From an uncultured Bacteroidota bacterium (GTDB lineage Bacteria > Bacteroidota > Bacteroidia > 2-12-FULL-35-15): DNA of 64,000 bases. The notes beneath the pieces are model-generated. The model had not been told where the DNA came from. It worked only from the letters and a program-made list of their open reading frames with translations, and made no database searches. A program made the translations under genes and the position numbers. Positions 1 through 64,000 of the stretch are shown piece after piece (position 1 is the first letter of the stretch; the number at the start of each line of letters is the position of its first letter). The stretch spans positions 39,537 to 103,536 of the forward strand of contig CAVSHK010000028.1 in NCBI GenBank assembly GCA_963727705.1. Reading direction: 5' to 3'.

Positions 1-1060
1 CAAACAGGCAAAACAGCCGTTGCAATTGATACCATCATCAATCAAAAAGAATTTTACGAAGCTGGGCAACCGGTATTTTGTATTTATGTTGCTATAGGTC
101 AAAAAGGTTCTACCGTAGCCAATATTCAGCGTGTGTTGGAAGAAAACGGTGCAATGCCGTATACTGTCATTGTTTGTGCAACTGCTTCTGACCCATGCAC
201 CAATGCAATTTTACGCTCCTTTTGCAGGTGCTGCTATCGGAGAATTTTTCCGCGATACAGGTCGTCCGGCATTGATTATTTATGATGATTTGTCAAAACA
301 AGCAGTTGCTTACCGTGAGGTATCATTGTTACTTCGTCGTCCTCCGGGACGTGAGGCTTATCCTGGTGACGTGTTTTACTTACATAGCCGTTTATTGGAG
401 CGTGCTGCAAAAATAAACGCTAATGATGATATTGCAAGAGAAATGAATGACTTGCCGGAGTCTATTAAAGGCATTGTAAAAGGTGGTGGTTCATTAACAG
501 CATTGCCTATCATTGAAACACAAGCAGGTGACGTTTCTGCATACATCCCTACAAACGTTATTTCTATTACTGATGGTCAGATTTTCTTGGAAGGCAACTT
601 GTTCAACGCAGGTATCCGTCCGGCCATCAACGTAGGTATTTCCGTATCTCGTGTGGGTGGTAATGCTCAAATTAAATCAATGAAAAAAGTGGCAGGTACA
701 TTGAAACTTGATCAGGCACAATACCGCGAGTTGGAGGCATTTGCTAAATTTGGTTCTGACTTGGATGCTGCAACAAAATCGGTACTTGACAAAGGTGCAC
801 GAAATGTGGAAATGTTGAAACAACCACAATTTTCACCTCAACGTGTGGAAGAACAAGTAGCAATTATTTATTGTGGTACAAAAGGATTATTACGTTCAAT
901 ACCTGTAAATAAAGTAAAAGAATTTGAAAAAGACTTTTTATCATATTTAGATGTAAAACATAAAAATGTGATGAATGATTTAAAAGCCGGTAAATACACT
1001 GATGAGATAACTAAAGTGTTGGATGAAACGGCGAAAGAAATTTCAAAAAAATATAACTAA
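1..1060 (+). CDS. atpA: F0F1 ATP synthase alpha subunit, 5'-truncated by the window edge. It has an apparent single-base insertion near 196 that shifts frame 1 to frame 2.
   Basis: Frame-1 translation from position 1 reads [43 protein letters not shown]...ATASDP. It continues in frame 2 as [20 protein letters not shown]...[47 protein letters not shown]. These are canonical AtpA motifs. An extra t at about 196 breaks the frame. Confidence 0.9.
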
Positions 1061-1164
1061 ACCCCTCCCTACCTCCCCATAGGGGAGAAGAGTTGGGTGT
1101 ATAAATAATAATATTTACAAAGTACTTTAATTCCTCCCCTGTGGGGAGGCTAGGAGGAGCAAAA
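1061..1164 (+). other. atpA-atpG intergenic region with two GC-rich hairpins: CTCCCC-ATA-GGGGAG and CCTCCCC-TGT-GGGGAGG
   Basis: Two perfect 6-7 bp stems with 3-nt loops, read directly at 1070-1090 and 1128-1150. They may be an intra-operon attenuator, RNA-processing site or REP-like structures. Confidence 0.3.
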
Positions 1165-2049
1165 ATGGCAAATTTAAAAGAAGTACGTAATAGAATAGTA
1201 TCGGTTAGCTCAACACAACAGATCACCAGCGCTATGAAAATGGTGAGTGCTGCCAAGTTGCGAAGAGCACAGGATGCTGTAACACAAATGCGTCCTTATG
1301 CTAATAAGCTAAAGGAGATATTAGAAAATTTAAGTGCCAGCCTTGATAGTTCAGAAGGGATTTATTCAAAACAGCGTGAGGTAAAAAATGTATTGCTAGT
1401 AGTTATAACTTCTAACCGCGGATTGTGTGGAGGTTTTAATGCAAACGTAATTAAAGCAACTAATTTGCTTATCAAACAACAATATAGTGGATGTAATGTA
1501 ACCATCATGCCGATTGGAAAAAAAGCAAATGATTTTTTCAAAAAGAGCGGTAGTAAGTTGCAAGGTTCTGAAACAAATAAAAGTTTAAATGAGTTGTTTG
1601 ATGATTTAACATTTTCAAATGTGGCTCCTGTAGCACAAAAGATAATGCAACTATTCTCCGATCAGCAATATGATAAAGTAGAACTGATTTACAACCAGTT
1701 TAAAAACGCTGCAGTTCAGATAACAATGGTGGAACAGTTTTTACCCGTATTACCTCCACAACAATCATCTGCTAAACTAAGCACAACAAAAGAATACATA
1801 TTTGAACCGAGCAAACAATTTATTATTGAAGATTTAATTCCGCGCTCTTTAAAAACACAATTATTTAAAGCGTTGCTAGATTCTTACGCAGCAGAACATG
1901 GCGCACGTATGACATCCATGCATAAAGCGACCGATAATGCAGGTGCTCTTATTAAAGAGCTTAAATTGGCATACAATAAAGCTCGTCAGGCTGCTATTAC
2001 TAACGAAATCTTAGAAATTGTTGGTGGTGCTGAAGCATTGAATAATTAA
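1165..2049 (+). CDS. atpG: F0F1 ATP synthase gamma subunit
   Basis: MANLKEVRNRIVSVSSTQQITSAMKMVSAAKLRRAQ... and the C-terminal ITNEILEIVGGAEAL are typical AtpG. The gene lies immediately downstream of atpA. Confidence 0.9.
   Translation: MANLKEVRNRIVSVSSTQQITSAMKMVSAAKLRRAQDAVTQMRPYANKLKEILENLSASLDSSEGIYSKQREVKNVLLVVITSNRGLCGGFNANVIKATNLLIKQQYSGCNVTIMPIGKKANDFFKKSGSKLQGSETNKSLNELFDDLTFSNVAPVAQKIMQLFSDQQYDKVELIYNQFKNAAVQITMVEQFLPVLPPQQSSAKLSTTKEYIFEPSKQFIIEDLIPRSLKTQLFKALLDSYAAEHGARMTSMHKATDNAGALIKELKLAYNKARQAAITNEILEIVGGAEALNN
1990..2042 (+). repeat. Direct repeat copy 1 (53 bp), the 3' end of atpG. It is duplicated at 2748-2800 and flanks the TA cassette.
   Basis: gctgctattactaacgaaatcttagaaattgttggtggtgctgaagcattgaa is identical at both locations. 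Confidence 0.8.
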
Positions 2050-2215
2050 AAGTAAATAAAACATTCTTTTTAACCGCATCATTAAGTAACGCTTAGTGGT
2101 GCGGTTTTGTTTTGATAACACGCAACCATACTCATTTGTTTTGAAAAGCATTTATCCATACCTTTGTATGACACTGTTATCAATCAAGACGCTCAAATTA
2201 ATAAATATTTTTCTT

Positions 2216-2437
2216 ATGAAAACACCTGATACAATAATTGTTCACCCGGAAAGTGACGATAAATTCGAAGCTCTTAAAGCCTTTATGAAGGCTTTGAAAA
2301 TAAAATTTGAAGTAACAAAGGAAAAACCTTATAACCCTGAGTTTGTTTCTAAGATTGCAAAAAGCAAACAAGAATTTAAAGACGGCAAATACACTCGTGT
2401 GAAAAAAGAAGATTTACAAAATTTCTTAGGATTATAA
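2216..2437 (+). CDS. Putative type II antitoxin (74 aa) paired with the YoeB-like toxin
   Basis: A small ORF (MKTPDTIIVHPESDDKFEALKAFMKALKIKF...). Its stop overlaps the start of the downstream toxin (TAATG). This is the classic antitoxin-toxin arrangement. Confidence 0.55.
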   Translation: MKTPDTIIVHPESDDKFEALKAFMKALKIKFEVTKEKPYNPEFVSKIAKSKQEFKDGKYTRVKKEDLQNFLGL

Positions 2438-2700
2438 TGAGTTATTATTTAGACTTTTCACAACAGGCAACAAACGATATTCAATTTCATAAAAAGTCAG
2501 GTAATAAAGCCATCTTGAAAAAATTGTTTGTGCTTTTAAATGAACTTTCCAAACATCCTTTTGAAGGCACCGGCAAACCTGAACCACTTAAACATAACCT
2601 CTCAGGCTTATGGTCAAGGAGAATAAATCAGGAACATCGAATTGTTTATGAAGTACTCAATCATAAAATTTTAATCCATTCCCTTAAAGGGCATTATTGA
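2437..2700 (+). CDS. YoeB/Txe-family type II toxin (RelE/ParE superfamily)
   Basis: [32 protein letters not shown]...IHSLKGHY closely matches the E. coli YoeB core ([28 protein letters not shown]...YHY). Confidence 0.8.
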   Translation: [87 protein letters not shown]

Positions 2701-2747
2701 TTCGTACTCGTTAGCTGAAACTTTAGCTTACTACAAAACCCGCCAGC

Positions 2748-2800
2748 TGCTATTACTAACGAAATCTTAGAAATTGTTGGTGGTGCTGAAGCATTGAACA
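2748..2800 (+). repeat. Direct repeat copy 2, a displaced duplicate of the atpG 3' end
   Basis: Identical 53 bp to 1990-2042. It would encode AAITNEILEIVGGAEALNS*, a remnant atpG terminus. Confidence 0.8.
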
Positions 2801-2890
2801 GCTAGACTATTAAAATAAAAGGTTTTGTTTTAATAGTAAGATCGATGAATCTTCGTTTACTAGCCCTCTTTGGAAAATCATTTTACCTTA

Positions 2891-3086
2891 TAGCCTGTTT
2901 AAATTTCATTGCAAAAAATAGATCGTCACTCAATAGTTCTCGATATGCTCACCGAAAAGGCTCGCTACTCGAACTGACATCAGTATTTTCGCACAGTCAC
3001 TTCGAGTAGGCTTTTTCAGCCGTATCGAGAAGTGAATATTGAAAATCATATACTTAACAAATATTCGGATGAAATTTAAACAGGCT
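2891..3086. mobile_element. MITE-like element copy A (about 195 bp) with perfect 18-bp terminal inverted repeats and a long internal imperfect hairpin
   Basis: The left end is AGCCTGTTTAAATTTCAT and the right end is ATGAAATTTAAACAGGCT. A second copy, about 95% identical, lies at 48870-49064. Confidence 0.55.
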
Positions 3087-3342
3087 CTTAATATTTTGAT
3101 TGTAAATAGCAGTAATCAGATTAATTTAAAGTACAGTTCGTACTTTTTTCTTCTGTTCCTGTGTTTTTCAGCGAGTTCCATGAATAATTTTCCTTGTTTT
3201 TTAGGACGTTCTAGTGGGTATCTATTAACACTACTTATTTTACCAACTCTTTTTTACCTGTCAAATAAAAAAGCTTATTTGTTATTGTCTCAGTTCATCA
3301 GTTAAACCTATGCACTGAAAGCGTATAGTAGTTGAGTTACGA

Positions 3343-4293
3343 TTAATGCAAGCCTTTGTCAGCAAGGTAACGTTCTGCGTCTAAAGCTCCCATACATCCA
3401 CTGCCTGCTGATGTTACTGCCTGTCTGTAAACTTTATCTTGAGCATCTCCTGTTGCAAAAACACCCGGAATGTTTGTTTTGCTTGTACCCGGAATAGTTT
3501 TAATATAGCCTGTTTCATCCATATCTATCCAGCCCTTAAAAATATCGGTATTAGGTGTGTGACCTATGGCAACAAAAAAACCGGTAATGGTTAACCTGCG
3601 TTCTTCACCTTTATTATTCACTATCAATGCGCCCTCTACAGCTTTTCCACCAAGTATTTCTTTGGTTTCAGAATTGTAAATTACTTCAATATTTGGAGTG
3701 TTTAACACACGATGCTGCATGGCTTTTGATGCACGCATTTCGCCCTTACGAACAATCATATACACTTTGTTGCAAAGTTTAGCTAGATAGGTAGCTTCTT
3801 CTGCTGCGGTATCCCCTGCTCCAACAATGGCAACATCTTGTCCTTTGTAAAAGAATCCATCACATACTGCACACGCAGATACGCCAAAGCCATTCAAACG
3901 TTGTTCTGATTCTAAGCCAATCCATTTGGCCGAAGCACCTGTTGCTATAATGACTGCATCAGCCGTTATGGTTGTTTTTTCATCAACTATTACTTTGTGT
4001 ACCGGACCTGTAAAATCAACAGATGTAACCAATCCCCAACGTATATCAGTTCCAAAACGCTCTGCCTGAGCTTTAAAATCTTCCATCATTTCTGGTCCGT
4101 GAGCGCCCTTAGGATACCCTGGGAAATTATCCACTTCTGTAGTTATTGTTAATTGCCCACCCGGTTGTAATCCTTGATATATAACTGGTTTCATATCAGC
4201 CCGCGCTGCATATATCGCCGCTGTGTAGCCGGCCGGCCCACTACCTATTATTAAACATTTTATATGTTCTGTTTGCTCTGCCATTTGTATCAT
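3343..4293 (-). CDS. trxB: Thioredoxin-disulfide reductase
   Basis: GSGPAGYTAAIYAAR, the CAVC redox motif, GGGDTA and FATGD are hallmarks of TrxB. Confidence 0.92.
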   Translation of the reverse strand: MIQMAEQTEHIKCLIIGSGPAGYTAAIYAARADMKPVIYQGLQPGGQLTITTEVDNFPGYPKGAHGPEMMEDFKAQAERFGTDIRWGLVTSVDFTGPVHKVIVDEKTTITADAVIIATGASAKWIGLESEQRLNGFGVSACAVCDGFFYKGQDVAIVGAGDTAAEEATYLAKLCNKVYMIVRKGEMRASKAMQHRVLNTPNIEVIYNSETKEILGGKAVEGALIVNNKGEERRLTITGFFVAIGHTPNTDIFKGWIDMDETGYIKTIPGTSKTNIPGVFATGDAQDKVYRQAVTSAGSGCMGALDAERYLADKGLH

Positions 4294-4720
4294 GTTTTTT
4301 TAGTGGGTCAAAAATAACAACTAAATACGTTATCTCACCAATTTGTTTTAAGTTATTAGGTTATTGGTATTATAGTAACATTAGTAGTACTAAACACCTA
4401 AAAATGTTTGCTAGCAAATAATTTGTTAGATGAAGATAGTTAAACGTATGCTAAATTCGCCGTTGTGAAGTGTTCTTTCAACTTCCGCTGATGGTGTTTT
4501 CTTTTTAAGAACAACGATTAGTTTATAGAATTCTAAAAAGGGGAAATAATGCAGATATACAGGCTTTTCATGAGGTAGTAAAAGGATCTTGTATACTTAA
4601 AAAGTCCATAAGAAAGCCCATAAAAACAGAAAGCCCATAAAATCAATGTGAATAAATTGTTAACGTTGTTACTCAAAAATATACGATATTTGCCTTTATT
4701 CATTAGTAGAAATAAAAATT

Positions 4721-5755
4721 ATGATTGCTGCGGTAAAAACATTAGGACAATTTATAATAGAAAAGCAAGCTGATTTTGCTTTTGCAAAAGGGGAGCTTTC
4801 AAGACTATTGCGTGATATTGGTATTGCATCAAAAATTGTAAACAGGGAAGTAAGCAAAGCCGGTATAGCCGGTATATTGGGTGATGTAGGCGAAATAAAT
4901 GTTCAAGGCGAGAACGTTAAAAAGCTGGACGTATTTGCCAATGAGCAGTTTATTGCTGCTTTGTCTGCCGGTGGCGAATGTTGCGCTATTGCTTCCGAAG
5001 AAAATAAAGACATTATTATCATTGATAACAATGTTTCTAAAAATGCGAAGTATGTAGTGGCGATTGACCCCTTAGATGGTTCTTCAAACATAGATGTGAA
5101 TGTATCCATAGGAACAATTTTCTCTATTTATAGAAGAAAAACACCCGTTTCTGAGCCTGCATCAAATGAAGATTTTTATCAGTTGGGTACCGAGCAGGTA
5201 GCCGCAGGATATGTTATATATGGTTCTTCATGTATGCTTGTATATACTACAGGTAAAGGGGTTAATGGTTTTACACTGGATCCTTCGATCGGAGAATTTT
5301 GTTTGTCACACCCTAATATTAAAACTCCTGCCGCCGGTAAAATATATTCTATAAATGAAGGAAATTATATACACTTTCCGGATGGTGTAAAAAAATACAT
5401 TAAGTATTGTCAGGAGAATGATAAAAATACCAATCGTCCATACTCATCTCGTTATATAGGTTCAGGTGTTGCTGATATTCATCGTAACTTAATTTTAGGA
5501 GGTGTATATATTTATCCCACTACTTCTAAATCTCCCAACGGAAAATTACGTTTATTATATGAATGCAATCCATTGGCCTTTATCTTAGAACAGGCTGGTG
5601 GAAAAGCCTCTGATGGATTTAACCGCATTATGGAATTAGAAATAACAGAGCTTCATCAGCGAACTCCTTTATTTCTTGGTTCTGCCGATATGGTTGACAA
5701 AGCCTGTGAGTTTATGAAAATATATTCTCCGGCTGACGTGAAAGAGAAAGCATAG
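4721..5755 (+). CDS. fbp: Fructose-1,6-bisphosphatase class 1
   Basis: [15 protein letters not shown]..., the [25 protein letters not shown] metal-binding region and [15 protein letters not shown]. Confidence 0.9.
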
Positions 5756-5841
5756 TTTATTGAAGGCAAGTACGAAAAATCGCTTCGTGAAATAGGTGTT
5801 ATAACGTTAAGAGAGCAAACTCAAGAGCTTTCCTTTTCGCA

Positions 5842-6282
5842 TCATTTGTTTTTAAAATAATTAAAAATCGGATAATCCAGACTTATCTTTCCTGCTCCGT
5901 TGATAAGCAAAGTGAAAAGCATTACAAGATAATATAAGGGTATTTCATACCCATTATCTGCAGCGCTGAACCCATTTTGAAAATGCACAGTTTTTATTGC
6001 AACAAGCATTGTAATCATTAGTGGAATAGAAATAAAACGTGTGGCAAATCCAAATGTTAAAAATATGAACCCTAGTACTTCTGTATAAGTTGCCAAATAA
6101 GCACTTAATGTTGGGAATGGTATTTCAGAACTTGTAAACCATTCTGCAATAGCTCCTATATCTTTTATTTTCATCATTGCCGGTTCATAAAAACCATAAG
6201 CAAGCACTAATCGCATTACCAATAATGGGATGTCTTTAAGATGAGATAGTTTTTCTATACTATTAAAATATAAAGTTTTCAT
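5842..6282 (-). CDS. DoxX-family membrane protein. It is the last gene of the MNIO/bufferin-like operon, in the BufD-like position.
   Basis: A 146-aa protein with four transmembrane segments (LVMRLVLAYGFYEPAMMK...). It sits immediately downstream of the DUF2063 gene, as in buf operons. Confidence 0.75.
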   Translation of the reverse strand: MKTLYFNSIEKLSHLKDIPLLVMRLVLAYGFYEPAMMKIKDIGAIAEWFTSSEIPFPTLSAYLATYTEVLGFIFLTFGFATRFISIPLMITMLVAIKTVHFQNGFSAADNGYEIPLYYLVMLFTLLINGAGKISLDYPIFNYFKNK

Positions 6283-6353
6283 GGGTAAGATTTTTGTTTA
6301 TTGCTATCACGAATACACGAATATTTTTAATTCGTGTATTGGGATTGTTTATT

Positions 6354-7112
6354 TTAATTCTTAATTGCGTACCCGAGTACAAATTTTTTGTCCCTTAAAT
6401 CAGTTATAAAAGCAAGTGTAGTTTTGGTGAGTTCTTCTATATCAATATCACCAAATAATTGAGGTGCTTCATTCAGTAAAGTTTTAAGTGTTAAATTACC
6501 GGCATGTAACTGCTCAATGACCAATGCAAACCAAACGGAAATATCAATAAACTGAACTCTTCCTGTTTCATATTCTCTATATAACAAAATAAAATAATTA
6601 CCCATTTTTTCTTTAGCTGTAACAGGATTATATAAATGAATGGGGTATTTCAATTGCAATAACTTATGCTCAGGATTTACAATTAATAAATCATTCAACG
6701 TGTCGCCTATTATTTGGTAGGGTTTTGGAGAGATGTCTTCCATGTTGTAAATTACCATCTCTTCCCATTCAAATTTTAAAAGGTCGTTTAAAAAAGGTAA
6801 TTGAAATTTCTCTGCAAAATTTTCTGCAAGTGCATACTCATAAAATTCCCCTGCAATTTGCCACACCTGATAGCTTTGGCATTTATGATTCCTGAAAAAA
6901 TCATTCAGCATCACTGTCCATTTTTCAGCATCAATATATTTAAAGGCAATAGGAAATGCAGCTTCTATATTTTCTTCAATAACACTAAACACCAATCGTC
7001 TGTAATTTTGGATACGATTGGGTGTAACGCCGGGCAATGTTATTTCATCACCCGTACGGCAATACATCGCCATTGCACTTTGAATGGTTTTTGTTTCAGG
7101 CAACAAGCTCAT
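6354..7112 (-). CDS. DUF2063-family partner protein of the MNIO (MbnC/BufC-like)
   Basis: A 252-aa protein whose start overlaps the stop of the DUF692 gene by 17 bp. It has a YRRLVF...AFP N-terminal pattern and the size typical of DUF2063. Confidence 0.6.
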   Translation of the reverse strand: MSLLPETKTIQSAMAMYCRTGDEITLPGVTPNRIQNYRRLVFSVIEENIEAAFPIAFKYIDAEKWTVMLNDFFRNHKCQSYQVWQIAGEFYEYALAENFAEKFQLPFLNDLLKFEWEEMVIYNMEDISPKPYQIIGDTLNDLLIVNPEHKLLQLKYPIHLYNPVTAKEKMGNYFILLYREYETGRVQFIDISVWFALVIEQLHAGNLTLKTLLNEAPQLFGDIDIEELTKTTLAFITDLRDKKFVLGYAIKN

Positions 7113-7920
7113 TTTTTTTATTCCATTTTAAATTTGTAATAGAGCGTAAACGATTTAATTCACCATTCAATTCATCCATTTCGGGTATATTAAAATCTCT
7201 TTCCAGTAAAACCGGAACGGGTTTTATTTTTTCAATAGTCCATGCAAATAAATCATACACCGGATCAATAATGGCTTCACCATGCGTATCAATAATCAGG
7301 TCGGGAGCAACCTGCGTATGCCCTGCCATGTGTATATACGCTACTTTATCAAGTGGTAATTGTTCTATAAATGATTGTGCATGGTAATTATGATTGAATG
7401 CGTTTACGTAAACATTGTTTACGTCCAGCAGCAAGCTACATCCGGTTTCTTTTACAATCATGCTTATGAATTCTGCTTCTCCCATTTGGGCAGCAACAGG
7501 AGTGTAATAGGAAACATTTTCCATTACAAAAGGTCGTTCCAAATAATCTTGTACTTGTTTTATTTTTTCTATAACGTGTTTTGCCGCGTCTTCTCTGAAA
7601 GGTATTGGCAGTAAATCGTATAAATGTGCATTGTCGCATTTGGCAAAACTTAAGTGTTCCGAATATAGCTTAACGTTATATTCATCCAAAAACGATTTTA
7701 ATTTCTGCATGAAATCCATATCTAATGGGTCGGGACTTCCTATGGATAAAGACAAACCATGACAAAGTACAGGGTAACGTTCGGCTATTTTATGAATTTG
7801 TTTTTTTGAATTGCCACCCAAATTCATCCAGTTTTCGGGAGCAAATTCTACAAAGTCGGGGTTGATGCCGCCATTAATAAATTCGTCAGCAAAGTCTCGT
7901 CTATATCCTAATCCTATCAT
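7096..7920 (-). CDS. DUF692/UPF0276 multinuclear non-heme iron oxidase (MNIO; MbnB/BufB-like)
   Basis: MIGLGYRRDF..., HGLSLSIGSPDPLDMDFMQKLKSFLDEY, HLSFAKCDNAHLYDLLPIPF and FVMENVSYY form the TIM-barrel motif set of DUF692. Confidence 0.85.
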   Translation of the reverse strand: MIGLGYRRDFADEFINGGINPDFVEFAPENWMNLGGNSKKQIHKIAERYPVLCHGLSLSIGSPDPLDMDFMQKLKSFLDEYNVKLYSEHLSFAKCDNAHLYDLLPIPFREDAAKHVIEKIKQVQDYLERPFVMENVSYYTPVAAQMGEAEFISMIVKETGCSLLLDVNNVYVNAFNHNYHAQSFIEQLPLDKVAYIHMAGHTQVAPDLIIDTHGEAIIDPVYDLFAWTIEKIKPVPVLLERDFNIPEMDELNGELNRLRSITNLKWNKKNELVA

Positions 7921-7971
7921 GTTGGTTAATTTTTTAAGAAAAAGGGAGGCTATTCACCCCCCTTCATTTAA

Positions 7972-8289
7972 TTATTTCTTTTTATCACCACACGATGCGT
8001 CTTTCTTTTTGTCACCACATGATGCGTCTTTTTTCTTATCTCCGCATTTTCCTTCTCCGCATTTTCCTTCTTTTCCTTTTGCATGCTTTGTTTTAGCAGA
8101 GTCAGCACATTTTAATTCAATGGCTTTTAATGCAGAAGCAGCCTCGTTAAGCAAAGAACTTCTTACTTCAGCTCCTGATCCAAGAGAGGAATAGTTGCTC
8201 AATGTAGAAGCGTTAGCGCTGATGTTTGACAAGCCGATAAAGGCACTTGCGATTAATGAACCTGCAAGGATTGATTTTTTGTTTTCCAT
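7972..8289 (-). CDS. Secreted Cys-repeat RiPP precursor peptide (bufferin-like, BufA position)
   Basis: Sec signal peptide MENKKSILAGSLIASAFIGLSNISANA. A predicted amphipathic helix follows, then a Lys-rich tail: KCADSAKTKHAKGKEGKCGEGKCGDKKKDASCGDKKKDASCGDKKK. That tail has 5 Cys and is encoded by 2x15-bp and 2x27-bp tandem DNA repeats. Confidence 0.6.
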   Translation of the reverse strand: MENKKSILAGSLIASAFIGLSNISANASTLSNYSSLGSGAEVRSSLLNEAASALKAIELKCADSAKTKHAKGKEGKCGEGKCGDKKKDASCGDKKKDASCGDKKK

Positions 8290-8368
8290 TTTTTTAAGGT
8301 TTTTAAAAAGATTAATATTTGTTTATACCGAGATAGTAGAAACTCTTTTTAAAACCTTACAGAAAATT

Positions 8369-8653
8369 TTAAATATTTTTAAAATTTTCTTCAATGGTTT
8401 TCTGGAAGCGTATTTTAGAGGTATCGGAAAGTTTAAATTTAGAAATATTATTTTTAAGTGCGTTTTCAATTAAGCGACTTTGTTGCTGATACCTCAAACA
8501 ATTTATACAAATTTTCAGGTGTATTTGTAATTGTATTTTTTCGCGAAATGATAAGGGTTCTGTATAGCCCTTCTCCATAAGAAAAGTAGCCTTTTTGCAA
8601 AACAAAGTGGCATCTTTAAAAGTAAAAACAATACGATTGATAACCGTTTTCAT
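8369..8653 (-). CDS. Anti-sigma factor (zf-HC2-type), partner of the upstream ECF sigma
   Basis: A 94-aa protein with HLKICINC (HxxxCxxC). It lies 3 bp downstream of the sigma gene. Confidence 0.55.
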   Translation of the reverse strand: MKTVINRIVFTFKDATLFCKKATFLMEKGYTEPLSFREKIQLQIHLKICINCLRYQQQSRLIENALKNNISKFKLSDTSKIRFQKTIEENFKNI

Positions 8654-8656
8654 TCC

Positions 8657-9241
8657 TTATGTATTTATCCAATTTTTTTCAATACAAACTCTTAACAAAA
8701 GTTTGGCTCTGTGAATAAGCACCCAGTAGTTAGTAGAAGTAATGTTCAATTCCTTGCAAACAGTTTCTGTTTTATCTTCCTGTATCAGTTTCAAGTAAAT
8801 TAATTGTTTCTGGTTTTTTGGAAGTTTGTCCATACATTTTTCCAGAATGGCTGACAGCTCTTTGTTTTCAATGGAGTTGGAATAATCTATTTCCCATTTA
8901 TGAGGAGCTGTACTTTTTTTCCATTCACCTTCTTCATCAAAATAATTATCTAAAAAGTCGTCGTCCTCTATACTATACTCCGAGTTATTTACTTCGTATT
9001 TGGTGGAGGCTTTTTTGTAATGATCGGCTATTTTATTTTTCAGAATGGAATACAACCAGGTTCTTTCTGAACTTTCGCCTTTAAAATTAGGAAGTGATTT
9101 TAATCCTGCCAAAAATGTTTCCTGAACTAAATCTTCTGCTAAAATAGTGTCACTTGTTTTGGCTTTAGCGTAACCAAATAATTCATCAGCATATCTGTTG
9201 ACCCATTTATAAGGATTAATTTTATTTTCGTCTATTACCAT
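8657..9241 (-). CDS. ECF (sigma-70 family) RNA polymerase sigma factor
   Basis: Region-2 motif AEDLVQETFLAGLKSLPNFKGESSERTWLYSILKNKIADHYKK and a region-4 HTH (KQLIYLKLIQEDKTETVCKELNITSTNYWVLIHRAKLLLR). Confidence 0.85.
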   Translation of the reverse strand: MVIDENKINPYKWVNRYADELFGYAKAKTSDTILAEDLVQETFLAGLKSLPNFKGESSERTWLYSILKNKIADHYKKASTKYEVNNSEYSIEDDDFLDNYFDEEGEWKKSTAPHKWEIDYSNSIENKELSAILEKCMDKLPKNQKQLIYLKLIQEDKTETVCKELNITSTNYWVLIHRAKLLLRVCIEKNWINT

Positions 9242-9285
9242 TTTAATTAAATCAGGACAAATTTAATTAAAGAATAGAATGAACA

Positions 9286-9690
9286 TTACCATTTACTAAT
9301 AATTGTTGCATTTCCTTTTATCAAACCTCTGCAATTTTCGCTTTTGCAAATACACAGAAAAGGTTCATTCATGAGCGTTTCAGTAGTTTCATAATCAAAT
9401 GTTAATTCTTCGTTTGGTAAAATTGTTCTTAAGGCAATCTGTTGTAATTTTTTTGTATCAATAAACGTGTTAGGGTTACAGCTATGGTTCAAATGAGGCC
9501 ATACGAGTTGCTCCAACAATTGTTCATCCAAATCGAATGGATGCAAATGTTCGATTTTATTGAGTTGAATAGAGAATTTATCGGGATATAACAACACCTT
9601 TCCTTTAAAGTGCATAATAATCGTACCTGCTGCTATTTCAGCTGTTGATACTACTTTTTTAGAACGTTGTTCTTTATATACGCAAAACAC
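9286..9690 (-). CDS. SET-domain protein (putative protein-lysine methyltransferase)
   Basis: NHSCNPN and ELTFDY motifs, plus a Cys-rich post-SET region (CICKSENC). Confidence 0.7.
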   Translation of the reverse strand: MFCVYKEQRSKKVVSTAEIAAGTIIMHFKGKVLLYPDKFSIQLNKIEHLHPFDLDEQLLEQLVWPHLNHSCNPNTFIDTKKLQQIALRTILPNEELTFDYETTETLMNEPFLCICKSENCRGLIKGNATIISKW

Positions 9691-9744
9691 TTTCGTTAAA
9701 GTTTACGTGCCGATAAAATTAAATATTGCATGTTTTTTATCAGC

Positions 9745-11074
9745 TTAATTTCTTCTATACGTTCTTATTTTAGCGTCCTTCCCTTTCAATTTTTCTTTTT
9801 GTGCAGGACCACCTAAATTCACTTTTTTATTTTTTTCTTTTTTCTCATGAAATGCAGCACCCGGAACATAATTATCTTTTGATTTTTTAGGCTTTATTTT
9901 GCTTCCTATTTTAGGTAATTCGTCGTCGGTAAGCATTTTAGAGACTACCACTTTTTCCGGCAACGGTTCATTAGGAATAGCTTTATTCATTACCATTTCA
10001 ATAGCCTCTTGATATTCCTGCTCTGCTTCATTAATAAATGTAATGGCTACACCGGCTTTATTTGCCCTGCCTGTTCTTCCTATGCGATGTATATAATCTT
10101 CAGGGGTTTCGGGAGTATCAAAATTTACAACATGGGTAACATCCGAAATATCCAATCCTCTGGCAAGAATATCTGTGGCAATTAATACGCGTTTAGAACC
10201 ATCGTGAAATTGCTTTAATGAATTGATGCGCGCCGTTTGCGATAAATTAGAATGTATTACAGCAACACCTTCAGGAAATTTAGGTTTTATATGATCGAAC
10301 AAATCATCTGCTAATTTTTTTGTTCCAACAAACACCAACACTTTACTCATGCTATCATCATTTTTTAAAAGAAATTCCAGCAAATTTACCTTGGTGTAAA
10401 AATTAGGAACATGATAACAGAGTTGAATAATCTTTTCCAACGGAGTACCGTGTGGAGCTACTTCAATTTTTTCGGGTTGATAAAAATACTTGGCAATTAC
10501 CTGTTCTATTTCCTCACTCATCGTTGCCGAAAACATCAGGTTTTGTCGCTTAACAGGCAATGTTTCCAAAAAACTTAATAACTGTTGACGAAATCCCAAA
10601 CTCAACATTTGGTCAACTTCATCAATCACCAGCCTGTTTAATGTCTTTTAATCGTAACAAGCCTGTAAGTGCCAAATCAACAAGTCTTCCGGGAGTTGCA
10701 ACAATTATGTCCACTCCGTTATACACCAGTTGTTTTTGTGTATTAATATTGGTTCCTCCATACACTGCCAAAAAACGAATGCTGGTATAAGTACTTAGTT
10801 TTTCAATCTCTTTTACAATTTGCAAAACAAGTTCACGGGTGGGCACAATCACCAATACACGCGGGTGCCGTTGATCCGAATATTTTAACTGCCGCAAAAT
10901 AGGTAATAAATAAGCAAATGTTTTACCTGTCCCGGTCTGCGCAATTCCTACCATATCTTTGCCCGACATAATAATGGGAAATGCCATTTCCTGAATGGGT
11001 GTGGCTTGTACATACCCTAAATCGTCTAATGCGTTGCTTAATGGTTTGTTTAAATTTAGTTTTTCGAACGACAC
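9745..11074 (-). CDS. DEAD-box ATP-dependent RNA helicase, split into two ORFs by a single-base insertion at about 10625-10632
   Basis: The N-terminal part has the Q-motif and AQTGTGKT. The C-terminal part starts at (L)VIDEVDQM and carries SAT and HRIGRTGR. The sequence caggctggtgattgatga reads as cag-ctg-gtg-att-gat-gaa once one g is removed. Confidence 0.85.
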
Positions 11075-11280
11075 AACAATTAATTTTGATGAAGCACAAA
11101 GGTAGTCTATGAATTTGATAAAATCTTCTTATACTTTAAAGCATTTTGAATACATTTCTATACAAGTGCATCAACTATTAAAAAATAGGTTGTTGAATTT
11201 TATAAAAATTATTATATCTTTATTGCAAAGTTGGTTTAGTTGGCAGGTGTGATAGCAATTATCTACTACTCGTATGGTTT

Positions 11281-11994
11281 ATGTCAAACAGCGAATTTGC
11301 TTTTAAGCATTTTAAAATTCTTCAGGACAAGTGCGCTATGAAAGTAGGTACGGATGCTGTACTGTTAGGAGCCTGGGTGAATACTTTGGAAGCAAAAAAA
11401 ATTTTAGATATAGGCACAGGAACCGGTATTATTGCATTAATGCTTGCTCAAAAATCAAATGCACTGATTGATGCTATTGACATAGATAAAAATGCGTTCA
11501 TTCAGGCTGTTGAAAACACAGAGCAATGCAAGTGGAAGGAACGAATAACAGTTCATCACGCCTCTTTACAGCAATATACCACATCATGTAACCACAAATA
11601 TGACTTGATTGCAAGTAATCCGCCTTATTTTGTTGACTCATCCAAAGCATTTGAAGAATCACGCACCAATGCGCGACATACGGATCAATTGTCCTTTGAT
11701 GATTTACTTACCGGAGTATTGAATTTATTGGCGAGTGAGGGGGAATTTTATGTGATACTTCCTGTTAAAGAGAGTTTGCTTTTTCGAGAAATGGCAGAAA
11801 AACAAAAACTTTTTTTGACCAAATGCACGCGCGTTATTACACGACCTGATAAACCTGAAAAGAGATTCTTAATGAAATTTGAATTTAAACAAAAAAACAT
11901 AGAAGAGAATTTTATAATCATTGAACAAGAAGGAAGACATGGGTATTCCAATGAATATAAAGAATTAACGAAAGATTATTATTTAGCTTTTTAG
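11281..11994 (+). CDS. tRNA1(Val) (adenine37-N6)-methyltransferase-like SAM-dependent methyltransferase
   Basis: DIGTGTGIIALMLAQK (motif I) and NPPYF (motif IV). Confidence 0.7.
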   Translation: MSNSEFAFKHFKILQDKCAMKVGTDAVLLGAWVNTLEAKKILDIGTGTGIIALMLAQKSNALIDAIDIDKNAFIQAVENTEQCKWKERITVHHASLQQYTTSCNHKYDLIASNPPYFVDSSKAFEESRTNARHTDQLSFDDLLTGVLNLLASEGEFYVILPVKESLLFREMAEKQKLFLTKCTRVITRPDKPEKRFLMKFEFKQKNIEENFIIIEQEGRHGYSNEYKELTKDYYLAF

Positions 11995-12065
11995 CCTACC
12001 TAAGTTATATCTTACCTGCTAAACAAAATTACAATAAGCACAGTTAATTTGATCGAAAGAAACAG

Positions 12066-13145
12066 ATGACGAACAGTTTTTTTAAAGATTTGAAAGTTAT
12101 TGAATTAGCCAATGTTTTAGCAGGTCCTGCAGTGGGAACATTTTTTTCGGAATTGGGTGCCGAAGTTATAAAAATTGAAAATACACTTACTAATGGTGAT
12201 GTTACTCGGAGTTGGAAATTACCCGCTGAAAACAAGGATGCTTCAACATCAGCTTATTATGCTTCGGTAAACTATAATAAAACATCGGTTTTTGTTGATT
12301 TGACAAAGGACATTGAAAAGCAACAGGTGTATAATTTAATAAAAAATGCGGACATTGTTATTTCAAATTATAAACCCGGAGACGATGTTAAACTGGGAAT
12401 GGATTATGGTTCATTAAAAAAAATAAACCCTACCATTATTCTTGCACACCTTACCGGTTTTGGTCAAGACAATAACAGAACCGCTTACGATCTGATTTTG
12501 CAAGCAGAGACAGGCTTTATGTATATGAATGGTACACCACAAAGCGGAGCGCTTAAAATGCCTGTAGCGCTTATTGACATACTGGCAGCGCATCAATTGA
12601 AGGAAGCTGTTTTGATGGCTATCATAAAAAAGATGAAAACCGGCGAAGGCTCAAAAATTACAGTATCGTTATTTGATGCAGCTATTGCTTCGCTCGCCAA
12701 TCAAGCCAGTAATTGGCTAATGACCGGCATAGACCCTCAACCTATCGGTTCACTGCACCCTACTATTGCTCCTTACGGTGAAATATTTATTTCAAAAGAC
12801 AACAAGCAAATGGTGCTTGCAATAGGCAGCAATAAACAGTTTAAGCAGTTATGCGAGATTTTAAATGTTGCTTCTCTTATTCAACATCCGAAATTTGAAA
12901 ATAATGTGGAACGAGTAAAAAATAGAGAAGAGTTATTTGAATTACTGCAATCGGCCATTAAACATTTTGAATCAGAACCATTGATGAGTGAATTTTTAAA
13001 AAAAGATGTCCCTGCCGGGATTATAAAAAGCGTTAAGGAAGTTTTTGAAAGCAATAATTTAGCTTCAACCATTTTAACAGATCTTAGTTCTGACAAAACC
13101 GAGAATAAAAGAGTTAGAACTATTGCCTTTCAGATATTTGATTAA
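12066..13145 (+). CDS. CoA-transferase family III protein (CaiB/BaiF-like)
   Basis: LKVIELANVLAGPAVGTFFSELGAEVIKIE N-terminus and overall length. Confidence 0.8.
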   Translation: MTNSFFKDLKVIELANVLAGPAVGTFFSELGAEVIKIENTLTNGDVTRSWKLPAENKDASTSAYYASVNYNKTSVFVDLTKDIEKQQVYNLIKNADIVISNYKPGDDVKLGMDYGSLKKINPTIILAHLTGFGQDNNRTAYDLILQAETGFMYMNGTPQSGALKMPVALIDILAAHQLKEAVLMAIIKKMKTGEGSKITVSLFDAAIASLANQASNWLMTGIDPQPIGSLHPTIAPYGEIFISKDNKQMVLAIGSNKQFKQLCEILNVASLIQHPKFENNVERVKNREELFELLQSAIKHFESEPLMSEFLKKDVPAGIIKSVKEVFESNNLASTILTDLSSDKTENKRVRTIAFQIFD

Positions 13146-13210
13146 AATGAAACCACTTACATGTAAATTATTTTTTCTTACATTTGCCATTCTTGTATTA
13201 AACGCTTAAA

Positions 13211-14203
13211 ATGAAACTAAGTAAACAAATCACTTTTATAGTACTTCTATCATTACCTTTTGTTGTACAAGCACAAATTAAGGGAGGAAGAAAAGGTGGA
13301 TTTACAACACAATCCAGACACAAAAGTTATTTGGAAGTTATTGGGGGCATTGGCGCATCTAATTTTGTGGGTGATGTAGGCGGGTCCCCCCAAATTGGGT
13401 CACATTACAGTCTTAGAGATTTGAACATGGTTGCCACCCGCACCTCGGCACAACTGGCAGTTCGTTTTAAATTTATGGAACGCTGGGCCGTGAAAGGAGG
13501 CTTCTATTATCAAGCTGTTTCAGGAGCAGACAGCGTTAGTAAAGAAATTTATCGTCATAACAGAAACCTTAGTTTTAAGTCAAATATTTTTGAACTTTCA
13601 GGTCAGGTTGAATTTTACTTCACAAAAGGCGAACAACCTGTTAAGCGATACAAAATTAAAGGCGCAAAGGGTTATAAGGCTTGGGCCAATATACAAGGTT
13701 ATTTATTCATGGGAGTTGGAGGTTTTTTCTTTAATCCAAAAGCGAAATACGATGGCAAGTGGGTAGCCTTGCAACCATTAGGTACAGAAGGGCAAGGGTT
13801 GCCGGGCGAACCTGCTAAATATTCCCGCGTTAGTGTTTGTATCCCTATTGGTTTTGGATTTAAACAACCTATAAATAAAAAAATGTATGTTGGTGTAGAA
13901 TTTGGTTTTAGAAAAACGTATACGGATTATATTGATGATGTAAGTGGAACATATTATGACAATAGTGCAATACTTGCAGCTAGAGGAACTACAGCTGCTT
14001 ATTTGGCTGATCCTAAACTATACGCTATTCCCATTGAAGTAGGAGGTCCATACAAAGTATTGCCAAATTCCAATCAAGGAGGGCCCGGCCAGCAAAGAGG
14101 AGATATAAGAGATTATGATTCTTACCTTTTTGTAAATGTAACGTTCAGTTATAAAATACCAACAAAAAAGGTGCTTAAAAGAAAACACAGAAGTCACTTC
14201 TAA
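13211..14203 (+). CDS. Outer-membrane beta-barrel protein (hypothetical)
   Basis: Signal peptide, alternating hydrophobic beta-strand pattern, and a C-terminal aromatic residue. Confidence 0.45.
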   Translation: MKLSKQITFIVLLSLPFVVQAQIKGGRKGGFTTQSRHKSYLEVIGGIGASNFVGDVGGSPQIGSHYSLRDLNMVATRTSAQLAVRFKFMERWAVKGGFYYQAVSGADSVSKEIYRHNRNLSFKSNIFELSGQVEFYFTKGEQPVKRYKIKGAKGYKAWANIQGYLFMGVGGFFFNPKAKYDGKWVALQPLGTEGQGLPGEPAKYSRVSVCIPIGFGFKQPINKKMYVGVEFGFRKTYTDYIDDVSGTYYDNSAILAARGTTAAYLADPKLYAIPIEVGGPYKVLPNSNQGGPGQQRGDIRDYDSYLFVNVTFSYKIPTKKVLKRKHRSHF

Positions 14204-14315
14204 TTGTTAACGTCTTCTCACTATTACTGCTACTCCGTTAAATTTAACCTATCCGTTAATTTGGTTTTCTTAGGTTTTCAAAAAAGCGGTCTATAAAAAA
14301 GCTTTCAAAAACTCT

Positions 14316-14603
14316 TTATTTTTTAACAATTACAAAAATATCTTCGTCATCTTTTTTCATAAGATATTTTTCTCTGGCAAATTTTTCCAGCGCACTAATG
14401 TTTGTGGTCAACTCGCCCAATTCATAGGTTATTTGTGCTATTTCATGAACGTAATATTTTTTTTCTTCCTCCAATTCCCGTACTTCCCTCTTCATTTTAA
14501 TAAGCGTTCTTAAATCGTTTTTATCAAAAAAAAGAACCCACACAACCAACACGCCAGTGGTAATTACATACTTGTTCTTTAACAAATCTATTATTTTTTT
14601 CAT
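14316..14603 (-). CDS. Septum-formation initiator (FtsB/DivIC-like)
   Basis: A single N-terminal transmembrane segment followed by a coiled coil (REVRELEEEKKYYVHEIAQITYELGEL). Confidence 0.55.
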   Translation of the reverse strand: MKKIIDLLKNKYVITTGVLVVWVLFFDKNDLRTLIKMKREVRELEEEKKYYVHEIAQITYELGELTTNISALEKFAREKYLMKKDDEDIFVIVKK

Positions 14604-14685
14604 CTAAAAGCTTTATAACACCCACAAATGTATTATCGGGAGATGATATTAGAACAAATGTGTGTTTGTTTTATCAACTTACTAA

Positions 14686-15633
14686 TTAACATACAAAATT
14701 TTCAATCAATTCCAAGTCACTTAATTTATTGATATTTTGCACTACCTCCCCTTTTTGATTTTCGGAAAAAATACTTATAAATTTTGCGCCGCAAACCAAC
14801 TCATCAATAGTATAGGAATACCTTCTGTGTACGGTTTGAGAAAAGGTATCGTCAAAGCCATTTAGTATTATCAGAAACTCTGCTTTGGCTTCTTTCAAGT
14901 CTTTAAAATTCATTCCGTAAATGGGACTGTTTTCATTAATAGGATGATTGACAGTCCATGAAAGCGGAAAAAAAGTGATTTTATTTAGTTCCAAATCCAT
15001 TTGCCTGAAACGACGGACTTTTACTCCGTTTTCTATTTCAAATTTTGCAACTATTATTCGGGCTTCCATATCAGTAATTTGACTATTGCTCATTTTATTC
15101 ACAATTCTAAACTGAAATGCGGTAGCATCTTTAAACGGAGCAATAATGGCGTTTTTACTAAAAATGATGTGTGCCTGTGGTCGGGAAAACCTACCGTAAA
15201 GTAAACCGGTAGCAATTGCAAAACCTAATAAACCTACCAATGATTCAACTGCTGCAACAGCACTCACCAAATGACTTACAGGACTTATTCTTCCAAAACC
15301 AACGGTGCTTAATGTTTGTGTACTGAAGAAAAACACATTTAGGAATTTATCTGTTTCACTCCTTACACCATCAATTCCATTTAAACCGTCTATACCAACA
15401 CTATAATAACAAGCAGTAAAAAATAAATTTATAATGAAAAAATAAGCCAACACAATTAAATTAAATTTTCTCCACGACATTAATAATAAAGCGTGATAAA
15501 CACTTATGGAGTGCCATTTGGATGGTTCTACCCTGTTTACATTAAACGATCCGTCAGGATTTATTAATCTGGTATTTTGGGTGGCGCCCTTAGTACCAAA
15601 CCCCAATTCCTTATTTTCCTGTTGTTTTTTCAT
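14686..15633 (-). CDS. Inward-rectifier-type potassium channel (KirBac-like)
   Basis: Two transmembrane segments flank the pore helix with the TVGFG selectivity filter (STQTLSTVGFGRISP). A cytoplasmic beta-rich domain follows. Confidence 0.7.
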   Translation of the reverse strand: MKKQQENKELGFGTKGATQNTRLINPDGSFNVNRVEPSKWHSISVYHALLLMSWRKFNLIVLAYFFIINLFFTACYYSVGIDGLNGIDGVRSETDKFLNVFFFSTQTLSTVGFGRISPVSHLVSAVAAVESLVGLLGFAIATGLLYGRFSRPQAHIIFSKNAIIAPFKDATAFQFRIVNKMSNSQITDMEARIIVAKFEIENGVKVRRFRQMDLELNKITFFPLSWTVNHPINENSPIYGMNFKDLKEAKAEFLIILNGFDDTFSQTVHRRYSYTIDELVCGAKFISIFSENQKGEVVQNINKLSDLELIENFVC

Positions 15634-15711
15634 TAAAAACCGCTCAACTATTTATGCGAAGTAAAAGTATAAATTAATTGATAATTTTGTTTTTCAAAAT
15701 TTAACACCATT

Positions 15712-16254
15712 ATGGACTTTATAGGCGATCAAATAAGTATTACAAATTCTGATAAAGAGTGGACTATTGTTATTCTTTCTTTAAAAGATAAAATTAAAAG
15801 CATACTGTTGTTTGCGTGGCTGTTTGTATGGTCAGTATGCGGAGTAATTATGATAACTCAATATTTTACAACTAGCAATTTGGATATAAAAACGGTAATA
15901 ATTGTGTGGTTAGGATTTTGGTGTTACTTTGAGTATAAAATTGCCAAGGCACATATGTGGAGAAAGTATGGTAAAGAAATTATCAGAATAAAAAGCGGGA
16001 AATTGATTTATAAAAAAGATGTTTCAGGTAAGGGTAAAATAGTGGAATATGATTGTGAAACAATTAAAAAATTCAGGTTTTTAGAACCGAACGAAAATTC
16101 TTTTATCGAAAGCTTCAATAACTCTTATTGGGTAATCGGAGGTGAAAAGCTCGCATTTGATTATTTTGGAAACGAAATAAAATTCGGCTTTCAGTTAAAA
16201 GATGAAGATGCAAAAGCATTACTTAAATTTATAAAAAGTAAAACGGGTATTTGA
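15712..16254 (+). CDS. Hypothetical membrane protein
   Basis: A 180-aa ORF with two transmembrane segments. No recognisable motif. Confidence 0.4.
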   Translation: MDFIGDQISITNSDKEWTIVILSLKDKIKSILLFAWLFVWSVCGVIMITQYFTTSNLDIKTVIIVWLGFWCYFEYKIAKAHMWRKYGKEIIRIKSGKLIYKKDVSGKGKIVEYDCETIKKFRFLEPNENSFIESFNNSYWVIGGEKLAFDYFGNEIKFGFQLKDEDAKALLKFIKSKTGI

Positions 16255-16373
16255 TGCTGCATTACTGCCGAAGTCTTATGCCGATCCGGGTTGAAATACT
16301 AACCATTATCCGGTTGCAATAAATTCAAAATTAAATTTTGAATGACTAATCAAACAACATAGGCCATCAGCTT

Positions 16374-17411
16374 TCACTGCTGCAAAAACCGACCTTTTAA
16401 ATCAATTTCTTTAAATGTTTTTTTACCTCTTATAAAATAGTCGGCTATTATGCTGTGCAAGTAAACTGCGGAAGTGGTGTACTGCTTAATTTGTAATTTT
16501 AATTTTTTTCGCTTTCGCAATGTTTTTGCAAATGAGCTATAAAAGCTGAAGTGTGCTTTGATAATTGCGATGAGGTGCCCTGTTTCTCCCGACAACAAAA
16601 ATTTTATTCCGGCAATCCCATCCATTACAAAACGGATAAACAATTTTATAACAAAATATTGCGATGCATGATTTTTGCACAACAAAATTAAGTTGTTCCT
16701 AAAATTCAAAAATGTTTTTTGAGGACTAAGTTTATTAAGTGTTCCTCCTCCCACATGATATACAGTGGAGTCGGCACAATACATGATTTTATACCCTACA
16801 TTTTTTAATCGCCAGCATAAATCTATTTCTTCCATGTGGGCAAAAAAATCTTCATCAAAACCTTCTTGCTGATGAAAGCAGCTTGCCCTTATAAATAAAC
16901 AGGCTCCGGTAGCCCAAAAAACTTCTCTGTTATCATTGTATTGACCATTGTCTTCTTCTATATTGTCCAAAATACGTCCTCTGCAAAACGGATACCCGAA
17001 TTTATCAATAAAACCACCCGCTGCACCGGCATACTCAAAACGGTTTTTGTGGGTATAACTTTTAATTTTGGGCTGACAGGCTGCAATCGTTTCATCTGTA
17101 TCCATTAATTTAATAAGTGGTTCAAGCCAGTTTTCGGTAACTTCTACATCCGAATTAAGTAGCACATAATACTCGGCATCAACGTGTTTCAAGGCATCAT
17201 TATAGCCCTTTGCAAAACCTCCGTTAGTGACATTTTGAATGATCTTAATTTGTGGATAATTGGTCTTTAAAAAAGTGATGGAATCATCGGTAGAAGCATT
17301 GTCGGCAACTATTAATTGTGAGTAGGAAGTGTTATATGAAACAACATAGGGTAAAAATTTTTCAAGAAATTTTTTACCATTCCAATTAAGTATAACTACG
17401 GCAACCTTCAT
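16374..17411 (-). CDS. Family-2 glycosyltransferase
   Basis: MKVAVVILNWNG..., ADNASTDDS and a DxD-like region. The start was chosen at MKVAV, internal to the longer ORF. Confidence 0.8.
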   Translation of the reverse strand: MKVAVVILNWNGKKFLEKFLPYVVSYNTSYSQLIVADNASTDDSITFLKTNYPQIKIIQNVTNGGFAKGYNDALKHVDAEYYVLLNSDVEVTENWLEPLIKLMDTDETIAACQPKIKSYTHKNRFEYAGAAGGFIDKFGYPFCRGRILDNIEEDNGQYNDNREVFWATGACLFIRASCFHQQEGFDEDFFAHMEEIDLCWRLKNVGYKIMYCADSTVYHVGGGTLNKLSPQKTFLNFRNNLILLCKNHASQYFVIKLFIRFVMDGIAGIKFLLSGETGHLIAIIKAHFSFYSSFAKTLRKRKKLKLQIKQYTTSAVYLHSIIADYFIRGKKTFKEIDLKGRFLQQ

Positions 17412-17553
17412 TGGGCAAATGTAAAAGAAATGACAGGTGTACACACCACGTTTATAAAAAATTATTGGAATTAAAATAAAAATAAAAGAGAATTAAAAAG
17501 ATATTTTTCATAAATTAATGATGGGATTATGAAAAAATACTACTTTTGCCCCC

Positions 17554-17638
17554 GGAGAAATGGCAGAGTGGTCGATTGCGGCAGTCTTGAAAACTGTTGA
17601 AGGTAACACTTCCGGGGGTTCGAATCCCTCTTTCTCCG
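17554..17638 (+). tRNA. tRNA-Ser (anticodon UGA) with a long variable arm
   Basis: Acceptor stem GGAGAAA/TTTCTCC, anticodon loop cTTGAaa, T-arm GGTTCGAATCC and a 15-nt variable arm. Confidence 0.85.
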
Positions 17639-17706
17639 CTTTCAGTCGCTGAAGCGACTTTCAGCGGACACAGTCCGCGCAAAGTTGCGAAAGCGAAATT
17701 ATTTTA

Positions 17707-17731
17707 AAGCCTGAGAAATCAGGCTTTTTTA
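17707..17731 (+). terminator. Rho-independent terminator downstream of tRNA-Ser
   Basis: AGCCTGA-GAAA-TCAGGCT followed by TTTTTT. Confidence 0.6.
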
Positions 17732-17741
17732 ATTTAAATAA

Positions 17742-17984
17742 ATGTGGACGGTTTATATTTTAAAATGTAACGACAATACTTATTATGTCGGGTGTACAGG
17801 TAATATGGAGGAACGCCTTTCAAGACATAACAAAGGGGATGTTCATTATACATCTACCCGGTTACCTTTTTTTATTGTTCATCAATCTATATTTTTTGAT
17901 AAGTATAAAGCATACGAATTTGAGAAATATTTAAAATCTGGTTCGGGAAGAGCCTTTGCTAAAAAACGCCTTCACAGTTTTTGA
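17742..17984 (+). CDS. GIY-YIG nuclease-family protein
   Basis: YILKCNDNTYYVGCTGNMEERLSRHNKG is the GIY-YIG signature. Confidence 0.75.
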   Translation: MWTVYILKCNDNTYYVGCTGNMEERLSRHNKGDVHYTSTRLPFFIVHQSIFFDKYKAYEFEKYLKSGSGRAFAKKRLHSF

Positions 17985-18309
17985 TAAACGCTGTTATTTT
18001 TTCCAAATCTTTGATAAATTGGTTCGAAACGTGAATCTTCCTACCCGCCAGTTATCTTAAAACCTCAGTAAACACTGGGGTTTTCTTTTTTTCTACCCCA
18101 TAAGGTGTCTAATCAGTATTAAAAATACCCTTAAACGATAGCTATTCATCCAATTAACCATTAGGGTAATAAAATATGAAAATCCAAGGGGATGAAGGGG
18201 TGAAGTCAAAAAAGCATAGAATCTTTTAATTTCAACAAATAATACCAAGTATTGGTAAAATTTCTAATCCATAATTCACGTTAATTATTGAAGTTGTCAA
18301 AAGTTAACA

Positions 18310-18400
18310 TTTAAGCTGTTTGTTCTCGACTACGCTCGAACTGACACAGCTTAAAAATGTCACATCGAGCGAAGTCGAGATGTAGGCGTTTTAATAGCAA
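18310..18400. repeat. REP-like palindromic element with a CTCGAACTGACA core, related to the core of the MITE
   Basis: ctcgactacgctcgaactgacacagc ... gtcacatcgagcgaagtcgag is an inverted repeat read directly. Confidence 0.4.
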
Positions 18401-18482
18401 CTTTAAACAACTTCAATATTAACCTACTATCGGGAAGTTGATACCAAGTTATTTTATTATTAAGAAATGCTTTAATGGATAA

Positions 18483-18560
18483 CGTCATTGCGAGGGCTTT
18501 TCGCCCGAAGCAATCTCAAATAACATAACGTATGAGATCGCTTCGCTCGCAATGACGAAG
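18483..18560. repeat. Long palindromic hairpin element (about 78 nt)
   Basis: cgtcattgcgagggcttttcgcccgaagcaatctc pairs with gagatcgcttcgctcgcaatgacg. Confidence 0.4.
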
Positions 18561-18705
18561 AACTATATAATCCTAAATGAATGGAAAAAAAGTATAATTG
18601 CTTATCTTAATAATTGCTTATTATACGAAACTAATTCACTCCCCTTTCTATTTAAAATTATTACTTAAAGCCCCTTTAGGAATACACTTTTATGTGACAA
18701 TCTTG

Positions 18706-21700
18706 TTATTTTAGAATAACTATTTTATCACTTTTCATTTCATTTCCATTTATTATTACCTTATAAAAATAAGTTCCATTGAGCAATGGAACATCATTAA
18801 TTTTTAATTCAGTTTCAGTATAATTTAAATGGTACACCGCTACTTCTTTACCATTCAAATCATAAATTATAAAAACACCATTATCCGAAGCAGAAATTGA
18901 AGAATATGTTAATGCCATAGTGCCGCTGTTAGGGTTGGGATATACCATAAAATCAGGTAAAGATGTTGTTGTTGCGGGCTCAATAATATTAGCTTCTTGC
19001 GATTCCGATCTATATTGACTTGGATTCGATTTACAGCCATTGGCATCGGTAACAACTACTCTATAAAAATTACCACTTAGTACTACTATCGGGTTTTGCG
19101 TAGAAGAAACTGTTGCCGGCGACTGTTGAGAATACCAACTATAAGTATAACCGGGAGTACCTCCGGAGGCTGTTGCAATTAAATATTTTAATACTTTAAT
19201 ATTAGGAAATATTATTGAGTTAGCAGTAACAGTTGGTGCAGGAAGAACTTTAACTTGTTGTGTCGCAGTAGAACTACATCCATTTAAAAAACCGGTAACC
19301 ATATATGTTCTTGTTGATGCAGGATTATCTGACAAGGTAAATCCAGCTCCAAAACCCGTCCAATTATACTGAGTTGCTGCTCCTTGAGCAGTTAAAGTAA
19401 CAAATTCTCCTGAACAAATCGCATTTTTGGACGCTGTAATAGTAATCGTAGGATTGGGTTGTAACGTTATTGTTACAGAGGCCTTAACAGCACAACCATT
19501 TTTCATACCTTTAACAGTAAATAGTTCTTTTTCAGGATTCGGATACTGACCTTCATATAATGGCGTGTAATTCGTTGTTTGTAAAGTCCCTCCTTCAAGA
19601 GGGTTTATTGGGTTTCCATTTATATACCACTGATAATTATCTAGGGTACTAGCAGCAAGAAATACCTGATCATTAGTACAATAAAAAGTGTTCCCTGTAA
19701 TACTCACAGTTTGAGTTTTTACACTAACTGTAGAAGTAGCTTTGTTACTGCATCCATTTGAATTTAAACCTGTAACAGTGTAAATGGTATTTACAGTTGG
19801 TGTAGCAATTACGGTTGCCCCGCTGGCTTTATTCAAAGAGGCAGCAGGTGACCATGAGTAATTAATTGCTCCGGTAGCTGTTAATGTTGCTGTGGTACCT
19901 GTACATATAGTTGCAGAATTAACGTTTATAACAGGCGATGGATGAACTAGTACAGTTGTAGTTGTTTTGTCAATACAACCGTTAGCATTAGTACCGATTA
20001 TGGAATAAGTAGTGCTAACAGTTGGTGAAGCAATTACAATTGCCCCGATGGCTTTATTCAAAGAGGCAGCAGGTAACCAAGTATAATTAACAGCTCCTGT
20101 TGCAGTTAATGTTGCTGTTGTGCCGGCACAAATAGTTGCAGCATTCACTTTTACAACAGGTACCGGATTAACTATTATTGATGTAGTTGTTTTGCTGATA
20201 CAACCGTTAGCATTAGTACCGGTTATGGTATAAGTAGTGCTAACAGTTGGTGAAGCAATTACCGTTGCCCCGTTGGTTTTATTCAAAGCAGCAGCAGGTG
20301 ACCACGAATAATTAAGGGCTCCCGTTGCTGTTAATGTTGCTGTTGTGCCCGCACAAATAGTTGCAGCATTCACTTTTACAACAGGTACTGGATTAACTAT
20401 TACCGATGTTGTTGTTTTGCTGAAGCAACCGTTAGTGCCAGTACCGGTTACCGTATAAGTAGTGGTAATGGTTGGTGTAGCAATTACGGTTGCCCCTGTG
20501 GTTTTATTCAAAAAGGTAGCCGGTAACCATGTATAACCGCTGGAGTTACCCATTGCTGTTAATGTTGCTGTACTTCCTGCACATATTGACTGCACTACAG
20601 GATTTGCTATAACAATTGGTTTGGGAAGAACGGTAACTTCAGCCAAAGCAATAGTACTGGTGCCACAACTATTTTTACCTGTTACCGAATAAATGCTGTT
20701 TATTGTTGGTGTGGCAACCACTGTTGCACCTGTGACAGGTGCCGTTAAGCCCGTTGTGGGGAACCAGGTATAAGTCATCGTACCATTTGTAACGGGTCCG
20801 CTTGCTGTTAAGGTAGTGGATGTTCCTTCACATATAGTTTTAGGAGTAACCGTAAGCGTGGGTGTTTTTAACACCGTAACGGTTGTTACTGCGCTTGCAG
20901 CACAACCAGCGGACGACTTACCTGTTACAGTGTATGACTTACTGGCAGCAGGACTAACGCTAATTGAAGCCGTTGTTGCACCCGTTGACCAGATATAGGA
21001 GGAGGCACCGTTTGCTGTTAATGTAGCGTTTTGTCCGTTACAAATTGTTGCTGAACTTACCGTTAATGTTGGTGAAGCAATTACCTTTATAGTATCAACC
21101 GCAATTCCAGAACAACCATTAGTGTCTGTTCCTGTAACAGTATAAGCAGTAGTTGTTGCAGGTATAAAACTAACACCGTTACTTACCCCACCTGTCCATG
21201 TGTATGAACTTGCACCACCTCCGGTAAGTGTAATTTCAGAACCTGCACATACACTATTGCTTGAAGCATTGGCGGTAACAACGGGGAGCTTATTTACTGT
21301 AACAGTTGTTGTTGAAGTGTTATTACAAGTTTCGCGAAAGGAAAAATCAGTAAAAGCAGTATATGCAGTTTCTGAATTTGGGTCACTCAACAATTTAATG
21401 TCGGCTGTTGTTGCTGAGCCCGAGTTCCATACGGTTGAAAATTGAACCCATGTTCGGACACTTGCCGATGCAACAGAAAAAGTAGCTACCGGTGTTCCCC
21501 CATTTATTGTAAGTTGATATAGGTTTGGAACTCCATCATCGTCCTCATTTACAAAAAAAGAAAAGGTATAGTTGGTGTTTGGTGTTATTGCAATTAAAGG
21601 GTTATTTTCCCATATAAGTCCACCAGCCGGTTTGTTCACCCAAAAAGCATTAGCATTGTTCGGACTAGGGTTCAACCAAGTCAAATTACCATAAGGGTAA

Positions 21701-22107
21701 AATATCATCTCGCCATATTCACTAGAGAAAGACGGGTAGTAACCACTTGTGAACCCGATAAGCTGTGAAGGACTCGTAAGCGTCGAATCACTTCCTGTGG
21801 TATTACTGTATATATATGATGAAAAATCTCCATCAACAACCAATTCTGGACCGAGAGTACCACTGCCGGAATAAGTTACGGTATAGGTAGTTGTAACAGA
21901 AGGGCTGGCTACTACTGTTGCTCCTGTAGTTGTATTTAACCCCGTTGCAGGAAACCAGGTGTAGGAGGAATCTCCACTTGCCGTTAACGTAGCGGATGAA
22001 CCGGTACAAATAGTTGCAGCATTTACTGTTACGGTGGTACACTGAGCCCTTAAACCTGCAATGTTAAAAATAAAGATCATTGACGAAAATAGAATGCTTT
22101 TCATTTT
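18706..22107 (-). CDS. Large cell-surface protein with an N-terminal jelly-roll-like domain, about 9 Ig-like repeats and a T9SS type-A C-terminal sorting domain
   Basis: Signal peptide MKSILFSSMIFIFNIAGLRAQ. Three near-identical repeats of about 95 aa (VIVNPVPVVKVNAATICAGTTATLTATGA...). The C-terminus VYPNPNSG...GKEVAVYHL...GTYFYKVII...KIVILK is the Por secretion-system CTD. Confidence 0.85.
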   Translation of the reverse strand, partial: KMKSILFSSMIFIFNIAGLRAQCTTVTVNAATICTGSSATLTASGDSSYTWFPATGLNTTTGATVVASPSVTTTYTVTYSGSGTLGPELVVDGDFSSYIYSNTTGSDSTLTSPSQLIGFTSGYYPSFSSEYGEMIFYPYGNLTWLNPSPNNANAFWVNKPAGGLIWENNPLIAITPNTNYTFSFFVNEDDDGVPNLYQLTINGGTPVATFSVASASVRTWVQFSTVWNSGSATTADIKLLSDPNSETAYTAFTDFSFRETCNNTSTTTVTVNKLPVVTANASSNSVCAGSEITLTGGGASSYTWTGGVSNGVSFIPATTTAYTVTGTDTNGCSGIAVDTIKVIASPTLTVSSATICNGQNATLTANGASSYIWSTGATTASISVSPAASKSYTVTGKSSAGCAASAVTTVTVLKTPTLTVTPKTICEGTSTTLTASGPVTNGTMTYTWFPTTGLTAPVTGATVVATPTINSIYSVTGKNSCGTSTIALAEVTVLPKPIVIANPVVQSICAGSTATLTAMGNSSGYTWLPATFLNKTTGATVIATPTITTTYTVTGTGTNGCFSKTTTSVIVNPVPVVKVNAATICAGTTATLTATGALNYSWSPAAALNKTNGATVIASPTVSTTYTITGTNANGCISKTTTSIIVNPVPVVKVNAATICAGTTATLTATGAVNYTWLPAASLNKAIGAIVIASPTVSTTYSIIGTNANGCIDKTTTTVLVHPSPVINVNSATICTGTTATLTATGAINYSWSPAASLNKASGATVIATPTVNTIYTVTGLNSNGCSNKATSTVSVKTQTVSITGNTFYCTNDQVFLAASTLDNYQWYINGNPINPLEGGTLQTTNYTPLYEGQYPNPEKELFTVKGMKNGCAVKASVTITLQPNPTITITASKNAICSGEFVTLTAQGAATQYNWTGFGAGFTLSDNPASTRTYMVTGFLNGCSSTATQQVKVLPAPTVTANSIIFPNIKVLKYLIATASGGTPGYTYSWYSQQSPATVSSTQNPIVVLSGNFYRVVVTDANGCKSNPSQYRSESQEANIIEPATTTSLPDFMVYPNPNSGTMALTYSSISASDNGVFIIYDLNGKEVAVYHLNYTETELKINDVPLLNGTYFYKVIINGNEMKSDKIVILK

Positions 22108-22599
22108 AATACTATTTAATAGTTTGCGACAAATGTATAAAAAGATCATTCTAAAATAATTTTTTGTTGATAAAATATACGTATGTCCATTTAAAGTGTT
22201 AATACAACAAATAATTTTATTCTACCTTTTAAAAAGTAATTGAAAAGGATAAATAAATCAGTCTCAATTAACATATGTTACATTCGCAATACCTATTGCA
22301 ACCATTATAACTCAATATGTATCCTCATTTCAGAAAGACTTAAAAATGATTACCAATTTGAAAAACTCCATTTCATTTTACACATTCAAATTTAGAGTAA
22401 AAGCTGAAGTAATAATTTAAAAAGCCTGGCAAAGACAATTTAAAGAAATAGGACGTTATTACATATAAAAATGAGCAATATGCTACCTGCAACTAAAAAC
22501 AAACAACTATTGAATGACCCATCTGATACTACAGCGTTTTTTGTGGTAAAAAATGCTATTCAAAATATCATTTTAAAAAAATTACAGGTAATTTTTTTA

Positions 22600-25068
22600 A
22601 TGCTATTGTTGATGATGTCATCATTTATGACCGCTCAGGTTGTTACCTTTATTCCAACGGGGGGAACGGCGGCTGATTTACAAAAAAGCTATACTATTCC
22701 TGCATGTGTAACCACTATTACCGTTGAAGTATGGGGAGGCTCGGGTGCGCGGAAATGAATGAAGGTAATGCCACCCCGGTGGTGGTGGCGGTGGTGGTGC
22801 TTATAGCAGATCCGTATTACCGGTAACAGCTGGTACTACATATAGTATTCAGCTTGGAAATCCGGGAGCTACCGGAACTCCAGGCGGTGATACTTGGTTT
22901 GCACTAGGTGCTACAAAACTTGTTTTGGCTAAAGGAGGACTAACAAGTACCGGTACTGCCGGTGGTGTCGGTGGTGCCTCTGCAGGAGGAACAGGTCAAA
23001 TAAGGTATTCAGGTGGTAATGGTGGGGCAGGAACAGGAAATGTTGGTGGCGGTGGTGGATCAACCGGAGGCTCTGGTGGAGCTGGAAAAAATGGTAGTGC
23101 AGGTAGTGGTAATGTTGGTGGAGCAGGGGGAGGTCCAGCTACCGGTAATAATGGTGGTGGTGGCGCTGCTGGTGGTAATAACAATGGTAATGGAAACGGT
23201 AACCAAACCTGTGTAGCGTGTGGTGGTGGTGGTGGTGGTGGTATAGGTTCTACTACCGGTGGAACAGGTTCAGTTGGTATGGCTCAAATTACCTTACCCG
23301 CACTGTTAAATGTAACAGTAGGTGTTTCTCAAACTATATGTCCCGGATTACCCCAACCATTTATGGCAACTGGTTCAGGGGGAAATACCTCTAGCTATAA
23401 TTATAAATGGCAATATAACAATACCGATACAACGAATGCTGCTGCATGGACGGATTTAACAAGCTTTTTAGCTCCTAACACTTATACTCCAACTACTTCA
23501 ATTTCAACCACAACCTGGTACAGGGCAATTATTACCGAAACAACAGGTTGTGTCTCATTACGATACTTCGGCAGCGGTGCAGGTATATGTACAGCAACTT
23601 ACTGCCGATTTAGAATTTTCACAAACCATATGCAATGGCAGTACGCCCACCCCACTTAACATTACCACACAACCTGCATCGGCAGTGCCGAATTTTGTCT
23701 GGTACACATCCGCCAATTTATCATCCGGTTATACGCCCGTTACAGGAACTGTAACTGTAAATACATATGCTCCCGGTTCATTAACAGGAACAGCATATTA
23801 TATGGCTGTGGTAAGTGCTCCCGGTTGTGTAACATTAAATACCAATACCATTACTTTAACAACCACAAATGCTTTGCCTGTTTGTAATGTAGGTCGAAAT
23901 CCCGCCTCCATGTACAATACCAATGCCTTACCCATGTTTAAGGCATCGGTAGGTGGTTCGGTAACTACCGGAGCCTGGAGCATCGTTTCGGGTGGTGGTT
24001 CCTTAAGTACCACTGCACAAACTAATAATCCTGCTGGAGTTACTTACTCTGCAGCCCCCGGTTATACAGGCACTGTAGTTTTACAACTAACAACTAATCC
24101 TAACGGTTGTCCCACACAATGTATTTCCACCAAAACTATTACAGTATTAAATAATACTATACAAACTGTAGTTTTTTCATCAGCTACAACAACGGTTACA
24201 CCATGGACTGTACCTGGATGTGTACATACAATCACGGTGGAAACATGGGGTGCCGGTGGTGGTGGTGGTACAGGTGGATTCGGTGCAATTCCGGATGGTT
24301 CGGGCGGCGGTGGCGGTGCTTATAGTGGTAATATTTTATCCTGTCACACAAAATACCATTTATAGTTTATTTGTAGGGGCAGGTGGCAAGGGTGCTGCGC
24401 ACACGCCGAGATGGCGAATTAAAGTGTGGAAGGCGGAAGGAGGCAATTCATGGTTTGGTAGTCCAACTACTGTATTATGCTCAAGGTGGAACGGAGGACT
24501 TGCTTCTGGTTTGCCAAGGGATATGGAAGTTAAATTCCAGGGGGCAGTAAGTTCGGCAGGATAAGGAAATTTACCAATAATTTCGGGAGGAGTGGGTCAG
24601 GAGCCAAACAGGTTATTTATGGCCGGAGCGGTGGTGGTGGTGCATCTGCCTGTCCGAACAGGAAGTGGAGGGTCTGCTCCAAACCCAAATACTGCAGTTA
24701 GCGGAGGATGCGGGTAAAGTTCAAATACCACAACTCCTGGTGGGACGGCCTGTACGGGAGGAGGGAATGGTGGAGTAGGCGGACTCAATCACTGTTTTGG
24801 GTGTAATTAATTAGCTGCACCTGGTCGAGGTCCTGGAGGAGGAGGTGGTGGTGGAACTAATGCAGATGATCATCCTGGCGCTGATGGCGCTAATGGTCAA
24901 GTTATTATATCATACACCACGCAAAATCCTGTACTATTATATCTTTCAGTTGCACCATCTGCAACTATTTGTAAGGGAGGTAGTGTTACCTTAAGTGGAG
25001 ATTCTGATTACCCGGTAATTTATTCATGGAATGACGGAGCAACGACCTATACAACCAGTGTTATTTCA
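22600..25068 (+). pseudogene. 5' portion of the giant adhesin gene. It holds two PF12810-like Gly-rich domains broken by at least six frameshifts or stops.
   Basis: Signal peptide MLLLMMSSFMTAQ. The motifs CVTTITVEVWGGSG...GGGGGGAYS (22700-22800) and CVHTITVETWGAGGGGGTGG...GGGGGAYSG (24220-24340) are each followed by a frame change. The frames run 1, 2, 3, 1, ..., 1. Breaks fall in GGTGGTGG-type tracts. Confidence 0.6.
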
Positions 25069-28000
25069 GTGGCGCCTACTGCTACGACTACCTACACGCT
25101 TTCAGACCTTAGCGGATGTGCACCTCCAATAACACAAACCATTGTGGTTAATCCACCATTAAGTATTACCATAAACCCAACCACGGTATGTGCAGGGATT
25201 ACAGGTACCATAAGTGCAGTAGTAACGGCATCCTTGTCTCCGAGCTATACCTGGACAGGAGTTGTGGGTGGAGCAACCACCACATTGAGTACTACTTCAG
25301 CAATGACAGCCAGTCCAACTGTAACAACAACCTATACGGTAAATATCAACACTTCATCCTGTGCAGCTACGGTTACCAATACGATAACGGTAAAGCCCAA
25401 CGCCGGGCTAGCGTTAAGTTCCGGGGCAGGCACGAATGGTCAAACGGTGTGTGTAAATACAGCGATAAGTCCCATTACCTATACGATAAGTGGCGGTGCC
25501 ACAACAGCCACGGTCACGGGCTTACCGGCAGGAGTAACGGGTAGTTTTTCCGGAGTAATGTTAAGCATTGGTGGTACTCCGAGCACGGTATCTACCCAAA
25601 CCCTCACGAGTACTTATACGGTAACTACAGCAGGGACTTGTTCTCAGACAGCGGTAACCGGAACGATCACCGTACAACCCAAAGCATTCTTAGGTCTGTC
25701 ATCGGCAATTGGAACTGATAATAAAACCTATTGTGTCAATAACGCACTAACAGCCATCACCTATACGATAAGTGGTGGAGCAGCAACAGCCACGGTTACA
25801 GGTTTACCTTCAGGGGTAACGGCTTCTGTTTCATCCAATACAGTAACAATTTCAGGCACACCTACGGCGGTATCGACTCAAACAGTGGCCAGTACCTATA
25901 CAGTAACCACATCGGGTAGCTGCGTTCAAACCTCCACTACGGGTACGATCACCGTCACACCAAAGGCCTTTTTAGGTTTGTCCTCGGCAGTGGGCAGTGA
26001 CAATCAAACCCTGTGTGTGAATACAGCCTTAGCCACACCGATTACCTATACGATAGCGGGCGGCGCCACCACGGCCACGGTAACGGGCTTGCCGGCCGGT
26101 ATAACGGGTAGTTTTACCGGCACAACGTTAACCATCAGTGGCACTCCAAGCACGGTATCTACTCAAACAGTGGCCAGTACCTATACAGTAACAACGTCGG
26201 GTACCTGTTCTCAGACGGCAGTAACGGGAACAATCACCGTCACTCCAAAAGCCTTTTTAGGTTTATCCTCTGCCGTGGGCAGTGATAATCAAACCTTGTG
26301 TGTGAATACAGGAGTATTAACACCAATTACCTATACAATAACAGGCGGCGCCACCACGGCCACGGTAACGGGCTTACCGGCGGGTATAACGGGTAGTTTT
26401 ACCGGAACAACGTTAAGCATCAGTGGCACTCCAACTGCGGTATCCACTCAAACAGTGGTCAGTACCTATACGGTAAGCACAGCGGGTACAATTTGCGCTC
26501 AGACATCTGTCACAGGAACAATCACGGTAACTCCTCAAGCCTTTCTGGGTTTAGCATCGGCAGTGGGCAGTGATAATCAAACGCTGTGTGTGAATACGGC
26601 CTTAGCAACACCGATCACCTATACGATAAGTGGAGGAGCAACCACGGCAACAGTCACGGGCTTACCGGCGGGTATAACGGGTAGTTTTGCCGGAACAACG
26701 TTAACGATCAATGGCACCCCGACAGCGGTGTCCACTCAAACGGTAGTGAGTACCTATACGGTAAGCACATCGGGTACCACCTGTTCTCAAACAGCGGTAA
26801 CGGGAACAATCACGGTTTTCCCCAAAGCCTTTTTAGGTGTGGTAGGAGCAGCTAGTCAGACCTTGTGTATTAACACTCCGTTAACGAATATCACCTATAC
26901 GGTAAGCGGCGGAGCAACAGGAGGGAGTGTAACAGGTTTACCGGCAGGACTAACAAGTATGTATTCCTCAGGCACAGTGACAATAAGCGGCAGCCCGACA
27001 GTGGTAGGAACATTTGGTTATACCGTAAACACAACAGGCACTTGTGCCCAAACAAGTGCAACAGGCACGATAGTGGGCAATCCGAACACGGTAGTAGATT
27101 TAACTTCCGGAGCAGGTAGCGACGCTCAAAAATTGTGTCAGACAGATGTATTAAGCACGATCACCTATAGTTTAAGTGACGGAGCAACAAGTGCGAATGT
27201 AACGGGCTTGCCAACGGGTGTAACCGGAGTTTATAGCAATAGTGTAGTGACGATAAGTGGCACCCCAACAGTATTGGGCACCTATAATTATACGTTAACC
27301 ACAGTAGGAGGCTGTGCTCCGGTAACGGTTTTAGGAAGCATTACGATCAATTCAAATGCAGCGATCGCCTTATCCTCCGGCAATGGCAGTGATAATCAAA
27401 CCTTGTGTGTGAATACCGCTTTAGTCACCCCCATAACTTATACAATAAGCGGTGGTGCGACCACGGCCACGGTCACGGGCTTACCGGCGGGTATAAGCGG
27501 TAGTTTTTCCGGCGTAACATTAACCATCAGTGGCACTCCAAGCACGGTATCGACTCAAACCTTAACCAGTACCTATACGGTAACAACAGCAGGTAACTGT
27601 ACCCAAACAGCAGTAACGGGTACAATCACCGTAACACCCAATGCTTTTTTAGGTTTATCCTCAGCAAACGGCAGTGATAATCAAACGCTCTGTGTGAATA
27701 CAGCTCTGGCAACACCCATCACCTATACGATAACAGGCGGAGCGACTACCGCCACAGTAACGGGTTTGCCAGCAGGTATAACGGGTAGTTTTACCGGAAC
27801 AATGCTAACCATTAGTGGCACTCCAACTGCTATATCTACTCAAACAGTGGCAAGTACCTATACGGTAACAACAGCAGGTACCTGTTCACAGACATCAGTA
27901 ACGGGTACAATCACGGTAACACCAAAAGCCTTTATAGCTTTATCCTCGGCAAACGGCAGTGATAACCAAACCTTGTGTGTGAATACAGGGACATTAAGCC

Positions 28001-31000
28001 TCATCACCTATACGATCACCGGTGGCGCGACTACAGCAACGGTAACGGGCTTACCGGCAGGTATCACGGGTAGCTTCTCCGGAACAACGTTAACCATTGG
28101 TGGCACTCCGACAGCGGTATCGACTCAAACCTTAACCAGTACCTATACGGTAACAACAGCGGGTACCTGTTCACAGACATCAGTAACGGGTACCATTACT
28201 GTAACCCCAAAAGCCTTTATAGCTTTATCATCGGCAGTGGGCAGTGATAATCAAACGTTATGTGTGAATACAGGAACATTAAGCCTCATCACCTATACGA
28301 TCACCGGTGGCGCGACTACAGCAACGGTAACAGGCTTACCGGCGGGTATAAGCGGTAGTTTTACCGGAACAACGTTAACCCTTAGTGGCACTCCAACTGC
28401 TATATCCACTCAAACAGTGGCAAGTACCTATACGGTAACCACAGCAGGTACCTGCGCTCAAACATCAGTAACAGGAACGATTACCGTAATTCCTCAAGCA
28501 TTTTTAGGTTTATCCTCCGCAAACGGCAGTGATAGTCAAACGCTGTGCGTGAATACGGGGACATTAAGCCCCATCACCTATACGATCACCGGTGGCGCGA
28601 CTACGGCCACGGTAACGGGCTTACCGGCAGGTATAACCGGCAGTTTTTCCGGAACAACGTTAACCATTGGTGGCACTCCAACCACGGTATCCACTCAAAC
28701 AGTGGCGAGTACCTATACGGTAACCACAGCGGGTACCTGTTCACAGACAGCAGTAACGGGTACCATTACTGTAACCCCAAAAGCCTTTATAGCTTTATCA
28801 TCGGCAAACGGTAGTGATAATCAAACGCTGTGCGTGAATACAGGTACATTAAGCCCCATCACCTATACGATCACCGGTGGCGCGACTACAGCAACGGTAA
28901 CAGGCTTACCGGCGGGTATAAGCGGTAGTTTTACCGGAACAACGTTAACCCTTAGTGGCACTCCAACTGCTATATCCACTCAAACAGTGGCAAGTACCTA
29001 TACGGTAACCACAGCAGGTACCTGCGCTCAAACATCAGTAACAGGAACGATTACCGTAATTCCTCAAGCCTTTTTAGGTTTAGCATCGGCCATGGGCAGT
29101 GATAATCAAACACTGTGTGTGAATACAGGTACATTAAGCCCCATCACCTATACGATCACCGGTGGCGCGACTACAGCCACGGTAACGGGCTTACCGGCGG
29201 GTATCACGGGTACATTCTCAGGAACAACGTTAACCATCAGCGGCACTCCAACCACGGTATCCACTCAAACAGTGGCAAGTACCTATACGGTAACAACAGC
29301 GGGTACCTGTTCACAGACATCAGTAACGGGAACGATCACGGTAACCCCAAAAGCCTTTATAGCTTTATCATCGGCAAACGGTAGTGATAATCAAACGTTA
29401 TGTGTGAATACAGGAACATTAAGCCCCATCACCTATACGATAACAGGAGGCGCGACTACAGCAACGGTAACAGGCTTACCGGCGGGTATAAGCGGTAGTT
29501 TTACCGGAACAACGTTAACCCTTAGTGGCACTCCAACTGCTATATCCACTCAAACAGTGGCAAGTACCTATACGGTAACCACAGCGGGTACAACTTGCGC
29601 TCAAACCTCTGTTACAGGAACGATCACCGTAATTCCTCAGGCCTTTTTAGGTTTATTCTCGGCAGTGGGCAGTGATCATCAAACCCTGTGCGTGAATACA
29701 GCGTCATTAACCCCCATCACCTATACGATCACCGGTGGAGCAACCACGGCAACAGTAACGGGCTTACCAGCGGGTATAACAGGCAATTTTTCAGGAACAG
29801 CGTTAACCATTAGCGGTATTCCAACCACAGTATCGACTCAAACGCTTACAAGTACCTATACGGTAACAACAGCAGGTACCTGTACTCAAACATCTCTTAT
29901 CGGTACCATTACGGTTTATCCGGATGCTACCATCGCTTTAATGTCGGTCGGAGCCACAGCAACTCAAACCGTATGTGTACGAGGCACTCCTATAACACCA
30001 ATAACGTATACCTTAAACGGCGGAGCTTATAATGCATCTGTAACAGGGCTACCGAACGGTGTAAATGGTTCATATAATAATGCCGGAGTATTCACTATTT
30101 CGGGTACGCCTAGCGGTGTAACCAGCCAAACGGTTGCTGTTGTGAGTACCTATACGGTACGTACAACAGGTTCTGCTTGTGTTCAAAAACAACTGACAGG
30201 AACCATTCAGCTGGATCCATTACCAACTGCATATGCAGGCTCAACAAGCCCAATCTGTCAGACAGACTCGGTTAGCGTAACAGGTGCAAGTTCAGGTAAC
30301 GGAGCAATCAACTGGACAGACAATGGCCAAGGTGTGTTAAGCAACCAGACGACATTAAGTCCTCAATACAAAGCAAGCACACTTGATCAGGGTAAAACCA
30401 TCACCTTGACCATGACGGTAACCAGTACCAACAGTTGCAATGTCTTGCCTGAAACAATACCATCAAGCGTTAATGTGGTAGTACGCCCAACCTTAACGGC
30501 GGTGCCAACAGTTACTGCCAGTGTATGTCAGAATCAGCCCGCAACAGCAACCTTTAATGTAACCAGTCAGGGTACTTCACCTTATGTATTTACCTATACT
30601 GAAACGGTAAACGGAACTCAAAGTACTAAAACAGTTACGACTCCTACTGTTAATGGCAGCACTACGGCAACCATAAGTGCTCCTACCGGCATCACCGGAA
30701 CGGTTGTTTACAATCTGACACAGGTAAAAGATGCAAACTGTACGCAACCATTACCTGTAAATACACAAACGATGATTGTAAACAAATTACCAACGGCCAC
30801 CATCAGTCAAAACGAAGAGATATGTCGTGATAGTACAGCTAAAGCTATTTTATTCAAAGGAATGAACAGTACCAAACCATATACCTTTACTTTTACCGTT
30901 AACAATAGTTCTGCGATACAAAAAGGAGATAGTGTTTATTCACTAAAACCGGCTACGGATAAAGTAGGCACATTTGTTTATATACTGACCAATGTGGTAG

Positions 31001-31587
31001 ACTCGAATCAATGTAGTACGGCAATACAAAATCAAAAAGCGACCGTGGTGGTTCATGAAAATCCACATGCAATTTTTAGTGTAACTCCTGAAAGCACCAG
31101 TATCTTGAGACCAACGATCAGTATTAGCGATGCTTCTATATCAACAACATCCTGGTTGTGGGACTTTGGCGATAAGAACCTATCCCCATCGCCCAACCCT
31201 GAGGAACATACCTATGCCGATACAGGAACGTATAGAATAAAATTGCATGTAAGCAATGGATCGTGTAAAGATTCAACCTCTGAAATCGTTCGGATAACCT
31301 TACCGACAACGTTATATGTTCCGAATACTTTTAGCCCCAATGGCGATGGTGTGAACGATGTATTTAAAGCCGAAGGTGATGGTGTTACAAAGTTTGAGAT
31401 GATGGTGTATGACCGTTGGGGACAAATGGTGTTTTACAGTACGGATATCAACAAAGGCTGGGACGGTAAAATAAACGGAGGCAGTGAGGTGTCCATGATA
31501 GATACATATGTTTATGTGATTAACGTAACTGCATTCACCAACAAACATGATTATACCTACAGGGGTACTGTTAATTTAATGAAGTAG
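25069..31587 (+). CDS. Intact 3' 6.5 kb of the giant adhesin. It has about 20 tandem 95-aa Thr/Gly-rich repeats, a PKD domain and a T9SS type-B (gliding-motility) C-terminal domain.
   Basis: The unit AFLGLSSAVGSDNQTLCVNT...ITYTITGGATTATVTGLPAGITGSF.GTTLTISGTPT.VSTQTVASTYTVTTAGTC.QT.VTGTITVTPK is repeated. The PKD signature is WDFGD...HTYADTGTYRIKLHVSNGSC. The C-terminal domain reads YVPNTFSPNGDGVNDVF...YDRWGQMVF...GWDG. Upstream at 24830-25068 the frame is open, so the M at 25069 is internal. Confidence 0.85.
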   Translation: MAPTATTTYTLSDLSGCAPPITQTIVVNPPLSITINPTTVCAGITGTISAVVTASLSPSYTWTGVVGGATTTLSTTSAMTASPTVTTTYTVNINTSSCAATVTNTITVKPNAGLALSSGAGTNGQTVCVNTAISPITYTISGGATTATVTGLPAGVTGSFSGVMLSIGGTPSTVSTQTLTSTYTVTTAGTCSQTAVTGTITVQPKAFLGLSSAIGTDNKTYCVNNALTAITYTISGGAATATVTGLPSGVTASVSSNTVTISGTPTAVSTQTVASTYTVTTSGSCVQTSTTGTITVTPKAFLGLSSAVGSDNQTLCVNTALATPITYTIAGGATTATVTGLPAGITGSFTGTTLTISGTPSTVSTQTVASTYTVTTSGTCSQTAVTGTITVTPKAFLGLSSAVGSDNQTLCVNTGVLTPITYTITGGATTATVTGLPAGITGSFTGTTLSISGTPTAVSTQTVVSTYTVSTAGTICAQTSVTGTITVTPQAFLGLASAVGSDNQTLCVNTALATPITYTISGGATTATVTGLPAGITGSFAGTTLTINGTPTAVSTQTVVSTYTVSTSGTTCSQTAVTGTITVFPKAFLGVVGAASQTLCINTPLTNITYTVSGGATGGSVTGLPAGLTSMYSSGTVTISGSPTVVGTFGYTVNTTGTCAQTSATGTIVGNPNTVVDLTSGAGSDAQKLCQTDVLSTITYSLSDGATSANVTGLPTGVTGVYSNSVVTISGTPTVLGTYNYTLTTVGGCAPVTVLGSITINSNAAIALSSGNGSDNQTLCVNTALVTPITYTISGGATTATVTGLPAGISGSFSGVTLTISGTPSTVSTQTLTSTYTVTTAGNCTQTAVTGTITVTPNAFLGLSSANGSDNQTLCVNTALATPITYTITGGATTATVTGLPAGITGSFTGTMLTISGTPTAISTQTVASTYTVTTAGTCSQTSVTGTITVTPKAFIALSSANGSDNQTLCVNTGTLSLITYTITGGATTATVTGLPAGITGSFSGTTLTIGGTPTAVSTQTLTSTYTVTTAGTCSQTSVTGTITVTPKAFIALSSAVGSDNQTLCVNTGTLSLITYTITGGATTATVTGLPAGISGSFTGTTLTLSGTPTAISTQTVASTYTVTTAGTCAQTSVTGTITVIPQAFLGLSSANGSDSQTLCVNTGTLSPITYTITGGATTATVTGLPAGITGSFSGTTLTIGGTPTTVSTQTVASTYTVTTAGTCSQTAVTGTITVTPKAFIALSSANGSDNQTLCVNTGTLSPITYTITGGATTATVTGLPAGISGSFTGTTLTLSGTPTAISTQTVASTYTVTTAGTCAQTSVTGTITVIPQAFLGLASAMGSDNQTLCVNTGTLSPITYTITGGATTATVTGLPAGITGTFSGTTLTISGTPTTVSTQTVASTYTVTTAGTCSQTSVTGTITVTPKAFIALSSANGSDNQTLCVNTGTLSPITYTITGGATTATVTGLPAGISGSFTGTTLTLSGTPTAISTQTVASTYTVTTAGTTCAQTSVTGTITVIPQAFLGLFSAVGSDHQTLCVNTASLTPITYTITGGATTATVTGLPAGITGNFSGTALTISGIPTTVSTQTLTSTYTVTTAGTCTQTSLIGTITVYPDATIALMSVGATATQTVCVRGTPITPITYTLNGGAYNASVTGLPNGVNGSYNNAGVFTISGTPSGVTSQTVAVVSTYTVRTTGSACVQKQLTGTIQLDPLPTAYAGSTSPICQTDSVSVTGASSGNGAINWTDNGQGVLSNQTTLSPQYKASTLDQGKTITLTMTVTSTNSCNVLPETIPSSVNVVVRPTLTAVPTVTASVCQNQPATATFNVTSQGTSPYVFTYTETVNGTQSTKTVTTPTVNGSTTATISAPTGITGTVVYNLTQVKDANCTQPLPVNTQTMIVNKLPTATISQNEEICRDSTAKAILFKGMNSTKPYTFTFTVNNSSAIQKGDSVYSLKPATDKVGTFVYILTNVVDSNQCSTAIQNQKATVVVHENPHAIFSVTPESTSILRPTISISDASISTTSWLWDFGDKNLSPSPNPEEHTYADTGTYRIKLHVSNGSCKDSTSEIVRITLPTTLYVPNTFSPNGDGVNDVFKAEGDGVTKFEMMVYDRWGQMVFYSTDINKGWDGKINGGSEVSMIDTYVYVINVTAFTNKHDYTYRGTVNLMK
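25680..29940 (+). repeat. Near-identical tandem coding repeats with period about 285 bp. Between about 27900 and 29640 they form higher-order 570-bp dimers at over 95% nucleotide identity.
   Basis: Direct comparison, for example 28141-28680 against 28681-29220, shows almost base-identical sequence. The alternate-frame ORFs 28545-28814 and 29115-29384 are near-duplicates. Confidence 0.85.
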
Positions 31588-31880
31588 AGAAAGATTTCAG
31601 AGTAAGTTTCTGGTTTGAACCTCAAATGAAATCTTGCAGATGTTCGATCATTTACTAATTACTCCTACCAATAGAAAAAAGGGGTTTAGACTGTAATAGT
31701 TTAAGCCCTTTTTATTTGTACACACACTACCTTCCAACCATGTTAAGCATAATTTCGTTTGGATGAAAAAAGTTTTTTTGTATTTAACAAAATAATATAT
31801 TAAATTCGCAAGCTATGGTAGTTGTTATGAACGAAAGATGCCCTACCAAAGGGCTTTCAAATAATTAAAATTAAATTTAA

Positions 31881-32261
31881 ATGAAAACATCAGCATTGAG
31901 AACTTCTACGATTATTTGCACTTTCTTTTTAGTAATTGCGGCTTTTTCTTCCTCTTCCTGCAAAAAGGATGAAACTTGTTATGGTCAGGTAAATGTATAT
32001 GATTCAACAGGTGCTGTATTGCCTAATACTTTGGTGCATTTATTTCATCCGGGAGATACATCAAAAACATATACCTCCAATCCCGGAAATGTGGTTTATC
32101 AAGGTACAACGGATGGAAATGGGAATGTAAAATTCACTATTAAGTTACCTGCTGTTTATACAGTAAGAGCCGACCATCCAAAGATAGTTGGTAAATACAA
32201 ATTAGGCGTATTAATCTTAAATAATCCGGGATCTAAGGATACGTGTAATATTCATTTCTAA
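31881..32261 (+). CDS. Small lipoprotein (carboxypeptidase-regulatory-like beta-sandwich?)
   Basis: Lipobox FSSSSC and GTTDGNGNVKF. Confidence 0.45.
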   Translation: MKTSALRTSTIICTFFLVIAAFSSSSCKKDETCYGQVNVYDSTGAVLPNTLVHLFHPGDTSKTYTSNPGNVVYQGTTDGNGNVKFTIKLPAVYTVRADHPKIVGKYKLGVLILNNPGSKDTCNIHF

Positions 32262-32269
32262 TCTTCTTA

Positions 32270-35200
32270 TTATAAAATCAGGCTTAACTTATTTTTCGCC
32301 TCATCAATAGATTTTATATTCTCGAACGATAAGGACAATTTTCCGTTGCTTTCTTTCATTTTACATATTTTGCTATTGTTTTGTACAAACGTTAGCACCT
32401 TTGTAAATACTTCACTTTGGTAGTAAGGCGATTGTTGGTTTTGTATAAAATAGCCTACTATTCGGTTGTTTTTCAAAACCAGTTTTTCAAAACCAATTTC
32501 CATAGATAACCAGCGTAAACGTACAGTATGAATGAGTTGTTTTACTTGTGTGGGAACCTCACCGAAACGATCGTGCAAGTTGTTTTCAAAGGTCAGCAAT
32601 TCATTTTCATCTTTTGCATCGTCCAGCTCTCTGTACAAATTCAACCGCTCAGCAATGTTGTTTACATAAGTGTCGGGAATTAAAATTTCCATATCCGTAT
32701 CAATCACACAGTCGTTAACATATGTTGTATGTATTTTACCAGTATATTTATGAGAACCACCGACGTCTGTTGTTCTAAGCTCTTCATGTTCCATGCGCAA
32801 TTCTAAAATGGCTTCGTCAAGAATTTTTTGGTACATGTCAAAACCAATTTCGTTGATAAAACCACTTTGTTCACCACCCAATAAATTTCCGGCACCGCGT
32901 ATGTCGAGGTCGCGCATGGCAATGTTAAAGCCACTTCCAAGATCAGAGAATTCTTCAATGGCTTTTAACCGTTTGCGTGCTTCATTTGTAAGTACCGATA
33001 GGGGAGGAGTGAGCAAATAACAAAATGCTTTTTTGTTGGAACGACCAACACGTCCGCGCATCTGATGCAAATCGCTCAACCCAAACATTTGTGCCTGATT
33101 GATGATGATTGTATTTGCATTTGAAATATCTAACCCCGATTCAATAATGGTAGTTGCCACCAACACATCATATTCTCCTTCAACAAAGCCGAGCATCATT
33201 TCTTCCAGTTTGTCTCCGTCAAGCTGTCCATGACCTATAGCAACTTTTACATCCGGACAAAGCCGTTGTATCATTCCTGCAACTTCAGTAATGTTTTGCA
33301 CCCTGTTGTGTACAAAAAACACTTGTCCGCCCCGCGAAATTTCAAACATAATGGCATCACGAATAATTTCTTCATTAAACGTGTGTAGCTCTGTTTGCAC
33401 AGGATAGCGGTTAGGCGGCGGTGTGCTGATAACCGATAAATCGCGGGCGCCCATCATTGAAAACTGAAGTGTGCGTGGTATGGGTGTTGCGGTAAGTGTA
33501 AGTGTGTCAATGCTTGTTTTGAATGGTTTTTAACTTGTCTTTAATACCAACTCCAAACTTTTGTTCTTCGTCAATAATCATCAAGCCTAAGTCTTTAAAT
33601 TTTACATTTTTGCTCACAATACCGATGTGTGCCAATTAAAATATCCACTTCGCCTTTGGCTACTTTTTCAAGTGTTATTTTTTGATCTTTGACCGATTTA
33701 AAACGATTGATATAATCCACATTACAAGGCAGTTCTTTTAAACGCTCTTTAAACGTTTTGTAATGCTGCAATGCAAGAATTGTTGTGGGAACGAGTACTG
33801 CAACTTGTTTGCTGTCACACACTGCTTTAAATGCAGCGCGTATGGCTATTTCTGTTTTCCCAAAACCTACATCCCCGCAAATGAGCCTGTCCATAGGGTA
33901 TTCCTTCTCCATATCCCGTTTTACATCGGCAGTAGCCTTTACCTGATCGGGAGTATCTTCATAAATAAATGAAGCTTCCAATTCGTTTTGTAAATAGTTG
34001 TCGGGACTGAATCGGAAGCCTTTTAGCGCTTTTCGCTTGGCATAAAGCTGAATTAAATCAAAGGCAATTTCTTTAACTTTTTTCTTCGTTTTTTGTTTAA
34101 GGACACTCCAATTGGTACTACCGAGTTTGTTTACTTTAGGTGCTTCGCCTTCTTTTCCGGAGTATTTGGCAATACGGTGTAATGAATGAATACTGATATT
34201 CACTACATCCATATCTTTATAAACAAGACGAATAGTCTCCTGAATTTTCCCATTTATTTCAATGGTTTCCAGCCCACCGTAGCGACCAATGCCGTAATCA
34301 ATATGTGTAATATAATCGCCGGGATTAAGACCCTTTAACTCTTTTAAAGTAATGGCTTCGTTCTTTTTGTTGAAGCTGCTTTTTAAACGGAAACGGTGAT
34401 AGCGATCAAAAATCTGATGGTCGGTGTAACAGGCTAATTTTAAGTCGTTATCAACAAAACCTTCGTGAATAGATAATGATATAGAATTAAATTGTACTGC
34501 TTCAGTATTGAAGTTGATGTCCTCAAATATTTTATTCAATCGCTCTACCTGTTTGGATGTATCCGAAAAAATAATGTTGGTTAAATGTGCACGAACATTG
34601 CTTTTTAAGTTGTCGTTGAGATAACTGAAGTTTTTATTAAAACTTGGTTGAGGCGAAAAATTATAATGGATAACTTTTGTATGCGTGAGCGAAGCATTGT
34701 TGCTAAATTCAATTAAAGGAAAAGTCAATACTTGTTTTGTAAAACTCTCCTTATCTATATACAGCTCCTGTGGAGGCAAATGCGTTATTGTTGTATCTAA
34801 TTTGTTGAAAGAACTTTGAGCAAGTGCAAATGCTTTTTCAATTTTATCAATGGTAAACTGAAAATGTTTGAACCACACCACCGTGTTTTCAGGAATAAAT
34901 TCAAAAAATGTTTGCCGGCTTTCTTGCAACAGCTTTGTTTGCACATTAGGAATGATGATACATTCCGGCAGCTTTTTAATAGAAAGTTGCGTAACACTAT
35001 CAAAACTGCGTATAGAATCAACATCATTACCTAAAAATTCAATACGATAGGGATTGTCGTTTGAAAAAGAAAACACATCAATAATGCCACCTCTTACCGA
35101 AAACTGTCCGGGTTCGGTAACATAATCAACACGGTCAAAACCGTATTCAAACAACACATCGGTAATAAAATCAATGGAAATTTTTTCCGCTTGTTTTAAT

Positions 35201-35631
35201 TTTAAGGTGTTTTTGCTGAGATGACTTTTTGTAACAACCTTTTCAGTGAGCGCTTCGGGATAAGAAATCACTAACACATGCTTGTTGCCGGCATTAATTT
35301 TATTCAACACTTCGGCACGTAATAAAATATTGGAGTTGTCTATATCCTCGTGTTGATAAGGCATACGGTAGGAAGCGGGGAAAAATAATACCTTATCTTC
35401 GCCCAATAAATTTTCAAGATCATTAAAAAAATAAGCAGCTTCTTCTTTATCGGCAAGAATTAATAACTGTGTTTTGTAAATGTGCTGATATGCTGCTGCT
35501 GCAATGAATGAAGCTCCGGAACCCACAATGCCACGCAAATGCATGCGCACACGATCTCCTTTCAATTCTTGTGTTAGGGCAGAATTGTTAGGCGACTCGC
35601 CATATTTGCGTAAAATATCTTCTTTAGTCAC
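32270..35631 (-). CDS. mfd: Transcription-repair coupling factor Mfd, interrupted by two single-base indels between about 33460 and 33600
   Basis: N-terminal ORF 33595-35631 (UvrB-homology and RNAP-interaction domains, DVGFGKTE). C-terminal ORF 32270-33457 (helicase motifs and TRCF domain). The intervening reverse-strand sequence encodes [34 protein letters not shown] and ...[25 protein letters not shown] in shifted frames. Confidence 0.9.
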
Positions 35632-35684
35632 TTATCTTGGTGCGCAAAAGTACAAAAGACTATTTGAAAATGAGGAAATTTTTT

Positions 35685-35767
35685 CTCTGTGTTCACTCCG
35701 TGAATCTATGTCTAATTTTTTGTTTCACTGAGGCTCACAGAGATTTTTAAACAGAGGTTCACAGAGA
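35685..35767. promoter_or_regulatory. Three copies of a GTTCACAGAGA-like motif (two direct, one inverted) in the mfd/purK divergent intergenic region
   Basis: tctctgtgttcac at 35685-35697, ggctcacagaga at 35732-35743 and ggttcacagaga at 35756-35767. Confidence 0.3.
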
Positions 35768-35881
35768 AAGAAAAAACGGTTTTGAGATTAATAATTAAAA
35801 CCGAATTGTATTCTCCTCTTTTTAGGAAAAACAATACCTTCGTTCATTCATTTTAACAAACAAAATATAGTAAAGTTCAAT

Positions 35882-37036
35882 ATGAACTCAACATACTTTT
35901 ACAATAAAAAATTAGGAATATTAGGGGGTGGACAACTTGGCAAAATGCTTTGTACAGCAGCAGCTCCATGGCATTTGCAAACTCACACGCTTGAACCAAG
36001 CGATGATTGCCCAGCTTCGATAGTTTGCAAAAATATTACAAAAGGAGATTTTACTGATTTTGATACGGTGTATCAGTTCGGCAAACAAATGGATGTTATT
36101 ACCATTGAAATTGAAAAGGTAAATGTAGATGCATTAATAAAGTTGCAAGAAGAAGGAAAAAAGATTTATCCATCGCCGCAAGCTCTGCAAATAATACAAG
36201 ATAAAGGTTTGCAGAAACAATTCTATAAAAAAAACAATTTAAAAACATCCGCTTTTGAATTGTATGATGATAAACAACACGTTATAGACGCTTTAAACAA
36301 AGGCATTATCAGCTACCCTTTTGTTCAGAAGTCGCGTAAAGACGGGTATGATGGAAAAGGTGTTGCGGTGATTAATACAGCTAACGATTTACATTTATTA
36401 CTTGAAGGAGCTTGTGTTATTGAAGAAAAAATAATTTTTACAAAAGAACTTTCGGTAATAGCAGCGCGTGATGCAAAGGGTAATGTAAAATGTTTTGATG
36501 TGGTTGAAATGGTGTTTGATGAACAAGCCAATTTGGTTACGTTGCTGTTATGTCCTGCCAATGTTTCAACTGAAGTGGCTCAAAAAGCCGAAGCACTTGC
36601 TGTTAAAACCATTACCGCATTTGGTATTGTGGGGATATTAGCTGTAGAATTATTCTTGGATAAAAACAACGAAATTTATATTAACGAAGTAGCACCACGA
36701 CCGCACAACAGCGGGCATCATACCATTGAAGCTTGTGTGACTTCTCAATACGAACAACATTTGCGAGCTATACTGGAATTGCCATTAGGAAGTACTGAAA
36801 TCATCATGCCTTCGGTAATGATTAATTTACTTGGGGAAAAAGGATATAACGGTGATGTTATTTATCAAGGACTTGAAAAGTGCATGGAGGTGGAAGGGGC
36901 TAAATTTCACATTTATGGCAAAGCGAAAACAAAGCCTTTCCGAAAAATGGGACATGTAACGATAATTGACAAAAACCCTGAAAGCGCTGTTAAGAAAGCG
37001 GAATACATACAAAAAGAGTTGAAGGTTGTAGCATAA
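35882..37036 (+). CDS. purK: N5-carboxyaminoimidazole ribonucleotide synthase
   Basis: LGILGGGQLGKM, ATP-grasp motifs, and SGHHTIEAC. Confidence 0.9.
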   Translation: MNSTYFYNKKLGILGGGQLGKMLCTAAAPWHLQTHTLEPSDDCPASIVCKNITKGDFTDFDTVYQFGKQMDVITIEIEKVNVDALIKLQEEGKKIYPSPQALQIIQDKGLQKQFYKKNNLKTSAFELYDDKQHVIDALNKGIISYPFVQKSRKDGYDGKGVAVINTANDLHLLLEGACVIEEKIIFTKELSVIAARDAKGNVKCFDVVEMVFDEQANLVTLLLCPANVSTEVAQKAEALAVKTITAFGIVGILAVELFLDKNNEIYINEVAPRPHNSGHHTIEACVTSQYEQHLRAILELPLGSTEIIMPSVMINLLGEKGYNGDVIYQGLEKCMEVEGAKFHIYGKAKTKPFRKMGHVTIIDKNPESAVKKAEYIQKELKVVA

Positions 37037-37059
37037 TTATTTTTGTAGATAATTAAAAA

Positions 37060-37539
37060 ATGAAGATCTTTTCATTTCCGCCAATTGACAATGAACAGAG
37101 CAAAGTGCTTATTTTAGGAACAATGCCCGGAGTTGATTCGTTACGATTTAATGAATACTACGCCCATCAACGAAATGCTTTTTGGAAAATACTTTTTACA
37201 TTATTTAAAGAACCCTTCACTAACGATTATAAAACAAAACAACAGTCGCTATTGAATAATAATATTGCGTTGTGGGATGTGCTTAAAGTCTGCTCTCGCG
37301 AAGGCAGTTTAGACGCTAATATTCAGGCAGAAGAACCTAATGAATTGGTCCAATTTATTGCACAACACAGCAACTTAAATCATATCTTTTTTAACGGAAA
37401 TAAAGCCTGCGATTACTTTTTAAAATACAATAAACAAATAAACATTCCCTATAAGGTATTGCCATCTACCAGTCCTGCACATACGATGCCGTTTGATAAA
37501 AAACTAGAAGAATGGTCAGTTATTAAGTTGTTCATATAG
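37060..37539 (+). CDS. DNA-deoxyinosine (hypoxanthine) glycosylase, UDG superfamily
   Basis: LILGTMPGVDSL...NAFWKIL and the PSTSPA motif. Confidence 0.65.
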   Translation: MKIFSFPPIDNEQSKVLILGTMPGVDSLRFNEYYAHQRNAFWKILFTLFKEPFTNDYKTKQQSLLNNNIALWDVLKVCSREGSLDANIQAEEPNELVQFIAQHSNLNHIFFNGNKACDYFLKYNKQINIPYKVLPSTSPAHTMPFDKKLEEWSVIKLFI

Positions 37540-37628
37540 TTTTATCAGAAGTAAAACAGAGATATAGATGATTTAAAATATCAATAGTGTCAATGAAAAA
37601 CACTTATTTTGCAATAAAATCTACTTGA

Positions 37629-38063
37629 ATGACACCACTAGTAAGCATCATCATGGGCAGCAATTCCGATTTACCAATAATGAAGGAAGCTGCGGACGTA
37701 TTGAACGAACATAAAATACCATTTGAAATAAACATTGTTTCAGCACATCGCACACCCGACAGAATGGTGGAGTTTGCAAAAAAAGCACACTTGCAAGGCA
37801 TTAAAGTAATTATTGCCGGAGCAGGTGGCGCGGCGCATTTGCCGGGTATGGTGGCTTCTATTACTCCGTTGCCTGTTATTGGGGTACCCATAAAATCGTC
37901 TAATTCTATTGATGGATGGGATTCGTTGTTGTCGATCATTCAAATGCCCAATGGTGTGCCCGTAGCTTCGGTATCTGTAAATGGTGCAAAAAGTGCCGGT
38001 TTATTGGCAGTAAAAATGTTAGCAGCAGGAAACGAAGAATTGCATGAACGGTTAAGTAAATAA
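37629..38063 (+). CDS. purE: N5-CAIR mutase
   Basis: [23 protein letters not shown] and [13 protein letters not shown]. Confidence 0.9.
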
Positions 38064-38125
38064 ATTAATATTTATTAATGGTCAATTATCCTTTCTTTTA
38101 TGGAAATTAGCTTGTAAAAATCTTC

Positions 38126-38668
38126 ATGGTAACTTATCTATCAATATTAAGAGGTATTAATGTAAGTGGGCAAAAAATGATTAAGATGGATGCCCTTAAA
38201 AAAATGTATGAAAGTGCAGGTTTTACTAATGTGCGTACTTACATACAAAGCGGTAATGTTGTCTTCGAAAACAATACACAAAATTTTTTAGCACCATTTA
38301 TTGAACAAAAAATAAAAGAAACCTTCGGTTTTGATGTTCCTGTTATTGTCCGCACCCAACAAGAAATGCAGGAAATCGTTGAACACAATCCATTTTTGAA
38401 AGATAAAAATATAGAACAAGACAGATTGTATGTAACTTTTTTGGAAGAGATTCCTTTAGCGGAAAATTTAAAGAAGATATCTACTTATGATTATAGCCCT
38501 GACGTATTTATAATCAAGGGAAAAGAAGTGTATTTATATTGTCCCAAACCCAAGGGCTATGGCGATACGAAACTCAGTAATAATTTTTTCGAGAGTAAAT
38601 TAAAAGTCAAAGCAACTACCCGCAACTGGAAAACAACAAATGAGTTGCTCCGGATTCTAAAAAGTTAA
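38126..38668 (+). CDS. DUF1697 domain protein
   Basis: YLSILRGINVSGQKMIKMDALKKMYESAGFTNVRTYIQSGNVVF. Confidence 0.55.
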   Translation: MVTYLSILRGINVSGQKMIKMDALKKMYESAGFTNVRTYIQSGNVVFENNTQNFLAPFIEQKIKETFGFDVPVIVRTQQEMQEIVEHNPFLKDKNIEQDRLYVTFLEEIPLAENLKKISTYDYSPDVFIIKGKEVYLYCPKPKGYGDTKLSNNFFESKLKVKATTRNWKTTNELLRILKS

Positions 38669-38794
38669 CTTCGGTTATGATTTTCCAAATATGTTTAAAA
38701 ATATTATGCCTGCATAATAAGTTTTATACATTTGTAATTATCAAATAAAAAAGAATTCGTTCACACATTTATAAATCATTAAAAAAATAAAACT

Positions 38795-40003
38795 ATGGAA
38801 GCATATATTTATGACGCTTTACGTACCGTAAGAGGCAAAGGAAGCGCGGAAAAAGGAGCTTTATCGGTACTCACTCCCGAGTATTTAGGCTCTTACCTCC
38901 TAAAGGAATTCAGAAAGAAAAACAATCTTGATACATCATTAGTAGAAGATGTAATTATGGGTTGTGTTACACAATCGTTTGACCAAGGTGCGGATATTGC
39001 AAAAACAATTGCAACAACATCCGGTTACGGCGAACACGTTGCAGGATATACTGTTAACCGTTTTTGTGCTTCTGGTTTAGAAGCGATAAACCAAGCTGCT
39101 GCTTACGTAAAATCGGGCTTCCGCACAGGAGCAATTATCGCCGGAGGAGTTGAATCGATGAGCCGTGTAAAAATGGGTTCGGATGTGGGAGCTTATTTTT
39201 TCGATCCCGCTGTAGCCATACCAAACAGTGTAGTACCACAAGGGATATCGGCCGATTTGATTGCTTCAAAATACGGATACTCTCGTACGCAAATGGATGA
39301 ATTAGCAGTAGAATCAAATAAAAGAGCGGCTGTTGCTGAGCGTGAAAGTCGTTTTAAATCACGTATAGGAGTTAGAGATATCAATGGTGTTATGGTATTG
39401 GATCGCGATGAAAACATTCGTGAAGAAACAACCTTGGAAGGTTTGGCAAAATTAAATCCTGCATTTGAAATGATGGGTAAAATGGCGGGCTTTGATGACA
39501 TTGCCCTGGACAGATATCCGGATGTTGAATTTTTAAATCACGTACATACTCCGGCTAATTCTTCGGCTATTGTTGACGGAGCAGCAATGATGTTAATCGG
39601 TAATAAAGAAATTGGCGAAAAATTAGGATTAAAACCTCGCGCACGTATCGTTACTTCTGCAATCATCAGCACTGAGCAAACCATTATGTTAACAGGTCCT
39701 GCACCTGCAACACTAAAAGCGTTGAAACAAGCTAAGATGAATGTTTCTGACATCGACCTTTTTGAAATCAATGAAGCATTTGCATCGGTAATGATGTTGT
39801 TCATGAATGAGTTGAAATTACCTTACGATAAAGTAAACGTTAACGGAGGAGCAATGGCAATGGGACATCCGTTAGGAGCAACAGGCGCTATGATATTAGG
39901 AACTGTGTTAGATGAATTAGAGCGTACAAACAAACAAACGGGTGTTGCTACTCTTTGCGTAGCTGGCGGAATGGGCATTGCAACAATAATCGAAAGAATT
40001 TAA
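38795..40003 (+). CDS. fadA: Acetyl-CoA C-acyltransferase (3-ketoacyl-CoA thiolase)
   Basis: [11 protein letters not shown] (active-site Cys), the NEAFA and GGMG motifs, and CVAGGMG. Confidence 0.9.
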
Positions 40004-40022
40004 CCTATTAAAAAATAGATAC

Positions 40023-42191
40023 ATGTCAACAGTTAAAGAACCTCAAAAACTTAGTTCAACAGAGTTGGAAAAGTTTGCAACATATCAAATAAATGCCGAT
40101 GGTATTTGTGTGATTACAATGGATATGAAAGATTATCCTACGAATTTATACACTCCTAATTTAATTGCAGCCTATCACCATATTGTAATGGAACATGCAA
40201 CTAATAAAGATGTAAAGGGCTATATATTGCAATCAGCTAAAAGAGAATTTTTGGCGGGAGCCGATCTTAACAGTGTAAATGCCGACCAAAAAGAAAGTCC
40301 GGAAGTACTGATGGAAAAAGCGTTTGCTTCTATTCATGGTATTCAGCGCCAAATGCGCGATATTGAAAAAGTAGAGAAACCTAAAGTATCAATCATCAAT
40401 GGCGCTTGTTTAGGTGGTGGTTATGAAGTTACACTTTCTACAAATTATCGCATCGCTGTTAACAATAATAAAATTAAAATAGGTTTACCCGAAATACAAT
40501 TAGGTATTTTTCCGGGTGGAGGAGGAGCTTCCAAGCTACCGTATTTATTAGGTATTCAATCGGCAATTATGTTTTGTTTACAGGCAAAACAATTAAATCC
40601 GACAAAAGCTGTTGAAGAAGGTATTATTCATGCAACAGCCGAAAGTGTTGAAGAAGCTACTGCTGCTGCAACAAAATGGATATTGGCAAACCCTAGAGCC
40701 ATTGCTCCTTGGGATGATAAAAAACACAAAATACCCGGTGGAGGTCTTATCCCAGGAGGATTGCAAGTAATTGCAGGAGCAAATGGTAATGTAAGTAAAA
40801 TGACTCATGGGAACATTCCGGGAAGCATTTATTACTTGTCAACTGTGTATCAAGGTTTGCAATTGCCTATCGACAGAGCATTGGAGTTGGAGAGCCGTTA
40901 CATTGTAAAAGCATTTGCATCGGTTGAAGCTCGTCACATGATACGTACACTTTTTGTGAACATGCAAAAAGCAAAAAAAGGCAAGAACAAACCTAAAGGA
41001 CACGATTATTTTGATGTTAAAAAAGTAGGTATCCTTGGTGCAGGTATGATGGGCGCAGGTATTGCCTATTCTTCGGCCATGAGCGGAATTGATGTAGTAT
41101 TGAAAGATGTATCTAAAGAAGCTGCTGAAAAAGGGAAAGGATATTCTGTTAAACTTATTGAAAAAGCAGTAAAAAAAGGAGGTAGCATGACGCGTGAAAA
41201 AGCAGATGCTATCTTAAACAGAGTTTTACCTACTGATAGTTATGATGATTTAAAAGGTTGTGATTTGATTATTGAAGCCGTATTTGAAAACGTTGAGCTA
41301 AAAGCAAATGTTACCAAAGATGCCGAAGCAATGATTGCAGCGGATAAAGTATTCGCATCAAACACCTCAACACTTCCAATAAGCATGTTGGCAAAGGCTT
41401 CGGCTCGTCCTGATAAATTTATAGGATTACACTTTTTTTCGCCGGTTGATAAAATGCAACTGGTAGAAATTATTGTTGGTAAACAAACCAGTGAAGCAAC
41501 CATTGCTGCAGCTGTTGATTATGTTACCAAAATAAACAAAATACCTATTGTAGTAAATGACAGCAGAGGTTTCTACACATCACGTGTATTTGGTGTATAT
41601 CCAAACGAAGCTTCATTGTTGTTAGAAGAAGGTGTATCACCGGTTGCCATTGAACGTATTGCTAAAAAACGTGGAATGATGGTAGGCCCATTAGCAGTAA
41701 TGGATGAGGTATCGCAAGAATTAGGATTAAAAATAGCTTCAACTACCAAAGAAGAGGATTGGACAGATTATCACAGACGTAATATCGAAGTACTGAAAAA
41801 ACTAGCTGCAGTAGGCCGTTTGGGTAAAAAATACGGTAAAGGTTATTATGAATATACCGAAGATGGTAAACATATTTGGAAAGGTTTGGATGAAATGTTT
41901 CCTCGTAAAGCTCACGGCATGACTGAAAAAAATATTGGTGACAGATTACTTCATCGTATGGCATTAGAAACTTACCGTTGTTTGGAAGAAGGTGTTTTAA
42001 CAACTGTTGAAGATGGTGATATTGGTTCCATCTTCGGTTTCGGTTTTGCTCCCCATACAGGGGGAACATTATCCTACATTGATTACATAGGCTTGAAACA
42101 GTTTGTTGCTGATTGCGATGAGTTTGCTGCTAAATATGGCGACCGTTTCAAGGTACCTGATAGCTTAAGAAATAGAAAAAGTATGTATTAA
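40023..42191 (+). CDS. fadB: Multifunctional enoyl-CoA hydratase / 3-hydroxyacyl-CoA dehydrogenase
   Basis: N-terminal crotonase fold (INGACLGGGYEV). C-terminal NAD-binding GILGAGMMGAGIA and an HFFSP region. Confidence 0.88.
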   Translation: MSTVKEPQKLSSTELEKFATYQINADGICVITMDMKDYPTNLYTPNLIAAYHHIVMEHATNKDVKGYILQSAKREFLAGADLNSVNADQKESPEVLMEKAFASIHGIQRQMRDIEKVEKPKVSIINGACLGGGYEVTLSTNYRIAVNNNKIKIGLPEIQLGIFPGGGGASKLPYLLGIQSAIMFCLQAKQLNPTKAVEEGIIHATAESVEEATAAATKWILANPRAIAPWDDKKHKIPGGGLIPGGLQVIAGANGNVSKMTHGNIPGSIYYLSTVYQGLQLPIDRALELESRYIVKAFASVEARHMIRTLFVNMQKAKKGKNKPKGHDYFDVKKVGILGAGMMGAGIAYSSAMSGIDVVLKDVSKEAAEKGKGYSVKLIEKAVKKGGSMTREKADAILNRVLPTDSYDDLKGCDLIIEAVFENVELKANVTKDAEAMIAADKVFASNTSTLPISMLAKASARPDKFIGLHFFSPVDKMQLVEIIVGKQTSEATIAAAVDYVTKINKIPIVVNDSRGFYTSRVFGVYPNEASLLLEEGVSPVAIERIAKKRGMMVGPLAVMDEVSQELGLKIASTTKEEDWTDYHRRNIEVLKKLAAVGRLGKKYGKGYYEYTEDGKHIWKGLDEMFPRKAHGMTEKNIGDRLLHRMALETYRCLEEGVLTTVEDGDIGSIFGFGFAPHTGGTLSYIDYIGLKQFVADCDEFAAKYGDRFKVPDSLRNRKSMY

Positions 42192-42202
42192 TATTATGGA
42201 TT

Positions 42203-42250
42203 GCTAAAGCAAAGCGCGAAGTTTTTTAAAACTTCGCGCTTTGCTTTTAG
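42203..42250. terminator. Bidirectional terminator palindrome between convergent fadB and uvrC
   Basis: gctaaagcaaagcgcgaagtttt-ttaa-aaacttcgcgctttgcttttagc forms a near-perfect 22-bp stem. Confidence 0.6.
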
Positions 42251-42287
42251 CGACAATATTTTAATTTACGTTTGAGGTACATGTCTT

Positions 42288-44090
42288 TTAAGGAGTGTGA
42301 TACTTTTCAAACACGATTGTTGCTTTTGCTTTTCCTATTACTTCGGTCAATTGTTCAAGAGTTGCTTCTTTCACATTTTTCACCGATTTAAAAGTTGATA
42401 ATAATTTTTGAGCCGTTGCATCACTTATTCCTTTTATTTCTGTAAGCTCTGTTTTTAAAGTTCCTTTATCTCTACGGCTGCGGTGGTGGGTTATTCCAAA
42501 GCGGTGCGCTTCATCTCGCAGTTGCTGAATAATTTTTAATGTTTCGCTTCTTTTGTCTAAATACAAAGGAATCGAATCTCCTGGAAAATAAATTTCTTCC
42601 AGTTTTTTTGCAATACCAATGATTGCAATTTTCCCTCTAAGCCCTAATTTTTCAAGGCTTTCAAGTGCGGAGCTTAATTGTCCTTTTCCACCATCAATCA
42701 CTATCAATTGTGGCAGCGGTTGGTTTTCATCCAATGCACGTTTGTAACGACGATAAATGACTTCTTCCATAGAAGCAAAGTCGTTAGGCCCTTCCACCGT
42801 TTTTATATTAAAATGACGATACTCTTTTTTGCTGGGTTTGGTATCTTTAAAAACCGTCATTGCAGCTACAGGATAAGCTCCCTGAAAATTGGAATTATCA
42901 AAACATTCAATGTGGCGGGGTTCTTCCATCAGATGTAAATCCTTTTTCATTTGCTCTAATATTCGGTTGGTGTGGCGTTCAGGATCAACCAAACTTTCCT
43001 GCTTCATTTTATCTTTCCTGTAAAACTCTGCATTGCGCTGTGAAAGCTCTAACAAATGTTTTTTATCTCCTCGCTGAGGAATAAAGAATTCAACTCCCGG
43101 AAAAGGGGTTTCTATTTCAAAAGGTACTATCACTTCTTGGGCATCGCTATTAAATCGTTGGCGCAATTCCGCAATTGCCAAAGTGAGTAACTCTTCGTCG
43201 CTTTCGTCAAGTTTCTTTATTAATTCTACAGTATGACCTTGAATGGTAGCTCCGTTAATTACTTTTAAGAAATTTACATATCCCGCTTTAGCGTCTGAAA
43301 CTATAGAGTAAACATCTACATTATTGATTGAAGGACTCACAACAGTTGACTTGCTTTGAAACTTTTCTAATAAATCTATTTTTTCTTTTACAAGTTGCGC
43401 CTTTTCAAATTCTAAATTATCAATGTGTTGTTGCAAGCTGCTTTTTAAATATTTACTGATGCTGCTTATGTTTCCTTTAATTATCTCTTTTGTTTCGGCA
43501 ATGGTTTGATTGTATTCTTGTTCGCTTTCATTGCCCACGCAAGGCCCTTTGCAATTGCCAATGTGATATTCCAAACACACTTTAAATTTTTTAGCGTCTA
43601 TGTTTTCCTTTGTCAATTTCAGGTTGCAGTTTCGCAACTTGTATAGCTTTTTTATAAGGTCTAACACCGCATTCATAACCTTTACAGAGGCAAATGGTCC
43701 AAAATAATAGGAACCATCTTTAACAACATACCTTGTACTAAAGACCCGAGGAAAAGCTTCATTCTTGATACAAATCCAAGGATACGTTTTATCATCCTTG
43801 AGCAAAATATTATAGCGAGGTTGAAATTCTTTTATCAGATTATTTTCCAATAGTAAGGCTTCTAACTCAGTTTCCACCACCATGTATTTGATGTCGTTAA
43901 TTTTGCTCACCAATACTTGTGTTTTGCCATTGACAGATTTTTCTTTATTGAAATAGGACGATACCCGTTTCTTCAAATCCTTAGCTTTTCCTACATAAAT
44001 AATTTTTCCTGTAATATCAAAGTACTGATATACGCCCGGACTATTAGGTAGCGAACGAAGAATATTTTGTAGAACTTCCGGAGTTTCCAA
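42288..44090 (-). CDS. uvrC: Excinuclease ABC subunit C
   Basis: GIY-YIG N-terminus (PGVYQYFD...IIYVGKAKDLKKR), UvrBC domain and a C-terminal HhH. Confidence 0.92.
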   Translation of the reverse strand: METPEVLQNILRSLPNSPGVYQYFDITGKIIYVGKAKDLKKRVSSYFNKEKSVNGKTQVLVSKINDIKYMVVETELEALLLENNLIKEFQPRYNILLKDDKTYPWICIKNEAFPRVFSTRYVVKDGSYYFGPFASVKVMNAVLDLIKKLYKLRNCNLKLTKENIDAKKFKVCLEYHIGNCKGPCVGNESEQEYNQTIAETKEIIKGNISSISKYLKSSLQQHIDNLEFEKAQLVKEKIDLLEKFQSKSTVVSPSINNVDVYSIVSDAKAGYVNFLKVINGATIQGHTVELIKKLDESDEELLTLAIAELRQRFNSDAQEVIVPFEIETPFPGVEFFIPQRGDKKHLLELSQRNAEFYRKDKMKQESLVDPERHTNRILEQMKKDLHLMEEPRHIECFDNSNFQGAYPVAAMTVFKDTKPSKKEYRHFNIKTVEGPNDFASMEEVIYRRYKRALDENQPLPQLIVIDGGKGQLSSALESLEKLGLRGKIAIIGIAKKLEEIYFPGDSIPLYLDKRSETLKIIQQLRDEAHRFGITHHRSRRDKGTLKTELTEIKGISDATAQKLLSTFKSVKNVKEATLEQLTEVIGKAKATIVFEKYHTP

Positions 44091-44246
44091 TTAAAAAAAC
44101 ATTGATTTGTTGAGATACGGCAAAACTACAAAAAACCTTGTAGGATTGTTGTGGCAGTGAATAAGGTATTCACATTAATTGTGATTTAGGTGTAACATTA
44201 AATTGTAAATTAGCTGCCCGATAATTTTTAGATTTTTAGAGACACG

Positions 44247-44705
44247 ATGGATAAACCTAGTTTTGACGACATTTACATGGAGCTGGCAGAGAACCTTGCT
44301 TTGCGTTCACACTGCGTAAAAGCCAAGGTTGGTGCTGTGCTTTCAAAAGATACACGTATCATTTCTTTAGGCTACAATGGTCCTCCTGCTGGCACGCATA
44401 ACTGCGATGAAACATGGCCCGAAGAAGGGTGCCCGCGTGATAGTAAAGGGAGTTGTTCATTGGCATTACATGCTGAGCAAAATGCTATTTTATATGCAAC
44501 AAAAAACAATGTTTCCATTGATGGTTCTACGCTTTATGTAACGCTGTCTCCATGTATTGCATGTGCCAGAGTGATCTTTACCATAGGAATTAAAAAGGTT
44601 TTTTATTTGAACTCCTATGCAGAGTTTAAAGGATTGAAAAATGATGAAGGAGTTGATTTCCTTAAAAAATTTGGTGTGGAAGTTGTTCGTTATATAAAGA
44701 AATAG
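44247..44705 (+). CDS. dCMP deaminase
   Basis: HAEQNAI and PCIACAR zinc-binding motifs. Confidence 0.85.
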   Translation: MDKPSFDDIYMELAENLALRSHCVKAKVGAVLSKDTRIISLGYNGPPAGTHNCDETWPEEGCPRDSKGSCSLALHAEQNAILYATKNNVSIDGSTLYVTLSPCIACARVIFTIGIKKVFYLNSYAEFKGLKNDEGVDFLKKFGVEVVRYIKK

Positions 44706-44738
44706 TTGTACTTAAATTATTGGACAACATACAAAAGC

Positions 44739-46382
44739 ATGAATAGTAACAGACCTAAATTTTATATTTACCTTCCTATCATATTTGCGCTTGTGTTGGT
44801 GCTGGGGATTTTTGTAGGTGCTACTTTCAATTGGAATAAACATGATGGAATAATACCTATTGACGGCAATTATAGATACAACAAATTGGGAGCTTTGTTG
44901 CGTTATGTTCAACAGGAATATGTTGATACAGTCAATGAAAAAAAATGGGTTGACGAAACCATCGTGCAACTTTTACAAAACCTCGATCCTCATTCTACAT
45001 ATATTACTGCTGATGAGTTACAGGTTAGCAATGAACCTCTTACAGGGCATTTCGGCGGTGTGGGTATAGAGTTTAATATTGTAAATGATACGGTTTGCGT
45101 AGTTGCCGTTATAGCAGGTGGCCCTTCAGAAAAAATTGGTATCAAAGCCGGAGATAAAATTATAAGTGCCGATGGTAAAAAAATATCGGGTGTTAAAATC
45201 ACTAACCGTGGAGTAATGGAACAACTCAAAGGGAAAATTGACACAAAAGTAGCAGTGAAAATAAAACGAAAAAACAATCCTAAGTTACTTGACTTTTCAA
45301 TAACCAGAGGTACAATTCCCATCTATAGTGTTGATGTATCAAATATGTTGAGTGATGATATAGGATATATTAAAATTAGCCGCTTTGCTGCTACCACTTA
45401 CGATGAATATATGAATGCCTTCAGGAAACTAAAAAAACAAGGCATGAAAAAACTAGTGTTGGATTTAAGAGGAAATGGTGGAGGATTTTTAAATACTGCA
45501 GTTGATTTGGCCGATGAGTTTTTAAGTTCAGGAAAGGAAATTGTTTACACGCAAGGCAAAGCACGTCCAAGAAAAGATTATATAGCTACACACAAAGGCG
45601 ATTTTGAATCGGGAGAATTGGTGATACTGATTGACGAAGAATCAGCATCGGCAAGCGAAATATTAGCAGGTGCCATCCAAGATAATGACAGAGGAACAAT
45701 TATTGGCCGACGTTCGTTCGGAAAAGGGCTTGTTCAAGAACAAAGCGAATTCAGTGATGGTTCAGCCATACGTCTCACCATCGCTCGTTATTATACACCC
45801 ACTGGACGTTGCATTCAAAAGCCTTACGCAAATGGTATTGAAGAATATTATGCCGAAGAAAGTAATCGTTACAAAAAAGGAGAATTTGAGAATAAAGACA
45901 GTATAAAAGTTGCAGATTCTCTAAAATTTAAAACTCCCGGCGGTAAAATTGTATATGGTGGAGGCGGAATTATTCCTGACATATTTGTGCCTTTGGAAGT
46001 ATCGGGAATAACACGTTATATTAATCAGGCAGCCAGCGAAGGATTGATAACGGATTTCGCTTTTAATTATGCGGATAAGGAACGAACACGGTTCAAAAAA
46101 TTTAAAACGGTAGAACAGTATAACAAATCCTTTGAGATTAAACCCGCATTATTTCAAGATTTTATTACCTATTGCACAAACAATCATGTCCAAAGGAATG
46201 AACGGGAAATAAAGAAGTCAGAACACCTCATTAAGCTCCAACTGAAAGCCTTGATAGCAAGGAACATTTGGAACAATGAAGGATATTATGCAGTGTTGCA
46301 GGCGCAAGACAATGTATTGGCGACAACAATAAATTACCTTGATAAACAAGTTGTTCAGTACAGTAATAATAAGAAACCTTGA
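44739..46382 (+). CDS. S41 family C-terminal processing peptidase
   Basis: N-terminal transmembrane segment, PDZ (GVGIEF...VIAGGPSEKIGIKAGDKII) and the S41 catalytic region (LRGNGGG..., SASASEILAGA). Confidence 0.85.
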   Translation: MNSNRPKFYIYLPIIFALVLVLGIFVGATFNWNKHDGIIPIDGNYRYNKLGALLRYVQQEYVDTVNEKKWVDETIVQLLQNLDPHSTYITADELQVSNEPLTGHFGGVGIEFNIVNDTVCVVAVIAGGPSEKIGIKAGDKIISADGKKISGVKITNRGVMEQLKGKIDTKVAVKIKRKNNPKLLDFSITRGTIPIYSVDVSNMLSDDIGYIKISRFAATTYDEYMNAFRKLKKQGMKKLVLDLRGNGGGFLNTAVDLADEFLSSGKEIVYTQGKARPRKDYIATHKGDFESGELVILIDEESASASEILAGAIQDNDRGTIIGRRSFGKGLVQEQSEFSDGSAIRLTIARYYTPTGRCIQKPYANGIEEYYAEESNRYKKGEFENKDSIKVADSLKFKTPGGKIVYGGGGIIPDIFVPLEVSGITRYINQAASEGLITDFAFNYADKERTRFKKFKTVEQYNKSFEIKPALFQDFITYCTNNHVQRNEREIKKSEHLIKLQLKALIARNIWNNEGYYAVLQAQDNVLATTINYLDKQVVQYSNNKKP

Positions 46383-46452
46383 CGTTTCTAAAATAAGAAA
46401 ACCCCTAAGAACCTTTAAGATCCTTAGGGGTAAGATTTACATGTAATATTAA

Positions 46453-46659
46453 TTAATGGTGTGCTTCAGCAGCAGTGGTATCCGCAGAAACCGAGGCAGA
46501 ATCTGACATTACAGGGGTTGCCTTGCTTTCAGCATCACGAATAGAATCTAATTTAGCTTGTTTAGCAGCTTCATCTTTTGCTTTTTCTTCAGCAGATGGT
46601 CCGCAAGCAGTAACACAAAATGCACCTGCTAAAAGTAATAATGATACTGTTTTTTTCAT
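46453..46659 (-). CDS. Small lipoprotein (hypothetical)
   Basis: Lipobox VTACG followed by a low-complexity acidic and Ala-rich tail. Confidence 0.35.
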   Translation of the reverse strand: MKKTVSLLLLAGAFCVTACGPSAEEKAKDEAAKQAKLDSIRDAESKATPVMSDSASVSADTTAAEAHH

Positions 46660-46855
46660 GTTGTTGTTTTTAATGTTTAGGCAAATATATTACCTGTATT
46701 AAATTGTTTTTCAAATTTTTTAATTCTTTTTTAACAACATCATGTTCAAAAACACAACTGAAACATTTTAAAAATTGTTGGGATGCGTTGCATCAAAATT
46801 ATGTAGCTTTGTGAGCAATAAAACATATTTTAATAACTCTTAAACTTTAAATAAC

Positions 46856-47461
46856 ATGGCTTTTGAATTACCTAAATTAGCTTATAGCTACACTGCTTTA
46901 GAGCCTCACATAGACGCTCGTACAATGGAAATACATTATAGCAAACACCATCAGGCATATGTTACAAATTTAAACAATGCTATTGCAGGAACAGATGCTG
47001 AAAAATTGAGCATTGAAGAAATTTGCAAGAACATTTCAAAATACCCGGTAGCAGTTCGCAATAATGGCGGCGGTCATTATAATCACTCTTTATTTTGGAC
47101 ATTGATGGCTCCAAATGCCGGAGGAGAGCCAACGGGGGAAGTTGCAAGTGCTATTAATGCGGCATTTGGTTCGTTCGAAGAATTTAAAAAACTATTTGCT
47201 ACAGCAGGAACTGGTCGTTTCGGTTCTGGTTGGGCTTGGTTGATTGTAAAAGATGGTAAACTTGTTATTTCCTCAACACCTAACCAGGATAATCCTTTGA
47301 TGGATATTGCCGAAGTAAAAGGCGCACCTATTTTGGCACTGGATGTATGGGAACATGCATATTACTTGCATTATCAAAACAGACGCCCGGATTATATTAC
47401 AGCATTTTGGAATGTGGTTAATTGGAGCGAAGTTGCAAAACTTTTTGCTGCTGCAAAATAA
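46856..47461 (+). CDS. sodA: Fe/Mn superoxide dismutase
   Basis: [10 protein letters not shown] and the DVWEHAYY metal-ligand motifs. Confidence 0.92.
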
Positions 47462-47489
47462 GAGCATCATAAATTAATTATAGTAAAAA

Positions 47490-47516
47490 GGAGAGAAAAT
47501 AGTTCTCTCCTTTTTT
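47490..47516 (+). terminator. Rho-independent terminator after sod
   Basis: GGAGAGA-aaatagt-TCTCTCC followed by TTTTTT. Confidence 0.55.
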
Positions 47517-47528
47517 GTTAAAATAATA

Positions 47529-47951
47529 ATGCGTTTACGAATATTCATACTGACTTTACTAATAACCATAAGCCAATTGATAACGGCCAACAATTGCATT
47601 GACTCTTGTCTGTTTGGCATAAGTGATTCTATACCTTTTACAGACTCCTGTTCATCCATAACTTCAGCAGTTCAAGGAATTGCAACAGATTCGTTAGATC
47701 ATAAAAGGCTATCAAAAAAAGAAAGAAGGGAAAAATTAATTACTGCTATTGCTGCTTTCCCTTTTCCTTTTGGATTTGTAGGTGCCCACCGTGTTATATT
47801 AGGCACTAAACCCTGGGTTCCTGTTGTTTACGTTGCAACATTCGGCGGGTGTTTTGGCATATTGCCAATGATTGATTTCTTTGTAATTGTCTTTGATAAG
47901 GATATTGAAAAATTTGAAAATAACCCCAACGTTTTTATGTGGACAAAATAA
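47529..47951 (+). CDS. TM2-domain-like membrane protein
   Basis: FPFGFVGAHRVILG resembles the TM2 GxHRFYLG motif. Signal peptide present. Confidence 0.4.
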   Translation: MRLRIFILTLLITISQLITANNCIDSCLFGISDSIPFTDSCSSITSAVQGIATDSLDHKRLSKKERREKLITAIAAFPFPFGFVGAHRVILGTKPWVPVVYVATFGGCFGILPMIDFFVIVFDKDIEKFENNPNVFMWTK

Positions 47952-47960
47952 AACTCCTTC

Positions 47961-48789
47961 TCATTTTATTTTAGCAATAGGATTTGCTAGCCCTGTGTAA
48001 TCAGTCAATTCAACTTTTACAGAGCCAAACAAAATGTCTGCCTGACCTTTTACGGGAATGTGATTAGCATCGTCAGAAATCCAAATGTTCAAATCTTCTT
48101 CATGTTTAAATATTCTTCCTGCTTGAACAATCGGACGAAACTTTAAGCATTTAAAAGTCCCTAAGCTATTTTTAACATTCTCTCGCCCAACAAACTTAAT
48201 TTTAATAGGGAAGATTTTTTCATCCAAAAAACAATCCACCGAATATGTATCGCCAACTTTAGCTTGCGAAAGATCTAAATTGCGTGCATTGTAAAATGCC
48301 GAAATCATGTCTTGAATATTTGGAGTTACATCAAAAGTTTTGTCGGGAGTCTGTTTTCACTTTATTATTATAATGATTAAATACATAATCCTGACTAAAT
48401 TTATATCCTCCTTCGTCCACCCTTCTGATAAACATCCAAGGAACTAGTGCCTTTTCATCAATATAAGATTCATACCTGTCACGCACTTTAAAAAACCAGT
48501 CTGATATTCCACAAGAAGATCCTAAGCCGACTACATGGAAGGTGCTCCTTTTTGCAAACTCTAGATTTTCATCGGTTACAGCGAGTGTGGCAACTCCAGC
48601 ATCTATAAATCCATAACTCAAATGAAATGATAATTTTTCTCCTCTTTTAAAGGCAGAATTACTAACTATTGGTAATTCTTTCACCTCTGCATTGTTATCT
48701 TCAAAATCAGAAAAGTTGTTTTTATTTTGAAACGACAATCCGGCAATACCCACTATGGCTATTATTCCTGCAACAGCAATATTTTTCAT
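47961..48789 (-). CDS. DUF3108-like secreted protein, split by one frameshift at about 48340-48360
   Basis: Two adjacent same-strand ORFs (48331-48789 and 47961-48308). The downstream frame stays open upstream to 48356 and overlaps the end of the upstream ORF. Confidence 0.5.
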
Positions 48790-48869
48790 GGCTTTTGTTT
48801 TTAAAGTTACAATTAATAATAACCAAATGTCGTACCAATGTTATGCATTATAAATTTTATGACGGACTT

Positions 48870-49064
48870 AGCCTGTTTAAATTTCATTGTTAAAAATATA
48901 TCGTTACTCAATAGTTCTCGATATGCTCACCGAAAAGGCTCGCTACTCGAACTGACATCAGTATTTTCGCACAGTCACTTCGAGTAGGCTTTTTCAGCCG
49001 TATCGAGAAGTGAATATTGAAAATCATATATTTAACAAATATTCGGATGAAATTTAAACATGCT
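48870..49064. mobile_element. MITE-like element copy B
   Basis: About 95% identical to 2891-3086. The terminal inverted repeat AGCCTGTTTAAATTTCAT ... ATGAAATTTAAACATGCT has one mismatch. Confidence 0.55.
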
Positions 49065-49697
49065 CTTAATCAAACGGGTTAAAAATCACTTCTTGTCAAG
49101 AAACCAATCGAACCCGTTTACACTGCTTTTTTTCTCGTTCACTCTAATTCATAAATATTTAAGCAAATATTTTACGTCTCTTTACCCATTAATTCAAGTG
49201 TGCAGTTATCAACAATGTTAATAACTTTTTTGAGTAATAACTAATTGTTTGTTAGTATATTAAATAAAATAAAATATTATGCACGCATATTATTCGACGA
49301 ATTTTTTTCGTATTAAAGAATTTAAAAATTAGATTTGCGATTCTGTTGTTTTTGAAAGATTTGCCATTGAACAAAAAAGCAGAAAGCTTGTTATAGGTAT
49401 AAATTGATCTTAATTAAATTAAAACTAATAAAAACTATTAAAAAATGGGAATAGAAATTTCTTCACTCATTGGTGGTGAGCAAAACAAAAAAGCAGCACA
49501 AAAGCTTACAAAGTTTAACAACTTTTTAGACTCCAATTTTGCTAAAACATTAAAATTACGTAAAGCCGCAGAGAACGTTGTTTATTTTAGTGCTTATGCA
49601 GGGGTAAAAGCAGCAGCAGCTTCAAGCCGAGTTTTCAGTAGTAGTTCTGCCGGCAAGCAGGATCCGGCTCGTTTGGATTCTAAGAAAACCATCTGAT

Positions 49698-50789
49698 TTG
49701 TTCGACTTAAATTACACAGAAGAACAAACAATGGTAAAAGAAGCGGTGCAACAATTTGCTTTAAAAGTAAGAGAAACTGCTGAAAAGCAAGATGAAAAAT
49801 TTGCAGTAAGCGAAACTATTGAAAAAGAGTTCAATGAATTAGGATTGGTATATTATCAAGTTCCTGAATCAATGGGTGGAATGATGAAAGAAAAATCTAC
49901 CGTTACTCAAATGATGATGATAGAAACACTTGCGCATGGCGACTTAGGTCAAGCTTTAGCATTGTTTACCCCGCTTAGCGTTCTTAACGCTATCGTTCAA
50001 TGGGGATCGGATGCGCAACAAAAAGAATTGGTTCCTCCGTTTTTAACACCTACACCTCCAAAGGCTTCAATGGCGTTGAACGAACCAACTCCATTGTTTT
50101 CACCTTATGAGCTTTCTACAACAGCAGAAAAATCAGGTAACGGATATGTACTGAACGGAATTAAAAATATGGTGCCATTAGCTGCTACTGCTGAATATTT
50201 TTTGGTTGTTGCAAACACCAAAGATAAAGGACCTCAAGTATTTATAGTTGACAGAAACAGTAATGGTCTAACAATAACAGCAGACAGAGCAATGGGATTA
50301 AATGCTGCTCAGCTTGGTCAATTGAAACTAAGCGGTGTAAGTGTTGATGCGTCAGCTGTATTAGGTGGCGGAGATGGATTTAATTATGACGACTACCTGA
50401 ATTATTGCAAATTAGGTTGGTGTTCATTAGCTGTTGGCTGCTGCCAAGCAGTATTGGATTATGTTATTCCTTATGCTAACGACAGAGTTGCATTTGGAGA
50501 GCCTATCAGCCACAGACAAGCGGTTGCATTTTTGATAGCAGATATTAAAATTGAGCTAGACAGTATGCGCGTATTGACTCAACGTGCTGTTTCAAAAGCA
50601 GAACAAGGGTTAACTTTTGCCAAAGAAACCTATTTAGCTCACATTATGTGTAGCGATAAGAGTATGTTCATAGGCAGTACCGGAGTGCAGTTATTAGGAG
50701 GTCATGGATATATCAGAGACTTTCCGGTTCAACGTTGGTACAGAGATTTAAGAGCAGTTTCAATAGCTGTAAATGGTGTACACATATAG
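49698..50789 (+). CDS. Acyl-CoA dehydrogenase family protein (paralog 1)
   Basis: MFDLNYTEEQ N-terminus, ACAD middle and C-terminal domains (QLLGGHGYIRDFPVQRWYRD). Confidence 0.8.
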   Translation: MFDLNYTEEQTMVKEAVQQFALKVRETAEKQDEKFAVSETIEKEFNELGLVYYQVPESMGGMMKEKSTVTQMMMIETLAHGDLGQALALFTPLSVLNAIVQWGSDAQQKELVPPFLTPTPPKASMALNEPTPLFSPYELSTTAEKSGNGYVLNGIKNMVPLAATAEYFLVVANTKDKGPQVFIVDRNSNGLTITADRAMGLNAAQLGQLKLSGVSVDASAVLGGGDGFNYDDYLNYCKLGWCSLAVGCCQAVLDYVIPYANDRVAFGEPISHRQAVAFLIADIKIELDSMRVLTQRAVSKAEQGLTFAKETYLAHIMCSDKSMFIGSTGVQLLGGHGYIRDFPVQRWYRDLRAVSIAVNGVHI

Positions 50790-50827
50790 TTAGGTGTAAT
50801 TATTAACCTTAAAAGACATTAAATAAT

Positions 50828-52030
50828 ATGAATTTAGAAGTTCCTAAAAAATATAAAGGTCTGCTTAAATCTGCATATACTGCCTCAGAAGCAATTTTGA
50901 GACCTATATCCAGAAAGTACGATGTAGGCGAGCATACATATCCCAAAGAGTTGGATTTACTTGCTGCAGGATTAAATGGTATGAATGATGCTTCAGGAGG
51001 AGCAGTAGGTGGAGCAACGTCTAAAAAAGAAGAAGTAAAAAAAGGAGAAGTAAAAAATGGTGGTAATATGGCGAACTGCCTTAATATACAAGCCATTTGC
51101 TACGGTGACGTTGGTTTATTACTGTCATTCCCTAGACAAGGGCTGGGAAATTCAGCGATAGGCGCCGTTGCAAATCCTGAACAGTTTGGTAGATTTGGTA
51201 AGTTATGGGCAGCTATGGCAATTACAGAGCCTAACGTAGGTTCTGATTCAGCTGCTATTACAACATCAGCTCGTAAAGAAGGTGATTATTACATCTTAAA
51301 TGGGGAAAAAATATTTGTAACAGCCGGAGAGCGTTGTGATGTGGTTGTTGTATGGGCTACATTGGATAAGGGCTTGGGAAGAGCTGCTATAAAATCTTTT
51401 GTGGTGGAGAGAAGCAATCCCGGAATGAAGTTAGAGCGTGTAGAGAAAAAACTTGGTATTCGTGCTTCCGACACAGCAGCATTTGTTTTAAGCGACTGCA
51501 AAGTTCATAAATCAAACTTGTTGGGAAATCCTGAAATAGATGTTAAAAAAGGATTTGCCGGTGTAATGGAAACATTTGACAATACTCGTCCTTTTGTTGC
51601 TTCAATGGCATTGGGTTGTACACAAGCTGCTTTAGAGAGAACAAGAGAATTACTAAAAGATAAATTGTCATTAGCAAATTATAAAACCCCTATAAACAAA
51701 GTAAAGGCCGCTGAAGCAGAGTTTTATCGTATGGAAGCGGAATACGAAGCAGCTCGTCTACTTGTTTTAAGAGCGGCATGGTTAGCTGATAACAGAATCC
51801 CTAACTCAATGGAAGCCTCTATTTGTAAAGCGAAAGCAGGAAGAATAGGGACTGCTATCACACTTAAATGCGTTGAATTATGTGCTTCTTTAGGCTATTC
51901 TTATCAAGAGCTTTTAGAAAAATGGGGAAGAGACTCTAAGATTCTCGACATTTTTGAAGGAACACAACAAATTCAGCAATTGATTATTGGTCGCAGATTA
52001 TTGGGCAAATCGTCAAGTGAGTTGAAATAG
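50828..52030 (+). CDS. Acyl-CoA dehydrogenase (paralog 2, intact)
   Basis: ITEPNVGSDSAA, YILNGEKIFVT and IFEGTQQIQQLIIGRRLL. Confidence 0.85.
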   Translation: MNLEVPKKYKGLLKSAYTASEAILRPISRKYDVGEHTYPKELDLLAAGLNGMNDASGGAVGGATSKKEEVKKGEVKNGGNMANCLNIQAICYGDVGLLLSFPRQGLGNSAIGAVANPEQFGRFGKLWAAMAITEPNVGSDSAAITTSARKEGDYYILNGEKIFVTAGERCDVVVVWATLDKGLGRAAIKSFVVERSNPGMKLERVEKKLGIRASDTAAFVLSDCKVHKSNLLGNPEIDVKKGFAGVMETFDNTRPFVASMALGCTQAALERTRELLKDKLSLANYKTPINKVKAAEAEFYRMEAEYEAARLLVLRAAWLADNRIPNSMEASICKAKAGRIGTAITLKCVELCASLGYSYQELLEKWGRDSKILDIFEGTQQIQQLIIGRRLLGKSSSELK

Positions 52031-52071
52031 CACTACTAAATGAATTTACGAACTTTTTAAGAATTATAAAG

Positions 52072-53258
52072 ATGAATTTAGAAATTCCAAGTAAATATAA
52101 CAGTACGCTTGAAATGGCTAAGACGGTTTCTACAAACGTTTTAAGACCTATATCAAGAAAGTACGATGTGGGTGAACATGAGTATCCAAAAGAATTGGAT
52201 GAGCTTGCTCAGGCGCTGGAAATGTTCAGAGGCGCAAGTACCGGCAAAGCAAAAACGGCTCCTAATCCCGGTGAAGTAAGAAACGGATTGAGTATGCAAT
52301 TTGTACTATTTACTCAAACGCTTTGTTATGGTGATACAGGGTTAGTGTTAACTTTTCCTGGAAGAGGATTGGGAAATGCAGCAATTGATGCTGTTGCTTC
52401 GCCTGAACAATTAGAGAAATTCGGCAAATTATGGGCTTCTATGGCTATTACAGAGCCTAACTCCGGATCTGATTCTGCATCTATCAGTACTACTGCAAAA
52501 AAAGATGGAAGATCATTACATCTTGAACGGAGAAAAAATATTTGTTACTAGCGGTGAACGTTGCAACGCTGTGGTTGTATGGGCCACCTTAGATAAAGGA
52601 GCGGGAAGAGCAGCTATTAAATCTTTTGTGGTAGAGAAAGGCACTCCCGGAATGGAAGTAATACGAGTAGAAAAAAAATTAGGCATCAGAGCATCAGATA
52701 CTGCTGCTATTGTTTTTACAAATTGCAGAGTACCGGCGGCTAACTTGTTAGGTGATCCTGAAATCAATGTAAAGAAAGGTTTTGGAGGAGTAATGGAAAC
52801 ATTTGACAATACTCGTCCTATTGTAGGAGCAATGGCATTAGGTTGTGCACAGGCCGCTTTAGAAAAAACAAAGGAGTTATTGAAAAATCATACAAAAGCG
52901 AATGATTTTGAAACCCCATTCTATAATTTGCAGTCAGCAGAAGCAGAAATGATTAAAATGGAGGCGGAATACGAAGCTGCTCGCTTGCTTGTTTTAAAAG
53001 CAGCTTGGATGGCGGATAATAAGATTCCAAACTCAATGGAAGCTTCTATATGTAAGGCTAAAGCAGGAAGGATAGGGACTTTAATTACATTAAAATGCGT
53101 GGATTTATGCAGATTCTTTAGGATATTCTCACCAAGAGTTATTAGAAAAATGGAGCAGAGATTCTAAAATCCTTGATATTTTTGAAGGTACACAACAAAT
53201 TCAGCAATTAATTGTTGCCCGTAGATTATTAAATAAGACCTCTCAAGAATTAAAATAA
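52072..53258 (+). pseudogene. Acyl-CoA dehydrogenase (paralog 3, a tandem duplicate of paralog 2) with two single-base frameshifts, at about 52510 and about 53108
   Basis: Three frames together reconstruct a full homolog: ...ITEPNSGSDSASISTTAKKDG/DHYILNGEKIFVTSGERC.../...CADSLGYSHQELLEKWSRDSKILDIFEGTQQIQQLIVARRLLNKTSQELK*. Confidence 0.75.
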
Positions 53259-53281
53259 CAAGGGAAACAATAACTTTTAGA

Positions 53282-55129
53282 ATGTCAGGTAAAAAGAACA
53301 ATTATACAGGAAGAGAAATGATTTCTCTTCCTAATTTGATTACATCCGCTTTAGTAGATTCCATTAAAAAGGTTTCCGAGGCCACATATAAATTTACCTA
53401 AAGCAATTTGGTACAATCGAACTATTACCAAAAAATCAAAAACGTCAATCGGAAAATTTTTTCTTAAAACGGTTAATAAATATCCTGACAATGTTGTTCT
53501 TTACTATTTAGATGATAAGTGGACCTACAAGGAGTTTAATGAATGGATAAACCGACTCGCTAATTATTTTATCAGTTTAGGGTTCAAAAAAGGTGATGTA
53601 GCGGTAGTTTTGCTGGATAACAGACCTGAGGTGCTTGCAATAAGCATGGCTTTGGCAAAAATAGGATGTGTAGCATCACTCCTTAATTATTCTCAGAGAA
53701 AGACATCCTTAGTACACAGTATTAATTTATCACATCCTAAATTGATAATTGTGGGTAGTGAGCTCATGGAACATTTTAGTGAAATAACCGGTGATATTCC
53801 TAATCTGTTAGATAAAGTCAGAGTTGCCCAACATCCAACAGCACCAGCTAAAACCTCTTTTGCCGATTTCGATTCAAATGCAAAATCATTTTCAACAGAT
53901 GAACCTAAAATAAATTATGACATATATGCCGGAGATCCATGTATGTATGTATTCACCTCAGGAACAACGGGACTTCCTAAAGCAGCCATAGTTAACCACT
54001 TAAGATGGATTAAGGGTTATTCTGGTTTTGGTTTGGCATTACTACAGATGGAACCGGAAGATATTTTGTATGTTCCTCTTCCATTTTACCATTCTACTGC
54101 TATGATTGTTTGCTGGACATCAGTTGTAGCAGGCGGTTCGGGAATGGTACTTAAAAGAAAGTTCAGTGTAAGCGAATTTTGGCCGGATATTCATAATATA
54201 AAGCCACAGGTTTTGGCTATGTTGGAGAATTATGTAAATACCTTCTTAATGCTCCGGTACATCCCCTCGAAAAAAACAATACACTCAAAAGAATGGTTGG
54301 TAACGGGCTTAGACCTTCCATATGGATGGAGTTTAAGGAACGTTTCGGAATAGAACGTATTGCAGAGTTCTATGCTTCTTCAGAAGGGAATTTAGCTTTT
54401 TTCAATATTTTTAATATGGACAAAACTATGGGTTACACTATAAACAGTTTCGCCATAGTTGAATATGATAAGGAAAATGAAAAACCTGTACTGGATAAAA
54501 AGGGTAGGATGAAAGAGGTGAAAAAAGGAGGTATAGGCCTTTTATTAGGAGAAATAAGCGACTTATATCCTTTTGAAGGATATACAGAAAAAGAAAAATC
54601 CGAAAAATCAATTCTTCGTAATGTATTAAAAAAAGGAGATGCATATTTTAATACCGGCGATTTAGTATTTAACATGGGCTACAAACACACTCAGTTTGTA
54701 GACCGTTTGGGAGATACGTTCAGATGGAAAAGCGAGAATGTTTCAACTACTGAAGTTGAGGCGGTAATTAATAAGTTTGAAGGAGTTTCAGAAAGTATTG
54801 TTTATGGAGTGGAAATCCCGAATAATTCGGGGAGGGCAGGCATGGCAAATCTTATATTGCGCGATCATTCAAAACAGGTTGATTTAAAAGCTTTTCACGC
54901 GTTCATAAAAAATGAATTGCCACCATATGCTATTCCTGTTTTTTTGAGAATATCAACAAGTATGCTTACAACAGAAACAATGAAGCATCAAAAAAACCAT
55001 CTTAAAGAGGAAGGTTATGATTGCGAAAAAATAAGCGACCCGTTATATTTCTTAGTTCCTCATGGTGAGTATATTCCGCTTACCGTAGAAGTAAGAGATA
55101 AAATTGATAACGGGGAATATAAATTGTAA
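53282..55129 (+). CDS. FATP / very-long-chain acyl-CoA synthetase family protein with two apparent frameshifts, at about 53340-53400 and about 54195
   Basis: GKFFLKTVNKYPDNVVLYYLDDKWTYKEF, YVFTSGTTGLPKAA (AMP-binding motif), GYVGELCKYLLNAPVHP...VGNGLRPSIWMEFKERFGIERIAEFYASSEGN (FATP signature), and FNTGDL...DTFRWKSENVSTTEVE. The frames run 2, 3, 2. Confidence 0.75.
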
Positions 55130-55169
55130 ATAATAAAAGGAGAGAAGAGTTAAACGCTCAAACAACTTG

Positions 55170-56357
55170 TTAAACTATACGTGTAACAGTTGTTTGAGCG
55201 TTAATTTTTAAGCCCTGCATTTGCTGAAGTAGATTTATTCCGGGAGCTTTACCCTTTTCAAGAGTTCCTAAACTTTTTAGTCCTAGAAAGTCTGCTCCAT
55301 TTTTTGTAGCCCATAAAAGCAAGGTTTGCAGAGGTAATTGGGGATAATGTTTAGTTATTGTTTTTAACTCGTCTAAAACCGACAAGCTCCAGTTGGATGC
55401 TAAACTGTCGGTGCCAATTGTTACTAATGCATTAGAATTGCTAAAAAGACTGTAATTGGGCAATTTGCTTTCGATGTACATGTTGGCATTAGGGCAAGTA
55501 CACCAATAAACAGTTTCTGATTTAGAGTTTATAGTTACAAATTCTATATCTTCCTTTGAAGTAAAAGTATTATGTACCAATAATTTTTTTTGAGGTACAG
55601 GTAGTTTAAGAAAGGTGCTTTGTAAAGAACTAAGAGTAGTTTTTTTTATAAAATCCATGTTGATTCCCATCTGAGAAAAGGATTGAAATATGGCTCCGGT
55701 TTTAGAGATAAACAATTCATTTTCGCTTTCACTTTCCTGATTGTGAATGCTTAAAATGGAATTGTTTTTTAATGCTTCATCATAAACCAGTTTAAATAAA
55801 TTATCCGATACAGAATAAGGAGCATGGGGCGTAATGGAGTTTAAAAGTTGAACGTCCAACGTCCAAAGTTCTTTGCTTAGTGAGAGTGCATTTTCAAACA
55901 CTTCTGCAGCCCGTTCAGGATTTAAATCAAACACTTCAATAAAAGTGTGATAGTAGATATTACGTTTTGCTTTTTGCCTGAAAGTGCTGTTATTATTGGA
56001 AATATCACCAACGGCCACAATTCCGTTTTTAATCATTTCGCGTTCTGCATCAATAATTGCTCGTCGAATTTCATGATCAGAAAATAAATTTCTTTTAGAA
56101 ATAATTTCCTTTACAAATCCAGTCATTCCAGTGTTCTCCGGTATCTGAGAACGCATGTGCGATAACTCTAAATGACAATGGGTATTAACAAATCCCGGAC
56201 AAATGATACCTTTATAGAACTCTATGTTTTCCTTATCAGCCATTGTACCACCACTATTCACATCAAGAATTACTCCATCATCATCAACCGTAATTACACC
56301 ATTGGCAATTGGTTCAGAAGAAACAGGGAAAATATAATCGGCGGAAAGTTTGCGCAT
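55170..56357 (-). CDS. Amidohydrolase-family protein
   Basis: PGFVNTHCHLELS metal-binding HxH motif and TIM-barrel length. Confidence 0.7.
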   Translation of the reverse strand: MRKLSADYIFPVSSEPIANGVITVDDDGVILDVNSGGTMADKENIEFYKGIICPGFVNTHCHLELSHMRSQIPENTGMTGFVKEIISKRNLFSDHEIRRAIIDAEREMIKNGIVAVGDISNNNSTFRQKAKRNIYYHTFIEVFDLNPERAAEVFENALSLSKELWTLDVQLLNSITPHAPYSVSDNLFKLVYDEALKNNSILSIHNQESESENELFISKTGAIFQSFSQMGINMDFIKKTTLSSLQSTFLKLPVPQKKLLVHNTFTSKEDIEFVTINSKSETVYWCTCPNANMYIESKLPNYSLFSNSNALVTIGTDSLASNWSLSVLDELKTITKHYPQLPLQTLLLWATKNGADFLGLKSLGTLEKGKAPGINLLQQMQGLKINAQTTVTRIV

Positions 56358-56470
56358 ACGTTTTTTAAGAAAACGAAATTACGCATTAATCTCATTAAAC
56401 AGAGCGCCTATGTTTTCAAATCCTGTTATCCTATATATTACTAACTTTACACGATAATTATGCATTTACC

Positions 56471-57517
56471 TTGCAAACTAAAAAAGACATACGTTCTCTT
56501 TCTTTAGAAGAATTGAAAGCTATTTTCACTGAAATGGGTGAACAAGCCTTTCGTGCCAAGCAAGTGTACGAATGGCTCTGGAAAAAATCTGCGCGTACGT
56601 TTGACGAGATGACCAATCTATCAAAAACCACACGTGAACTGTTAAATAACAACTTTGTGATAAATGTAGTGGATGTTGATAAAATGCAAGTAAGCAGAGA
56701 CCGTACTATAAAAAATGCGTTTAAGTTATATGATGGAAATATTGTTGAAGGCGTACTAATTCCAACCGCATCGCGGATGACGGCTTGTATTTCATCGCAA
56801 GTAGGTTGCAGTTTAACCTGTAAATTTTGCGCAACAGGTCGTTTGGAACGGTTACGTAACTTAAATGCAGATGAAATTTACGATCAGGTAGTTTTGATAA
56901 AAAATCAAGCAGAAGAAAAATACAAAACACCACTTACAAACATTGTGTATATGGGCATGGGCGAGCCTCTGCTCAATTACAAAAATGTGATGGAATCGAT
57001 TTTAAAAATCACTTCTCCTGAAGGATTAAACATTTCACCTCAACGCATTACCCTCAGTACCGCGGGTGTTGCAAAAATGATAAAAAAATTAGGCGACGAT
57101 AATGTAAAATTTAATTTGGCATTATCATTACACGCTGCCAACGACGAGAAACGAAATAAAATAATGCCTATTAATGAAAGCAATACACTTGAGGCATTAG
57201 CTGAAGCATTGGCATATTTTTACGAAAAAACAGAAACACGCATTACTTATGAATATATCGTGTTTAAAGATTTTAATGATACTTTACAAGATGCCATAGA
57301 GCTTACAGCATTTTGTAAAAAAGTTCCCTGCAAATTAAATATTATTGAGTACAACCCAATTGAAGATGGAGAATTTCAACAAACTACTCCCGAACGTTTA
57401 CAAGCATTTGTTGCATATTTAGAAAGTAAAAATATTATTGTAAACATCCGCAGAAGCCGCGGCAAAGACATAGATGCAGCTTGTGGGCAATTAGCAAATA
57501 AAACAATAAAAGGCTGA
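56471..57517 (+). CDS. rlmN: 23S rRNA (adenine2503-C2)-methyltransferase, radical SAM
   Basis: GCSLTCKFCATG (CxxxCxxC) and conserved flanking regions. Confidence 0.9.
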   Translation: MQTKKDIRSLSLEELKAIFTEMGEQAFRAKQVYEWLWKKSARTFDEMTNLSKTTRELLNNNFVINVVDVDKMQVSRDRTIKNAFKLYDGNIVEGVLIPTASRMTACISSQVGCSLTCKFCATGRLERLRNLNADEIYDQVVLIKNQAEEKYKTPLTNIVYMGMGEPLLNYKNVMESILKITSPEGLNISPQRITLSTAGVAKMIKKLGDDNVKFNLALSLHAANDEKRNKIMPINESNTLEALAEALAYFYEKTETRITYEYIVFKDFNDTLQDAIELTAFCKKVPCKLNIIEYNPIEDGEFQQTTPERLQAFVAYLESKNIIVNIRRSRGKDIDAACGQLANKTIKG

Positions 57518-57650
57518 GAGAATCGTTATACATCTTCCAAATTAAGCCATTTGATGTTCACAACTGATAGCTATCAGTTTTTATTTTCTGATTCACAAAT
57601 ACCTTTGTTTCTGAGCTAGTGTTAGTTGTAATTATTTAACTGGTTTTCAA

Positions 57651-58280
57651 ATGAAATTTAGAATTTTGATATTAATGTTTTTTACGTTTGTAACGCTGTC
57701 CACTTGTACTTATAATGTATATAATCCGGATGTTTGTTTTCAACAAAATGTATTACCTATTTTTGTATCGAAATGCTCAATGAGTGGTTGCCATAGTGCC
57801 GGCGGCGGTAAGAGAGCTAAATACGATCTTTCAAATTATGAAGGAATAATGAAAGGGGTAACACCAAATCATCCCTTGAGGAGTAGTGTTTATACATCTG
57901 TTGCGGGTATTAATCCGAGTATGCCTCGTGGTGGCAAACTAAGTGAAGAAGAAAAATCATACATTAAAATATGGATTAGAATGGGAGCAAAAAACACAAG
58001 CAATTGCAGTGGTTGCGACACAACAAATTATACATATAATGCAGTTATAAAACCAATAATAACCAACTGGTGTGTTGGATGTCACTCTACTGCTAATGCC
58101 GGTGGCGGTTTTGATTATTCAACTTATTCGGGACTCGTTGCTTCTATTGCAAATAACAAACTAATGGGATCGATAGAACAGTTGTCAGGACATTCTCCTA
58201 TGCCACAAGGAACTAAATTATCCGACTGCGATATTAAATTAATTGGAAAATGGGTGAGTGCGGGGTATCCAAATAATTAA
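57651..58280 (+). CDS. Secreted protein with two cytochrome-c-like (PSCyt-type) repeats
   Basis: Two homologous halves. The second has a canonical CVGCH heme motif. The first has CSMSGCH (CxxxxCH). Signal peptide present. Confidence 0.4.
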   Translation: MKFRILILMFFTFVTLSTCTYNVYNPDVCFQQNVLPIFVSKCSMSGCHSAGGGKRAKYDLSNYEGIMKGVTPNHPLRSSVYTSVAGINPSMPRGGKLSEEEKSYIKIWIRMGAKNTSNCSGCDTTNYTYNAVIKPIITNWCVGCHSTANAGGGFDYSTYSGLVASIANNKLMGSIEQLSGHSPMPQGTKLSDCDIKLIGKWVSAGYPNN

Positions 58281-58313
58281 TACTTTTAGGAGATTTTTTC
58301 AGAACAAAATTTT

Positions 58314-59285
58314 ATGAGCGTTAAAGAAATACAAGCTCCCATAGCAAAAGAAATGGCAGAGTTTGAAACAAAGTTTGTTGCTTCAATGAAAAGCTCTGTT
58401 CCTTTGTTAGATAAAATAACGCACTACATTGTAAAACGCAAGGGCAAGCAAATGCGCCCTATGTTTGTGTTTTTATCGGCTAAAATTTGCGGAGAGATGA
58501 ATGAGTCATCCTATCGTGCAGCTTCGTTGATAGAATTATTGCACACTGCTACATTGGTACATGATGATGTGGTGGATGATTCAAATGAGCGCAGAGGTTT
58601 TTTTTCTGTAAATGCATTGTGGAAAAATAAAATTGCAGTATTGGTTGGCGATTTTTTATTGTCGAGAGGACTATTATTAGCCACTGAAAATAAAGATTTT
58701 AAACAGCTGGAACTTGTGTCGAATGCGGTAAGAGAAATGAGTGAAGGAGAATTGCTTCAGATTGAAAAAGCACGTAAGTTGGACATTGATGAGTCTGTTT
58801 ATTACGACATCATTCAAAAGAAAACAGCATCACTCATTGCATCGTGTTGTGCTTGTGGTGCTGCTTCTGTAACAACAGATGAGAATGTAATTGAACGAAT
58901 GCGAGCGTTTGGTGAAGCGGTAGGTACTGCATTTCAAATAAAAGACGATTTGTTTGATTATGGTTTTGGCAGCAATATAGGGAAGCCTACAGGTATTGAT
59001 ATAAAAGAAAAAAAGATGACCTTACCTTTAATTTACGCACTAAATAAAGCATCGTATTTTGAAAAAAGAAGAATCATCAACATTGTAAAAAACAATAATA
59101 ACAATCCAAAAAAAGTAGCTGAAGTAATTGATTTTGTTATAAAAAGCAAAGGCATCGAATATGCCGAACAAAAAATGAATGAGTTTAAAACCACAGCATT
59201 AAACATACTTCATGAATTCCCTGAAAGTCCTTCCAAAAACTCATTAGCGGCGCTTGTACGTTATACTACGGACAGAAAAAATTAG
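58314..59285 (+). CDS. ispB: Polyprenyl diphosphate synthase
   Basis: LHTATLVHDDVVDD (first DDxxD) and the second Asp-rich motif KDDLFD. Confidence 0.88.
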   Translation: MSVKEIQAPIAKEMAEFETKFVASMKSSVPLLDKITHYIVKRKGKQMRPMFVFLSAKICGEMNESSYRAASLIELLHTATLVHDDVVDDSNERRGFFSVNALWKNKIAVLVGDFLLSRGLLLATENKDFKQLELVSNAVREMSEGELLQIEKARKLDIDESVYYDIIQKKTASLIASCCACGAASVTTDENVIERMRAFGEAVGTAFQIKDDLFDYGFGSNIGKPTGIDIKEKKMTLPLIYALNKASYFEKRRIINIVKNNNNNPKKVAEVIDFVIKSKGIEYAEQKMNEFKTTALNILHEFPESPSKNSLAALVRYTTDRKN

Positions 59286-59340
59286 AATATTGTTTTCTTT
59301 AATTGTGCCGAAACAAAGAACGGTAATTTTAATCAGCTTC

Positions 59341-59802
59341 TTATAAATACCTCACGGAGCCGTTACTTTTAGGTAATTGTGAACCTATTAACACAGCTAC
59401 ACAATGACGTTCTTTTCCTTTTTCAGTTGATGTTATTATTACTTTTAACTCCTGGGTTGAGTTGGAATGAAAAGTAAAGGCATCTGATTTTTTACCATTT
59501 GCATCGCTGTTAAAAATTTCATTATTGCTCTCGTCAACTATTTTAAAGCTTACCTTTTCAGCAAATAATTGTTCGGTATTAATTTGTACTTTGTAGTTGT
59601 ACCCCTTGTAAAATACTAAACGTATGTCAGCCGGTTTACCTTCTTTCACTTTCACAATGTTTGTTTGCCCGTTAAAAGAATAAGGATCTAATTTGTTTAT
59701 GCCTTCTTTTACAGCTTCCTTACATTGAGCTTGCGCAACGGAATTGAACCCAAGGGCAAAAAAGATTGTTAACAGGGCGGAATATTTTTTTAATAATTTC
59801 AT
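59341..59802 (-). CDS. Hypothetical secreted protein
   Basis: Signal peptide. No motif. Confidence 0.35.
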   Translation of the reverse strand: MKLLKKYSALLTIFFALGFNSVAQAQCKEAVKEGINKLDPYSFNGQTNIVKVKEGKPADIRLVFYKGYNYKVQINTEQLFAEKVSFKIVDESNNEIFNSDANGKKSDAFTFHSNSTQELKVIITSTEKGKERHCVAVLIGSQLPKSNGSVRYL

Positions 59803-59817
59803 GGTTAGCAATAATTT

Positions 59818-60699
59818 TTAAGAGGTTATTTTATTTCTCAATGCTGTTATTTTTTCAAGAATTAACTTTAACTGTTCTGTTGATAATTCGTATGATGTAT
59901 TATTTCCAATACTTACTATTCCTTCTTCTGCAGGTTTAGGAACAGCTTGTGCCGTAACTTGTTTTAAAGAATTATAAATAACGGAAATGTCTTGTATATC
60001 CGCTAGCAAGGCTGCTATTTCCTTATCCGATTTATAATTTTCAAGTTGACTCACCAAATTTTTAATCACAAACTTTTGATCTGCAATTAAACTGATGATT
60101 GGTTTGTTTTGAGTTTTATCGGCAATTTTTGAAATAACATACATTGCCTCTATCCATCCACCAACAGCCATTATAGCCGTTGTGTTATTCATTTTATTTT
60201 CACCCAAAAATAAGTTAGTACTCACATTTACTTCCGATACTATTTTTTTTAATGAATCAATATTAGCGGAATTGTTAGTTACGCGTTTAGCTACCGATTG
60301 CATAAACTCCCCTTCAATATTAAGTGATGCGGTAAGGTCGCTTGTGTTTTTTAAATAGGTATTCATTAATTGTTTTTGCTCATATAACAGACAAAGTGAT
60401 AAGTCTGCTGAATACACGCCAAGGTTGATGGCTTTAGAAAAATTAGTTACATATTTTGAAATGTTAGTTGATGGATTTAGCAATGATTTATCAAACGTGG
60501 CTCCCGAATTTTTAAGCAATATAAACGTTTCTATAGCAGAAGGAATATTGTATGTAGTTTCATTTGGAAGCGTGTCCTCATCAGCAACTGTTGCAATCGA
60601 ATCTGCACTGGCTTCAGTCGATGGTTTGTTCGCCCCCCCGCAACTTGCAAAAACAATTAGTGCTATAAACAATGATCCGTTTAAAAGATATTTTTTCAT
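59818..60699 (-). CDS. Hypothetical lipoprotein
   Basis: MKKYLLNGSLFIALIVFASCGG lipobox. Confidence 0.4.
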   Translation of the reverse strand: MKKYLLNGSLFIALIVFASCGGANKPSTEASADSIATVADEDTLPNETTYNIPSAIETFILLKNSGATFDKSLLNPSTNISKYVTNFSKAINLGVYSADLSLCLLYEQKQLMNTYLKNTSDLTASLNIEGEFMQSVAKRVTNNSANIDSLKKIVSEVNVSTNLFLGENKMNNTTAIMAVGGWIEAMYVISKIADKTQNKPIISLIADQKFVIKNLVSQLENYKSDKEIAALLADIQDISVIYNSLKQVTAQAVPKPAEEGIVSIGNNTSYELSTEQLKLILEKITALRNKITS

Positions 60700-60796
60700 T
60701 TTCAGTTTTATTTTGGGGTTATTGCTTCTCACAAACTTAATCATATTATTACAAAACCTAATCGTTTTGTTCACTAAAAAAACACGATTCTTCCTA

Positions 60797-62068
60797 TTAA
60801 TTTATTATTTCAAATCCTGTATAAGGAACTAACGCTGGCGGTATCCTAATGCCGGTTGGTGTTTGGTTATTCTCCAATAAGGAAGCTACGATACGAGGTA
60901 ATGCCAATGCACTTCCATTAAGTGTATGTGCCAATTGAGGTTTCGCATCGCCGTCTTTAAATCGTAATTTTAAACGGTTGCTTTGAAAAGCCTCAAAATT
61001 TGAGACAGAACTTACCTCCAGCCATTTTTCCTGTGCTGCAGAAAACGTTTCAAAATCGTAGGTTAAAGCTGAAGCAAAGCTCATATCACCTCCACACAAT
61101 TTAAGGATGCGAAAAGGCAATTCTAAATCGCGCAACAAACCGACTACATAATTACGCATGTCTTCTAACGTTTGATACGACACTGAAGGATGTGCGATTT
61201 GTACGATCTCCACTTTATCAAATTGATGTAAACGGTTTAATCCGCGCACATCTTTACCATAACTTCCAGCCTCTCTTCTAAAACAAGGAGTATAGCCACA
61301 CATTTTTATAGGTAATTCGCTTGATTTCACAATCACATCGCGGTAAATATTGGTAATAGGCACTTCTGCCGTTGGTATCAAATACAAATTGTCAACGGTT
61401 GCATGATACATTTGTCCTTCCTTATCGGGTAATTGTCCGGTTCCAAAGCCAGAAGCTTCGTTTACCAAAATAGGCGGTTGTATTTCCAAATAGCCTGCAG
61501 CCGTTGCTTTATCTAAAAAGAAATTAATTAACGCACGTTGTAAACGAGCTGCTTTTCCTTTATACACGGGAAATCCGGCTCCTGTTAATTTTACTCCCAA
61601 TTCAAAATCTATTAGATTATATTGTTCGGCAAGCTCCCAATGAGGTTTTGCGCCTGAATGTAAATTAGGAATTACACCTTCTTCATGAACGTTTTCATTA
61701 TCAGCAGGAATCGTACCTTTAGGTACTTCATAACTGGGAGTATTGGGAATTAGCACTAATAGTTTATATTGTTCTTCTTCTATAGTTTTAAGCTGCTCCG
61801 AAAGTTTATTAGAACTTTCTTTAAGCGCAACGCTTTTGTTCTTCACCTCATCGCCTTCCGCTTTTTTTCCTTGTTTGTAAAAATCACCAACTTGCTTCGC
61901 AATGATGTTTGCTTCATTTAACAAGGCATCCAACTCATTTTGAGTGCGACGACGTTCGTTGTCCAATTCTAATACTTGCTCAATGATTGATTTTGCATCG
62001 AAGTTCTTAATTAATAAACGTTCAATAGCTTCTTCTTTGTTGTCACGGATGTACTGTAGTTGTAACAT
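60797..62068 (-). CDS. serS: Seryl-tRNA synthetase
   Basis: N-terminal coiled coil and class-II aaRS motifs (FRREAGS..., GTALA...R). Confidence 0.92.
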   Translation of the reverse strand: MLQLQYIRDNKEEAIERLLIKNFDAKSIIEQVLELDNERRRTQNELDALLNEANIIAKQVGDFYKQGKKAEGDEVKNKSVALKESSNKLSEQLKTIEEEQYKLLVLIPNTPSYEVPKGTIPADNENVHEEGVIPNLHSGAKPHWELAEQYNLIDFELGVKLTGAGFPVYKGKAARLQRALINFFLDKATAAGYLEIQPPILVNEASGFGTGQLPDKEGQMYHATVDNLYLIPTAEVPITNIYRDVIVKSSELPIKMCGYTPCFRREAGSYGKDVRGLNRLHQFDKVEIVQIAHPSVSYQTLEDMRNYVVGLLRDLELPFRILKLCGGDMSFASALTYDFETFSAAQEKWLEVSSVSNFEAFQSNRLKLRFKDGDAKPQLAHTLNGSALALPRIVASLLENNQTPTGIRIPPALVPYTGFEIIN

Positions 62069-62077
62069 ATATTTTTA

Positions 62078-62374
62078 TTATAATTTCAAGAATGCCGGAT
62101 TTTGCCTTGTATCCTGAATAGTGATTATTTCTATTTCCTTTTTATTAACTCTATAAAACAATGTTGTGTGTTTTGTAATCACACATTTTCTTACATTTTT
62201 CTTGATTTTCGATTCAGGATACATTGATGGAGTATCGGCAATTTGGTTTATGGTTTTAAAAAGTTTTGAAATGAACTTTTGTTTTACCTTTTCCGACCAT
62301 TCATCCTGCAGATAAGTTATTATTTTATCGAGATTTTTTTCGGCTCGTTCCGAAATAACAATACGAAATGACAT
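62078..62374 (-). CDS. RelE/ParE-family type II toxin
   Basis: A 98-aa protein with the typical RelE/ParE fold pattern (...YRV..KEIEIITI...). It is translationally coupled to an upstream small ORF. Confidence 0.7.
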   Translation of the reverse strand: MSFRIVISERAEKNLDKIITYLQDEWSEKVKQKFISKLFKTINQIADTPSMYPESKIKKNVRKCVITKHTTLFYRVNKKEIEIITIQDTRQNPAFLKL

Positions 62375-62598
62375 TATTTGTATTTGGAAATTACTTTATT
62401 GAAATCCTTTTTTTTCCCTTTTTCAATATCGTTTAATCCAACTTCAATATCTTCAATCTGCGCATCGTTAAGGGTTATCCAAAAGTCTTTCTTCTTCCCC
62501 CCTTTGTTTATTAGGAATTTATACAACTCTACTAATTTATTCTCTTCAAGTGTATCAATCTTTCTAAATAATTCAATCTTTAGTTGTGCAATGTTCAT
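62374..62598 (-). CDS. Putative antitoxin of the RelE/ParE pair
   Basis: A 74-aa protein whose stop overlaps the toxin start (ATGA). Confidence 0.5.
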   Translation of the reverse strand: MNIAQLKIELFRKIDTLEENKLVELYKFLINKGGKKKDFWITLNDAQIEDIEVGLNDIEKGKKKDFNKVISKYK

Positions 62599-62706
62599 TT
62601 GTTGAGAGTTTTTTTAATTATTGCATTCACAAATTAACAGTCAAAAATAAAAAATCTCTCAAACTTATGCTTAAGCTTGAGAGATTTTAACTAAAAAATA
62701 ATCTTA

Positions 62707-62970
62707 CTATGCTTCTGCAAATGGAACAACAGAAACGTACGATTTATTATCGCGTTTCTTTTTAAATTCCACAGTACCATTAGTTAAAGCAAATAATGTA
62801 TGGTCTTTACCAATACCTACATTTAAGCCTGGTCTGTGTTTAGTACCACGTTGACGAACGATGATGTTTCCTGAAATGGCCAATTGACCACCATAGATTT
62901 TAACACCTAAACGTTTGCTGTGCGATTCGCGACCGTTATCACTACTACCGGCTCCTTTCTTATGTGCCAT
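62707..62970 (-). CDS. rpmA: 50S ribosomal protein L27
   Basis: [25 protein letters not shown]. Confidence 0.92.
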
Positions 62971-63022
62971 GTTATTAAGTTTAAAAGTTTAAATTAAAAA
63001 TTAAAGAGTGCTTAACTCTGTA

Positions 63023-63490
63023 TTATTCGCTAACCTTTTTTTTAGTAGCTGCTTTTTTTGCAGGTGCTTTTTTAGGTTTTGCTTCTTTTACTTCTTCTTT
63101 AGCTTCAGCTTCTTCTACAACTTTTTTAGCTTTAGGAGCTTTTTTCTCTGCCTTAATCTCATCTTTTAATGTTTCACCTTTAGCTAAAACACCTTGGATA
63201 AGGATCTGAGACAATTGCTGACGGTGACCGTTTGATTTTTGGTAACCTTTTCTGCGTTTTTTCTTAAACACGATGACCTTGTCACCTTGTAAGTGCGAAA
63301 GTACTGTTGCAGCTACTTTTGCACCATCTACTGAAGGAGTTCCTATTTCGATTTTGCCATCGTTGTCAATTAACAACACTTTGTCAAACTCTACTTTAGC
63401 ACCTTCGCTAGCATCTAGGCGGTTCACATAAACTTTCGTTCCGCGTGAAACCTTAAATTGTTGCCCGGCTATTTCTACGATTGCGTACAT
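63023..63490 (-). CDS. rplU: 50S ribosomal protein L21 with a Lys/Ala-rich C-terminal extension
   Basis: MYAIVEIAGQQFKV.... Confidence 0.9.
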   Translation of the reverse strand: MYAIVEIAGQQFKVSRGTKVYVNRLDASEGAKVEFDKVLLIDNDGKIEIGTPSVDGAKVAATVLSHLQGDKVIVFKKKRRKGYQKSNGHRQQLSQILIQGVLAKGETLKDEIKAEKKAPKAKKVVEEAEAKEEVKEAKPKKAPAKKAATKKKVSE

Positions 63491-63600
63491 TTTTTTGGGT
63501 TTTATTGTTAGTACTGATCCAAGCAATTGTTTACTTGGGGGCACGAAAGTATAAAATATTTTCTTATTAACAATGTTTTCAACAGAAAAAATTTGTCACA

Positions 63601-64000
63601 TTATGGAATAATTATCTCGTCGATGGTCGAAGCCCCTTTTAAAGAAGGTTTTTTGTTTACCAAATATACGCCTAATAAAATAACAAATGCGCATACAATG
63701 TGCATAGGAAGGACGCTTTCCCCATCCAGCATGCCCCACATAATAGCTACCAAAGGTATTAAATAAGTTACCGAAGTTCCAAAAATGGAAGAGGTGTTTT
63801 TAATTAAAATATTAAAAAGAATAATTGATAATGAAGTGCCAAGTATTCCCAACAGACAAACGTATCCTAAACTTTCCCATGCTAATGGAGCAGTGTTTAA
63901 TTTATGCACAAAATCGGTGTTTAAAAACAGGTAGATACCTGAAATAGGTCCCACAAACAGCATTGCCCAAACAGTGCAGGCTACAGAGTTTACTGCCCCT
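63601..64000 (-). CDS. EamA/DMT-family transporter, truncated by the window edge
   Basis: Multiple transmembrane helices in the pattern of an EamA repeat. Confidence 0.55.
   Translation of the reverse strand, partial: GAVNSVACTVWAMLFVGPISGIYLFLNTDFVHKLNTAPLAWESLGYVCLLGILGTSLSIILFNILIKNTSSIFGTSVTYLIPLVAIMWGMLDGESVLPMHIVCAFVILLGVYLVNKKPSLKGASTIDEIIIP

Follow-up and report, generated by a model that had tools for sequence, protein, structure and literature searches.

A YoeB-type toxin–antitoxin pair between two copies of the atpG 3′ end in a Bacteroidota genome: possible scar of homologous recombination

Results

The window, by which we mean the whole 64-kb stretch of DNA that was analyzed, opens within atpA. 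This is followed by atpG (1165–2049, forward strand), which encodes the gamma subunit of the ATP synthase F1 part at its full length of 294 amino acids and ends in ...GGAEALNN* (PF00231, 1.6e-102; TIGR01146, 4.8e-97). A terminator scan placed the native intrinsic terminator that ends the atp operon at 2072–2116 of the same strand, where a hairpin (2072–2106) precedes a T-run. Behind this terminator lie two small genes, both on the forward strand. The first (2216–2437) encodes a candidate antitoxin of 73 amino acids that belongs to the DUF2683 family (PF10884, 4.7e-26), and the second (2437–2700) encodes a YoeB/Txe toxin of 87 amino acids, which scored 87.8 bits against a cut-off of 27 with PF06769 (4.9e-25) and 96 bits against a cut-off of 51.8 with the equivalog model TIGR02116 (1.1e-27). 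For the antitoxin candidate, PF10884 was the only match above the curated cut-off, and neither a Phd/YefM match, nor an NCBIfam match, nor a PDB relative was obtained. The identification of this upstream protein as a YefM/Phd antitoxin was ruled out, as DUF2683 is its only significant match. A literature search gave nothing specific on DUF2683, and the domain is uncharacterized in the searchable literature.

An alignment of the toxin with E. coli YoeB (2a6q, 6e-21) spans both proteins from end to end. In the alignment with chain E of 2a6q, equivalents of the catalytic residues E46, R65, H83, and Y84 were found, and the motifs KPEPLK and EHRIVY as well as the C-terminal HY were conserved. The locus therefore resembles YefM-YoeB and Axe-Txe in that its toxin is a clear member of the YoeB/Txe family with the catalytic residues present, and in that the two genes form an operon with the antitoxin first and with overlapping stop and start codons (TAATG). 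It differs from these systems in the partner of the toxin, which is a DUF2683 protein and not a Phd/YefM antitoxin. The pair looks intact. A candidate promoter of the Bacteroidota type can be read from the sequence at 2135–2166 (forward strand; TTTG-N20-TACCTTTG), 50 nt before the ATG of the antitoxin gene, and it fits the Bacteroidota consensus TTTG/TAnnTTTG. As this motif lies past the atp terminator, a promoter of its own is probable for the pair. The G+C content of the cassette is 0.32, in comparison to 0.37 for the window.

The gene pair is framed by an exact direct repeat of 53 nt, GCTGCTATTACTAACGAAATCTTAGAAATTGTTGGTGGTGCTGAAGCATTGAA, which repeat finding and string searches in the 64-kb window detected at 1990–2042 and at 2746–2798. 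No third copy was found in the window and none on the opposite strand. The two copies are 756 nt apart from start to start, with 703 nt in between, and the number of exact 53-mer pairs expected by chance in 64 kb is about 2.5e-23. These data bear on a preceding sequence-only reading of the locus, which had reported an exact 53-bp duplication of the atpG 3′ end, a remnant ...EALNS* terminus in the second copy, and about 700 bp with an antitoxin and a YoeB/Txe toxin in between. The duplication is real, but the second copy had been placed 2 nt off, at 2748–2800. The remnant terminus is present, and the intervening 703 nt indeed carry both genes, each with its family match.

Copy 1 (1990–2042, forward strand) lies inside atpG, comprises the codons for AAITNEILEIVGGAEAL plus AA, and corresponds to the last 53 nt of the gene but for the final 7. 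Copy 2 (2746–2798, forward strand) is the core of an atpG remnant, and its translation runs ...AAITNEILEIVGGAEALNS* with the stop codon at 2802–2804. The homology between the two copies is not confined to the 53-mer but continues in degenerate form past both of its sides, and for this reason the repeat is not a clean att core. Altogether, the remnant around copy 2 spans about 115 nt (2723–2837), is truncated at its 5′ end, and covers the 3′ end of atpG together with the terminator region. The flanks of the two copies are about 70% identical, whereas the middle is identical at 53 of 53 positions.

The left arm of the remnant (2723–2745, forward strand; 23 nt) contains the decayed codons LAYYKTRQ in comparison to LAYNKARQ of atpG, and it differs from the sequence before copy 1 by 7 mismatches and 1 indel in 26 nt. 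Its 1-nt gap relative to atpG sits exactly at the core boundary (2745/2746). The exchanges N>Y and A>T hit residues that are invariant (YNKARQ) in all relatives displayed in alignments of 25 and 7 sequences. At the core edges, the sequence to the left of copy 2 ends with ...CCCGCCA, and the sequence to the right of copy 1 starts with TAATTAAAAG. The right flank of the remnant (2799–2837, forward strand) reads AAC AGC TAG (NS*), ACTAT, TAAAATAAAA, and GGTTTTGTTTTAATAGT, and the degenerate homology in this direction passes the stop codon and then TAAAATAAAA and GGTTTTGTTTTAATA. This flank represents the terminator region minus the G+C hairpin, and it has an A/T-only hairpin at 2806–2837. After the core, copy 1 reads AAT AAT TAA, followed by AAGTAAATAAAAC, the G+C hairpin (2072–2106), and GGTTTTGTTTTGATAAC. 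The truncated second atpG end is thus non-coding and decayed, with two conserved residues substituted, a gap of 1 nt, and the terminator hairpin lost. Other gene-end duplications are absent from the window, where the remaining repeats fall within genes as domain repeats, stem from paralogous acyl-CoA dehydrogenase genes, or belong to a MITE-like element.

The 3′ end of atpG is strongly conserved in its nucleotides: species with only 62–80% amino acid identity overall match the 53-mer at 46–50 of its 53 positions, and the relative L100 matches at 51 of 53. However, conservation alone can be ruled out as the cause of the 53/53 identity of the two copies. None of 3,321 pairs of independent atpG orthologs shared all 53 positions, and ortholog pairs with a divergence like that of the two copies in the 26 nt before the core showed about 11 differences in the core, with a minimum of 3. 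As the identity exceeds what ortholog conservation yields, the tract must have had a recent shared origin within the lineage, be it by crossover, gene conversion, or duplication.

The closest relative found is L088 (atpG 96% identical in amino acids and 88% in nucleotides). Its colinearity with the window begins in atpA and continues via the atpG stop codon and the hairpin up to 2120, where the similarity ends. A terminator hairpin at the same position is found in L088 and L091, with changes that are compatible with G-U pairing. Because of this colinearity with the closest relative, which includes the hairpin, the terminus that atpG uses (NN* plus hairpin) looks resident rather than imported. 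On the other hand, the last codons of the remnant, AACAGCTAG, are typical of the clade too: CAGCTAG is found in L091, and TAAAATAAAA is found in L088. By sequence comparison, both right flanks, that of copy 1 and that of copy 2, are thus clade-like, and either may be the original one of the host.

Some caution is required with respect to single nucleotides. In comparison to all relatives, atpA is frameshifted by one inserted nucleotide near position 196. The genes for a DEAD-box helicase and Mfd are frameshifted as well, and two further genes of the window probably are, too. These frameshifts reflect either indel errors in the sequence or a decaying genome. As conserved genes are affected, minor features like the gap of 1 nt at 2745/2746 may be sequencing errors.

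In Pfam scans of the 41 open reading frames of at least 146 amino acids across the 64-kb window, there was no integrase, recombinase, or transposase, and these frames carry housekeeping and metabolic functions only; an integrase further downstream, for which the sequence-only reading had suggested to look, was thus not among them. The sole tRNA gene in the window is located at 17554, 15 kb from the cassette. No pair of inverted repeats bounds 2043–2745 or 2121–2837, and Rfam gave nothing credible in the first 6000 positions. A transposon, IS, or MITE with target-site duplication is ruled out by the diverged homology beyond the core and by the lack of terminal inverted repeats. Classification as an integron gene cassette failed, as no integrase-family match was found among the scanned reading frames. 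With respect to att-flanked islands, direct repeats are present at both ends, but neither an integrase nor a recurrence of the unit was found.

Homologs of the gene pair were found at other places. In the protein collection searched, the cluster at 100% identity to the toxin had one member, on a 340-kb contig, and the next relative was 85% identical, on a contig of 506 nt, with none above 85%. At the DNA level, homologs of 72–83% identity share only the two open reading frames (2216–2700 of the window). Their neighborhoods are unrelated, namely an islet rich in toxin–antitoxin genes, a place beside an IS110 transposase gene, and a place between housekeeping genes. The DUF2683 gene lies upstream of the YoeB homolog in every retrieved locus in which that stretch was present and searched. 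A more distant pair is carried by pCP1 (NC_004811), a 3.4-kb plasmid of Flavobacterium psychrophilum, and this pair has the same architecture, with a toxin that is 54% identical and an antitoxin C-terminus that is 55% identical over 33 amino acids. It differs from the pair described here in being plasmid-borne, next to replication and mobilization genes, and in having no atpG fragment. As the homologs occur in unrelated neighborhoods and on pCP1, this toxin–antitoxin family is mobile.

None of the homologous toxin–antitoxin loci contained an atpG fragment or flanking direct repeats. The same pair flanked by the 53-mer, which the sequence-only reading had suggested to look for, was accordingly not seen elsewhere. 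The viral collection had no match to the atpG core and only distant YoeB relatives (41–54%), and a search of phage DNA gave no match. The unit that consists of the toxin–antitoxin pair and the atpG arm is unique in public data.

Among 80 GTDB species representatives, the best atpG match reached 80% amino acid identity, and within 5 kb, these 80 loci contained neither a second atpG C-terminus nor a DUF2683/YoeB pair, trxB, or fbp. L088 also lacks both cassette and remnant, as do L089, L091, and L101, the atpG genes of which encode proteins of 85%, 84%, and 87% identity, respectively. In all, 85 of 85 relatives had a single atpG end and no cassette, with the nearest being only 88% identical in nucleotides. 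A duplication that lacks the toxin–antitoxin module, which would have pointed to a local event unrelated to mobility, was not encountered, as no relative examined had a second atpG end. This comparison of sequences supports the view that, with respect to all relatives examined, the cassette represents an insertion. Metagenome scans found no match to the unique right flank (2840–2866), and a scan with the 53-mer made degenerate at the five sites that vary in L088 returned only L100, which has an ordinary atpG without cassette. The gene that follows atpG differs in each close relative, with a Por_Secre_tail protein gene in L088, an MmeI-type restriction-modification gene in L089, a SprT-like gene in L091, and a gene for a Gate-domain transporter in L101. 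For this reason, the end of the atp operon is, by gene order, a synteny break and a variable spot in this clade.

Discussion

We tentatively interpret the locus, with a probability of roughly 45%, as the scar of an insertion-duplication that arose by homologous recombination and not by a dedicated integrase, with the identical 53-nt block as the tract of a crossover or of gene conversion. According to this interpretation, a short piece of foreign DNA would have brought along the intact DUF2683–YoeB pair and its promoter, adjoined by part of an atpG 3′ end with terminator, and it would have recombined with the resident terminus of the atp operon. We infer that this could have occurred by a Campbell-type integration, in which a small circle undergoes a single crossover, or by a one-sided homologous event. 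The product would be a full atpG with terminator, followed by the toxin–antitoxin pair and by a 5′-truncated atpG end. The identical middle would then represent the tract in which the two copies crossed over or later underwent gene conversion, and the remnant would be diverged toward its outer edges, which are not under selection.

Several aspects made us favor homologous recombination. The exact repeat far exceeds what chance and conservation can explain, and a homology of about 115 nt with degenerate edges suits two gene ends rather than a minimal att core. Colinearity with L088 extends over the functional terminus and terminator up to 2120. The order of full gene, insert, and 5′-truncated fragment is that of a single-crossover product of a 3′-terminal gene fragment, as it is known from insertion-duplication mutagenesis, in which the single-crossover integration of such a fragment yields exactly this order. 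In addition, there is neither an integrase nor a transposase in the scanned reading frames, there are no terminal inverted repeats, the toxin–antitoxin family is mobile, and the G+C content of the cassette is lower than that of the window. The 3′ end of atpG, being unusually conserved in nucleotides, is also a good homology anchor. Finally, a simulated recombination between the two copies deleted 756 nt and resulted in an intact atpG that encodes 294 amino acids and ends with ...ALNS, a terminus that is also used by L089, L091, and L100. Such a loop-out would be disfavored by the toxin–antitoxin pair if it acts as an addiction module.

The locus thus shares with Campbell-type insertion-duplication the intact gene, the insert, and the 5′-truncated gene end, with direct repeats as the segment of homology, and it shares the reversibility by recombination between the repeats, which in this case would restore the 294-amino-acid atpG product. 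It differs in being a natural event with a cargo of 703 nt that has no vector or replicon, and in having repeats that are identical in the central 53 nt only, with about 70% identity at the edges; the circle is postulated. There are also aspects that speak against this interpretation. It is based on a single instance, no donor sequence was found, and the metagenome scans found no strain-level relative with or without the cassette. A plain crossover demands an incoming fragment that matches the host over 53 nt and differs in the flanks, and therefore either a prior residence of the fragment in the lineage or a separate gene-conversion step is needed. Moreover, either right flank may be the original one of the host, and several conserved genes of the contig are frameshifted, so that minor features may be due to sequencing errors.

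The sequence-only reading had instead proposed a site-specific insertion in which the element supplies a replacement for the gene end, and we regard this as a weaker rival and unlikely, in comparison to homologous recombination. A tyrosine or serine recombinase would have used an attP resembling the 3′ end of atpG, and the 53-nt block would be the identity segment of attL and attR. The element, either small or the stump of a larger one, would have supplied NN* and the hairpin and would have displaced the NS* end of the host downstream, with a recombinase that acts in trans or has been lost. Integrative elements that provide a replacement gene end are well known from tRNA- and tmRNA-targeting phages and islands and from mobilizable elements of Bacteroidota, such as NBU1, and the locus resembles them in that a direct repeat of a gene 3′ end brackets foreign DNA while the target gene remains intact. 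The sharp edges of the identity block would agree with this mechanism, the decayed left arm of copy 2 would fit an element-borne attP arm that was never translated, and the intact terminator after copy 1 would fit a part that must remain functional. The displaced AACAGCTAG end is clade-typical and identical to that of L091, and loop-out gives back an intact gene. However, in contrast to the known elements, the unit has no integrase or excisionase in it or near it or among the reading frames scanned in the 64-kb window, its target is the end of a protein-coding operon, degenerate homology extends beyond the core, and the unit does not recur. No recombinase of any kind was found in these reading frames, and the 703-nt cargo is too small to encode one. 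Moreover, NN* and the hairpin that atpG now uses agree along their entire length with those native to the nearest relative. In addition, the unit was seen nowhere else, the toxin–antitoxin homologs have no such arms, and none of the 85 atpG loci contained an element that targets atpG.

The fallback of the sequence-only reading, a capture mediated by duplication, comes closer to what the data favor. A further option, which we consider rather improbable, is a one-sided homologous recombination (homology-facilitated illegitimate recombination) upon uptake of DNA from a related bacterium, followed by gene conversion. In this event, the 3′ part of a donor atpG with its terminator and a downstream toxin–antitoxin pair would have replaced host sequence, and the right end would have been joined illegitimately within the host atpG about 80 nt before the stop codon, leaving the host 3′ end as the remnant, the middle of which would later have been converted to the sequence of the resident copy. 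Such an event would explain the observed order without a circle or an integrase, and it would fit the clade-native appearance of both right flanks, the abrupt start of the remnant at about 2723, which is 22 nt past the toxin stop codon, and the variation of the region behind atpG from relative to relative. However, an extra gene-conversion event is needed for the 53/53 identity, and the N>Y and A>T exchanges and the loss of the hairpin imply a long decay of which the core has no trace. No donor with a toxin–antitoxin pair behind atpG was present among the 85 loci, and a literature search gave nothing specific on homology-facilitated illegitimate recombination with toxin–antitoxin systems.

A bolder extension, to which we assign little probability, is that the 756-nt unit is itself a minimal mobile element without integrase, in which the toxin–antitoxin pair travels with a portable homology arm that copies the ultra-conserved 3′ end of atpG with its terminator. 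In circular form, it might enter the atp-operon terminus of many Flavobacteriales by host RecA alone and leave atpG intact, and addiction might counteract its loop-out. Repeated entry and exit at variable crossovers might homogenize the middle of the arm and thereby produce the 53-nt identity with diverged edges.

Very improbable is an assembly artifact, namely a chimeric or mis-traversed path through the shared 53-mer in a metagenome assembly: the contig is probably metagenome-assembled, as all relatives are MAGs or metagenome contigs, and at least three conserved genes (atpA, the DEAD-box helicase gene, and mfd) are frameshifted, which indicates imperfect sequence, but frameshifts point to indel errors and not to misjoins, the flanks would be the same if a read had been collapsed or duplicated, and, as copy 2 is diverged on both sides, the junctions from the toxin–antitoxin pair via the arm to the core and from the core to NS* must exist in real DNA.

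The toxin is new but its family is known, and the scar is of a known kind but a unique single instance; the locus as such is fairly ordinary. It opens up no long-standing question, and it represents one case on a contig of imperfect quality. If insertion by homologous recombination is correct, however, it would be a natural case of a tiny selfish gene pair that settled beside an essential operon without a recombinase, with a highly conserved gene end as its landing site and with a scar that permits precise loss. The analysis also points to the end of the atp operon as a variable site of insertion in this clade of freshwater Bacteroidota, and the consistent pairing of DUF2683 with YoeB gives an uncharacterized domain family a testable role as antitoxin.

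Recurrent insertion at the end of the atp operon

The gene that follows atpG differs in each of the four close relatives, being a Por_Secre_tail protein in L088 (2775-3098), an MmeI-type restriction-modification enzyme in L089 (6969-10142), a SprT-like protein in L091 (7011-7625), and a Gate transporter in L101 (1219-2454). In this clade of freshwater Bacteroidota, synteny thus breaks repeatedly at the terminus of the atp operon, which is a recurrent insertion spot. Within the window, the atpG remnant, which is the decayed second copy of the atpG 3′ end, is followed on its right after 54 nt by a MITE-like element of about 202 nt (2891-3092). The proximity of this element to the remnant indicates that mobile DNA has entered the same intergenic region on more than one occasion. 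A second copy with 97% identity is located at 48869-49070. The element has perfect terminal inverted repeats of 18 nt (AGCCTGTTTAAATTTCAT), and its predicted fold is a nested hairpin of considerable length (-66.8 kcal/mol, z = -8); an Rfam search with it gave no match.

DUF2683 as the partner of YoeB

In all retrieved loci in which the stretch upstream of the toxin gene was present and searched (loci L081-L099 and L105), YoeB of this clade is preceded by a DUF2683 protein and not by YefM/Phd; in the window this protein is encoded at 2216-2437. A related DUF2683-YoeB pair is encoded at 2788-3305 of the 3.4-kb Flavobacterium psychrophilum plasmid pCP1 (L105). The DUF2683 protein matched none of the NCBIfam models, no relative was found in the PDB, and a literature search on DUF2683 yielded next to nothing. 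DUF2683 is a promising candidate for a family of antitoxins that has yet to be described.

Split genes and other features of the window

Several conserved genes are disrupted. In comparison to every relative, atpA carries a 1-nt insertion near position ~196, and the genes for a DEAD-box helicase (9745-11074) and mfd/TRCF (32270-35631) are each broken into two ORFs. An AMP-binding enzyme (53610-55129) and an acyl-CoA dehydrogenase paralogue (52072-53167) are probably split as well. The latter is the second, apparently interrupted copy of two tandem acyl-CoA dehydrogenase genes, which are 75-82% identical at the nucleotide level with a spacing of 1227 nt (first copy at 50828-52030). These splits point either to an assembly prone to indels or to pseudogenisation in progress, and they bear on how far single-base details of the window can be trusted.

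Two very large ORFs of 1147 aa (18706-22149, minus strand) and 2172 aa (25069-31587, plus strand) are made up of tandem domain repeats of 225 nt and 285 nt with 60-90% identity, and glycine-rich repeat ORFs lie between them (22925-24365).

A minus-strand operon at 5842-8289 resembles a bufferin-type RiPP cluster, an assignment that we presume from Pfam matches. It encodes a precursor that is rich in Cys, contains EGKCG/GDKKKDASC repeats and has an N-terminus resembling a signal peptide (7972-8289), as well as an MbnB/DUF692 enzyme (7096-7920), a DUF2063 protein (6354-7112), and a DoxX protein (5842-6282), all on the minus strand.

Follow-up and report, generated by a model that had tools for sequence, protein, structure and literature searches.

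A probable Bacteroidota version of the Hvf (oxazolin) RiPP system with a cognate ECF sigma/ZAS anti-sigma pair

The 64-kb stretch of DNA analyzed here (the window) carries a cluster of six genes around a predicted MNIO, which raises the question of what kind of modified peptide the cluster makes and which signal switches it on. An initial annotation described six co-directional minus-strand genes with a bufferin-like layout (an MNIO, a DUF2063 partner, a DoxX protein, and a Sec-exported Cys precursor), placed under ECF sigma/anti-sigma control in a Bacteroidota host. An ORF check of the window recovered its coordinates for all six ORFs (5842-9241, all minus strand), and the Pfam matches bear out both the gene families and the layout. 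The genes follow in the order sigma, anti-sigma, precursor, MNIO, HvfC, DoxX, with spacings of 3 nt, 79 nt, 51 nt, a 17-nt overlap, and 71 nt. This order is recurrent across Bacteroidota and Ignavibacteriota and is repeated among related loci of Chitinophaga, Sphingobacteriaceae, Marinilabiliaceae, Prolixibacter, and Ignavibacteriales. The nearest MNIOs, from Sphingobacteriaceae and Bacteroidetes MAGs, are 84 to 85% identical, in agreement with the proposed host. A SET-domain ORF upstream of the sigma gene (9286-9690) lacks a counterpart in all 80 related loci and was therefore placed outside the cluster. Neither msrAB nor copper genes are present within the 64-kb window.

The enzymes point to one particular family. 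The MNIO (274 amino acids [aa]; 7096..7920, minus strand) matches PF05114 at 339.8 bits (E = 1.3e-101; Pfam), confirming the suggested DUF692 membership. In NCBIfam, it exceeds the cut-off of the HvfB equivalog NF003818 (383.9 bits; cut-off, 360), whereas it remains below that of the BufB model (287 bits; cut-off, 310). Among solved structures, its best match is 3BWW (E = 2e-70), the Histophilus orthologue of HvfB, which is itself 72% identical to HvfB, and the metal-ligand motifs of the window protein are present (H54, H89, E134, D166/N169, H197/H201, D211/H213, and E240). The partner protein (252 aa; 6354..7112, minus strand) contains both HvfC domains, an N-terminal DUF2063 domain, again as anticipated (PF09836, 57.1 bits), and an NGO1945_C (RRE) domain (PF22106, 37.7 bits). 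It covers the full length of the HvfC model NF050145 yet scores below its cut-off (127 versus 142 bits), and it matches structure 3DEE (NGO1945; E = 4.5e-4). The DoxX membrane protein (146 aa; 5842..6282, minus strand) is of the HvfX type, with 62.6 bits against PF07681 (Pfam) and 130.6 bits against NF050144 (NCBIfam; cut-off, 80). The hvfC-doxX spacer holds a perfect 11-bp inverted repeat (6312..6340), in place of which the closest genomes have a 183-aa gene and an extra ECF promoter.

The precursor (105 aa; 7972..8289, minus strand) has, by inspection, a Sec-type N terminus (codons 8209-8289, minus strand), consisting of KK, hydrophobic residues 6 to 20, and A25-N26-A27 followed by S28. Five Cys codons lie on the minus strand: C61 (8107-8109), C77 (8059-8061), C82 (8044-8046), C91 (8017-8019), and C100 (7990-7992). 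The tail reads GKCGEGKCGDKKKDASCGDKKKDASCGDKKK, identical to the Lys-rich tail quoted in the initial annotation, and the core is composed of one KCGEGKCG doublet and two tandemly duplicated DKKKDASCG units. These are built from tandem DNA repeats (7975..8071, minus strand), resolved by Tandem Repeats Finder into 15 bp × 2.2 (GEGKC units, 8039-8071) and 27 bp × 2.4 (DKKKDASCG units, 7975-8040). At an E value of ≤0.01, 318 homologues were found, and a family alignment was made. Besides the signal peptide, the homologues have in common an LGSGAEVRSxLL block and ELKCG, together with KDGKCGEGKCG and KDA[KST]CG units that vary. When 40 of these homologues were tested, the HvfA-family models NF050137 and NF050188 (NCBIfam) recognized 36 and 34, respectively. 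The window precursor stays below both thresholds (17.5 versus 95 and 14.4 versus 19.5) owing to its single KCGExKCG doublet. A Pfam search and motif inspection of the precursor gave no DUF2282 match and no 6/12-Cys pattern, so that its exclusion from the DUF2282 and Buf_6/12Cys families stands. In sequence terms, the precursor is related to HvfA (Buf_EGKCG/oxazolin family) at a sub-threshold level.

The initial annotation had gone on to propose a divergent, probably uncharacterised MNIO product, overlooking this third described family, to which the locus belongs. Since HvfA models recognize the homologues and the MNIO and DoxX proteins pass the HvfB and HvfX cut-offs, the product class is not uncharacterised. 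HvfA was characterised in 2024 in Haemophilus influenzae, with HvfABCX from a nontypeable strain (PMC11252979; preprints 10.64898/2026.06.05.730506 and 10.64898/2026.07.17.739211). HvfBC put six −4-Da modifications on HvfA, which bind Cu(I) and are now assigned as 5-thiooxazoles; the chemistry expected beforehand for the window (about −4 Da per Cys and absorbance at about 302 to 305 nm) agrees with this assignment. Both systems share four core genes, encoding a Sec-signal precursor with (E)GKCG motifs, an HvfB MNIO, an HvfC DUF2063/RRE protein, and an HvfX DoxX protein. They differ in host (Bacteroidota versus Pseudomonadota) and in gene order, with doxX last and sigma/anti-sigma immediately upstream in the window, whereas in Haemophilus doxX comes first and rpoE2 lies elsewhere. 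As described in the literature, HvfA has three AEGKCGEGKCG repeats and a C38/C43 disulfide pair, in contrast to the single doublet, two DASCG singlets, and single N-terminal Cys (ELKCA) of the window precursor. A further difference is the LGSGAEVRSxLL motif in the N-region of the window precursor, conserved among its Bacteroidota/Ignavibacteriota-type homologues. Overall, we consider the locus to be, probably, a Bacteroidota version of the Hvf RiPP system with a cognate ECF sigma/ZAS anti-sigma pair.

The ECF sigma factor (194 aa; 8657..9241, minus strand) matches Sigma70_r2 (57.3 bits) and Sigma70_r4_2 (29.1 bits) in Pfam and TIGR02937 above its cut-off (80.5 versus 42.9 bits); the best specific model, TIGR02943, scores below its own (149.6 versus 162.2 bits). 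In about 45 related loci, the sigma gene precedes that of the precursor. The adjacent gene (94 aa; 8369..8653, minus strand) encodes a soluble zinc-binding (ZAS) anti-sigma factor, scoring slightly under the cut-off of NF052368 (antisigmaE; 47.7 versus 50 bits). It had been named a zf-HC2 anti-sigma factor, and the anti-sigma identity holds, supported by the motif C19-x25-H45-x3-C49-x2-C52, whose four residues do not vary in any of 35 homologues; a Pfam zf-HC2 match was not obtained for this protein. No transmembrane or hydrophobic segment was seen in it. Judged from its sequence, the pair belongs with Neisseria sigma-E/MseR and Haemophilus RpoE2/HrsE, not with the NrsF type. RpoE2/HrsE likewise combines an ECF sigma factor with a small soluble ZAS anti-sigma factor (PMC7907618). 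A soluble ZAS protein suggests that thiol-oxidative stress is the trigger, so that induction is predicted by thiol-oxidizing or hypochlorite stress and not by direct Cu/Au sensing.

Three promoters can be proposed on the minus strand. Upstream of the sigma gene, TAAATTTG (9258..9265; 24 nt before the ATG) fits TAnnTTTG, the Bacteroidota housekeeping −7 promoter element, and is on this basis a candidate promoter element. Among 40 loci, 9 carry TAnnTTTG at a distance of 16 to 31 nt before the sigma start; its background frequency is 0.044 per 100 nt. The claimed sigma/anti-sigma control is backed by a predicted ECF-type promoter (8332..8360) between this gene pair and the precursor, with a −35 element GTAAGGTTT (8360-8352), a 12-nt spacer, and a −10 element CTACTATC (8339-8332). 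It lies 71 nt upstream of the precursor gene, with a predicted transcription start near 8326, and 38 loci have the motif conserved ahead of their precursor genes. This site is the window's top match (21.8; shuffle maximum, 14.3) to a position weight matrix (PWM) from whose construction the window sequence was excluded. Nowhere else in the 64 kb does GTMAGBWTT-N12-CNNCTA, a pattern derived from literature on Neisseria sigma-E, find a match (0.05 expected). A second, internal ECF-type promoter, GCAAGGAAT-N12-CTACTAAC (8729..8757), is predicted within the sigma region-4.2 codons, about 70 nt ahead of the ATG of the anti-sigma gene (PWM score, 16.4; shuffle maximum, 14.3). The site scores >15 in 38 related loci, and synonymous codon positions are constrained across it, indicating that it is kept in place by selection on those positions. 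The window's copy is degenerate, with TGC instead of TGT, the −35 C standing where 39 of 40 relatives have T. Finally, the precursor-MNIO spacer contains a G+C-rich hairpin followed by a T-run (7937..7962, minus strand; dG, −11.4 kcal/mol), a terminator-like site and candidate partial terminator or attenuator. Of 66 related loci, 47 have a hairpin and T-run here too, their sequences being unrelated.

Similar regulatory designs are known elsewhere. The Neisseria loci NMB2140-NMB2145 and NGO1948-NGO1943 cluster the same six gene types, including sigma and the ZAS protein MseR, and share the promoter grammar of the window (−35 GTMAGBWTT, a 12- to 13-nt spacer, and −10 CGTCTAAH) (PMC2893595, PMC3240639). 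There, one autoregulated promoter before doxX drives all six genes, with sigma/anti-sigma last (PMC2893595, PMC3240639). In contrast, the window has sigma/anti-sigma first, an ECF promoter between anti-sigma and precursor, a second copy within the sigma gene, and seemingly a housekeeping-type element before it. The −10 element of its clade is C[TG]ACTA; CTACTA is two positions off that of the Neisseria consensus GTMAGBWTT-N12-CGTCTA (PMC2893595). A precedent for the internal promoter is SigH-RshA of Corynebacterium glutamicum, where housekeeping promoters drive sigma and ZAS anti-sigma jointly, and PrshA, a sigma-dependent promoter located within the sigma gene, 62 to 66 nt before the anti-sigma start, allows rapid shut-off by expressing only anti-sigma (PMC3489674). 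However, that ECF group and its promoter (GGAA-N-GTT type) are unrelated, and its large regulon lacks a RiPP (PMC3489674).

Other readings of the locus were weighed. That it is a true bufferin (Buf1/Buf2) operon with an aberrant precursor, as in Caulobacter, Bordetella, and Cupriavidus, is very unlikely. Buf1 (DUF2282) and Buf2 (Buf_6/12Cys) clusters share the MNIO, DUF2063, and DoxX core, Sec-exported precursors and, by homology for the window, Cys-to-5-thiooxazole chemistry and periplasmic Cu(I) binding (PMC11626156, PMC12452194), and the BufB model still gives 287 bits; but only the HvfB cut-off is passed, the precursor is of another family, and the cluster encodes a ZAS anti-sigma factor in place of the NrsF type that has been reported with Buf1 (PMC11626156, PMC12452194). 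More improbable still is a stress-signaling role of the DUF692/DUF2063 proteins (e.g., as anti-anti-sigma) on the adjacent sigma/anti-sigma pair, with the small protein as low-complexity filler. This idea was put forward from fitness data ahead of the biochemistry, and DUF2063 was formerly annotated as DNA binding; HvfB and HvfC, however, biochemically modify HvfA, refuting it for the Haemophilus orthologues, and the conserved precursor always adjoins the MNIO gene, with its own promoter directly before it.

Two further alternatives concern the product. It is rather unlikely that the precursor is a decaying or reduced allele of an Hvf-type operon, in which only C77 and C82 are modified, one Cu(I) site forms, and the DKKKDASCG tail is an unmodified Lys-rich appendage. 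The precursor fails the KCGExKCG_twice model, its next relative (P0002, 77% identity) has two doublets in place of the SCG units, S/T-Cys-Gly makes up only about 3% of family Cys contexts, and the characterised HvfA sites are all K-C-G, none S-C-G. On the other hand, many relatives carry single KDA[KST]CG[DE]KK units in which K, S, and T are interchangeable before Cys while the following Gly is kept, which argues that the sites are under selection as substrates; a 96%-identical variant (P0001) is found on 17 contigs, and even very small HvfA fragments are modified by HvfB. The product might instead serve mainly in envelope oxidative/chlorine-stress defense, as a redox buffer or oxidant sink with DoxX, with incidental copper binding; this is conceivable, though doubtful. 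It fits the ZAS control, the HOCl-induced, RpoE2-dependent hvf/doxX operon of H. influenzae (co-regulated with MsrAB), the Neisseria sigma-E regulon, comprising an hvf-type operon and msrAB (PMC2893595), and the chlorite sensitivity of DUF692/DUF2063 mutants. Nevertheless, Cu(I) is bound by modified HvfA and by bufferins through their heterocycles, and bufferins confer protection from copper. The two roles are compatible, and the window, with neither msrAB nor copper genes, favors neither.

For the Hvf-type reading, homology suggests the following scheme. As long as the cell is not stressed, sigma would be kept inactive by the soluble zinc-binding anti-sigma factor. Thiol-oxidizing stress (hypochlorite-like oxidants, possibly thiophilic metals) would free sigma to activate GTAAGGTTT-N12-CTACTATC before the precursor gene, and the hairpin and T-run past this gene would probably leave more precursor message than enzyme messages. 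In the cytoplasm, the HvfB-type MNIO and its peptide-binding HvfC partner would oxidize X-Cys-Gly cysteines to 5-thiooxazoles (−4 Da each), most surely at C77 and C82 (KCGEGKCG) and probably at the S-C-G-type sites C91 and C100 (DASCG). The Sec signal peptide would direct the product to the periplasm, with cleavage following Ala27, where heterocycle pairs would bind Cu(I), giving an expected two or so Cu per peptide. Extra anti-sigma factor made from the sigma-internal promoter copy may then shut off the response.

All six minus-strand open reading frames (ORFs) of the locus proposed in the initial annotation were recovered with their coordinates. They encode an ECF sigma factor (8657-9241; Pfam Sigma70_r2 and r4_2), an anti-sigma factor of 94 aa (8369-8653), a Cys-containing precursor of 105 aa (7972-8289), a DUF692 oxidase or MNIO (7096-7920; PF05114), a DUF2063 partner (6354-7112; PF09836 and PF22106), and a DoxX protein (5842-6282; PF07681). 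From the sigma factor gene to doxX, the successive junctions are gaps of 3, 79, and 51 nt, a 17-nt overlap between the MNIO and partner (hvfC) genes, and a gap of 71 nt. Downstream, the cluster ends at a convergent FBPase gene. Upstream, 44 nt from the sigma gene, lies an ORF with a SET domain (9286-9690, minus strand; PF00856, E = 8e-12). SET-domain proteins are unusual in bacteria. This ORF was considered as an operon member and excluded from the cluster because a counterpart is present in 0/80 related loci.

The surroundings of the cluster show several further features. Two genes away, a thioredoxin reductase gene with a CAVC motif is located at 3343-4293 (minus strand), and its Pyr_redox_2 domain was found on the identical contig L001. 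Its proximity may fit a thiol-redox theme or may be coincidence. A DEAD-box RNA helicase is represented by two overlapping minus-strand ORFs (9745-10629 and 10622-11074; products of 150 aa and 294 aa), broken at the DEAD motif itself (...KDIKQAGD* / MIDEVDQML...). This split is a frameshift, marking either a pseudogene or a sequencing error. A motif search of the window for msrA, msrB, a CPx-ATPase, HMA domains, a second MNIO, and a second precursor found none of these, and Rfam, run over the whole window, identified no RNA element in the locus. The sole Rfam match in the 64 kb is a tRNA gene (17554-17638, plus strand).

Family calls were made with Pfam, and subfamilies were discriminated using NCBIfam models with their cut-offs. 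The product of 7096-7920 is a DUF692 protein, as initially annotated (PF05114, 339.8 bits). It passes the HvfB equivalog model (NF003818; 383.9 bits, cut-off 360), scores below the cut-off of BufB (NF050167; 287, cut-off 310) and far below that of MbnB (TIGR04159; 56.2, cut-off 325), and is also distant from the NCBIfam models of ApyH and ChrH. In a PDB search, the nearest solved structure is 3BWW (E = 2e-70), a Histophilus somni protein that is 72% identical to HvfB. The iron-ligand motifs of the MNIO are complete (CH54GLS, SEH89LSF, ME134N, D166VNN169, H197MAGH201, D211TH213GE, and LE240RD), with ligand roles taken from the MbnB and HvfB literature, where the HvfB site-3 residues are N175, D242, and H244. 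The identity of the 6354-7112 product as the DUF2063 partner was likewise confirmed by PF09836 (57.1 bits, cut-off 27.2). Together with PF22106 (37.7, cut-off 27), this gives a DUF2063 N-terminal domain followed by an RRE-type C-terminal domain, encoded adjoining the MNIO gene. The partner covers the full HvfC equivalog model of NCBIfam at a score of 127, below the cut-off of 142, and matches no other NCBIfam model. DoxX passes the HvfX model (NF050144; 130.6, cut-off 80) and matches PF07681 with 62.6 bits.

The precursor had been described as falling outside the known bufferin families (DUF2282 and Buf_6/12Cys) and as probably uncharacterised. The former holds in that its Cys pattern consists of X-C-G repeats and no Pfam model, including DUF2282 (PF10048), matches at E <= 1, but the latter does not, as the peptide is a relative of HvfA. 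It is not unclassifiable either, given 318 homologues at E <= 0.01, and a profile built from 40 of them retrieved >2,000 matches, the best 120 of which are all of the Bacteroidota/Ignavibacteriota type, like the window precursor. Named sources include Sphingobacteriaceae, Pedobacter, Chitinophaga, Bacteroidia, Melioribacter, and Ignavibacteriae. Scanned singly against NCBIfam, 36/40 homologues match KCGExKCG_twice (NF050137) and 34/40 match the HvfA equivalog (NF050188) at E <= 0.01. The UniRef name of one Chitinophaga pendula homologue begins "HvfA family oxazolone/thioamide-...", and JGI labels many others "uncharacterized low-complexity protein". The window precursor itself stays below both models (17.5 versus a cut-off of 95, and 14.4 versus 19.5). 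Because it does not reach the curated HvfA thresholds, we file it as a sub-threshold relative of the HvfA family and not as a model-defined member.

The precursor family starts with a putative signal peptide (MENKKSILAGS...ANA), followed by a conserved block, LGSGAEVRSxLL, and an ELKCG site. By inspection, the N-terminus of the window precursor shows n-h-c anatomy with a hydrophobic peak at residues 7-18 and an AxA site (A25-N26-A27), conserved in the 40 homologues. The core of the family combines KDGKCGEGKCGDKK doublets with single KDA[K/S/T]CG[D/E]KK units in variable number. The window precursor has a single doublet only (C77, C82). Its homologue P0002 (77% identical) has a second doublet, in place of which the window carries two DKKKDASCG units (C91, C100). 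At the DNA level, both places are repetitive: the doublet lies in a 15-bp repeat (2.2 copies), and the DKKKDASCG units lie in a 27-bp tandem repeat (2.4 copies, 87% matches). The layout recurs unchanged in a 96%-identical variant on 17 contigs, so the allele is genuine and did not arise in assembly. Sites with Ser or Thr before Cys-Gly make up ~3% of Cys contexts in the family, rare yet recurrent. The first Cys of the window precursor (C61) stands in the context ELKCA, while most relatives have Gly after this Cys. In four other homologues (P0008, P0011, P0013, and P0015), a single KCGEGKCG doublet precedes a His-/Lys-rich tail (HKKDAK...EHKK...) without more Cys, which may represent a different metal-binding subtype.

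A scan with one genome per species returned 173 relatives of the MNIO, and the best 80 of these were examined. These 80 all belong to Bacteroidota, Ignavibacteriota, Chlorobiota, or Calditrichota, the closest being from a Sphingobacteriaceae MAG (85%) and a Bacteroidetes MAG (84%). In about 35-45 of the 80 loci, including those of cultured Chitinophaga species, Carboxylicivirga, Prolixibacter, and Ignavibacterium, the genes are arranged as sigma, anti-sigma, precursor, MNIO, HvfC, DoxX; in other loci, the sigma pair or DoxX is missing from the region retrieved. Two Calditrichaceae MAGs each hold two MNIO/HvfC loci (L028 and L033 in one, L030 and L038 in the other), and thus the system can be duplicated. 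A published survey of MNIO clusters counts ~2,000 "Buf_EGKCG/oxazolin" precursors, mostly from Pseudomonadota, with precursor, MNIO, DUF2063, and DoxX as the core. Bacteroidota are not mentioned in the survey paper. At NCBI, homologues from Bacteroidota already carry the HvfA family name.

The spacer between the anti-sigma and precursor genes contains a conserved bipartite motif, cTGTAAGGwTTT-N11-CGTCTA. This is the published promoter of Neisseria sigma-E (-35 GTMAGBWTT, spacer of 12-13 nt, -10 CGTCTAAH; PMC2893595). A weight matrix (PWM) of this ECF-type promoter was constructed from 29 related loci that included neither the window nor its duplicate. Its sites were seeded by a TGTAAG/AGTAAG regular expression, which had no bearing on the -10 half or on the window hit. 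The top PWM hit across the 64 kb is the spacer site at 8364-8328 (minus strand), with a score of 21.8 versus a maximum of 14.3 in 10 mononucleotide shuffles of the window. The relaxed pattern GTMAGBWTT-N12-CNNCTA has one match in the 64 kb, at 8334-8360 (minus strand), with 0.05 expected. The precursor promoter agrees exactly with the Neisseria -35 element and a 12-nt spacer, and its -10 element, CTACTATC, agrees at 5/8 positions. CGTCTA is carried by relatives; every copy in the window, and in the two relatives nearest to it, reads C[T/G]ACTA, which looks like co-variation with the sigma factor. In its strict form, with both final -10 positions, the Neisseria consensus is present in 2 loci, and that with the CGTCTA core in 13. 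Most sites deviate by 1-2 bases, and the PWM is therefore the better descriptor. Overall, the motif appears to be conserved between Neisseria and Bacteroidota.

Further hits to this promoter motif lie elsewhere. The third-best PWM hit in the window (14825-14861, plus strand; 13.9) was rejected as a regulon member, being antisense inside an ORF and within the range of the shuffles. In four related loci, high-scoring copies downstream of the cluster (L034 7772, L045 4825, L040 6875, and L051 6875) may mark additional members of the regulon. In the two closest genomes (loci L002 and L003), the hvfC-doxX spacer contains an extra gene for a 183-aa protein with a hydrophobic, signal-peptide-like N-terminus (L002 3390-3941) and a third promoter copy just upstream of doxX (L002 3945; L003 4478). 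The same spacer of the window shows a perfect 11-bp inverted repeat at 6312-6340. The difference suggests a deletion in the lineage of the window.

A further copy of the promoter lies inside the sigma gene (8761-8725, minus strand; PWM score 16.4), where it overlaps the codons for V-C-K-E-L-x-I-[T/S]-x-S-N of sigma region 4.2. This internal promoter is present in 38 loci (including L002 946, L003 1463, and L005 3112). Codon choice beneath it was compared across 41 sigma genes with a median identity of 46%; the binomial tails ignore phylogeny, but codons in the control columns are mixed. The Lys codon is AAG in 39/40 genes (background 23%), and the Cys codon is TGT in 39/40 (background 43%), with two other invariant Cys columns being mostly TGC. 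At the variable position preceding Ser (S, A, T, or P), the codon is xCG in 36/38 (background 16%), and Ser itself is TCT in 26/37 (background 15%). The motif is not explained by protein constraint alone, and the codon pattern makes a clear comparative case that the internal promoter is probably kept by synonymous-site selection. Its predicted start is ~70 nt upstream of the anti-sigma ATG, resembling the experimentally proven, SigH-dependent PrshA of Corynebacterium glutamicum, which lies inside sigH and starts 62-66 nt upstream (PMC3489674). The copy in the window has TGC at the Cys codon, the sole exception among 40, and may be weak.

The sigma gene of the window is preceded by TAAATTTG at -24. 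The pattern TAnnTTTG, which we take to be the Bacteroidota housekeeping -7 element, is found at -16 to -31 of the sigma start in 9/40 loci against ~1.8 expected, and TAAATTTG fits as a candidate for this element. Chitinophaga loci show a CCGTAAGC-type element in its place. Following the precursor stop codon, a G+C-rich hairpin with a T-run (7962-7937, dG -11.4) has counterparts at the same position in 47/66 loci, with unrelated sequences. This suggests partial termination, which would leave precursor mRNA in excess over enzyme mRNA.

The anti-sigma gene begins 3 nt downstream of the sigma gene. Its product was annotated as a zf-HC2 anti-sigma factor; the anti-sigma function is retained, but the zf-HC2 domain is without a Pfam match at E <= 1. 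We identify it as a zinc-binding anti-sigma (ZAS) protein because of its Cys/His motif, C19-x25-H45-x3-C49-x2-C52, invariant in 35/35 homologues, and its similarity to NF052368 (47.7, just below the cut-off of 50). It has no hydrophobic or transmembrane segment. The main text of the ECF reclassification paper does not mention DUF692, DUF2063, or DoxX.

Among characterised systems, the locus would work like HvfABCX and the sigma-E operon of Neisseria. HvfA of nontypeable Haemophilus influenzae, a 95-aa peptide, combines a Sec signal peptide with three AEGKCGEGKCG repeats. HvfB and HvfC together modify six of its Cys residues (-4 Da each), producing a 302 nm chromophore; the modified peptide binds ~1 Cu(I) per pair of modifications (PMC11252979). 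The modification was first described as oxazolone/thioamide and reassigned in 2026 to 5-thiooxazole (10.64898/2026.06.05.730506, 10.64898/2026.07.17.739211). Expression of the Haemophilus operon requires the ECF sigma factor RpoE2, which a 67-aa cytoplasmic anti-sigma factor restrains, and is induced by HOCl (PMC7907618). Three gammaproteobacteria need their DUF692/DUF2063 operons to resist chlorite. The sigma-E operon of Neisseria, NMB2140-2145, comprises the same six gene types, and its ZAS anti-sigma factor is MseR (PMC2893595).

Two alternative placements were weighed. A bufferin system would share the MNIO and its partner, but BufB stays under its cut-off, and both a DUF2282 precursor and NrsF are absent. 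A methanobactin-like system (MbnABC) also involves an MNIO, but the MbnB model is far below its cut-off and the precursor has a putative signal peptide instead of a leader peptide. The enzymes pass the Hvf models, except for HvfC, which stays below its cut-off, and the homologues of the precursor match the HvfA models; therefore, this is a known family and not a new class. The locus is a member of the Hvf/oxazolin family, not strictly bufferin and not methanobactin-like. It differs from the proteobacterial paradigm in phylum, gene order, two-promoter wiring, SCG singlet repeats, and an N-region motif conserved among the Bacteroidota/Ignavibacteriota-type homologues of the precursor. These differences leave the kind of system unchanged.

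By analogy with the characterised homologues, the ZAS protein would let the sigma factor go upon thiol oxidation, and the freed sigma factor would act at the precursor promoter. HvfB and HvfC would convert X-Cys-Gly cysteines to 5-thiooxazoles in the cytoplasm, and the modification may extend to C91 and C100 (S-C-G) and to C61 (K-C-A). The peptide would then be exported by Sec, with signal peptidase I predicted to cut after Ala27, and pairs of heterocycles would bind Cu(I) in the periplasm. The internal promoter would supply additional anti-sigma factor, ending the response. DoxX probably has a non-biosynthetic role (PMC11252979).

We propose, tentatively and at somewhat less than even likelihood, that the Hvf module was rewired in Bacteroidota/Ignavibacteriota and that the window precursor is a recently remodelled allele with Ser-Cys-Gly singlets. 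In these phyla, sigma and anti-sigma factor may be made from a housekeeping promoter, and the sigma-E-type promoter may be used twice, ahead of the precursor and in the codons of sigma region 4.2, where it would drive only the anti-sigma factor. The 27-bp tandem duplications may have given rise to the Ser-Cys-Gly singlets of the window precursor, spaced C-x8-C. If HvfB modifies Ser-Cys-Gly, the substituent on the heterocycles would be Ser-derived, and Cu geometry would be unlike that of the KCGEGKC clamp.

With this analysis, what was possibly a new RiPP class is placed in a well-understood family, sparing wasted effort. The Hvf/oxazolin system has been regarded as mostly proteobacterial; in Bacteroidota, Ignavibacteriota, and their relatives it is widespread and comes with its regulator attached. 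The motif shared with Neisseria offers a ready tool for regulon prediction in Bacteroidota and Ignavibacteriota, and the internal copy provides a comparative case of a promoter apparently held inside coding sequence by synonymous-site selection. Finally, natural variation among the precursors (K, S, or T preceding Cys; singlet versus doublet) could serve to probe HvfB substrate rules and Cu stoichiometry.

Follow-up and report, generated by a model that had tools for sequence, protein, structure and literature searches.

An atypical Bacteroidota precursor, very probably of the EGKCG family of copper-binding peptides, with a modular Cys-Gly core

The precursor gene and its surroundings

The window analysed here is a 64,000-nucleotide stretch of DNA from an uncultured Bacteroidota bacterium. 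At 7972..8289 on its reverse strand, where all of the features described below also lie, is a small hvfA-like precursor gene. The list of open reading frames confirms the frame with Cys-Gly repeats to which a first-pass annotation had drawn attention: it encodes 105 amino acids, and its stop codon occupies 7972-7974. Judged from sequence, this gene heads an operon of the hvfA-hvfB-hvfC-hvfX type. The adjacent gene (7096..7920) encodes an MNIO (DUF692) maturase of 274 residues that matches Pfam MbnB_TglH_ChrH (E = 1e-101) and passes the NCBIfam HvfB model NF003818 (383.9 bits against a cut-off of 360), which upholds the earlier proposal of a RiPP precursor adjoining its MNIO maturase. Overlapping this hvfB-type gene by 17 nt is that of an HvfC-type partner (6354..7112), in which DUF2063 (PF09836; 57.1 against 27.2) and NGO1945_C (PF22106; 37.7 against 27) both pass and the NCBIfam HvfC model gives 127 bits with a cut-off of 142. 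An HvfX-type DoxX membrane protein follows (5842..6282; Pfam DoxX; NCBIfam NF050144 HvfX, 130.6 bits against a cut-off of 80).

The cluster begins upstream with an ECF-type sigma-70 factor gene (8657..9241; Pfam Sigma70_r2 and Sigma70_r4_2; NCBIfam sigma70-ECF, 80.5 bits with a cut-off of 42.9). Next comes the gene of a small anti-sigma factor (8369..8653) of 94 amino acids with an H-x3-C-x2-C motif (HLKICINC), which reaches 47.7 bits in NCBIfam NF052368, where the cut-off is 50 (E = 1e-12). Upstream of the precursor gene, at 8336..8361, is a promoter-like motif, TGTAAGGTTTT-N12-CTAC(TAT), which alignment finds conserved in six lineages whose MNIOs are ~80-95% identical to that of the window. 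The site is single: no second copy that might signal autoregulation, for example before the sigma gene, was found in the window. A scan for sigma-70 promoters did no better than shuffled sequence (13 sites, 16 expected), as is expected for Bacteroidota. The gap between the precursor gene and the MNIO gene holds a terminator-like site, a hairpin with a T run after it (7941..7965; -15.5 kcal/mol, z = -3.1). Relatives retain a hairpin at this place with different stem and loop sequences, and it is probably a partial terminator or attenuator.

This gene order recurs. In 70 of 80 related loci, the MNIO gene is immediately preceded by a precursor homologue. Among the 55 loci with full flanks, an hvfC-type homologue lies downstream in every one and an hvfX-type homologue in 34; sigma factor and anti-sigma homologues are found upstream on the same strand in 30 and 24, respectively.

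The exact precursor protein is present in public data (P0123), and a phmmer search returned 318 homologues at E<=0.01. The gene and its clade are currently labelled "hypothetical" or "low-complexity protein". Residues 1-27 (MENKKSILAGSLIASAFIGLSNISANA; 8209..8289) read as a Sec signal peptide with a KK n-region, a hydrophobic core of 15 residues and an AxA site (A-N-A), after which cleavage is predicted; K4, A14 and A16 are conserved in an alignment of 52 homologues. In carrying this putative N-terminal signal, the precursor resembles those of the EGKCG/HvfA family. A leader motif, LGSGAEVR (residues 36-43; 8161..8184), stands out in the same 52 homologues, with L36, G37 and R43 invariant and G39 at least 90% conserved; it may be the contact for the recognition element of HvfC. 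AlphaFold2, run with the 52-sequence alignment, gave a mean pLDDT of 50.5 and a pTM of 0.19, with the core below 50 and a low-confidence leader helix at residues 39-60. The model supports no more than a predicted disordered core and a weak leader helix. Cys61 (8107..8109), in an ELKCA context, is the family-invariant first Cys; the residue after it is Gly in at least 90% of the homologues and Ala in the window protein. Further on, the chain (...KCADS...) ends in KEGKCGEGKCGDKKKDASCGDKKKDASCGDKKK.

Family assignment and the closest known systems

What defines the HvfA/oxazolin, or "Buf_EGKCG", family is the EGKCG repeat (PMC11252979, PMC12452194), and its members also include fontiphorin, gonophorin, bulbicupramide and NedA (PMC13097082, PMC12538549, PMC13056109). 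In oxazolin and the other EGKCG chalkophores, each modified Cys becomes a Cu(I)-binding 5-thiooxazole (PMC11252979, PMC13097082, bioRxiv 2026.06.05.730506, PMC12538549). The first-pass annotation held that a repeat of this kind was not a described bufferin core, but the EGKCGEGKCG of the window protein is the published signature of the present family (PMC11252979, PMC12452194), and the core is thus a described one. We conclude that the frame at 7972..8289 very probably encodes a Cu-binding RiPP precursor of the EGKCG (HvfA/oxazolin, "captophorin") family, in which the repeats constitute a modular core whose layout is now stable. The protein, encoded in a genome of Sphingobacteriia-like affinity, is an atypical, divergent Bacteroidota member of a described family, and represents neither a new class nor a new mechanism.

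The profile models agree with this placement while marking the divergence. Of the 52 aligned homologues, 48 match NF050137 ("HvfA family") at E<=0.01. Against this domain model (NF050137.2, "KCGExKCG_twice"; cut-off 19.5), the window protein scores 14.4 bits and its clade-mate P0001 scores 8.9, both below the cut-off, whereas the sister proteins P0002 (43.9 bits) and P0127 (21.4) pass. The window protein falls short because its second KCGExKCG has been lost. Comparison with H. influenzae HvfA was made through the NCBIfam HvfA models: the equivalog model NF050188 gives 17.5 bits with a cut-off of 95 (E = 0.005), and the window protein is no orthologue-level match to HvfA. P0002, which carries two double motifs, aligns with the window protein over the full length (phmmer E = 1.9e-39, 77% identity), and the P0002 locus is syntenic with the window, with MNIO DNA 80% identical. 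A further protein, P0101, bears the name "HvfA family protein" in its source.

The label "bufferin" was also used in the first-pass annotation. A Buf1- or Buf2-type bufferin with an unusual core would account for the gene set, which bufferins share (MNIO, DUF2063, DoxX and, as in Buf1 clusters, a sigma factor), and the BufB model does give the MNIO a strong score. That score is nevertheless below threshold (287 bits against 310), whereas the same enzyme passes HvfB; the precursor has no Pfam match, DUF2282 included; and it bears the EGKCG signature, which belongs to the bufferins' sister family. We attach almost no probability to the bufferin reading, which the family models already contradict. 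Buf1 (DUF2282) and Buf2 (PMC11626156, PMC12452194) have an MNIO and partner closely related to the window's and the 5-thiooxazole modification of the EGKCG family, they are exported by Sec and protect against copper, and Buf1 clusters also hold sigma and anti-sigma genes. The bufferin precursors differ: each is a folded domain without repeats, in which a disulphide flanks the two modified Cys, and the accompanying anti-sigma factor belongs to the NrsF type, unlike the small HxxxCxxC protein of the window.

Within the EGKCG family, which the accounts cited here describe as mostly from Pseudomonadota or survey in that phylum alone, and whose characterised members all come from it, oxazolin of nontypeable Haemophilus influenzae (HvfA/HvfBC/HvfX; PMC11252979) has the same gene set of precursor, MNIO, DUF2063/RRE partner and DoxX protein. 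Its modification has been revised to 5-thiooxazole (bioRxiv 2026.06.05.730506, PMC13097082). The precursor is likewise ~100 aa long, begins with a Sec signal peptide and carries EGKCGEGKCG towards its C-terminus. HvfA, however, has three AEGKCGEGKCG repeats and two N-terminal disulphide Cys, whereas the window protein combines a single double motif with one upstream invariant K-C-A Cys and two S-C-G-D-K-K-K units; the hosts are of different phyla, and in the window an ECF sigma/anti-sigma pair is attached. Fontiphorin (FonA/FonBC) and gonophorin, the "captophorin" Lys-Cys group (PMC13097082), share the repeated five-residue Lys-Cys-Gly units that become 5-thiooxazoles. FonA has seven such sites, and in vitro FonBC depended on a pair of neighbouring repeats. 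In the window protein, by contrast, two Cys stand in isolated units at a spacing of 9 residues, each preceded by Ser. Bulbicupramide (MmrA) of Microbulbifer (PMC12538549), which binds Cu(I) selectively, has a conserved leader, a variable cassette core and Lys-rich spacers; its cassettes are all di-Cys, its cluster is described without sigma or anti-sigma genes, and its host is a gammaproteobacterium. More remote is methanobactin (MbnA/MbnBC), in which an MNIO also makes Cu(I)-chelating heterocycles from the Cys of a ribosomal peptide. There the chemistry is oxazolone-thioamide, the short precursor is leader-cleaved and has no Sec signal, and the enzyme is distant from that of the window (56 bits in the MbnB model, with a cut-off of 325).

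The repeats of the core and their history

Two 15-bp units at 8041..8070 encode EGKCG-EGKCG, the canonical double motif of the family (PMC11252979, PMC12452194). The unit, GAAGGAAAATGCGGA, stands in two copies without mismatch at 8070-8041, just as the first-pass annotation had stated, and TRF counts 2.2 copies, matching at 100%, over 8039-8071. In the protein, EGKCG thus occurs twice in succession at residues 74-83: one double motif, which is the family minimum. Nearer the stop codon, at 7975..8028, two 27-bp units encode DASCGDKKK-DASCGDKKK; this repeat extends to 2.4 copies at 87-93% identity. It had also been described as perfect, which is true of the peptide and not of the DNA. In the register then claimed, CGDKKKDAS (8046-8020 vs 8019-7993), six of 27 positions mismatch (78% identity); in the best register, DASCGDKKK (8028-8002 vs 8001-7975), two do (93%), and neither difference (TCA/TCG and GAC/GAT) alters the amino acid. 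A degenerate third unit, EGKCGDKKK, at 8055-8029 is 67% identical. DASCGDKKK units occur in the window and P0001 clade alone and are missing from the sister clade of P0002 and P0126. Every repeat contributes one Cys in a K/S-C-G-D/E context, as had been observed earlier, and the non-repeat Cys lies in K-C-A-D. The view that the repeats carry the modifiable Cys is supported.

As a peptide, the motif is far beyond chance, because it is conserved in hundreds of homologues. The DNA identity of the 15-bp pair is another matter. Identical xxKCG-xxKCG peptide units lie next to each other 61 times in 71 related precursors, and among these pairs the window's alone is DNA-perfect; the others carry one mismatch (5 pairs), two (19), three (23) or four (13). 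Independent codon draws give a probability of ~0.022-0.025 for a perfect pair, or ~1.5 perfect pairs in 61, where one was seen. The perfection of this pair is thus not beyond the expectation from codon usage. The closest relatives have GAC... and GAG... in the two units, and therefore a single point change made the window's pair perfect. Concerted evolution or gene conversion keeping EGKCG units DNA-identical was considered and rejected: within pairs of units from across the family, 2-4 of the 15 nt are different, and these differences match independent codon use. The 27-bp pair has two mismatched codons where independent draws would give 4.4 (P(<=2) = 0.08), and there is weak evidence that it is of recent origin.

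The first-pass annotation had further proposed that slipped-strand events could make the number of units vary. Unit counts do differ among orthologues, and a comparison of counts leaves that part of the idea standing. The core holds between 3 and 9 Cys in 126 homologues. In one sister lineage, P0127 lacks exactly 15 nt (GKCGE) of P0126, a deletion found on three contigs from three samples, and L039 and L050, whose MNIOs are 98.9% identical, differ by one unit. Across species pairs, which are phylogenetically non-independent and among which Chitinophaga dominates the close ones, the Cys count differs in 1 of 25 at MNIO identities of at least 95%, 2 of 32 at 90-95%, 9 of 18 at 85-90% and ~80% of those below 80%. 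Units are thus gained and lost over species-to-genus timescales. Such variation was already published for the family, with 5-8 Cys among Microbulbifer congeners (PMC12538549), the kind of variation that the first-pass annotation predicted, and with precursors ranging from 31 to 506 aa. A single near-identical pair with a unit difference was found, L095 and L096, identical but for one 51-nt unit. We downgraded this pair as proof of strain-level variation; L095 is a short-read Logan contig in which repeat collapse is possible, because units 2 and 3 are identical over stretches that exceed common assembly k-mers in length.

Active slippage at the window locus is a different proposition. A contingency (hypermutable) locus, at which mispairing in the 15-bp and 27-bp repeats would often change the number of Cys and so tune metal-binding valency within populations, might be suggested by the perfect 15-bp pair, the 93% 27-bp pair and the unit indels seen elsewhere in the family. 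The repeats here, however, amount to just 2.2 and 2.4 copies, the latter at 87-93% identity, without the long homogeneous tract typical of contingency loci. The 90%-identity clade of the window protein comprises five distinct sequences (named members: the window protein, P0001, P0121 and P0122), which were met on 24 or more contigs in several metagenomes, and all are 105 aa long with the same layout; their repeat copies differ only synonymously, and no length polymorphism occurs among these near-identical sequences. The 27-bp duplication is older than the split of the window and P0001 lineages, each of which has gained one synonymous difference since. To this must be added that the 15-bp identity occurs at the chance rate, with relatives differing there by point changes; that units are not homogenised across the family; that ~16 Chitinophaga species all keep 4 Cys; and that the L095/L096 difference could be an assembly artefact of the kind described. 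We consider a contingency locus highly improbable, and favour a modular core with a stable layout.

A candidate pathway and the meaning of the variant core

For the EGKCG-type precursor that we favour, a pathway can be proposed by analogy with the characterised systems. Expression would probably be driven by the adjacent ECF sigma/anti-sigma pair, and partial read-through of a leaky terminator behind the precursor gene would yield more substrate than enzyme. The HvfC-like partner would bind the leader, probably through the invariant LGSGAEVR region, and the iron-dependent HvfB-like MNIO would oxidise Cys in X-C-G contexts to 5-thiooxazoles, with a loss of 4 Da each, as its homologues do. The product would leave the cytoplasm through Sec and lose its signal peptide by cleavage after ANA, and in the periplasm its thiooxazoles may chelate Cu(I) at ~1 Cu per pair of heterocycles.

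The core on which these enzymes would act can be described as a double unit, KxGKCGEGKCG, combined with a single unit of ~9 residues, K/D-x-x-C-G-D/E-K-K; in-frame duplications add units of both types, and in-frame deletions remove them. In the window clade, the ancestral second double unit would have been replaced by two copies of the single Ser-Cys-Gly unit, leaving the total at five Cys, and the resulting layout would since have been stable under purifying selection. What is particular to the window is modest: the second KCGEGKCG gives way to two Ser-Cys-Gly units, and Ala follows the first Cys. FonBC accepts a small residue after Cys, Ala included, and tolerates Ala, Arg or Thr before it (PMC13097082). 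These rules would accommodate all five Cys contexts of the window protein, and S-C-G and K-C-A are therefore plausible substrates. The same enzyme pair left a substrate with a single EGKCG unit unmodified in vitro (PMC13097082), and so the isolated S-C-G units may be poor ones.

The Lys-rich spacers invite another reading, in which the precursor is a multi-core cassette, the DKKK segments are protease sites that release several short thiooxazole peptides, and repeat number sets dose rather than valency. MmrA cassettes are flanked by three Lys (PMC12538549), the fontiphorin study leaves processing of EGKCG products by host proteases open (PMC13097082), and the core of the window precursor is predicted to be disordered. 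No protease gene, however, was found in the cluster or in the related loci examined. Peptides of bulbicupramide size went undetected in native Microbulbifer extracts (PMC12538549), and oxazolin behaves as an intact polypeptide that loses only its signal peptide. These observations make a cassette precursor unlikely, and we retain the intact modular core.

A bolder reading of that core is that the window clade forms a functionally distinct variant, in which one i/i+5 bidentate KCGEGKCG has been traded for two Ser-Cys-Gly sites 9 residues apart, with Ala after the first Cys, and which is controlled by a dedicated ECF sigma factor and zinc-finger-type anti-sigma factor through the TGTAAGG...CTACTAT promoter. 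We regard this as a rather doubtful proposal. If it were true and all Cys were modified, 2-(Ser-derived) thiooxazoles would result, with a different geometry or stoichiometry of Cu(I) binding; otherwise, the Cys in question would stay free thiols. The ECF sigma/anti-sigma wiring would in that case be undescribed for EGKCG clusters.

The practical value of these results lies mainly in annotation, since the window clade falls just below the NCBI HvfA-family model on account of one replaced double motif. The branch of EGKCG chalkophores in Bacteroidota, Ignavibacteriota and Chlorobiota to which it belongs is a large one of which no member has been characterised experimentally, and the papers cited here do not discuss it. 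The natural series of cores recovered in this analysis, with 3-9 Cys, double and single units, and Lys, Ser, Thr or Ala before Cys, could serve as a substrate panel for the specificity of the MNIO and the stoichiometry of copper binding.

A Bacteroidota precursor of the EGKCG type

The precursor, encoded by a minus-strand ORF at 7972-8289 (105 aa, MENKKSILAGSLIASAFIGLSNISANASTLSNYSSLGSGAEVRSSLLNEAASALKAIELKCADSAKTKHAKGKEGKCGEGKCGDKKKDASCGDKKKDASCGDKKK), belongs to the EGKCG/HvfA chalkophore family as a divergent member from the Bacteroidota. Its co-directional minus-strand gene cluster includes genes for a DUF692/MNIO enzyme (7096-7920), a partner protein in which the DUF2063 and NGO1945_C Pfam domains both pass (6354-7112; NCBIfam HvfC 127, cut-off 142) and a DoxX protein (5842-6282; HvfX 130.6, cut-off 80). 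The first-pass annotation had proposed a bufferin with an undescribed core. We reject that reading in favor of EGKCG/HvfA membership: the MNIO scores 383.9 for HvfB (cut-off 360) but 287 for BufB (310) and 56 for MbnB (325), the core is of the EGKCG type, and EGKCG repeats have already been published as the HvfA/oxazolin core (PMC11252979, PMC12452194).

In nontypeable H. influenzae, HvfA combines a signal peptide with AEGKCGEGKCG repeated three times; HvfBC turns HvfA's six cysteines (-4 Da each) into Cu(I)-binding heterocycles, with about one Cu(I) loaded per heterocycle pair (PMC11252979). The window protein, in contrast, has a single EGKCGEGKCG and two DASCGDKKK units. The "Buf_EGKCG/oxazolin" family, found mostly in Pseudomonadota, numbers ~2,000 proteins, which are 31-506 residues long and differ in repeat number, and its clusters contain precursor, MNIO, DUF2063 and DoxX genes (PMC12452194). 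The modification has been re-assigned as 5-thiooxazole in oxazolin, fontiphorin, gonophorin, bulbicupramide and bufferins (PMC13097082, bioRxiv 2026.06.05.730506, bioRxiv 2025.12.15.693703), and Microbulbifer congeners carry five to eight Cys in EGKCG units (PMC12538549).

A phmmer-type search (E<=0.01) returned 318 precursor homologues, the best 120 of which are 93-177 aa long and derive from Bacteroidota, Ignavibacteriota and Chlorobiota genomes and metagenomes. Of 80 loci reached via the MNIO in GTDB species representatives, 70 have a homologous precursor gene as the immediate upstream neighbor of the MNIO gene. The common anatomy is a signal peptide, an invariant leader motif L-G-x-G-x-x-x-R (LGSGAEVR, residues 36-43, in the window), an invariant first Cys (C61) and a variable array of units. 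Gly follows this Cys in at least 90% of the family, but the window protein has Ala there. The core is disordered by prediction, and the sole structured element predicted in the leader region, a helix spanning residues 39-60, is of low confidence (mean pLDDT 50.5). In 126 homologues there are 3-9 core Cys (mode 5), preceded by Lys in 90% of cases and followed by Gly in 98%; ~35% are "single", that is, without a partner five residues away. Single units, ~9 residues in length, occur commonly and are often arranged in tandem (e.g., KDAKCGEKKSKDAKCGEKKSKDGKCGEKK at locus L040), and the 27-bp unit of the window is a variant of this type. Its oddity is the Ser before Cys: S-C-G is found in just 10 of 129 sequences, and the window's own cluster supplies four of these.

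At E<=0.01, the HvfA-family model NF050137.2 (NCBIfam "KCGExKCG_twice") matches 48 of 52 aligned homologues. Its cut-off of 19.5 bits is reached by the sister-clade proteins tested (P0002, 43.9) but not by the window protein (14.4) or its relative P0001 (8.9). Replacement of one double motif thus keeps the window clade from being named automatically, and public annotation labels it "hypothetical" or "low-complexity protein". The protein is unusual in three respects only: a pair of Ser-Cys-Gly single units stands in place of a double motif, Ala follows the first Cys, and a sigma/anti-sigma module is attached to the cluster. For the FonBC enzyme, Lys before Cys can be replaced by Ala, Arg or Thr and Gly after Cys by Ala only, and a substrate with one repeat was left unmodified in vitro (PMC13097082). 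By analogy with these rules, all five Cys contexts of the window protein (K-C-A, K-C-G twice and S-C-G twice) would be plausible MNIO substrates; the isolated S-C-G units are uncertain ones.

Age of the window repeats

Tandem Repeats Finder and a repeat finder gave 2.2 perfect copies of a 15-bp unit (8039-8071) and 2.4 copies of a 27-bp unit (7975-8040). In coding register on the minus strand, the former is GAAGGAAAATGCGGA twice (8070-8041), encoding EGKCG-EGKCG. The two best 27-bp copies (8028-8002 and 8001-7975) each encode DASCGDKKK and share 93% DNA identity, with two mismatches (TCA/TCG and GAC/GAT), both synonymous; a third copy (8055-8029), encoding EGKCGDKKK, is 67% identical. The earlier description of two perfect tandem pairs was therefore largely right: it holds for both peptides and for the 15-bp DNA, but not for the 27-bp DNA, whose copies mismatch at 6 of 27 positions in the CGDKKKDAS register originally used.

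Perfection at the DNA level could be taken to mean fresh duplication. Among 61 adjacent identical xxKCG-xxKCG peptide pairs in 71 precursors, the window's is the only DNA-perfect one, the others having 1-4 mismatches per 15 nt (mean 2.7), with no sign of concerted evolution in these pairs. Yet independent codon draws give a probability of ~0.022-0.025 for perfection, or ~1.5 perfect pairs expected in 61. Further, the first codons of the two units are GAC/GAG in the closest relatives and GAC/GAA in an outgroup, so that a single substitution made the window pair identical. Given chance-level perfection and this one-substitution history, the double motif is best read as an old peptide feature kept by selection rather than a fresh duplication.

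The 27-bp pair shows 2 mismatched codons versus 4.4 expected (P(<=2) = 0.08). Its TCA/TCG mismatch is common to the window and P0001 lineages, each of which has since gained one private synonymous difference. This pattern places the duplication before their split, since when it has been stable under purifying selection. The window protein, identical to P0123, shares its 105-aa length and its core layout with the other three proteins in its 90% cluster; P0001 alone occurs on 22 contigs. No 1-copy or 3-copy DASCGDKKK variant was found among the best matches from 5.8 billion protein clusters. The sister clade lacks the duplication and has a canonical second KDGKCGEGKCG; the DASCGDKKK pair is a clade-specific replacement that retains five Cys.

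Repeat number across the family

At the family level, repeat number is labile. In the sister clade, P0126 (110 aa) and P0127 (105 aa; three contigs, three samples) share a 90%-identity cluster; an exact deletion of 15 nt, GGGAAATGTGGTGAA (GKCGE), separates the two. Loci L039 and L050 differ by one KDGKCGEKKA unit, yet their MNIOs are 98.9% identical. Across 510 nt, L095 (1501-1830) and L096 (1501-1881) match at 100% apart from a single exact unit of 51 nt (17 aa, AKGKEGKCGEGKCGEKK; 2 versus 3 units), a difference representing either strain-level copy-number variation or repeat collapse, L095 being a short-read Logan contig. Among species pairs, which are not phylogenetically independent, Cys count differs more often as MNIO identity drops: in 1/25 pairs at >=95%, 2/32 at 90-95%, 9/18 at 85-90% and about 80% of pairs below 80%. 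About 16 Chitinophaga species all have four Cys. The proposal that slippage varies the number of units is thus half right. Orthologues do vary by unit indels (3-9 Cys), as the literature had already reported, but slowly, and not at the window locus, where the constant layout and old 27-bp duplication argue against lability.

Proposed regulation and function

Upstream of the precursor gene, also on the minus strand, lie genes for an ECF sigma factor (8657-9241; NCBIfam sigma70-ECF 80.5 bits, cut-off 42.9) and a 94-aa anti-sigma factor with HLKICINC (H-x3-C-x2-C; 8369-8653; NF052368 47.7 bits, cut-off 50). Among 55 related Bacteroidota, Ignavibacteriota and Chlorobiota loci with full flanks, a same-strand upstream sigma homologue is present in 30 and an anti-sigma in 24; L095 and L096 have the sigma and then the anti-sigma gene (1894-2805) between the precursor and MNIO genes. 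An MNIO survey reported sigma genes, with NrsF, for Buf1 (bufferin) clusters only (PMC12452194), whereas the window's anti-sigma is a small HxxxCxxC protein. A SET-domain gene (Pfam SET, E = 8e-12; 9286-9690, minus strand) is the next gene upstream of the sigma factor, a position kept in the closest relatives (L081, L082, L084 and L086); it is absent in L090. A DEAD-box helicase gene (9745-11074, minus strand) is split into different-frame ORFs of 150 and 294 aa, the break near 10622-10632 falling within the Pfam DEAD domain (positions 1-111 in one ORF, 123-167 in the other). Its product is unsplit (442 aa) in L082 and L090, and the split looks like a frameshift, reflecting either a pseudogene or an error in sequencing.

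A promoter-like motif, TGTAAGGTTTT-N12-CTACTAT, precedes the precursor gene in the intergenic region (8336-8361, minus strand) and has no second copy in the window. Six lineages with MNIOs sharing ~80-95% identity with that of the window conserve it, and the neighboring ECF sigma factor is a candidate to recognize it. The stretch separating the precursor gene from the MNIO gene contains a hairpin and then a T run (7941-7965, minus strand; -15.5 kcal/mol, z = -3.1). Relatives retain a hairpin at this point with different stem and loop sequences; the site probably acts as a leaky terminator and so fixes the ratio of substrate to enzyme. A 17-nt overlap between the MNIO and DUF2063 genes (7096-7112, minus strand) suggests translational coupling of the two maturase subunits; an equal overlap is seen in relatives (e.g., L081, 2679-2695).

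Taken together, the sigma/anti-sigma pair, promoter-like motif and hairpin suggest stress-induced transcription with substrate in excess over enzyme. If the precursor behaves as its homologues have been shown to, the HvfC-like partner would recognize its leader, and the HvfB-like iron enzyme would convert Cys in X-C-G/A to 5-thiooxazoles. The product would be exported by Sec, with cleavage after A-N-A, and its thiooxazole pairs would bind periplasmic Cu(I), thereby buffering copper.

Follow-up and report, generated by a model that had tools for sequence, protein, structure and literature searches.

The SprB-type giant adhesins of Flavobacterium johnsoniae and the CHU_C proteins of Cytophaga hutchinsonii are multi-thousand-residue proteins in which a Sec signal peptide and long arrays of Ig-like repeats are combined with a C-terminal domain of type B (CTD; TIGR04131/PF13585) as used in type IX secretion (T9SS, for the secretion system). 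Genes for type-B cargo proteins frequently, but not universally, have a cognate PorP/SprF-like gene beside them. Genes for surface proteins may also be simple-sequence contingency loci, which undergo poly-G or tetranucleotide phase variation. As to the reading of such genes in assemblies, gene-fragmenting indels are a documented property of long-read metagenome-assembled genomes (PMC9262707; 10.1101/2021.08.23.457338).

Here we analysed a 64,000-nucleotide window of a contig from an uncultured Bacteroidota bacterium, and found that it carries a real, very large gene for a cell-surface adhesin-type protein. The protein has the type-B CTD in common with SprB and the CHU_C proteins and resembles them in its size and its long Ig-like repeat array, and it starts with a putative Sec signal peptide, whereas it differs from them in carrying two N-terminal Gly_rich_2 domains. 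In contrast to SprB, it offers no evidence of a role in gliding. The 5′ part of the gene is interrupted by numerous frame breaks, and their origin is the main subject of this study.

Gene extent and domain composition

The gene was mapped to positions 22471 to 31587 of the plus strand, with the start codon ATG at 22471 (or 22480) and the stop codon at 31585-31587. The initial annotation had traced it to the same end, but had put its start at 22600, a position inside the hydrophobic region of the signal peptide. This signal-like segment (about 22587-22640, ending in ...SSFMTAQ) is conserved in L082, a homologue with 50% identity on a JGI contig from another metagenome. The first ORF fragment (Table 1) comprises a conserved N-terminal extension, the hydrophobic region and the opening strands of Gly_rich_2 domain 1, and its terminal stop is the product of a frameshift. 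At least nine frame breaks separate the signal-like segment from the CTD in this assembly. The 6.5-kb repeat block was confirmed to be intact, the 2172-aa ORF being without interruption.

Table 1. Features of the adhesin gene and frameshifts mapped in two other genes of the window.
Feature	Position	Strand	Remarks
Extra C splitting the DEAD-box helicase gene	10633		Not found in Logan contig L086, an independent assembly
First ORF fragment, 95 aa	22471-22758	+	Alignable at its N-terminus with L082, which is intact
Gly_rich_2 domain 1	22642-23300	+	PF21722; two -1 frame corrections needed to read it
Frame breaks 1 and 2	22728-22778	+	Each amounts to one missing base; stop map, guided alignment, frame view
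Ig-like modules with bracketing cysteines, between Gly_rich_2 domains 1 and 2	23301-24200	+	Collinear with L082 and L001/P0001
Frame break 3 (+1 nt)	23545-23562	+	Non-repetitive sequence GTGTCTCATTACGAT
Gly_rich_2 domain 2, heavily garbled	24204-24915	+	Family-profile score after correction
Frame break 4 (+1 nt)	24338-24345	+	3′ of the conserved GGGGGAYS motif
Cluster of about 8 more indel-type breaks	24480-24810	+	Plus 3 residual in-frame stops (24531, 24715, 24808)
Uninterrupted ORF, 2172 aa	25069-31587	+	C-terminal 72% of the gene; frame open from 24811
17 tandem Ig-type repeats, 90-97 aa each	25399-30216	+	He_PIG, PF05345, 86.8 bits summed
PKD domain (PF18911)	31120-31296	+	aa 2018-2076 of the 2172-aa ORF
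T9SS type-B C-terminal sorting domain (TIGR04131/PF13585 CHU_C)	31318-31569	+	aa 2084-2167 of 2172
Two +1-nt frameshifts, 100 nt apart, in mfd (transcription-repair coupling factor)	33523-33623	-	

The type-B CTD claimed before is indeed present at the extreme C-terminus of the protein, where both TIGR04131 (43.7 bits, cut-off 35) and PF13585 (60.2 bits, cut-off 27) scored above their cut-offs, and PKD_4 matched the same ORF with 39.4 bits. These and the other profile matches uphold the earlier identification of the gene: its product is a giant, adhesin-like protein of T9SS type B that combines glycine-rich domains with Ig-type repeats and a PKD domain. The glycine-rich domains had been likened to PF12810 (ALK/LTK type). 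That profile had no match at E<=0.01 in the Pfam search, which included the frame-corrected N-terminus; instead, two stretches of the frame-corrected N-terminus matched PF21722 (Gly_rich_2; 36.7 bits, cut-off 24.3). A PF21722 match above the cut-off is a feature shared with the "glycine-rich domain-containing proteins" of Bacteroidota, and no description of the function of PF21722 was found in the literature searched. With a family profile built from 17 homologues, domain 1 reached 136 bits after its two frame corrections, within the range of the intact homologues (117-141 bits). Domain 2 scored about 100 bits after correction, compared with 51 and 39 bits for its best raw frames.

No PDB chain matched Gly_rich_2 in a sequence search. 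The AlphaFold model of the family member P0011 (pLDDT 75) matched a fibre of the cyanophage Pam3 (E 1.7e-7) and, weakly, the TG domains of ALK/LTK (E 3e-3 to 2e-2). The predicted fold thus resembles that of phage fibre proteins (7ypx_A, 9d93_Qa) and of the ALK/LTK TNF-like/glycine-rich domain (PF12810), the latter only weakly, at the level of the fold and without a sequence match. This predicted likeness makes it probable that the Gly_rich_2 domains form the adhesin's binding end.

Tandem repeat array

The initial annotation had reported about 20 repeats of 285 bp (95 aa) that were more than 95% identical. A 285-bp tandem array was recovered by TRF at 25471-29894 (15.6 copies), but it amounts to 17 units and shows only 75% matches. 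Fourteen of the 17 units are similar, and units 6, 7 and 17 are divergent. Pairwise nucleotide identity lies mostly between 55 and 90%, and only units 11, 13 and 15 reach 94-97%. Likewise, an organisation as 570-bp dimers holds solely for units 10-15, which form three such dimers (27928-29640), and not for the rest of the array. The values of dS among units (0.3-1.0) and the median dN/dS of 0.17 indicate that most repeat copies are old and under purifying selection, so that the proposed recent expansion finds no support outside units 11, 13 and 15.

Genomic neighbourhood

The adhesin gene is neighboured by genes for a type-A CTD protein and a 126-aa protein, and by mfd. The divergent neighbour at 18706-22149 has a type-A CTD (PF18962), and this implies that the host encodes a T9SS; the window itself does not contain the core T9SS genes. 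Pfam scans of the neighbouring ORFs, covering part of the ORFs of the window, revealed no PorP/SprF-like gene adjacent to the adhesin gene. A genomic island at tRNA-Ser was considered and rejected, as no att-like direct repeat is shared between 17500-17760 and 31500-31950. The promoter and terminator scan of the adhesin 5′ region gave results at chance level.

Frame breaks in the 5′ part of the gene

According to the stop map, reading from 22471 to 25069 takes at least nine frame switches, and the breaks lie in 22750-24810. They are thus confined to the first 2.4 kb, as had been noted before. They had also been assigned to the inside of GGTGGTGG tracts, and here the mapping gave a different result: none of the roughly 12 homology-mapped sites lies inside such a tract, and only two come within 10 nt of one. 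The tracts consist of GGN trinucleotide repeats, and the frame is kept through the longest of them (22778-22798, 23222-23242 and 24255-24269); the longest homopolymer of the region, a G6 at 22659, carries no break. Break 1 is located near ...CGGAAATGA..., and break 2 at a C4 run (22774-22777) directly 5′ of a GGT tract. Around break 3, no GGT tract is present between 23242 and 23991.

The damage consists of indels only. Inter-break segments of 777 nt and 789 nt contain no stops in their own frames, a conserved A-x-G-G motif at 24475-24489 is readable in the third frame only, and conserved motifs are kept in alternate frames between indels that are only 7-15 nt apart.

Homologues of the adhesin

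The homologue L082 is in one open frame from its signal peptide to the start of domain 2, spanning domain 1 and the middle modules, and dozens of intact Gly_rich_2 proteins of 400-1000 aa were found. The homologue L001, from a long-contig-style record ('ctg64583_2x_l'), has two frameshifts, both within its Gly_rich_2 domains and at positions other than those of the adhesin; one of them, at about 7240, lies barely within the C-terminal portion of domain 2. The coding sequence that flanks them is clean over 6 kb. Its domain 2 continues into Ig modules, with the junction itself in one open frame. When 185,579 species genomes were scanned with the adhesin middle region, no relative was detected, and the JGI metagenome scan yielded L082 only. 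The unique middle and 5′ parts, used as queries against proteins, retrieved only fragments of the source contig itself (P0048, P0050 and P0056). Exact look-ups of the 1147-aa neighbour, the C-terminal Mfd fragment, the 95-aa first fragment, the 400-aa and 395-aa ORFs and P0048 yielded no second assembly of the locus. In none of the 80 related loci fetched (closest 82-87% identity) does this adhesin adjoin mfd, and there is no Logan gene call for the adhesin locus.

Indel damage elsewhere in the window

Five other genes, housekeeping genes among them, are frameshifted, namely mfd and the genes for the DEAD-box helicase, an acyl-CoA dehydrogenase, an acyl-CoA synthetase (AMP-binding enzyme) and a DUF3108 protein, so that about 6 of the approximately 55 genes of the window are broken. 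In mfd, the 33 codons between the two frameshifts are still conserved in their own frame, within a 90%-conserved stretch. The breaks lie at about 52510 and about 53100 in the acyl-CoA dehydrogenase gene and at about 48350 in the DUF3108 gene, and the AMP-binding enzyme gene is split as well; the region of the dehydrogenase and AMP-binding genes holds about 4 breaks in 1.8 kb.

Over 28.8 kb, the window could be compared with independent Logan contigs of run ERR11594402, and only 4 SNPs and 2 indels set the two apart. The first of these indels is the extra C in the helicase gene, the sole frameshift that could be tested against an independent assembly of the same strain. The contig L086 encodes an intact helicase of 442 aa and otherwise matches the window over 8.7 kb with 100% identity. 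The second indel is a G7 versus G5 run at 60633.

Discussion

By analogy with the helicase control, we consider it most likely that the adhesin gene is intact in the cell and that the breaks in its 5′ part are single-base indel errors of the assembly consensus. The 9 to 12 or more breaks would be errors in a 340-kb, probably long-read, metagenome-assembled contig, and they would be clustered where the consensus was locally poor, perhaps owing to low accurate-read support or to mixed strains. The intact frame of L082, the other broken genes of the window, the clean helicase of the Logan contig, the indel-only damage and the purifying selection on the repeat ORF all argue for this explanation, which had been one of two options in the initial annotation; the different frameshift positions in L001 were also counted in its favour. 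As in long-read bacterial and metagenome assemblies (PMC9262707), single-base indels split conserved genes in sequence that is near-perfect elsewhere, and the gene is restored by an independent assembly. Unlike typical long-read errors, those proposed here mostly lie outside homopolymers and are not fully accounted for by the classic homopolymer-error model, and they occur in tight clusters (2 in 100 nt in mfd, at least 9 in 2 kb in the adhesin gene). The density in the adhesin gene (at least 9 in 2.06 kb) is also far above the rate of about 1 per 14 kb found against the Logan contigs. In addition, the broken genes are all dispensable, which would also fit real gene decay, and a true polymorphism could, in principle, account for the helicase difference.

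An unlikely alternative, though the weightiest one, is a true pseudogene, that is, an adhesin inactivated in this lineage by real indels in its 5′ part. It would fit the number of disruptions relative to intact homologues (at least nine), the non-essential nature of the other broken genes, the breaks of L001 within its own glycine-rich domains, and the missing Logan gene call, by which the population may vary at this locus. Neutral decay, however, would be expected to spread over the whole 9.1 kb, whereas no break was observed in the 6.5-kb ORF against at least nine in 2.06 kb. Nor is there any sign of substitutional decay, since the frame-corrected domain 1 scores like its intact homologues, and relaxed constraint is absent from the intact 6.5-kb ORF with its dN/dS of 0.17. 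Closely spaced indel pairs with motifs kept in another frame are unlike natural decay, and the one testable frameshift of the window is lacking in an otherwise identical independent assembly. In a variant of this view, the G-rich DNA that codes for glycine may be prone to indels in vivo, as a hotspot; that the indels are real and arose independently in this contig and in L001 through such a hotspot of Gly_rich_2-coding DNA seems to us improbable.

Slipped-strand mispairing in G-rich tracts, which would turn the adhesin on and off, had been the other option, and we regard it as very improbable. A surface adhesin is a typical phase-variable gene product, GGT/GGC tracts are plentiful in the region, and the G7/G5 length difference shows that tract length can differ between assemblies elsewhere in the window. 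The likeness to simple-sequence contingency loci lies in this kind of target with a G-rich 5′ coding region, but the adhesin gene has no long tract of non-triplet units, and its many breaks fall outside repeats. With at least nine breaks, the frame cannot be restored by any single tract change. Breaks 1, 3 and 4 and most of those in domain 2 lie in non-repetitive sequence, the longest homopolymer is not at a break, and slippage of GGTGGTGG tracts keeps the frame because it proceeds in 3-nt steps. An invertible promoter was also rejected, as no convincing inverted repeats of this type were found upstream of the adhesin gene (22050-22650). There is just as little to be said for the ORF at 25069-31587 being an independent, functional gene preceded by the remnants of another one. 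This ORF is intact, under purifying selection and equipped with its own CTD, but lacks a signal peptide. Moreover, its open frame comes straight out of the C-terminus of domain 2, GADGANGQVIISY, which matches the end of the Pfam profile (192-225/226), and the junction of domain 2 with the Ig modules is in one open frame in L001.

The putative Sec signal peptide would carry the protein to the periplasm, and the type-B CTD would pass it to the T9SS and to the cell surface. There the 17 Ig-type repeats would serve as a stalk displaying the two N-terminal glycine-rich domains. This role in secretion and adhesion is drawn from knowledge of the families, and surface anchorage would proceed through a PorP/SprF-like partner by analogy with SprB-type adhesins (PMC9143113).

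About one tenth of the genes of this contig are split by single-base indels, and therefore its apparent pseudogenes and phase-variable loci need to be checked against reads before interpretation. If an in-vivo hotspot did exist after all, natural populations would hold adhesin alleles with inactivated phage-fibre-like binding domains but with a stalk and a secretion signal still under selection, and a surface module for receptor binding would thus be lost or vary at the level of the population, for instance under pressure from phages or grazers. In itself, the adhesin is a further example of a giant surface protein of T9SS type B, and it is of mild interest for its pair of uncharacterised Gly_rich_2 domains, whose predicted fold hints at a binding end.

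Architecture of the adhesin gene

The adhesin frame is opened on the plus strand by an ATG at 22471, with a second ATG at 22480, so that the true start lies about 130 nt upstream of the position 22600 given in the initial annotation. This first frame, which stops at 22756-22758, begins with a conserved extension of 35 aa, followed by a signal-like hydrophobic segment (...LMLLLMMSSFMTAQ) and by the opening part of a glycine-rich domain. The 2172-aa ORF extends from 25069, in a frame open from 24811, to the stop at 31585-31587. In its C-terminal part, Pfam revealed a PKD domain (PF18911, 39.4 bits) and, with 60.2 bits, the T9SS type-B sorting domain PF13585; for the latter, the NCBIfam model TIGR04131 scored 43.7 bits (cut-off 35). 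The gene outline, PKD domain and C-terminal domain (CTD) of type B described initially are therefore confirmed by the ORF trace and the domain matches.

The extension of about 35 aa before the signal-peptide core (KNKxLLxxPSDTxxFFVxKNAxQN) is common to the adhesin (22471-22590) and its homologue on the metagenome contig L082 (~1176-1290), and is conserved above the protein average. The divergent neighbour at 18706-22149 (minus strand) encodes a protein of 1147 aa that carries a T9SS type-A CTD and Ig_7 domains (CHU_C-associated), and shares with the adhesin a 320-bp AT-rich (27% GC) intergenic region. By analogy with SprB-type adhesins, the protein would be anchored at the surface by a PorP/SprF-like partner (PMC9143113); Pfam scans of the neighbouring ORFs detected no PorP/SprF-like gene adjoining the adhesin.

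Frame breaks and glycine-rich domains

According to the stop-codon map, at least nine frame switches are required from 22471 into the long ORF. The breaks were mapped by a dynamic programme that allows for frameshifts, with which two homologous proteins were aligned to the DNA; break positions are good to about ±10 nt, and the count in the dense patch is approximate.

Frame breaks mapped in the N-terminal part of the adhesin gene
Feature	Position	Shift or events	Context
Break 1	~22750-22757	-1	Non-repetitive
Break 2	~22769-22778	-1	At C4 run
Break 3	~23552	+1	Non-repetitive
Break 4	~24342	+1	Past GGGGGAYS motif
Further breaks	24480-24810	~8 events and three residual in-frame stops	Dense patch

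The 777-nt segment between breaks 2 and 3 and the 789-nt segment between breaks 3 and 4 contain no stops, each in its own frame, and in the dense patch the A-x-G-G motif conserved in the family is legible solely in a third frame, over five codons (24475-24489). The breaks had all been placed inside GGTGGTGG tracts; however, none of the about 12 mapped breaks lies inside such a tract and no more than two are as close as 10 nt to one. The reading frame continues unchanged across each of the long GGT tracts (22778-22798, 23222-23242 and 24255-24269), and the longest homopolymer, G6 at 22659, carries no break.

The uncorrected fragments gave almost no Pfam signal, whereas the frame-corrected N-terminus matched PF21722 (Gly_rich_2), which is present in all 40+ database relatives, in two stretches with 36.7 bits (cut-off 24.3). 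When scored with a profile of 17 homologues, the frame-corrected domain 1 reached 136 bits, compared with 117 and 141 bits for intact homologue domains, and domain 2 rose from 51 bits in its best raw frame to about 100 bits after imperfect correction. The AlphaFold model of the family member P0011 (mean pLDDT 75, >90 over most of the β-core) resembles the cyanophage Pam3 fibre (7ypx_A, E 1.7e-7) as well as the Bxb1 tail tip (9d93_Qa), and weakly the TNF-like/glycine-rich domains of ALK/LTK (E 3e-3 to 2e-2). Since the frame-corrected N-terminus had no PF12810 match in Pfam, the earlier term 'PF12810-like' is defensible at the fold level only, through the weak ALK/LTK match. A literature search on PF21722 found no paper, and a PDB sequence search with Gly_rich_2 matched no chain.

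The closest relative retrievable, L082 (a 3.1-kb JGI contig, 50% identity), begins with a homologous N-terminus (MLSTIKNKELLKKPSDTAKFFVIKNAVQN...) and stays in a single unbroken frame over domain 1, the middle modules and the start of domain 2, as far as the contig end. The more distant contig L001 (ENA 'ctg64583_2x_l', 39% identity) has the same architecture as the adhesin and two frameshifts of its own, both inside Gly_rich_2 domains but at other positions than in the window, and the approximately 6 kb of coding sequence flanking them is clean. Directly upstream of the homologue on L001 (4933-8117) lies a second large gene (3-4373), whose last 456 aa share 32% identity with the C-terminal region of the window adhesin; adhesin-like genes thus stand in tandem there.

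Repeat array

The 285-bp array detected by TRF spans 25471-29894 and counts 15.6 copies, with matches of no more than 75%. When the protein was divided at its conserved ITYT motif, 17 units of 90-97 aa each were obtained within 25399-30216, which together matched He_PIG (PF05345, 'putative Ig domain') with 86.8 bits. The about 20 copies at >95% identity claimed initially were not recovered: 94-97% nucleotide identity is restricted to units 11, 13 and 15, most other pairs share 63-90%, and for units 6, 7 and 17 the pairwise value is 55-61%. Likewise, the alternating A/B pattern of 570-bp dimers holds for units 10-15 and not for the rest of the array. Nei-Gojobori estimates on ten equal-length units gave dS values of 0.3-1.0, with 0.07 only for the pair 11/13, and a median dN/dS of 0.17. 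These values indicate a mostly old array whose protein sequence is under purifying selection, and the recent expansion suggested earlier is reduced to one recent dimer duplication.

Other broken genes and an independent assembly

About one in ten genes of the window is broken (~6 of ~55), among them housekeeping and metabolic genes interrupted by indels of a single base. Pfam scans of neighbouring ORFs showed mfd split into 678-aa and 395-aa ORFs, and alignment to the 87%-identical Mfd of contig L002 located two +1 insertions at ~33623 and ~33523; the 33 codons that separate them, which cover the DEEQ helicase motif, show perfect conservation in a frame of their own. Also split are genes for a DEAD-box helicase (10622-10633), a DUF3108 protein (~48350), an acyl-CoA dehydrogenase (twice, ~52510 and ~53100) and an AMP-binding enzyme, the last two within the stretch 52510-54300.

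Exact-protein look-ups identified the same strain in the Logan contigs, an independent assembly of run ERR11594402. Four of these cover 28.8 kb (8924-17640, 31647-32878, 33951-48093 and 58795-63494) and differ from the window by only four SNPs and two indels. The first indel, at 10633, is one surplus C in the window; contig L086, otherwise identical across 8,717 nt, lacks it and has the helicase as a normal gene of 442 aa. The other is a homopolymer at 60633 (G7 versus G5). This run (60633-60639, poly-C on the plus and poly-G on the minus strand; 7 nt in the window, 5 nt in contig L083) is found some 11 nt into the 5′ part of a minus-strand ORF of unknown function (59818-60774), which measures 318 aa in the window and 276 aa in L083; the difference reflects either an error in the homopolymer or a tract that truly varies in length.

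The frameshift clusters of mfd, the DUF3108 gene, the acyl-CoA dehydrogenase/AMP-binding genes and the adhesin are all in stretches with no retrieved Logan contig, and several of them lie 0.2-0.6 kb from a contig end, which would be in keeping with weak read support at these places or a mixture of strains. Around the adhesin, Logan coverage breaks off precisely where tRNA-Ser (17554-17639) has its 3′ end and restarts 60 nt past the adhesin stop. For the 14-kb segment between (17640-31647, two T9SS cargo genes), the searches yielded neither a Logan gene call nor an att-like direct repeat; the segment may carry surface proteins that vary between strains.

Elsewhere in the window, an MbnB/TglH/ChrH-family RiPP-modification enzyme (6354-7920, minus strand; PF05114, E 1e-101) adjoins a DUF2063/NGO1945-type protein, a pair typical of a small peptide-modification cluster. 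A small ParE-toxin-family ORF (L083 1121-1417, window ~62078-62374) with a 74-aa ORF upstream, probably a toxin-antitoxin pair, is flanked by serS and the gene for ribosomal protein L27.

Discussion

The adhesin frameshifts are probably assembly errors, the alternative that the initial annotation had offered beside phase variation. This reading draws on analogy with the one directly tested control site, at 10633, and on the indel-only pattern. Because the corrected domain 1 scores in the range of intact homologue domains, domain 2 gains from correction and the 777-nt and 789-nt segments are stop-free, the damage bears the signature of consensus indel noise over intact coding information and not of a decaying pseudogene. 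A pseudogene would be expected to show substitutions and stops besides the indels, and its decay should reach the 6.5-kb repeat ORF too, which is intact; a real pseudogene is thus unlikely, although no second sequence of the locus was found in the collections queried. Slipped-strand phase variation is highly improbable, being contradicted by the number of breaks (at least nine) and their contexts, and trinucleotide tracts such as GGTGGTGG would slip by whole codons. An invertible-promoter signature was sought upstream of the adhesin and not found.

The source contig of 340,435 bp appears to be long-read, judging from its 340 kb against Logan contigs of 1-14 kb, and long-read MAGs have been documented to suffer from indels that fragment genes (PMC9262707; proovframe preprint). 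The frame breaks noticed initially are most likely an artefact, and the gene most likely encodes an intact product. The locus belongs to the giant T9SS type-B adhesin-like proteins, a kind already known. Its product would be a surface protein exported via Sec and T9SS, on which two glycine-rich domains of fibre-like type would be presented by a stalk of Ig repeats.
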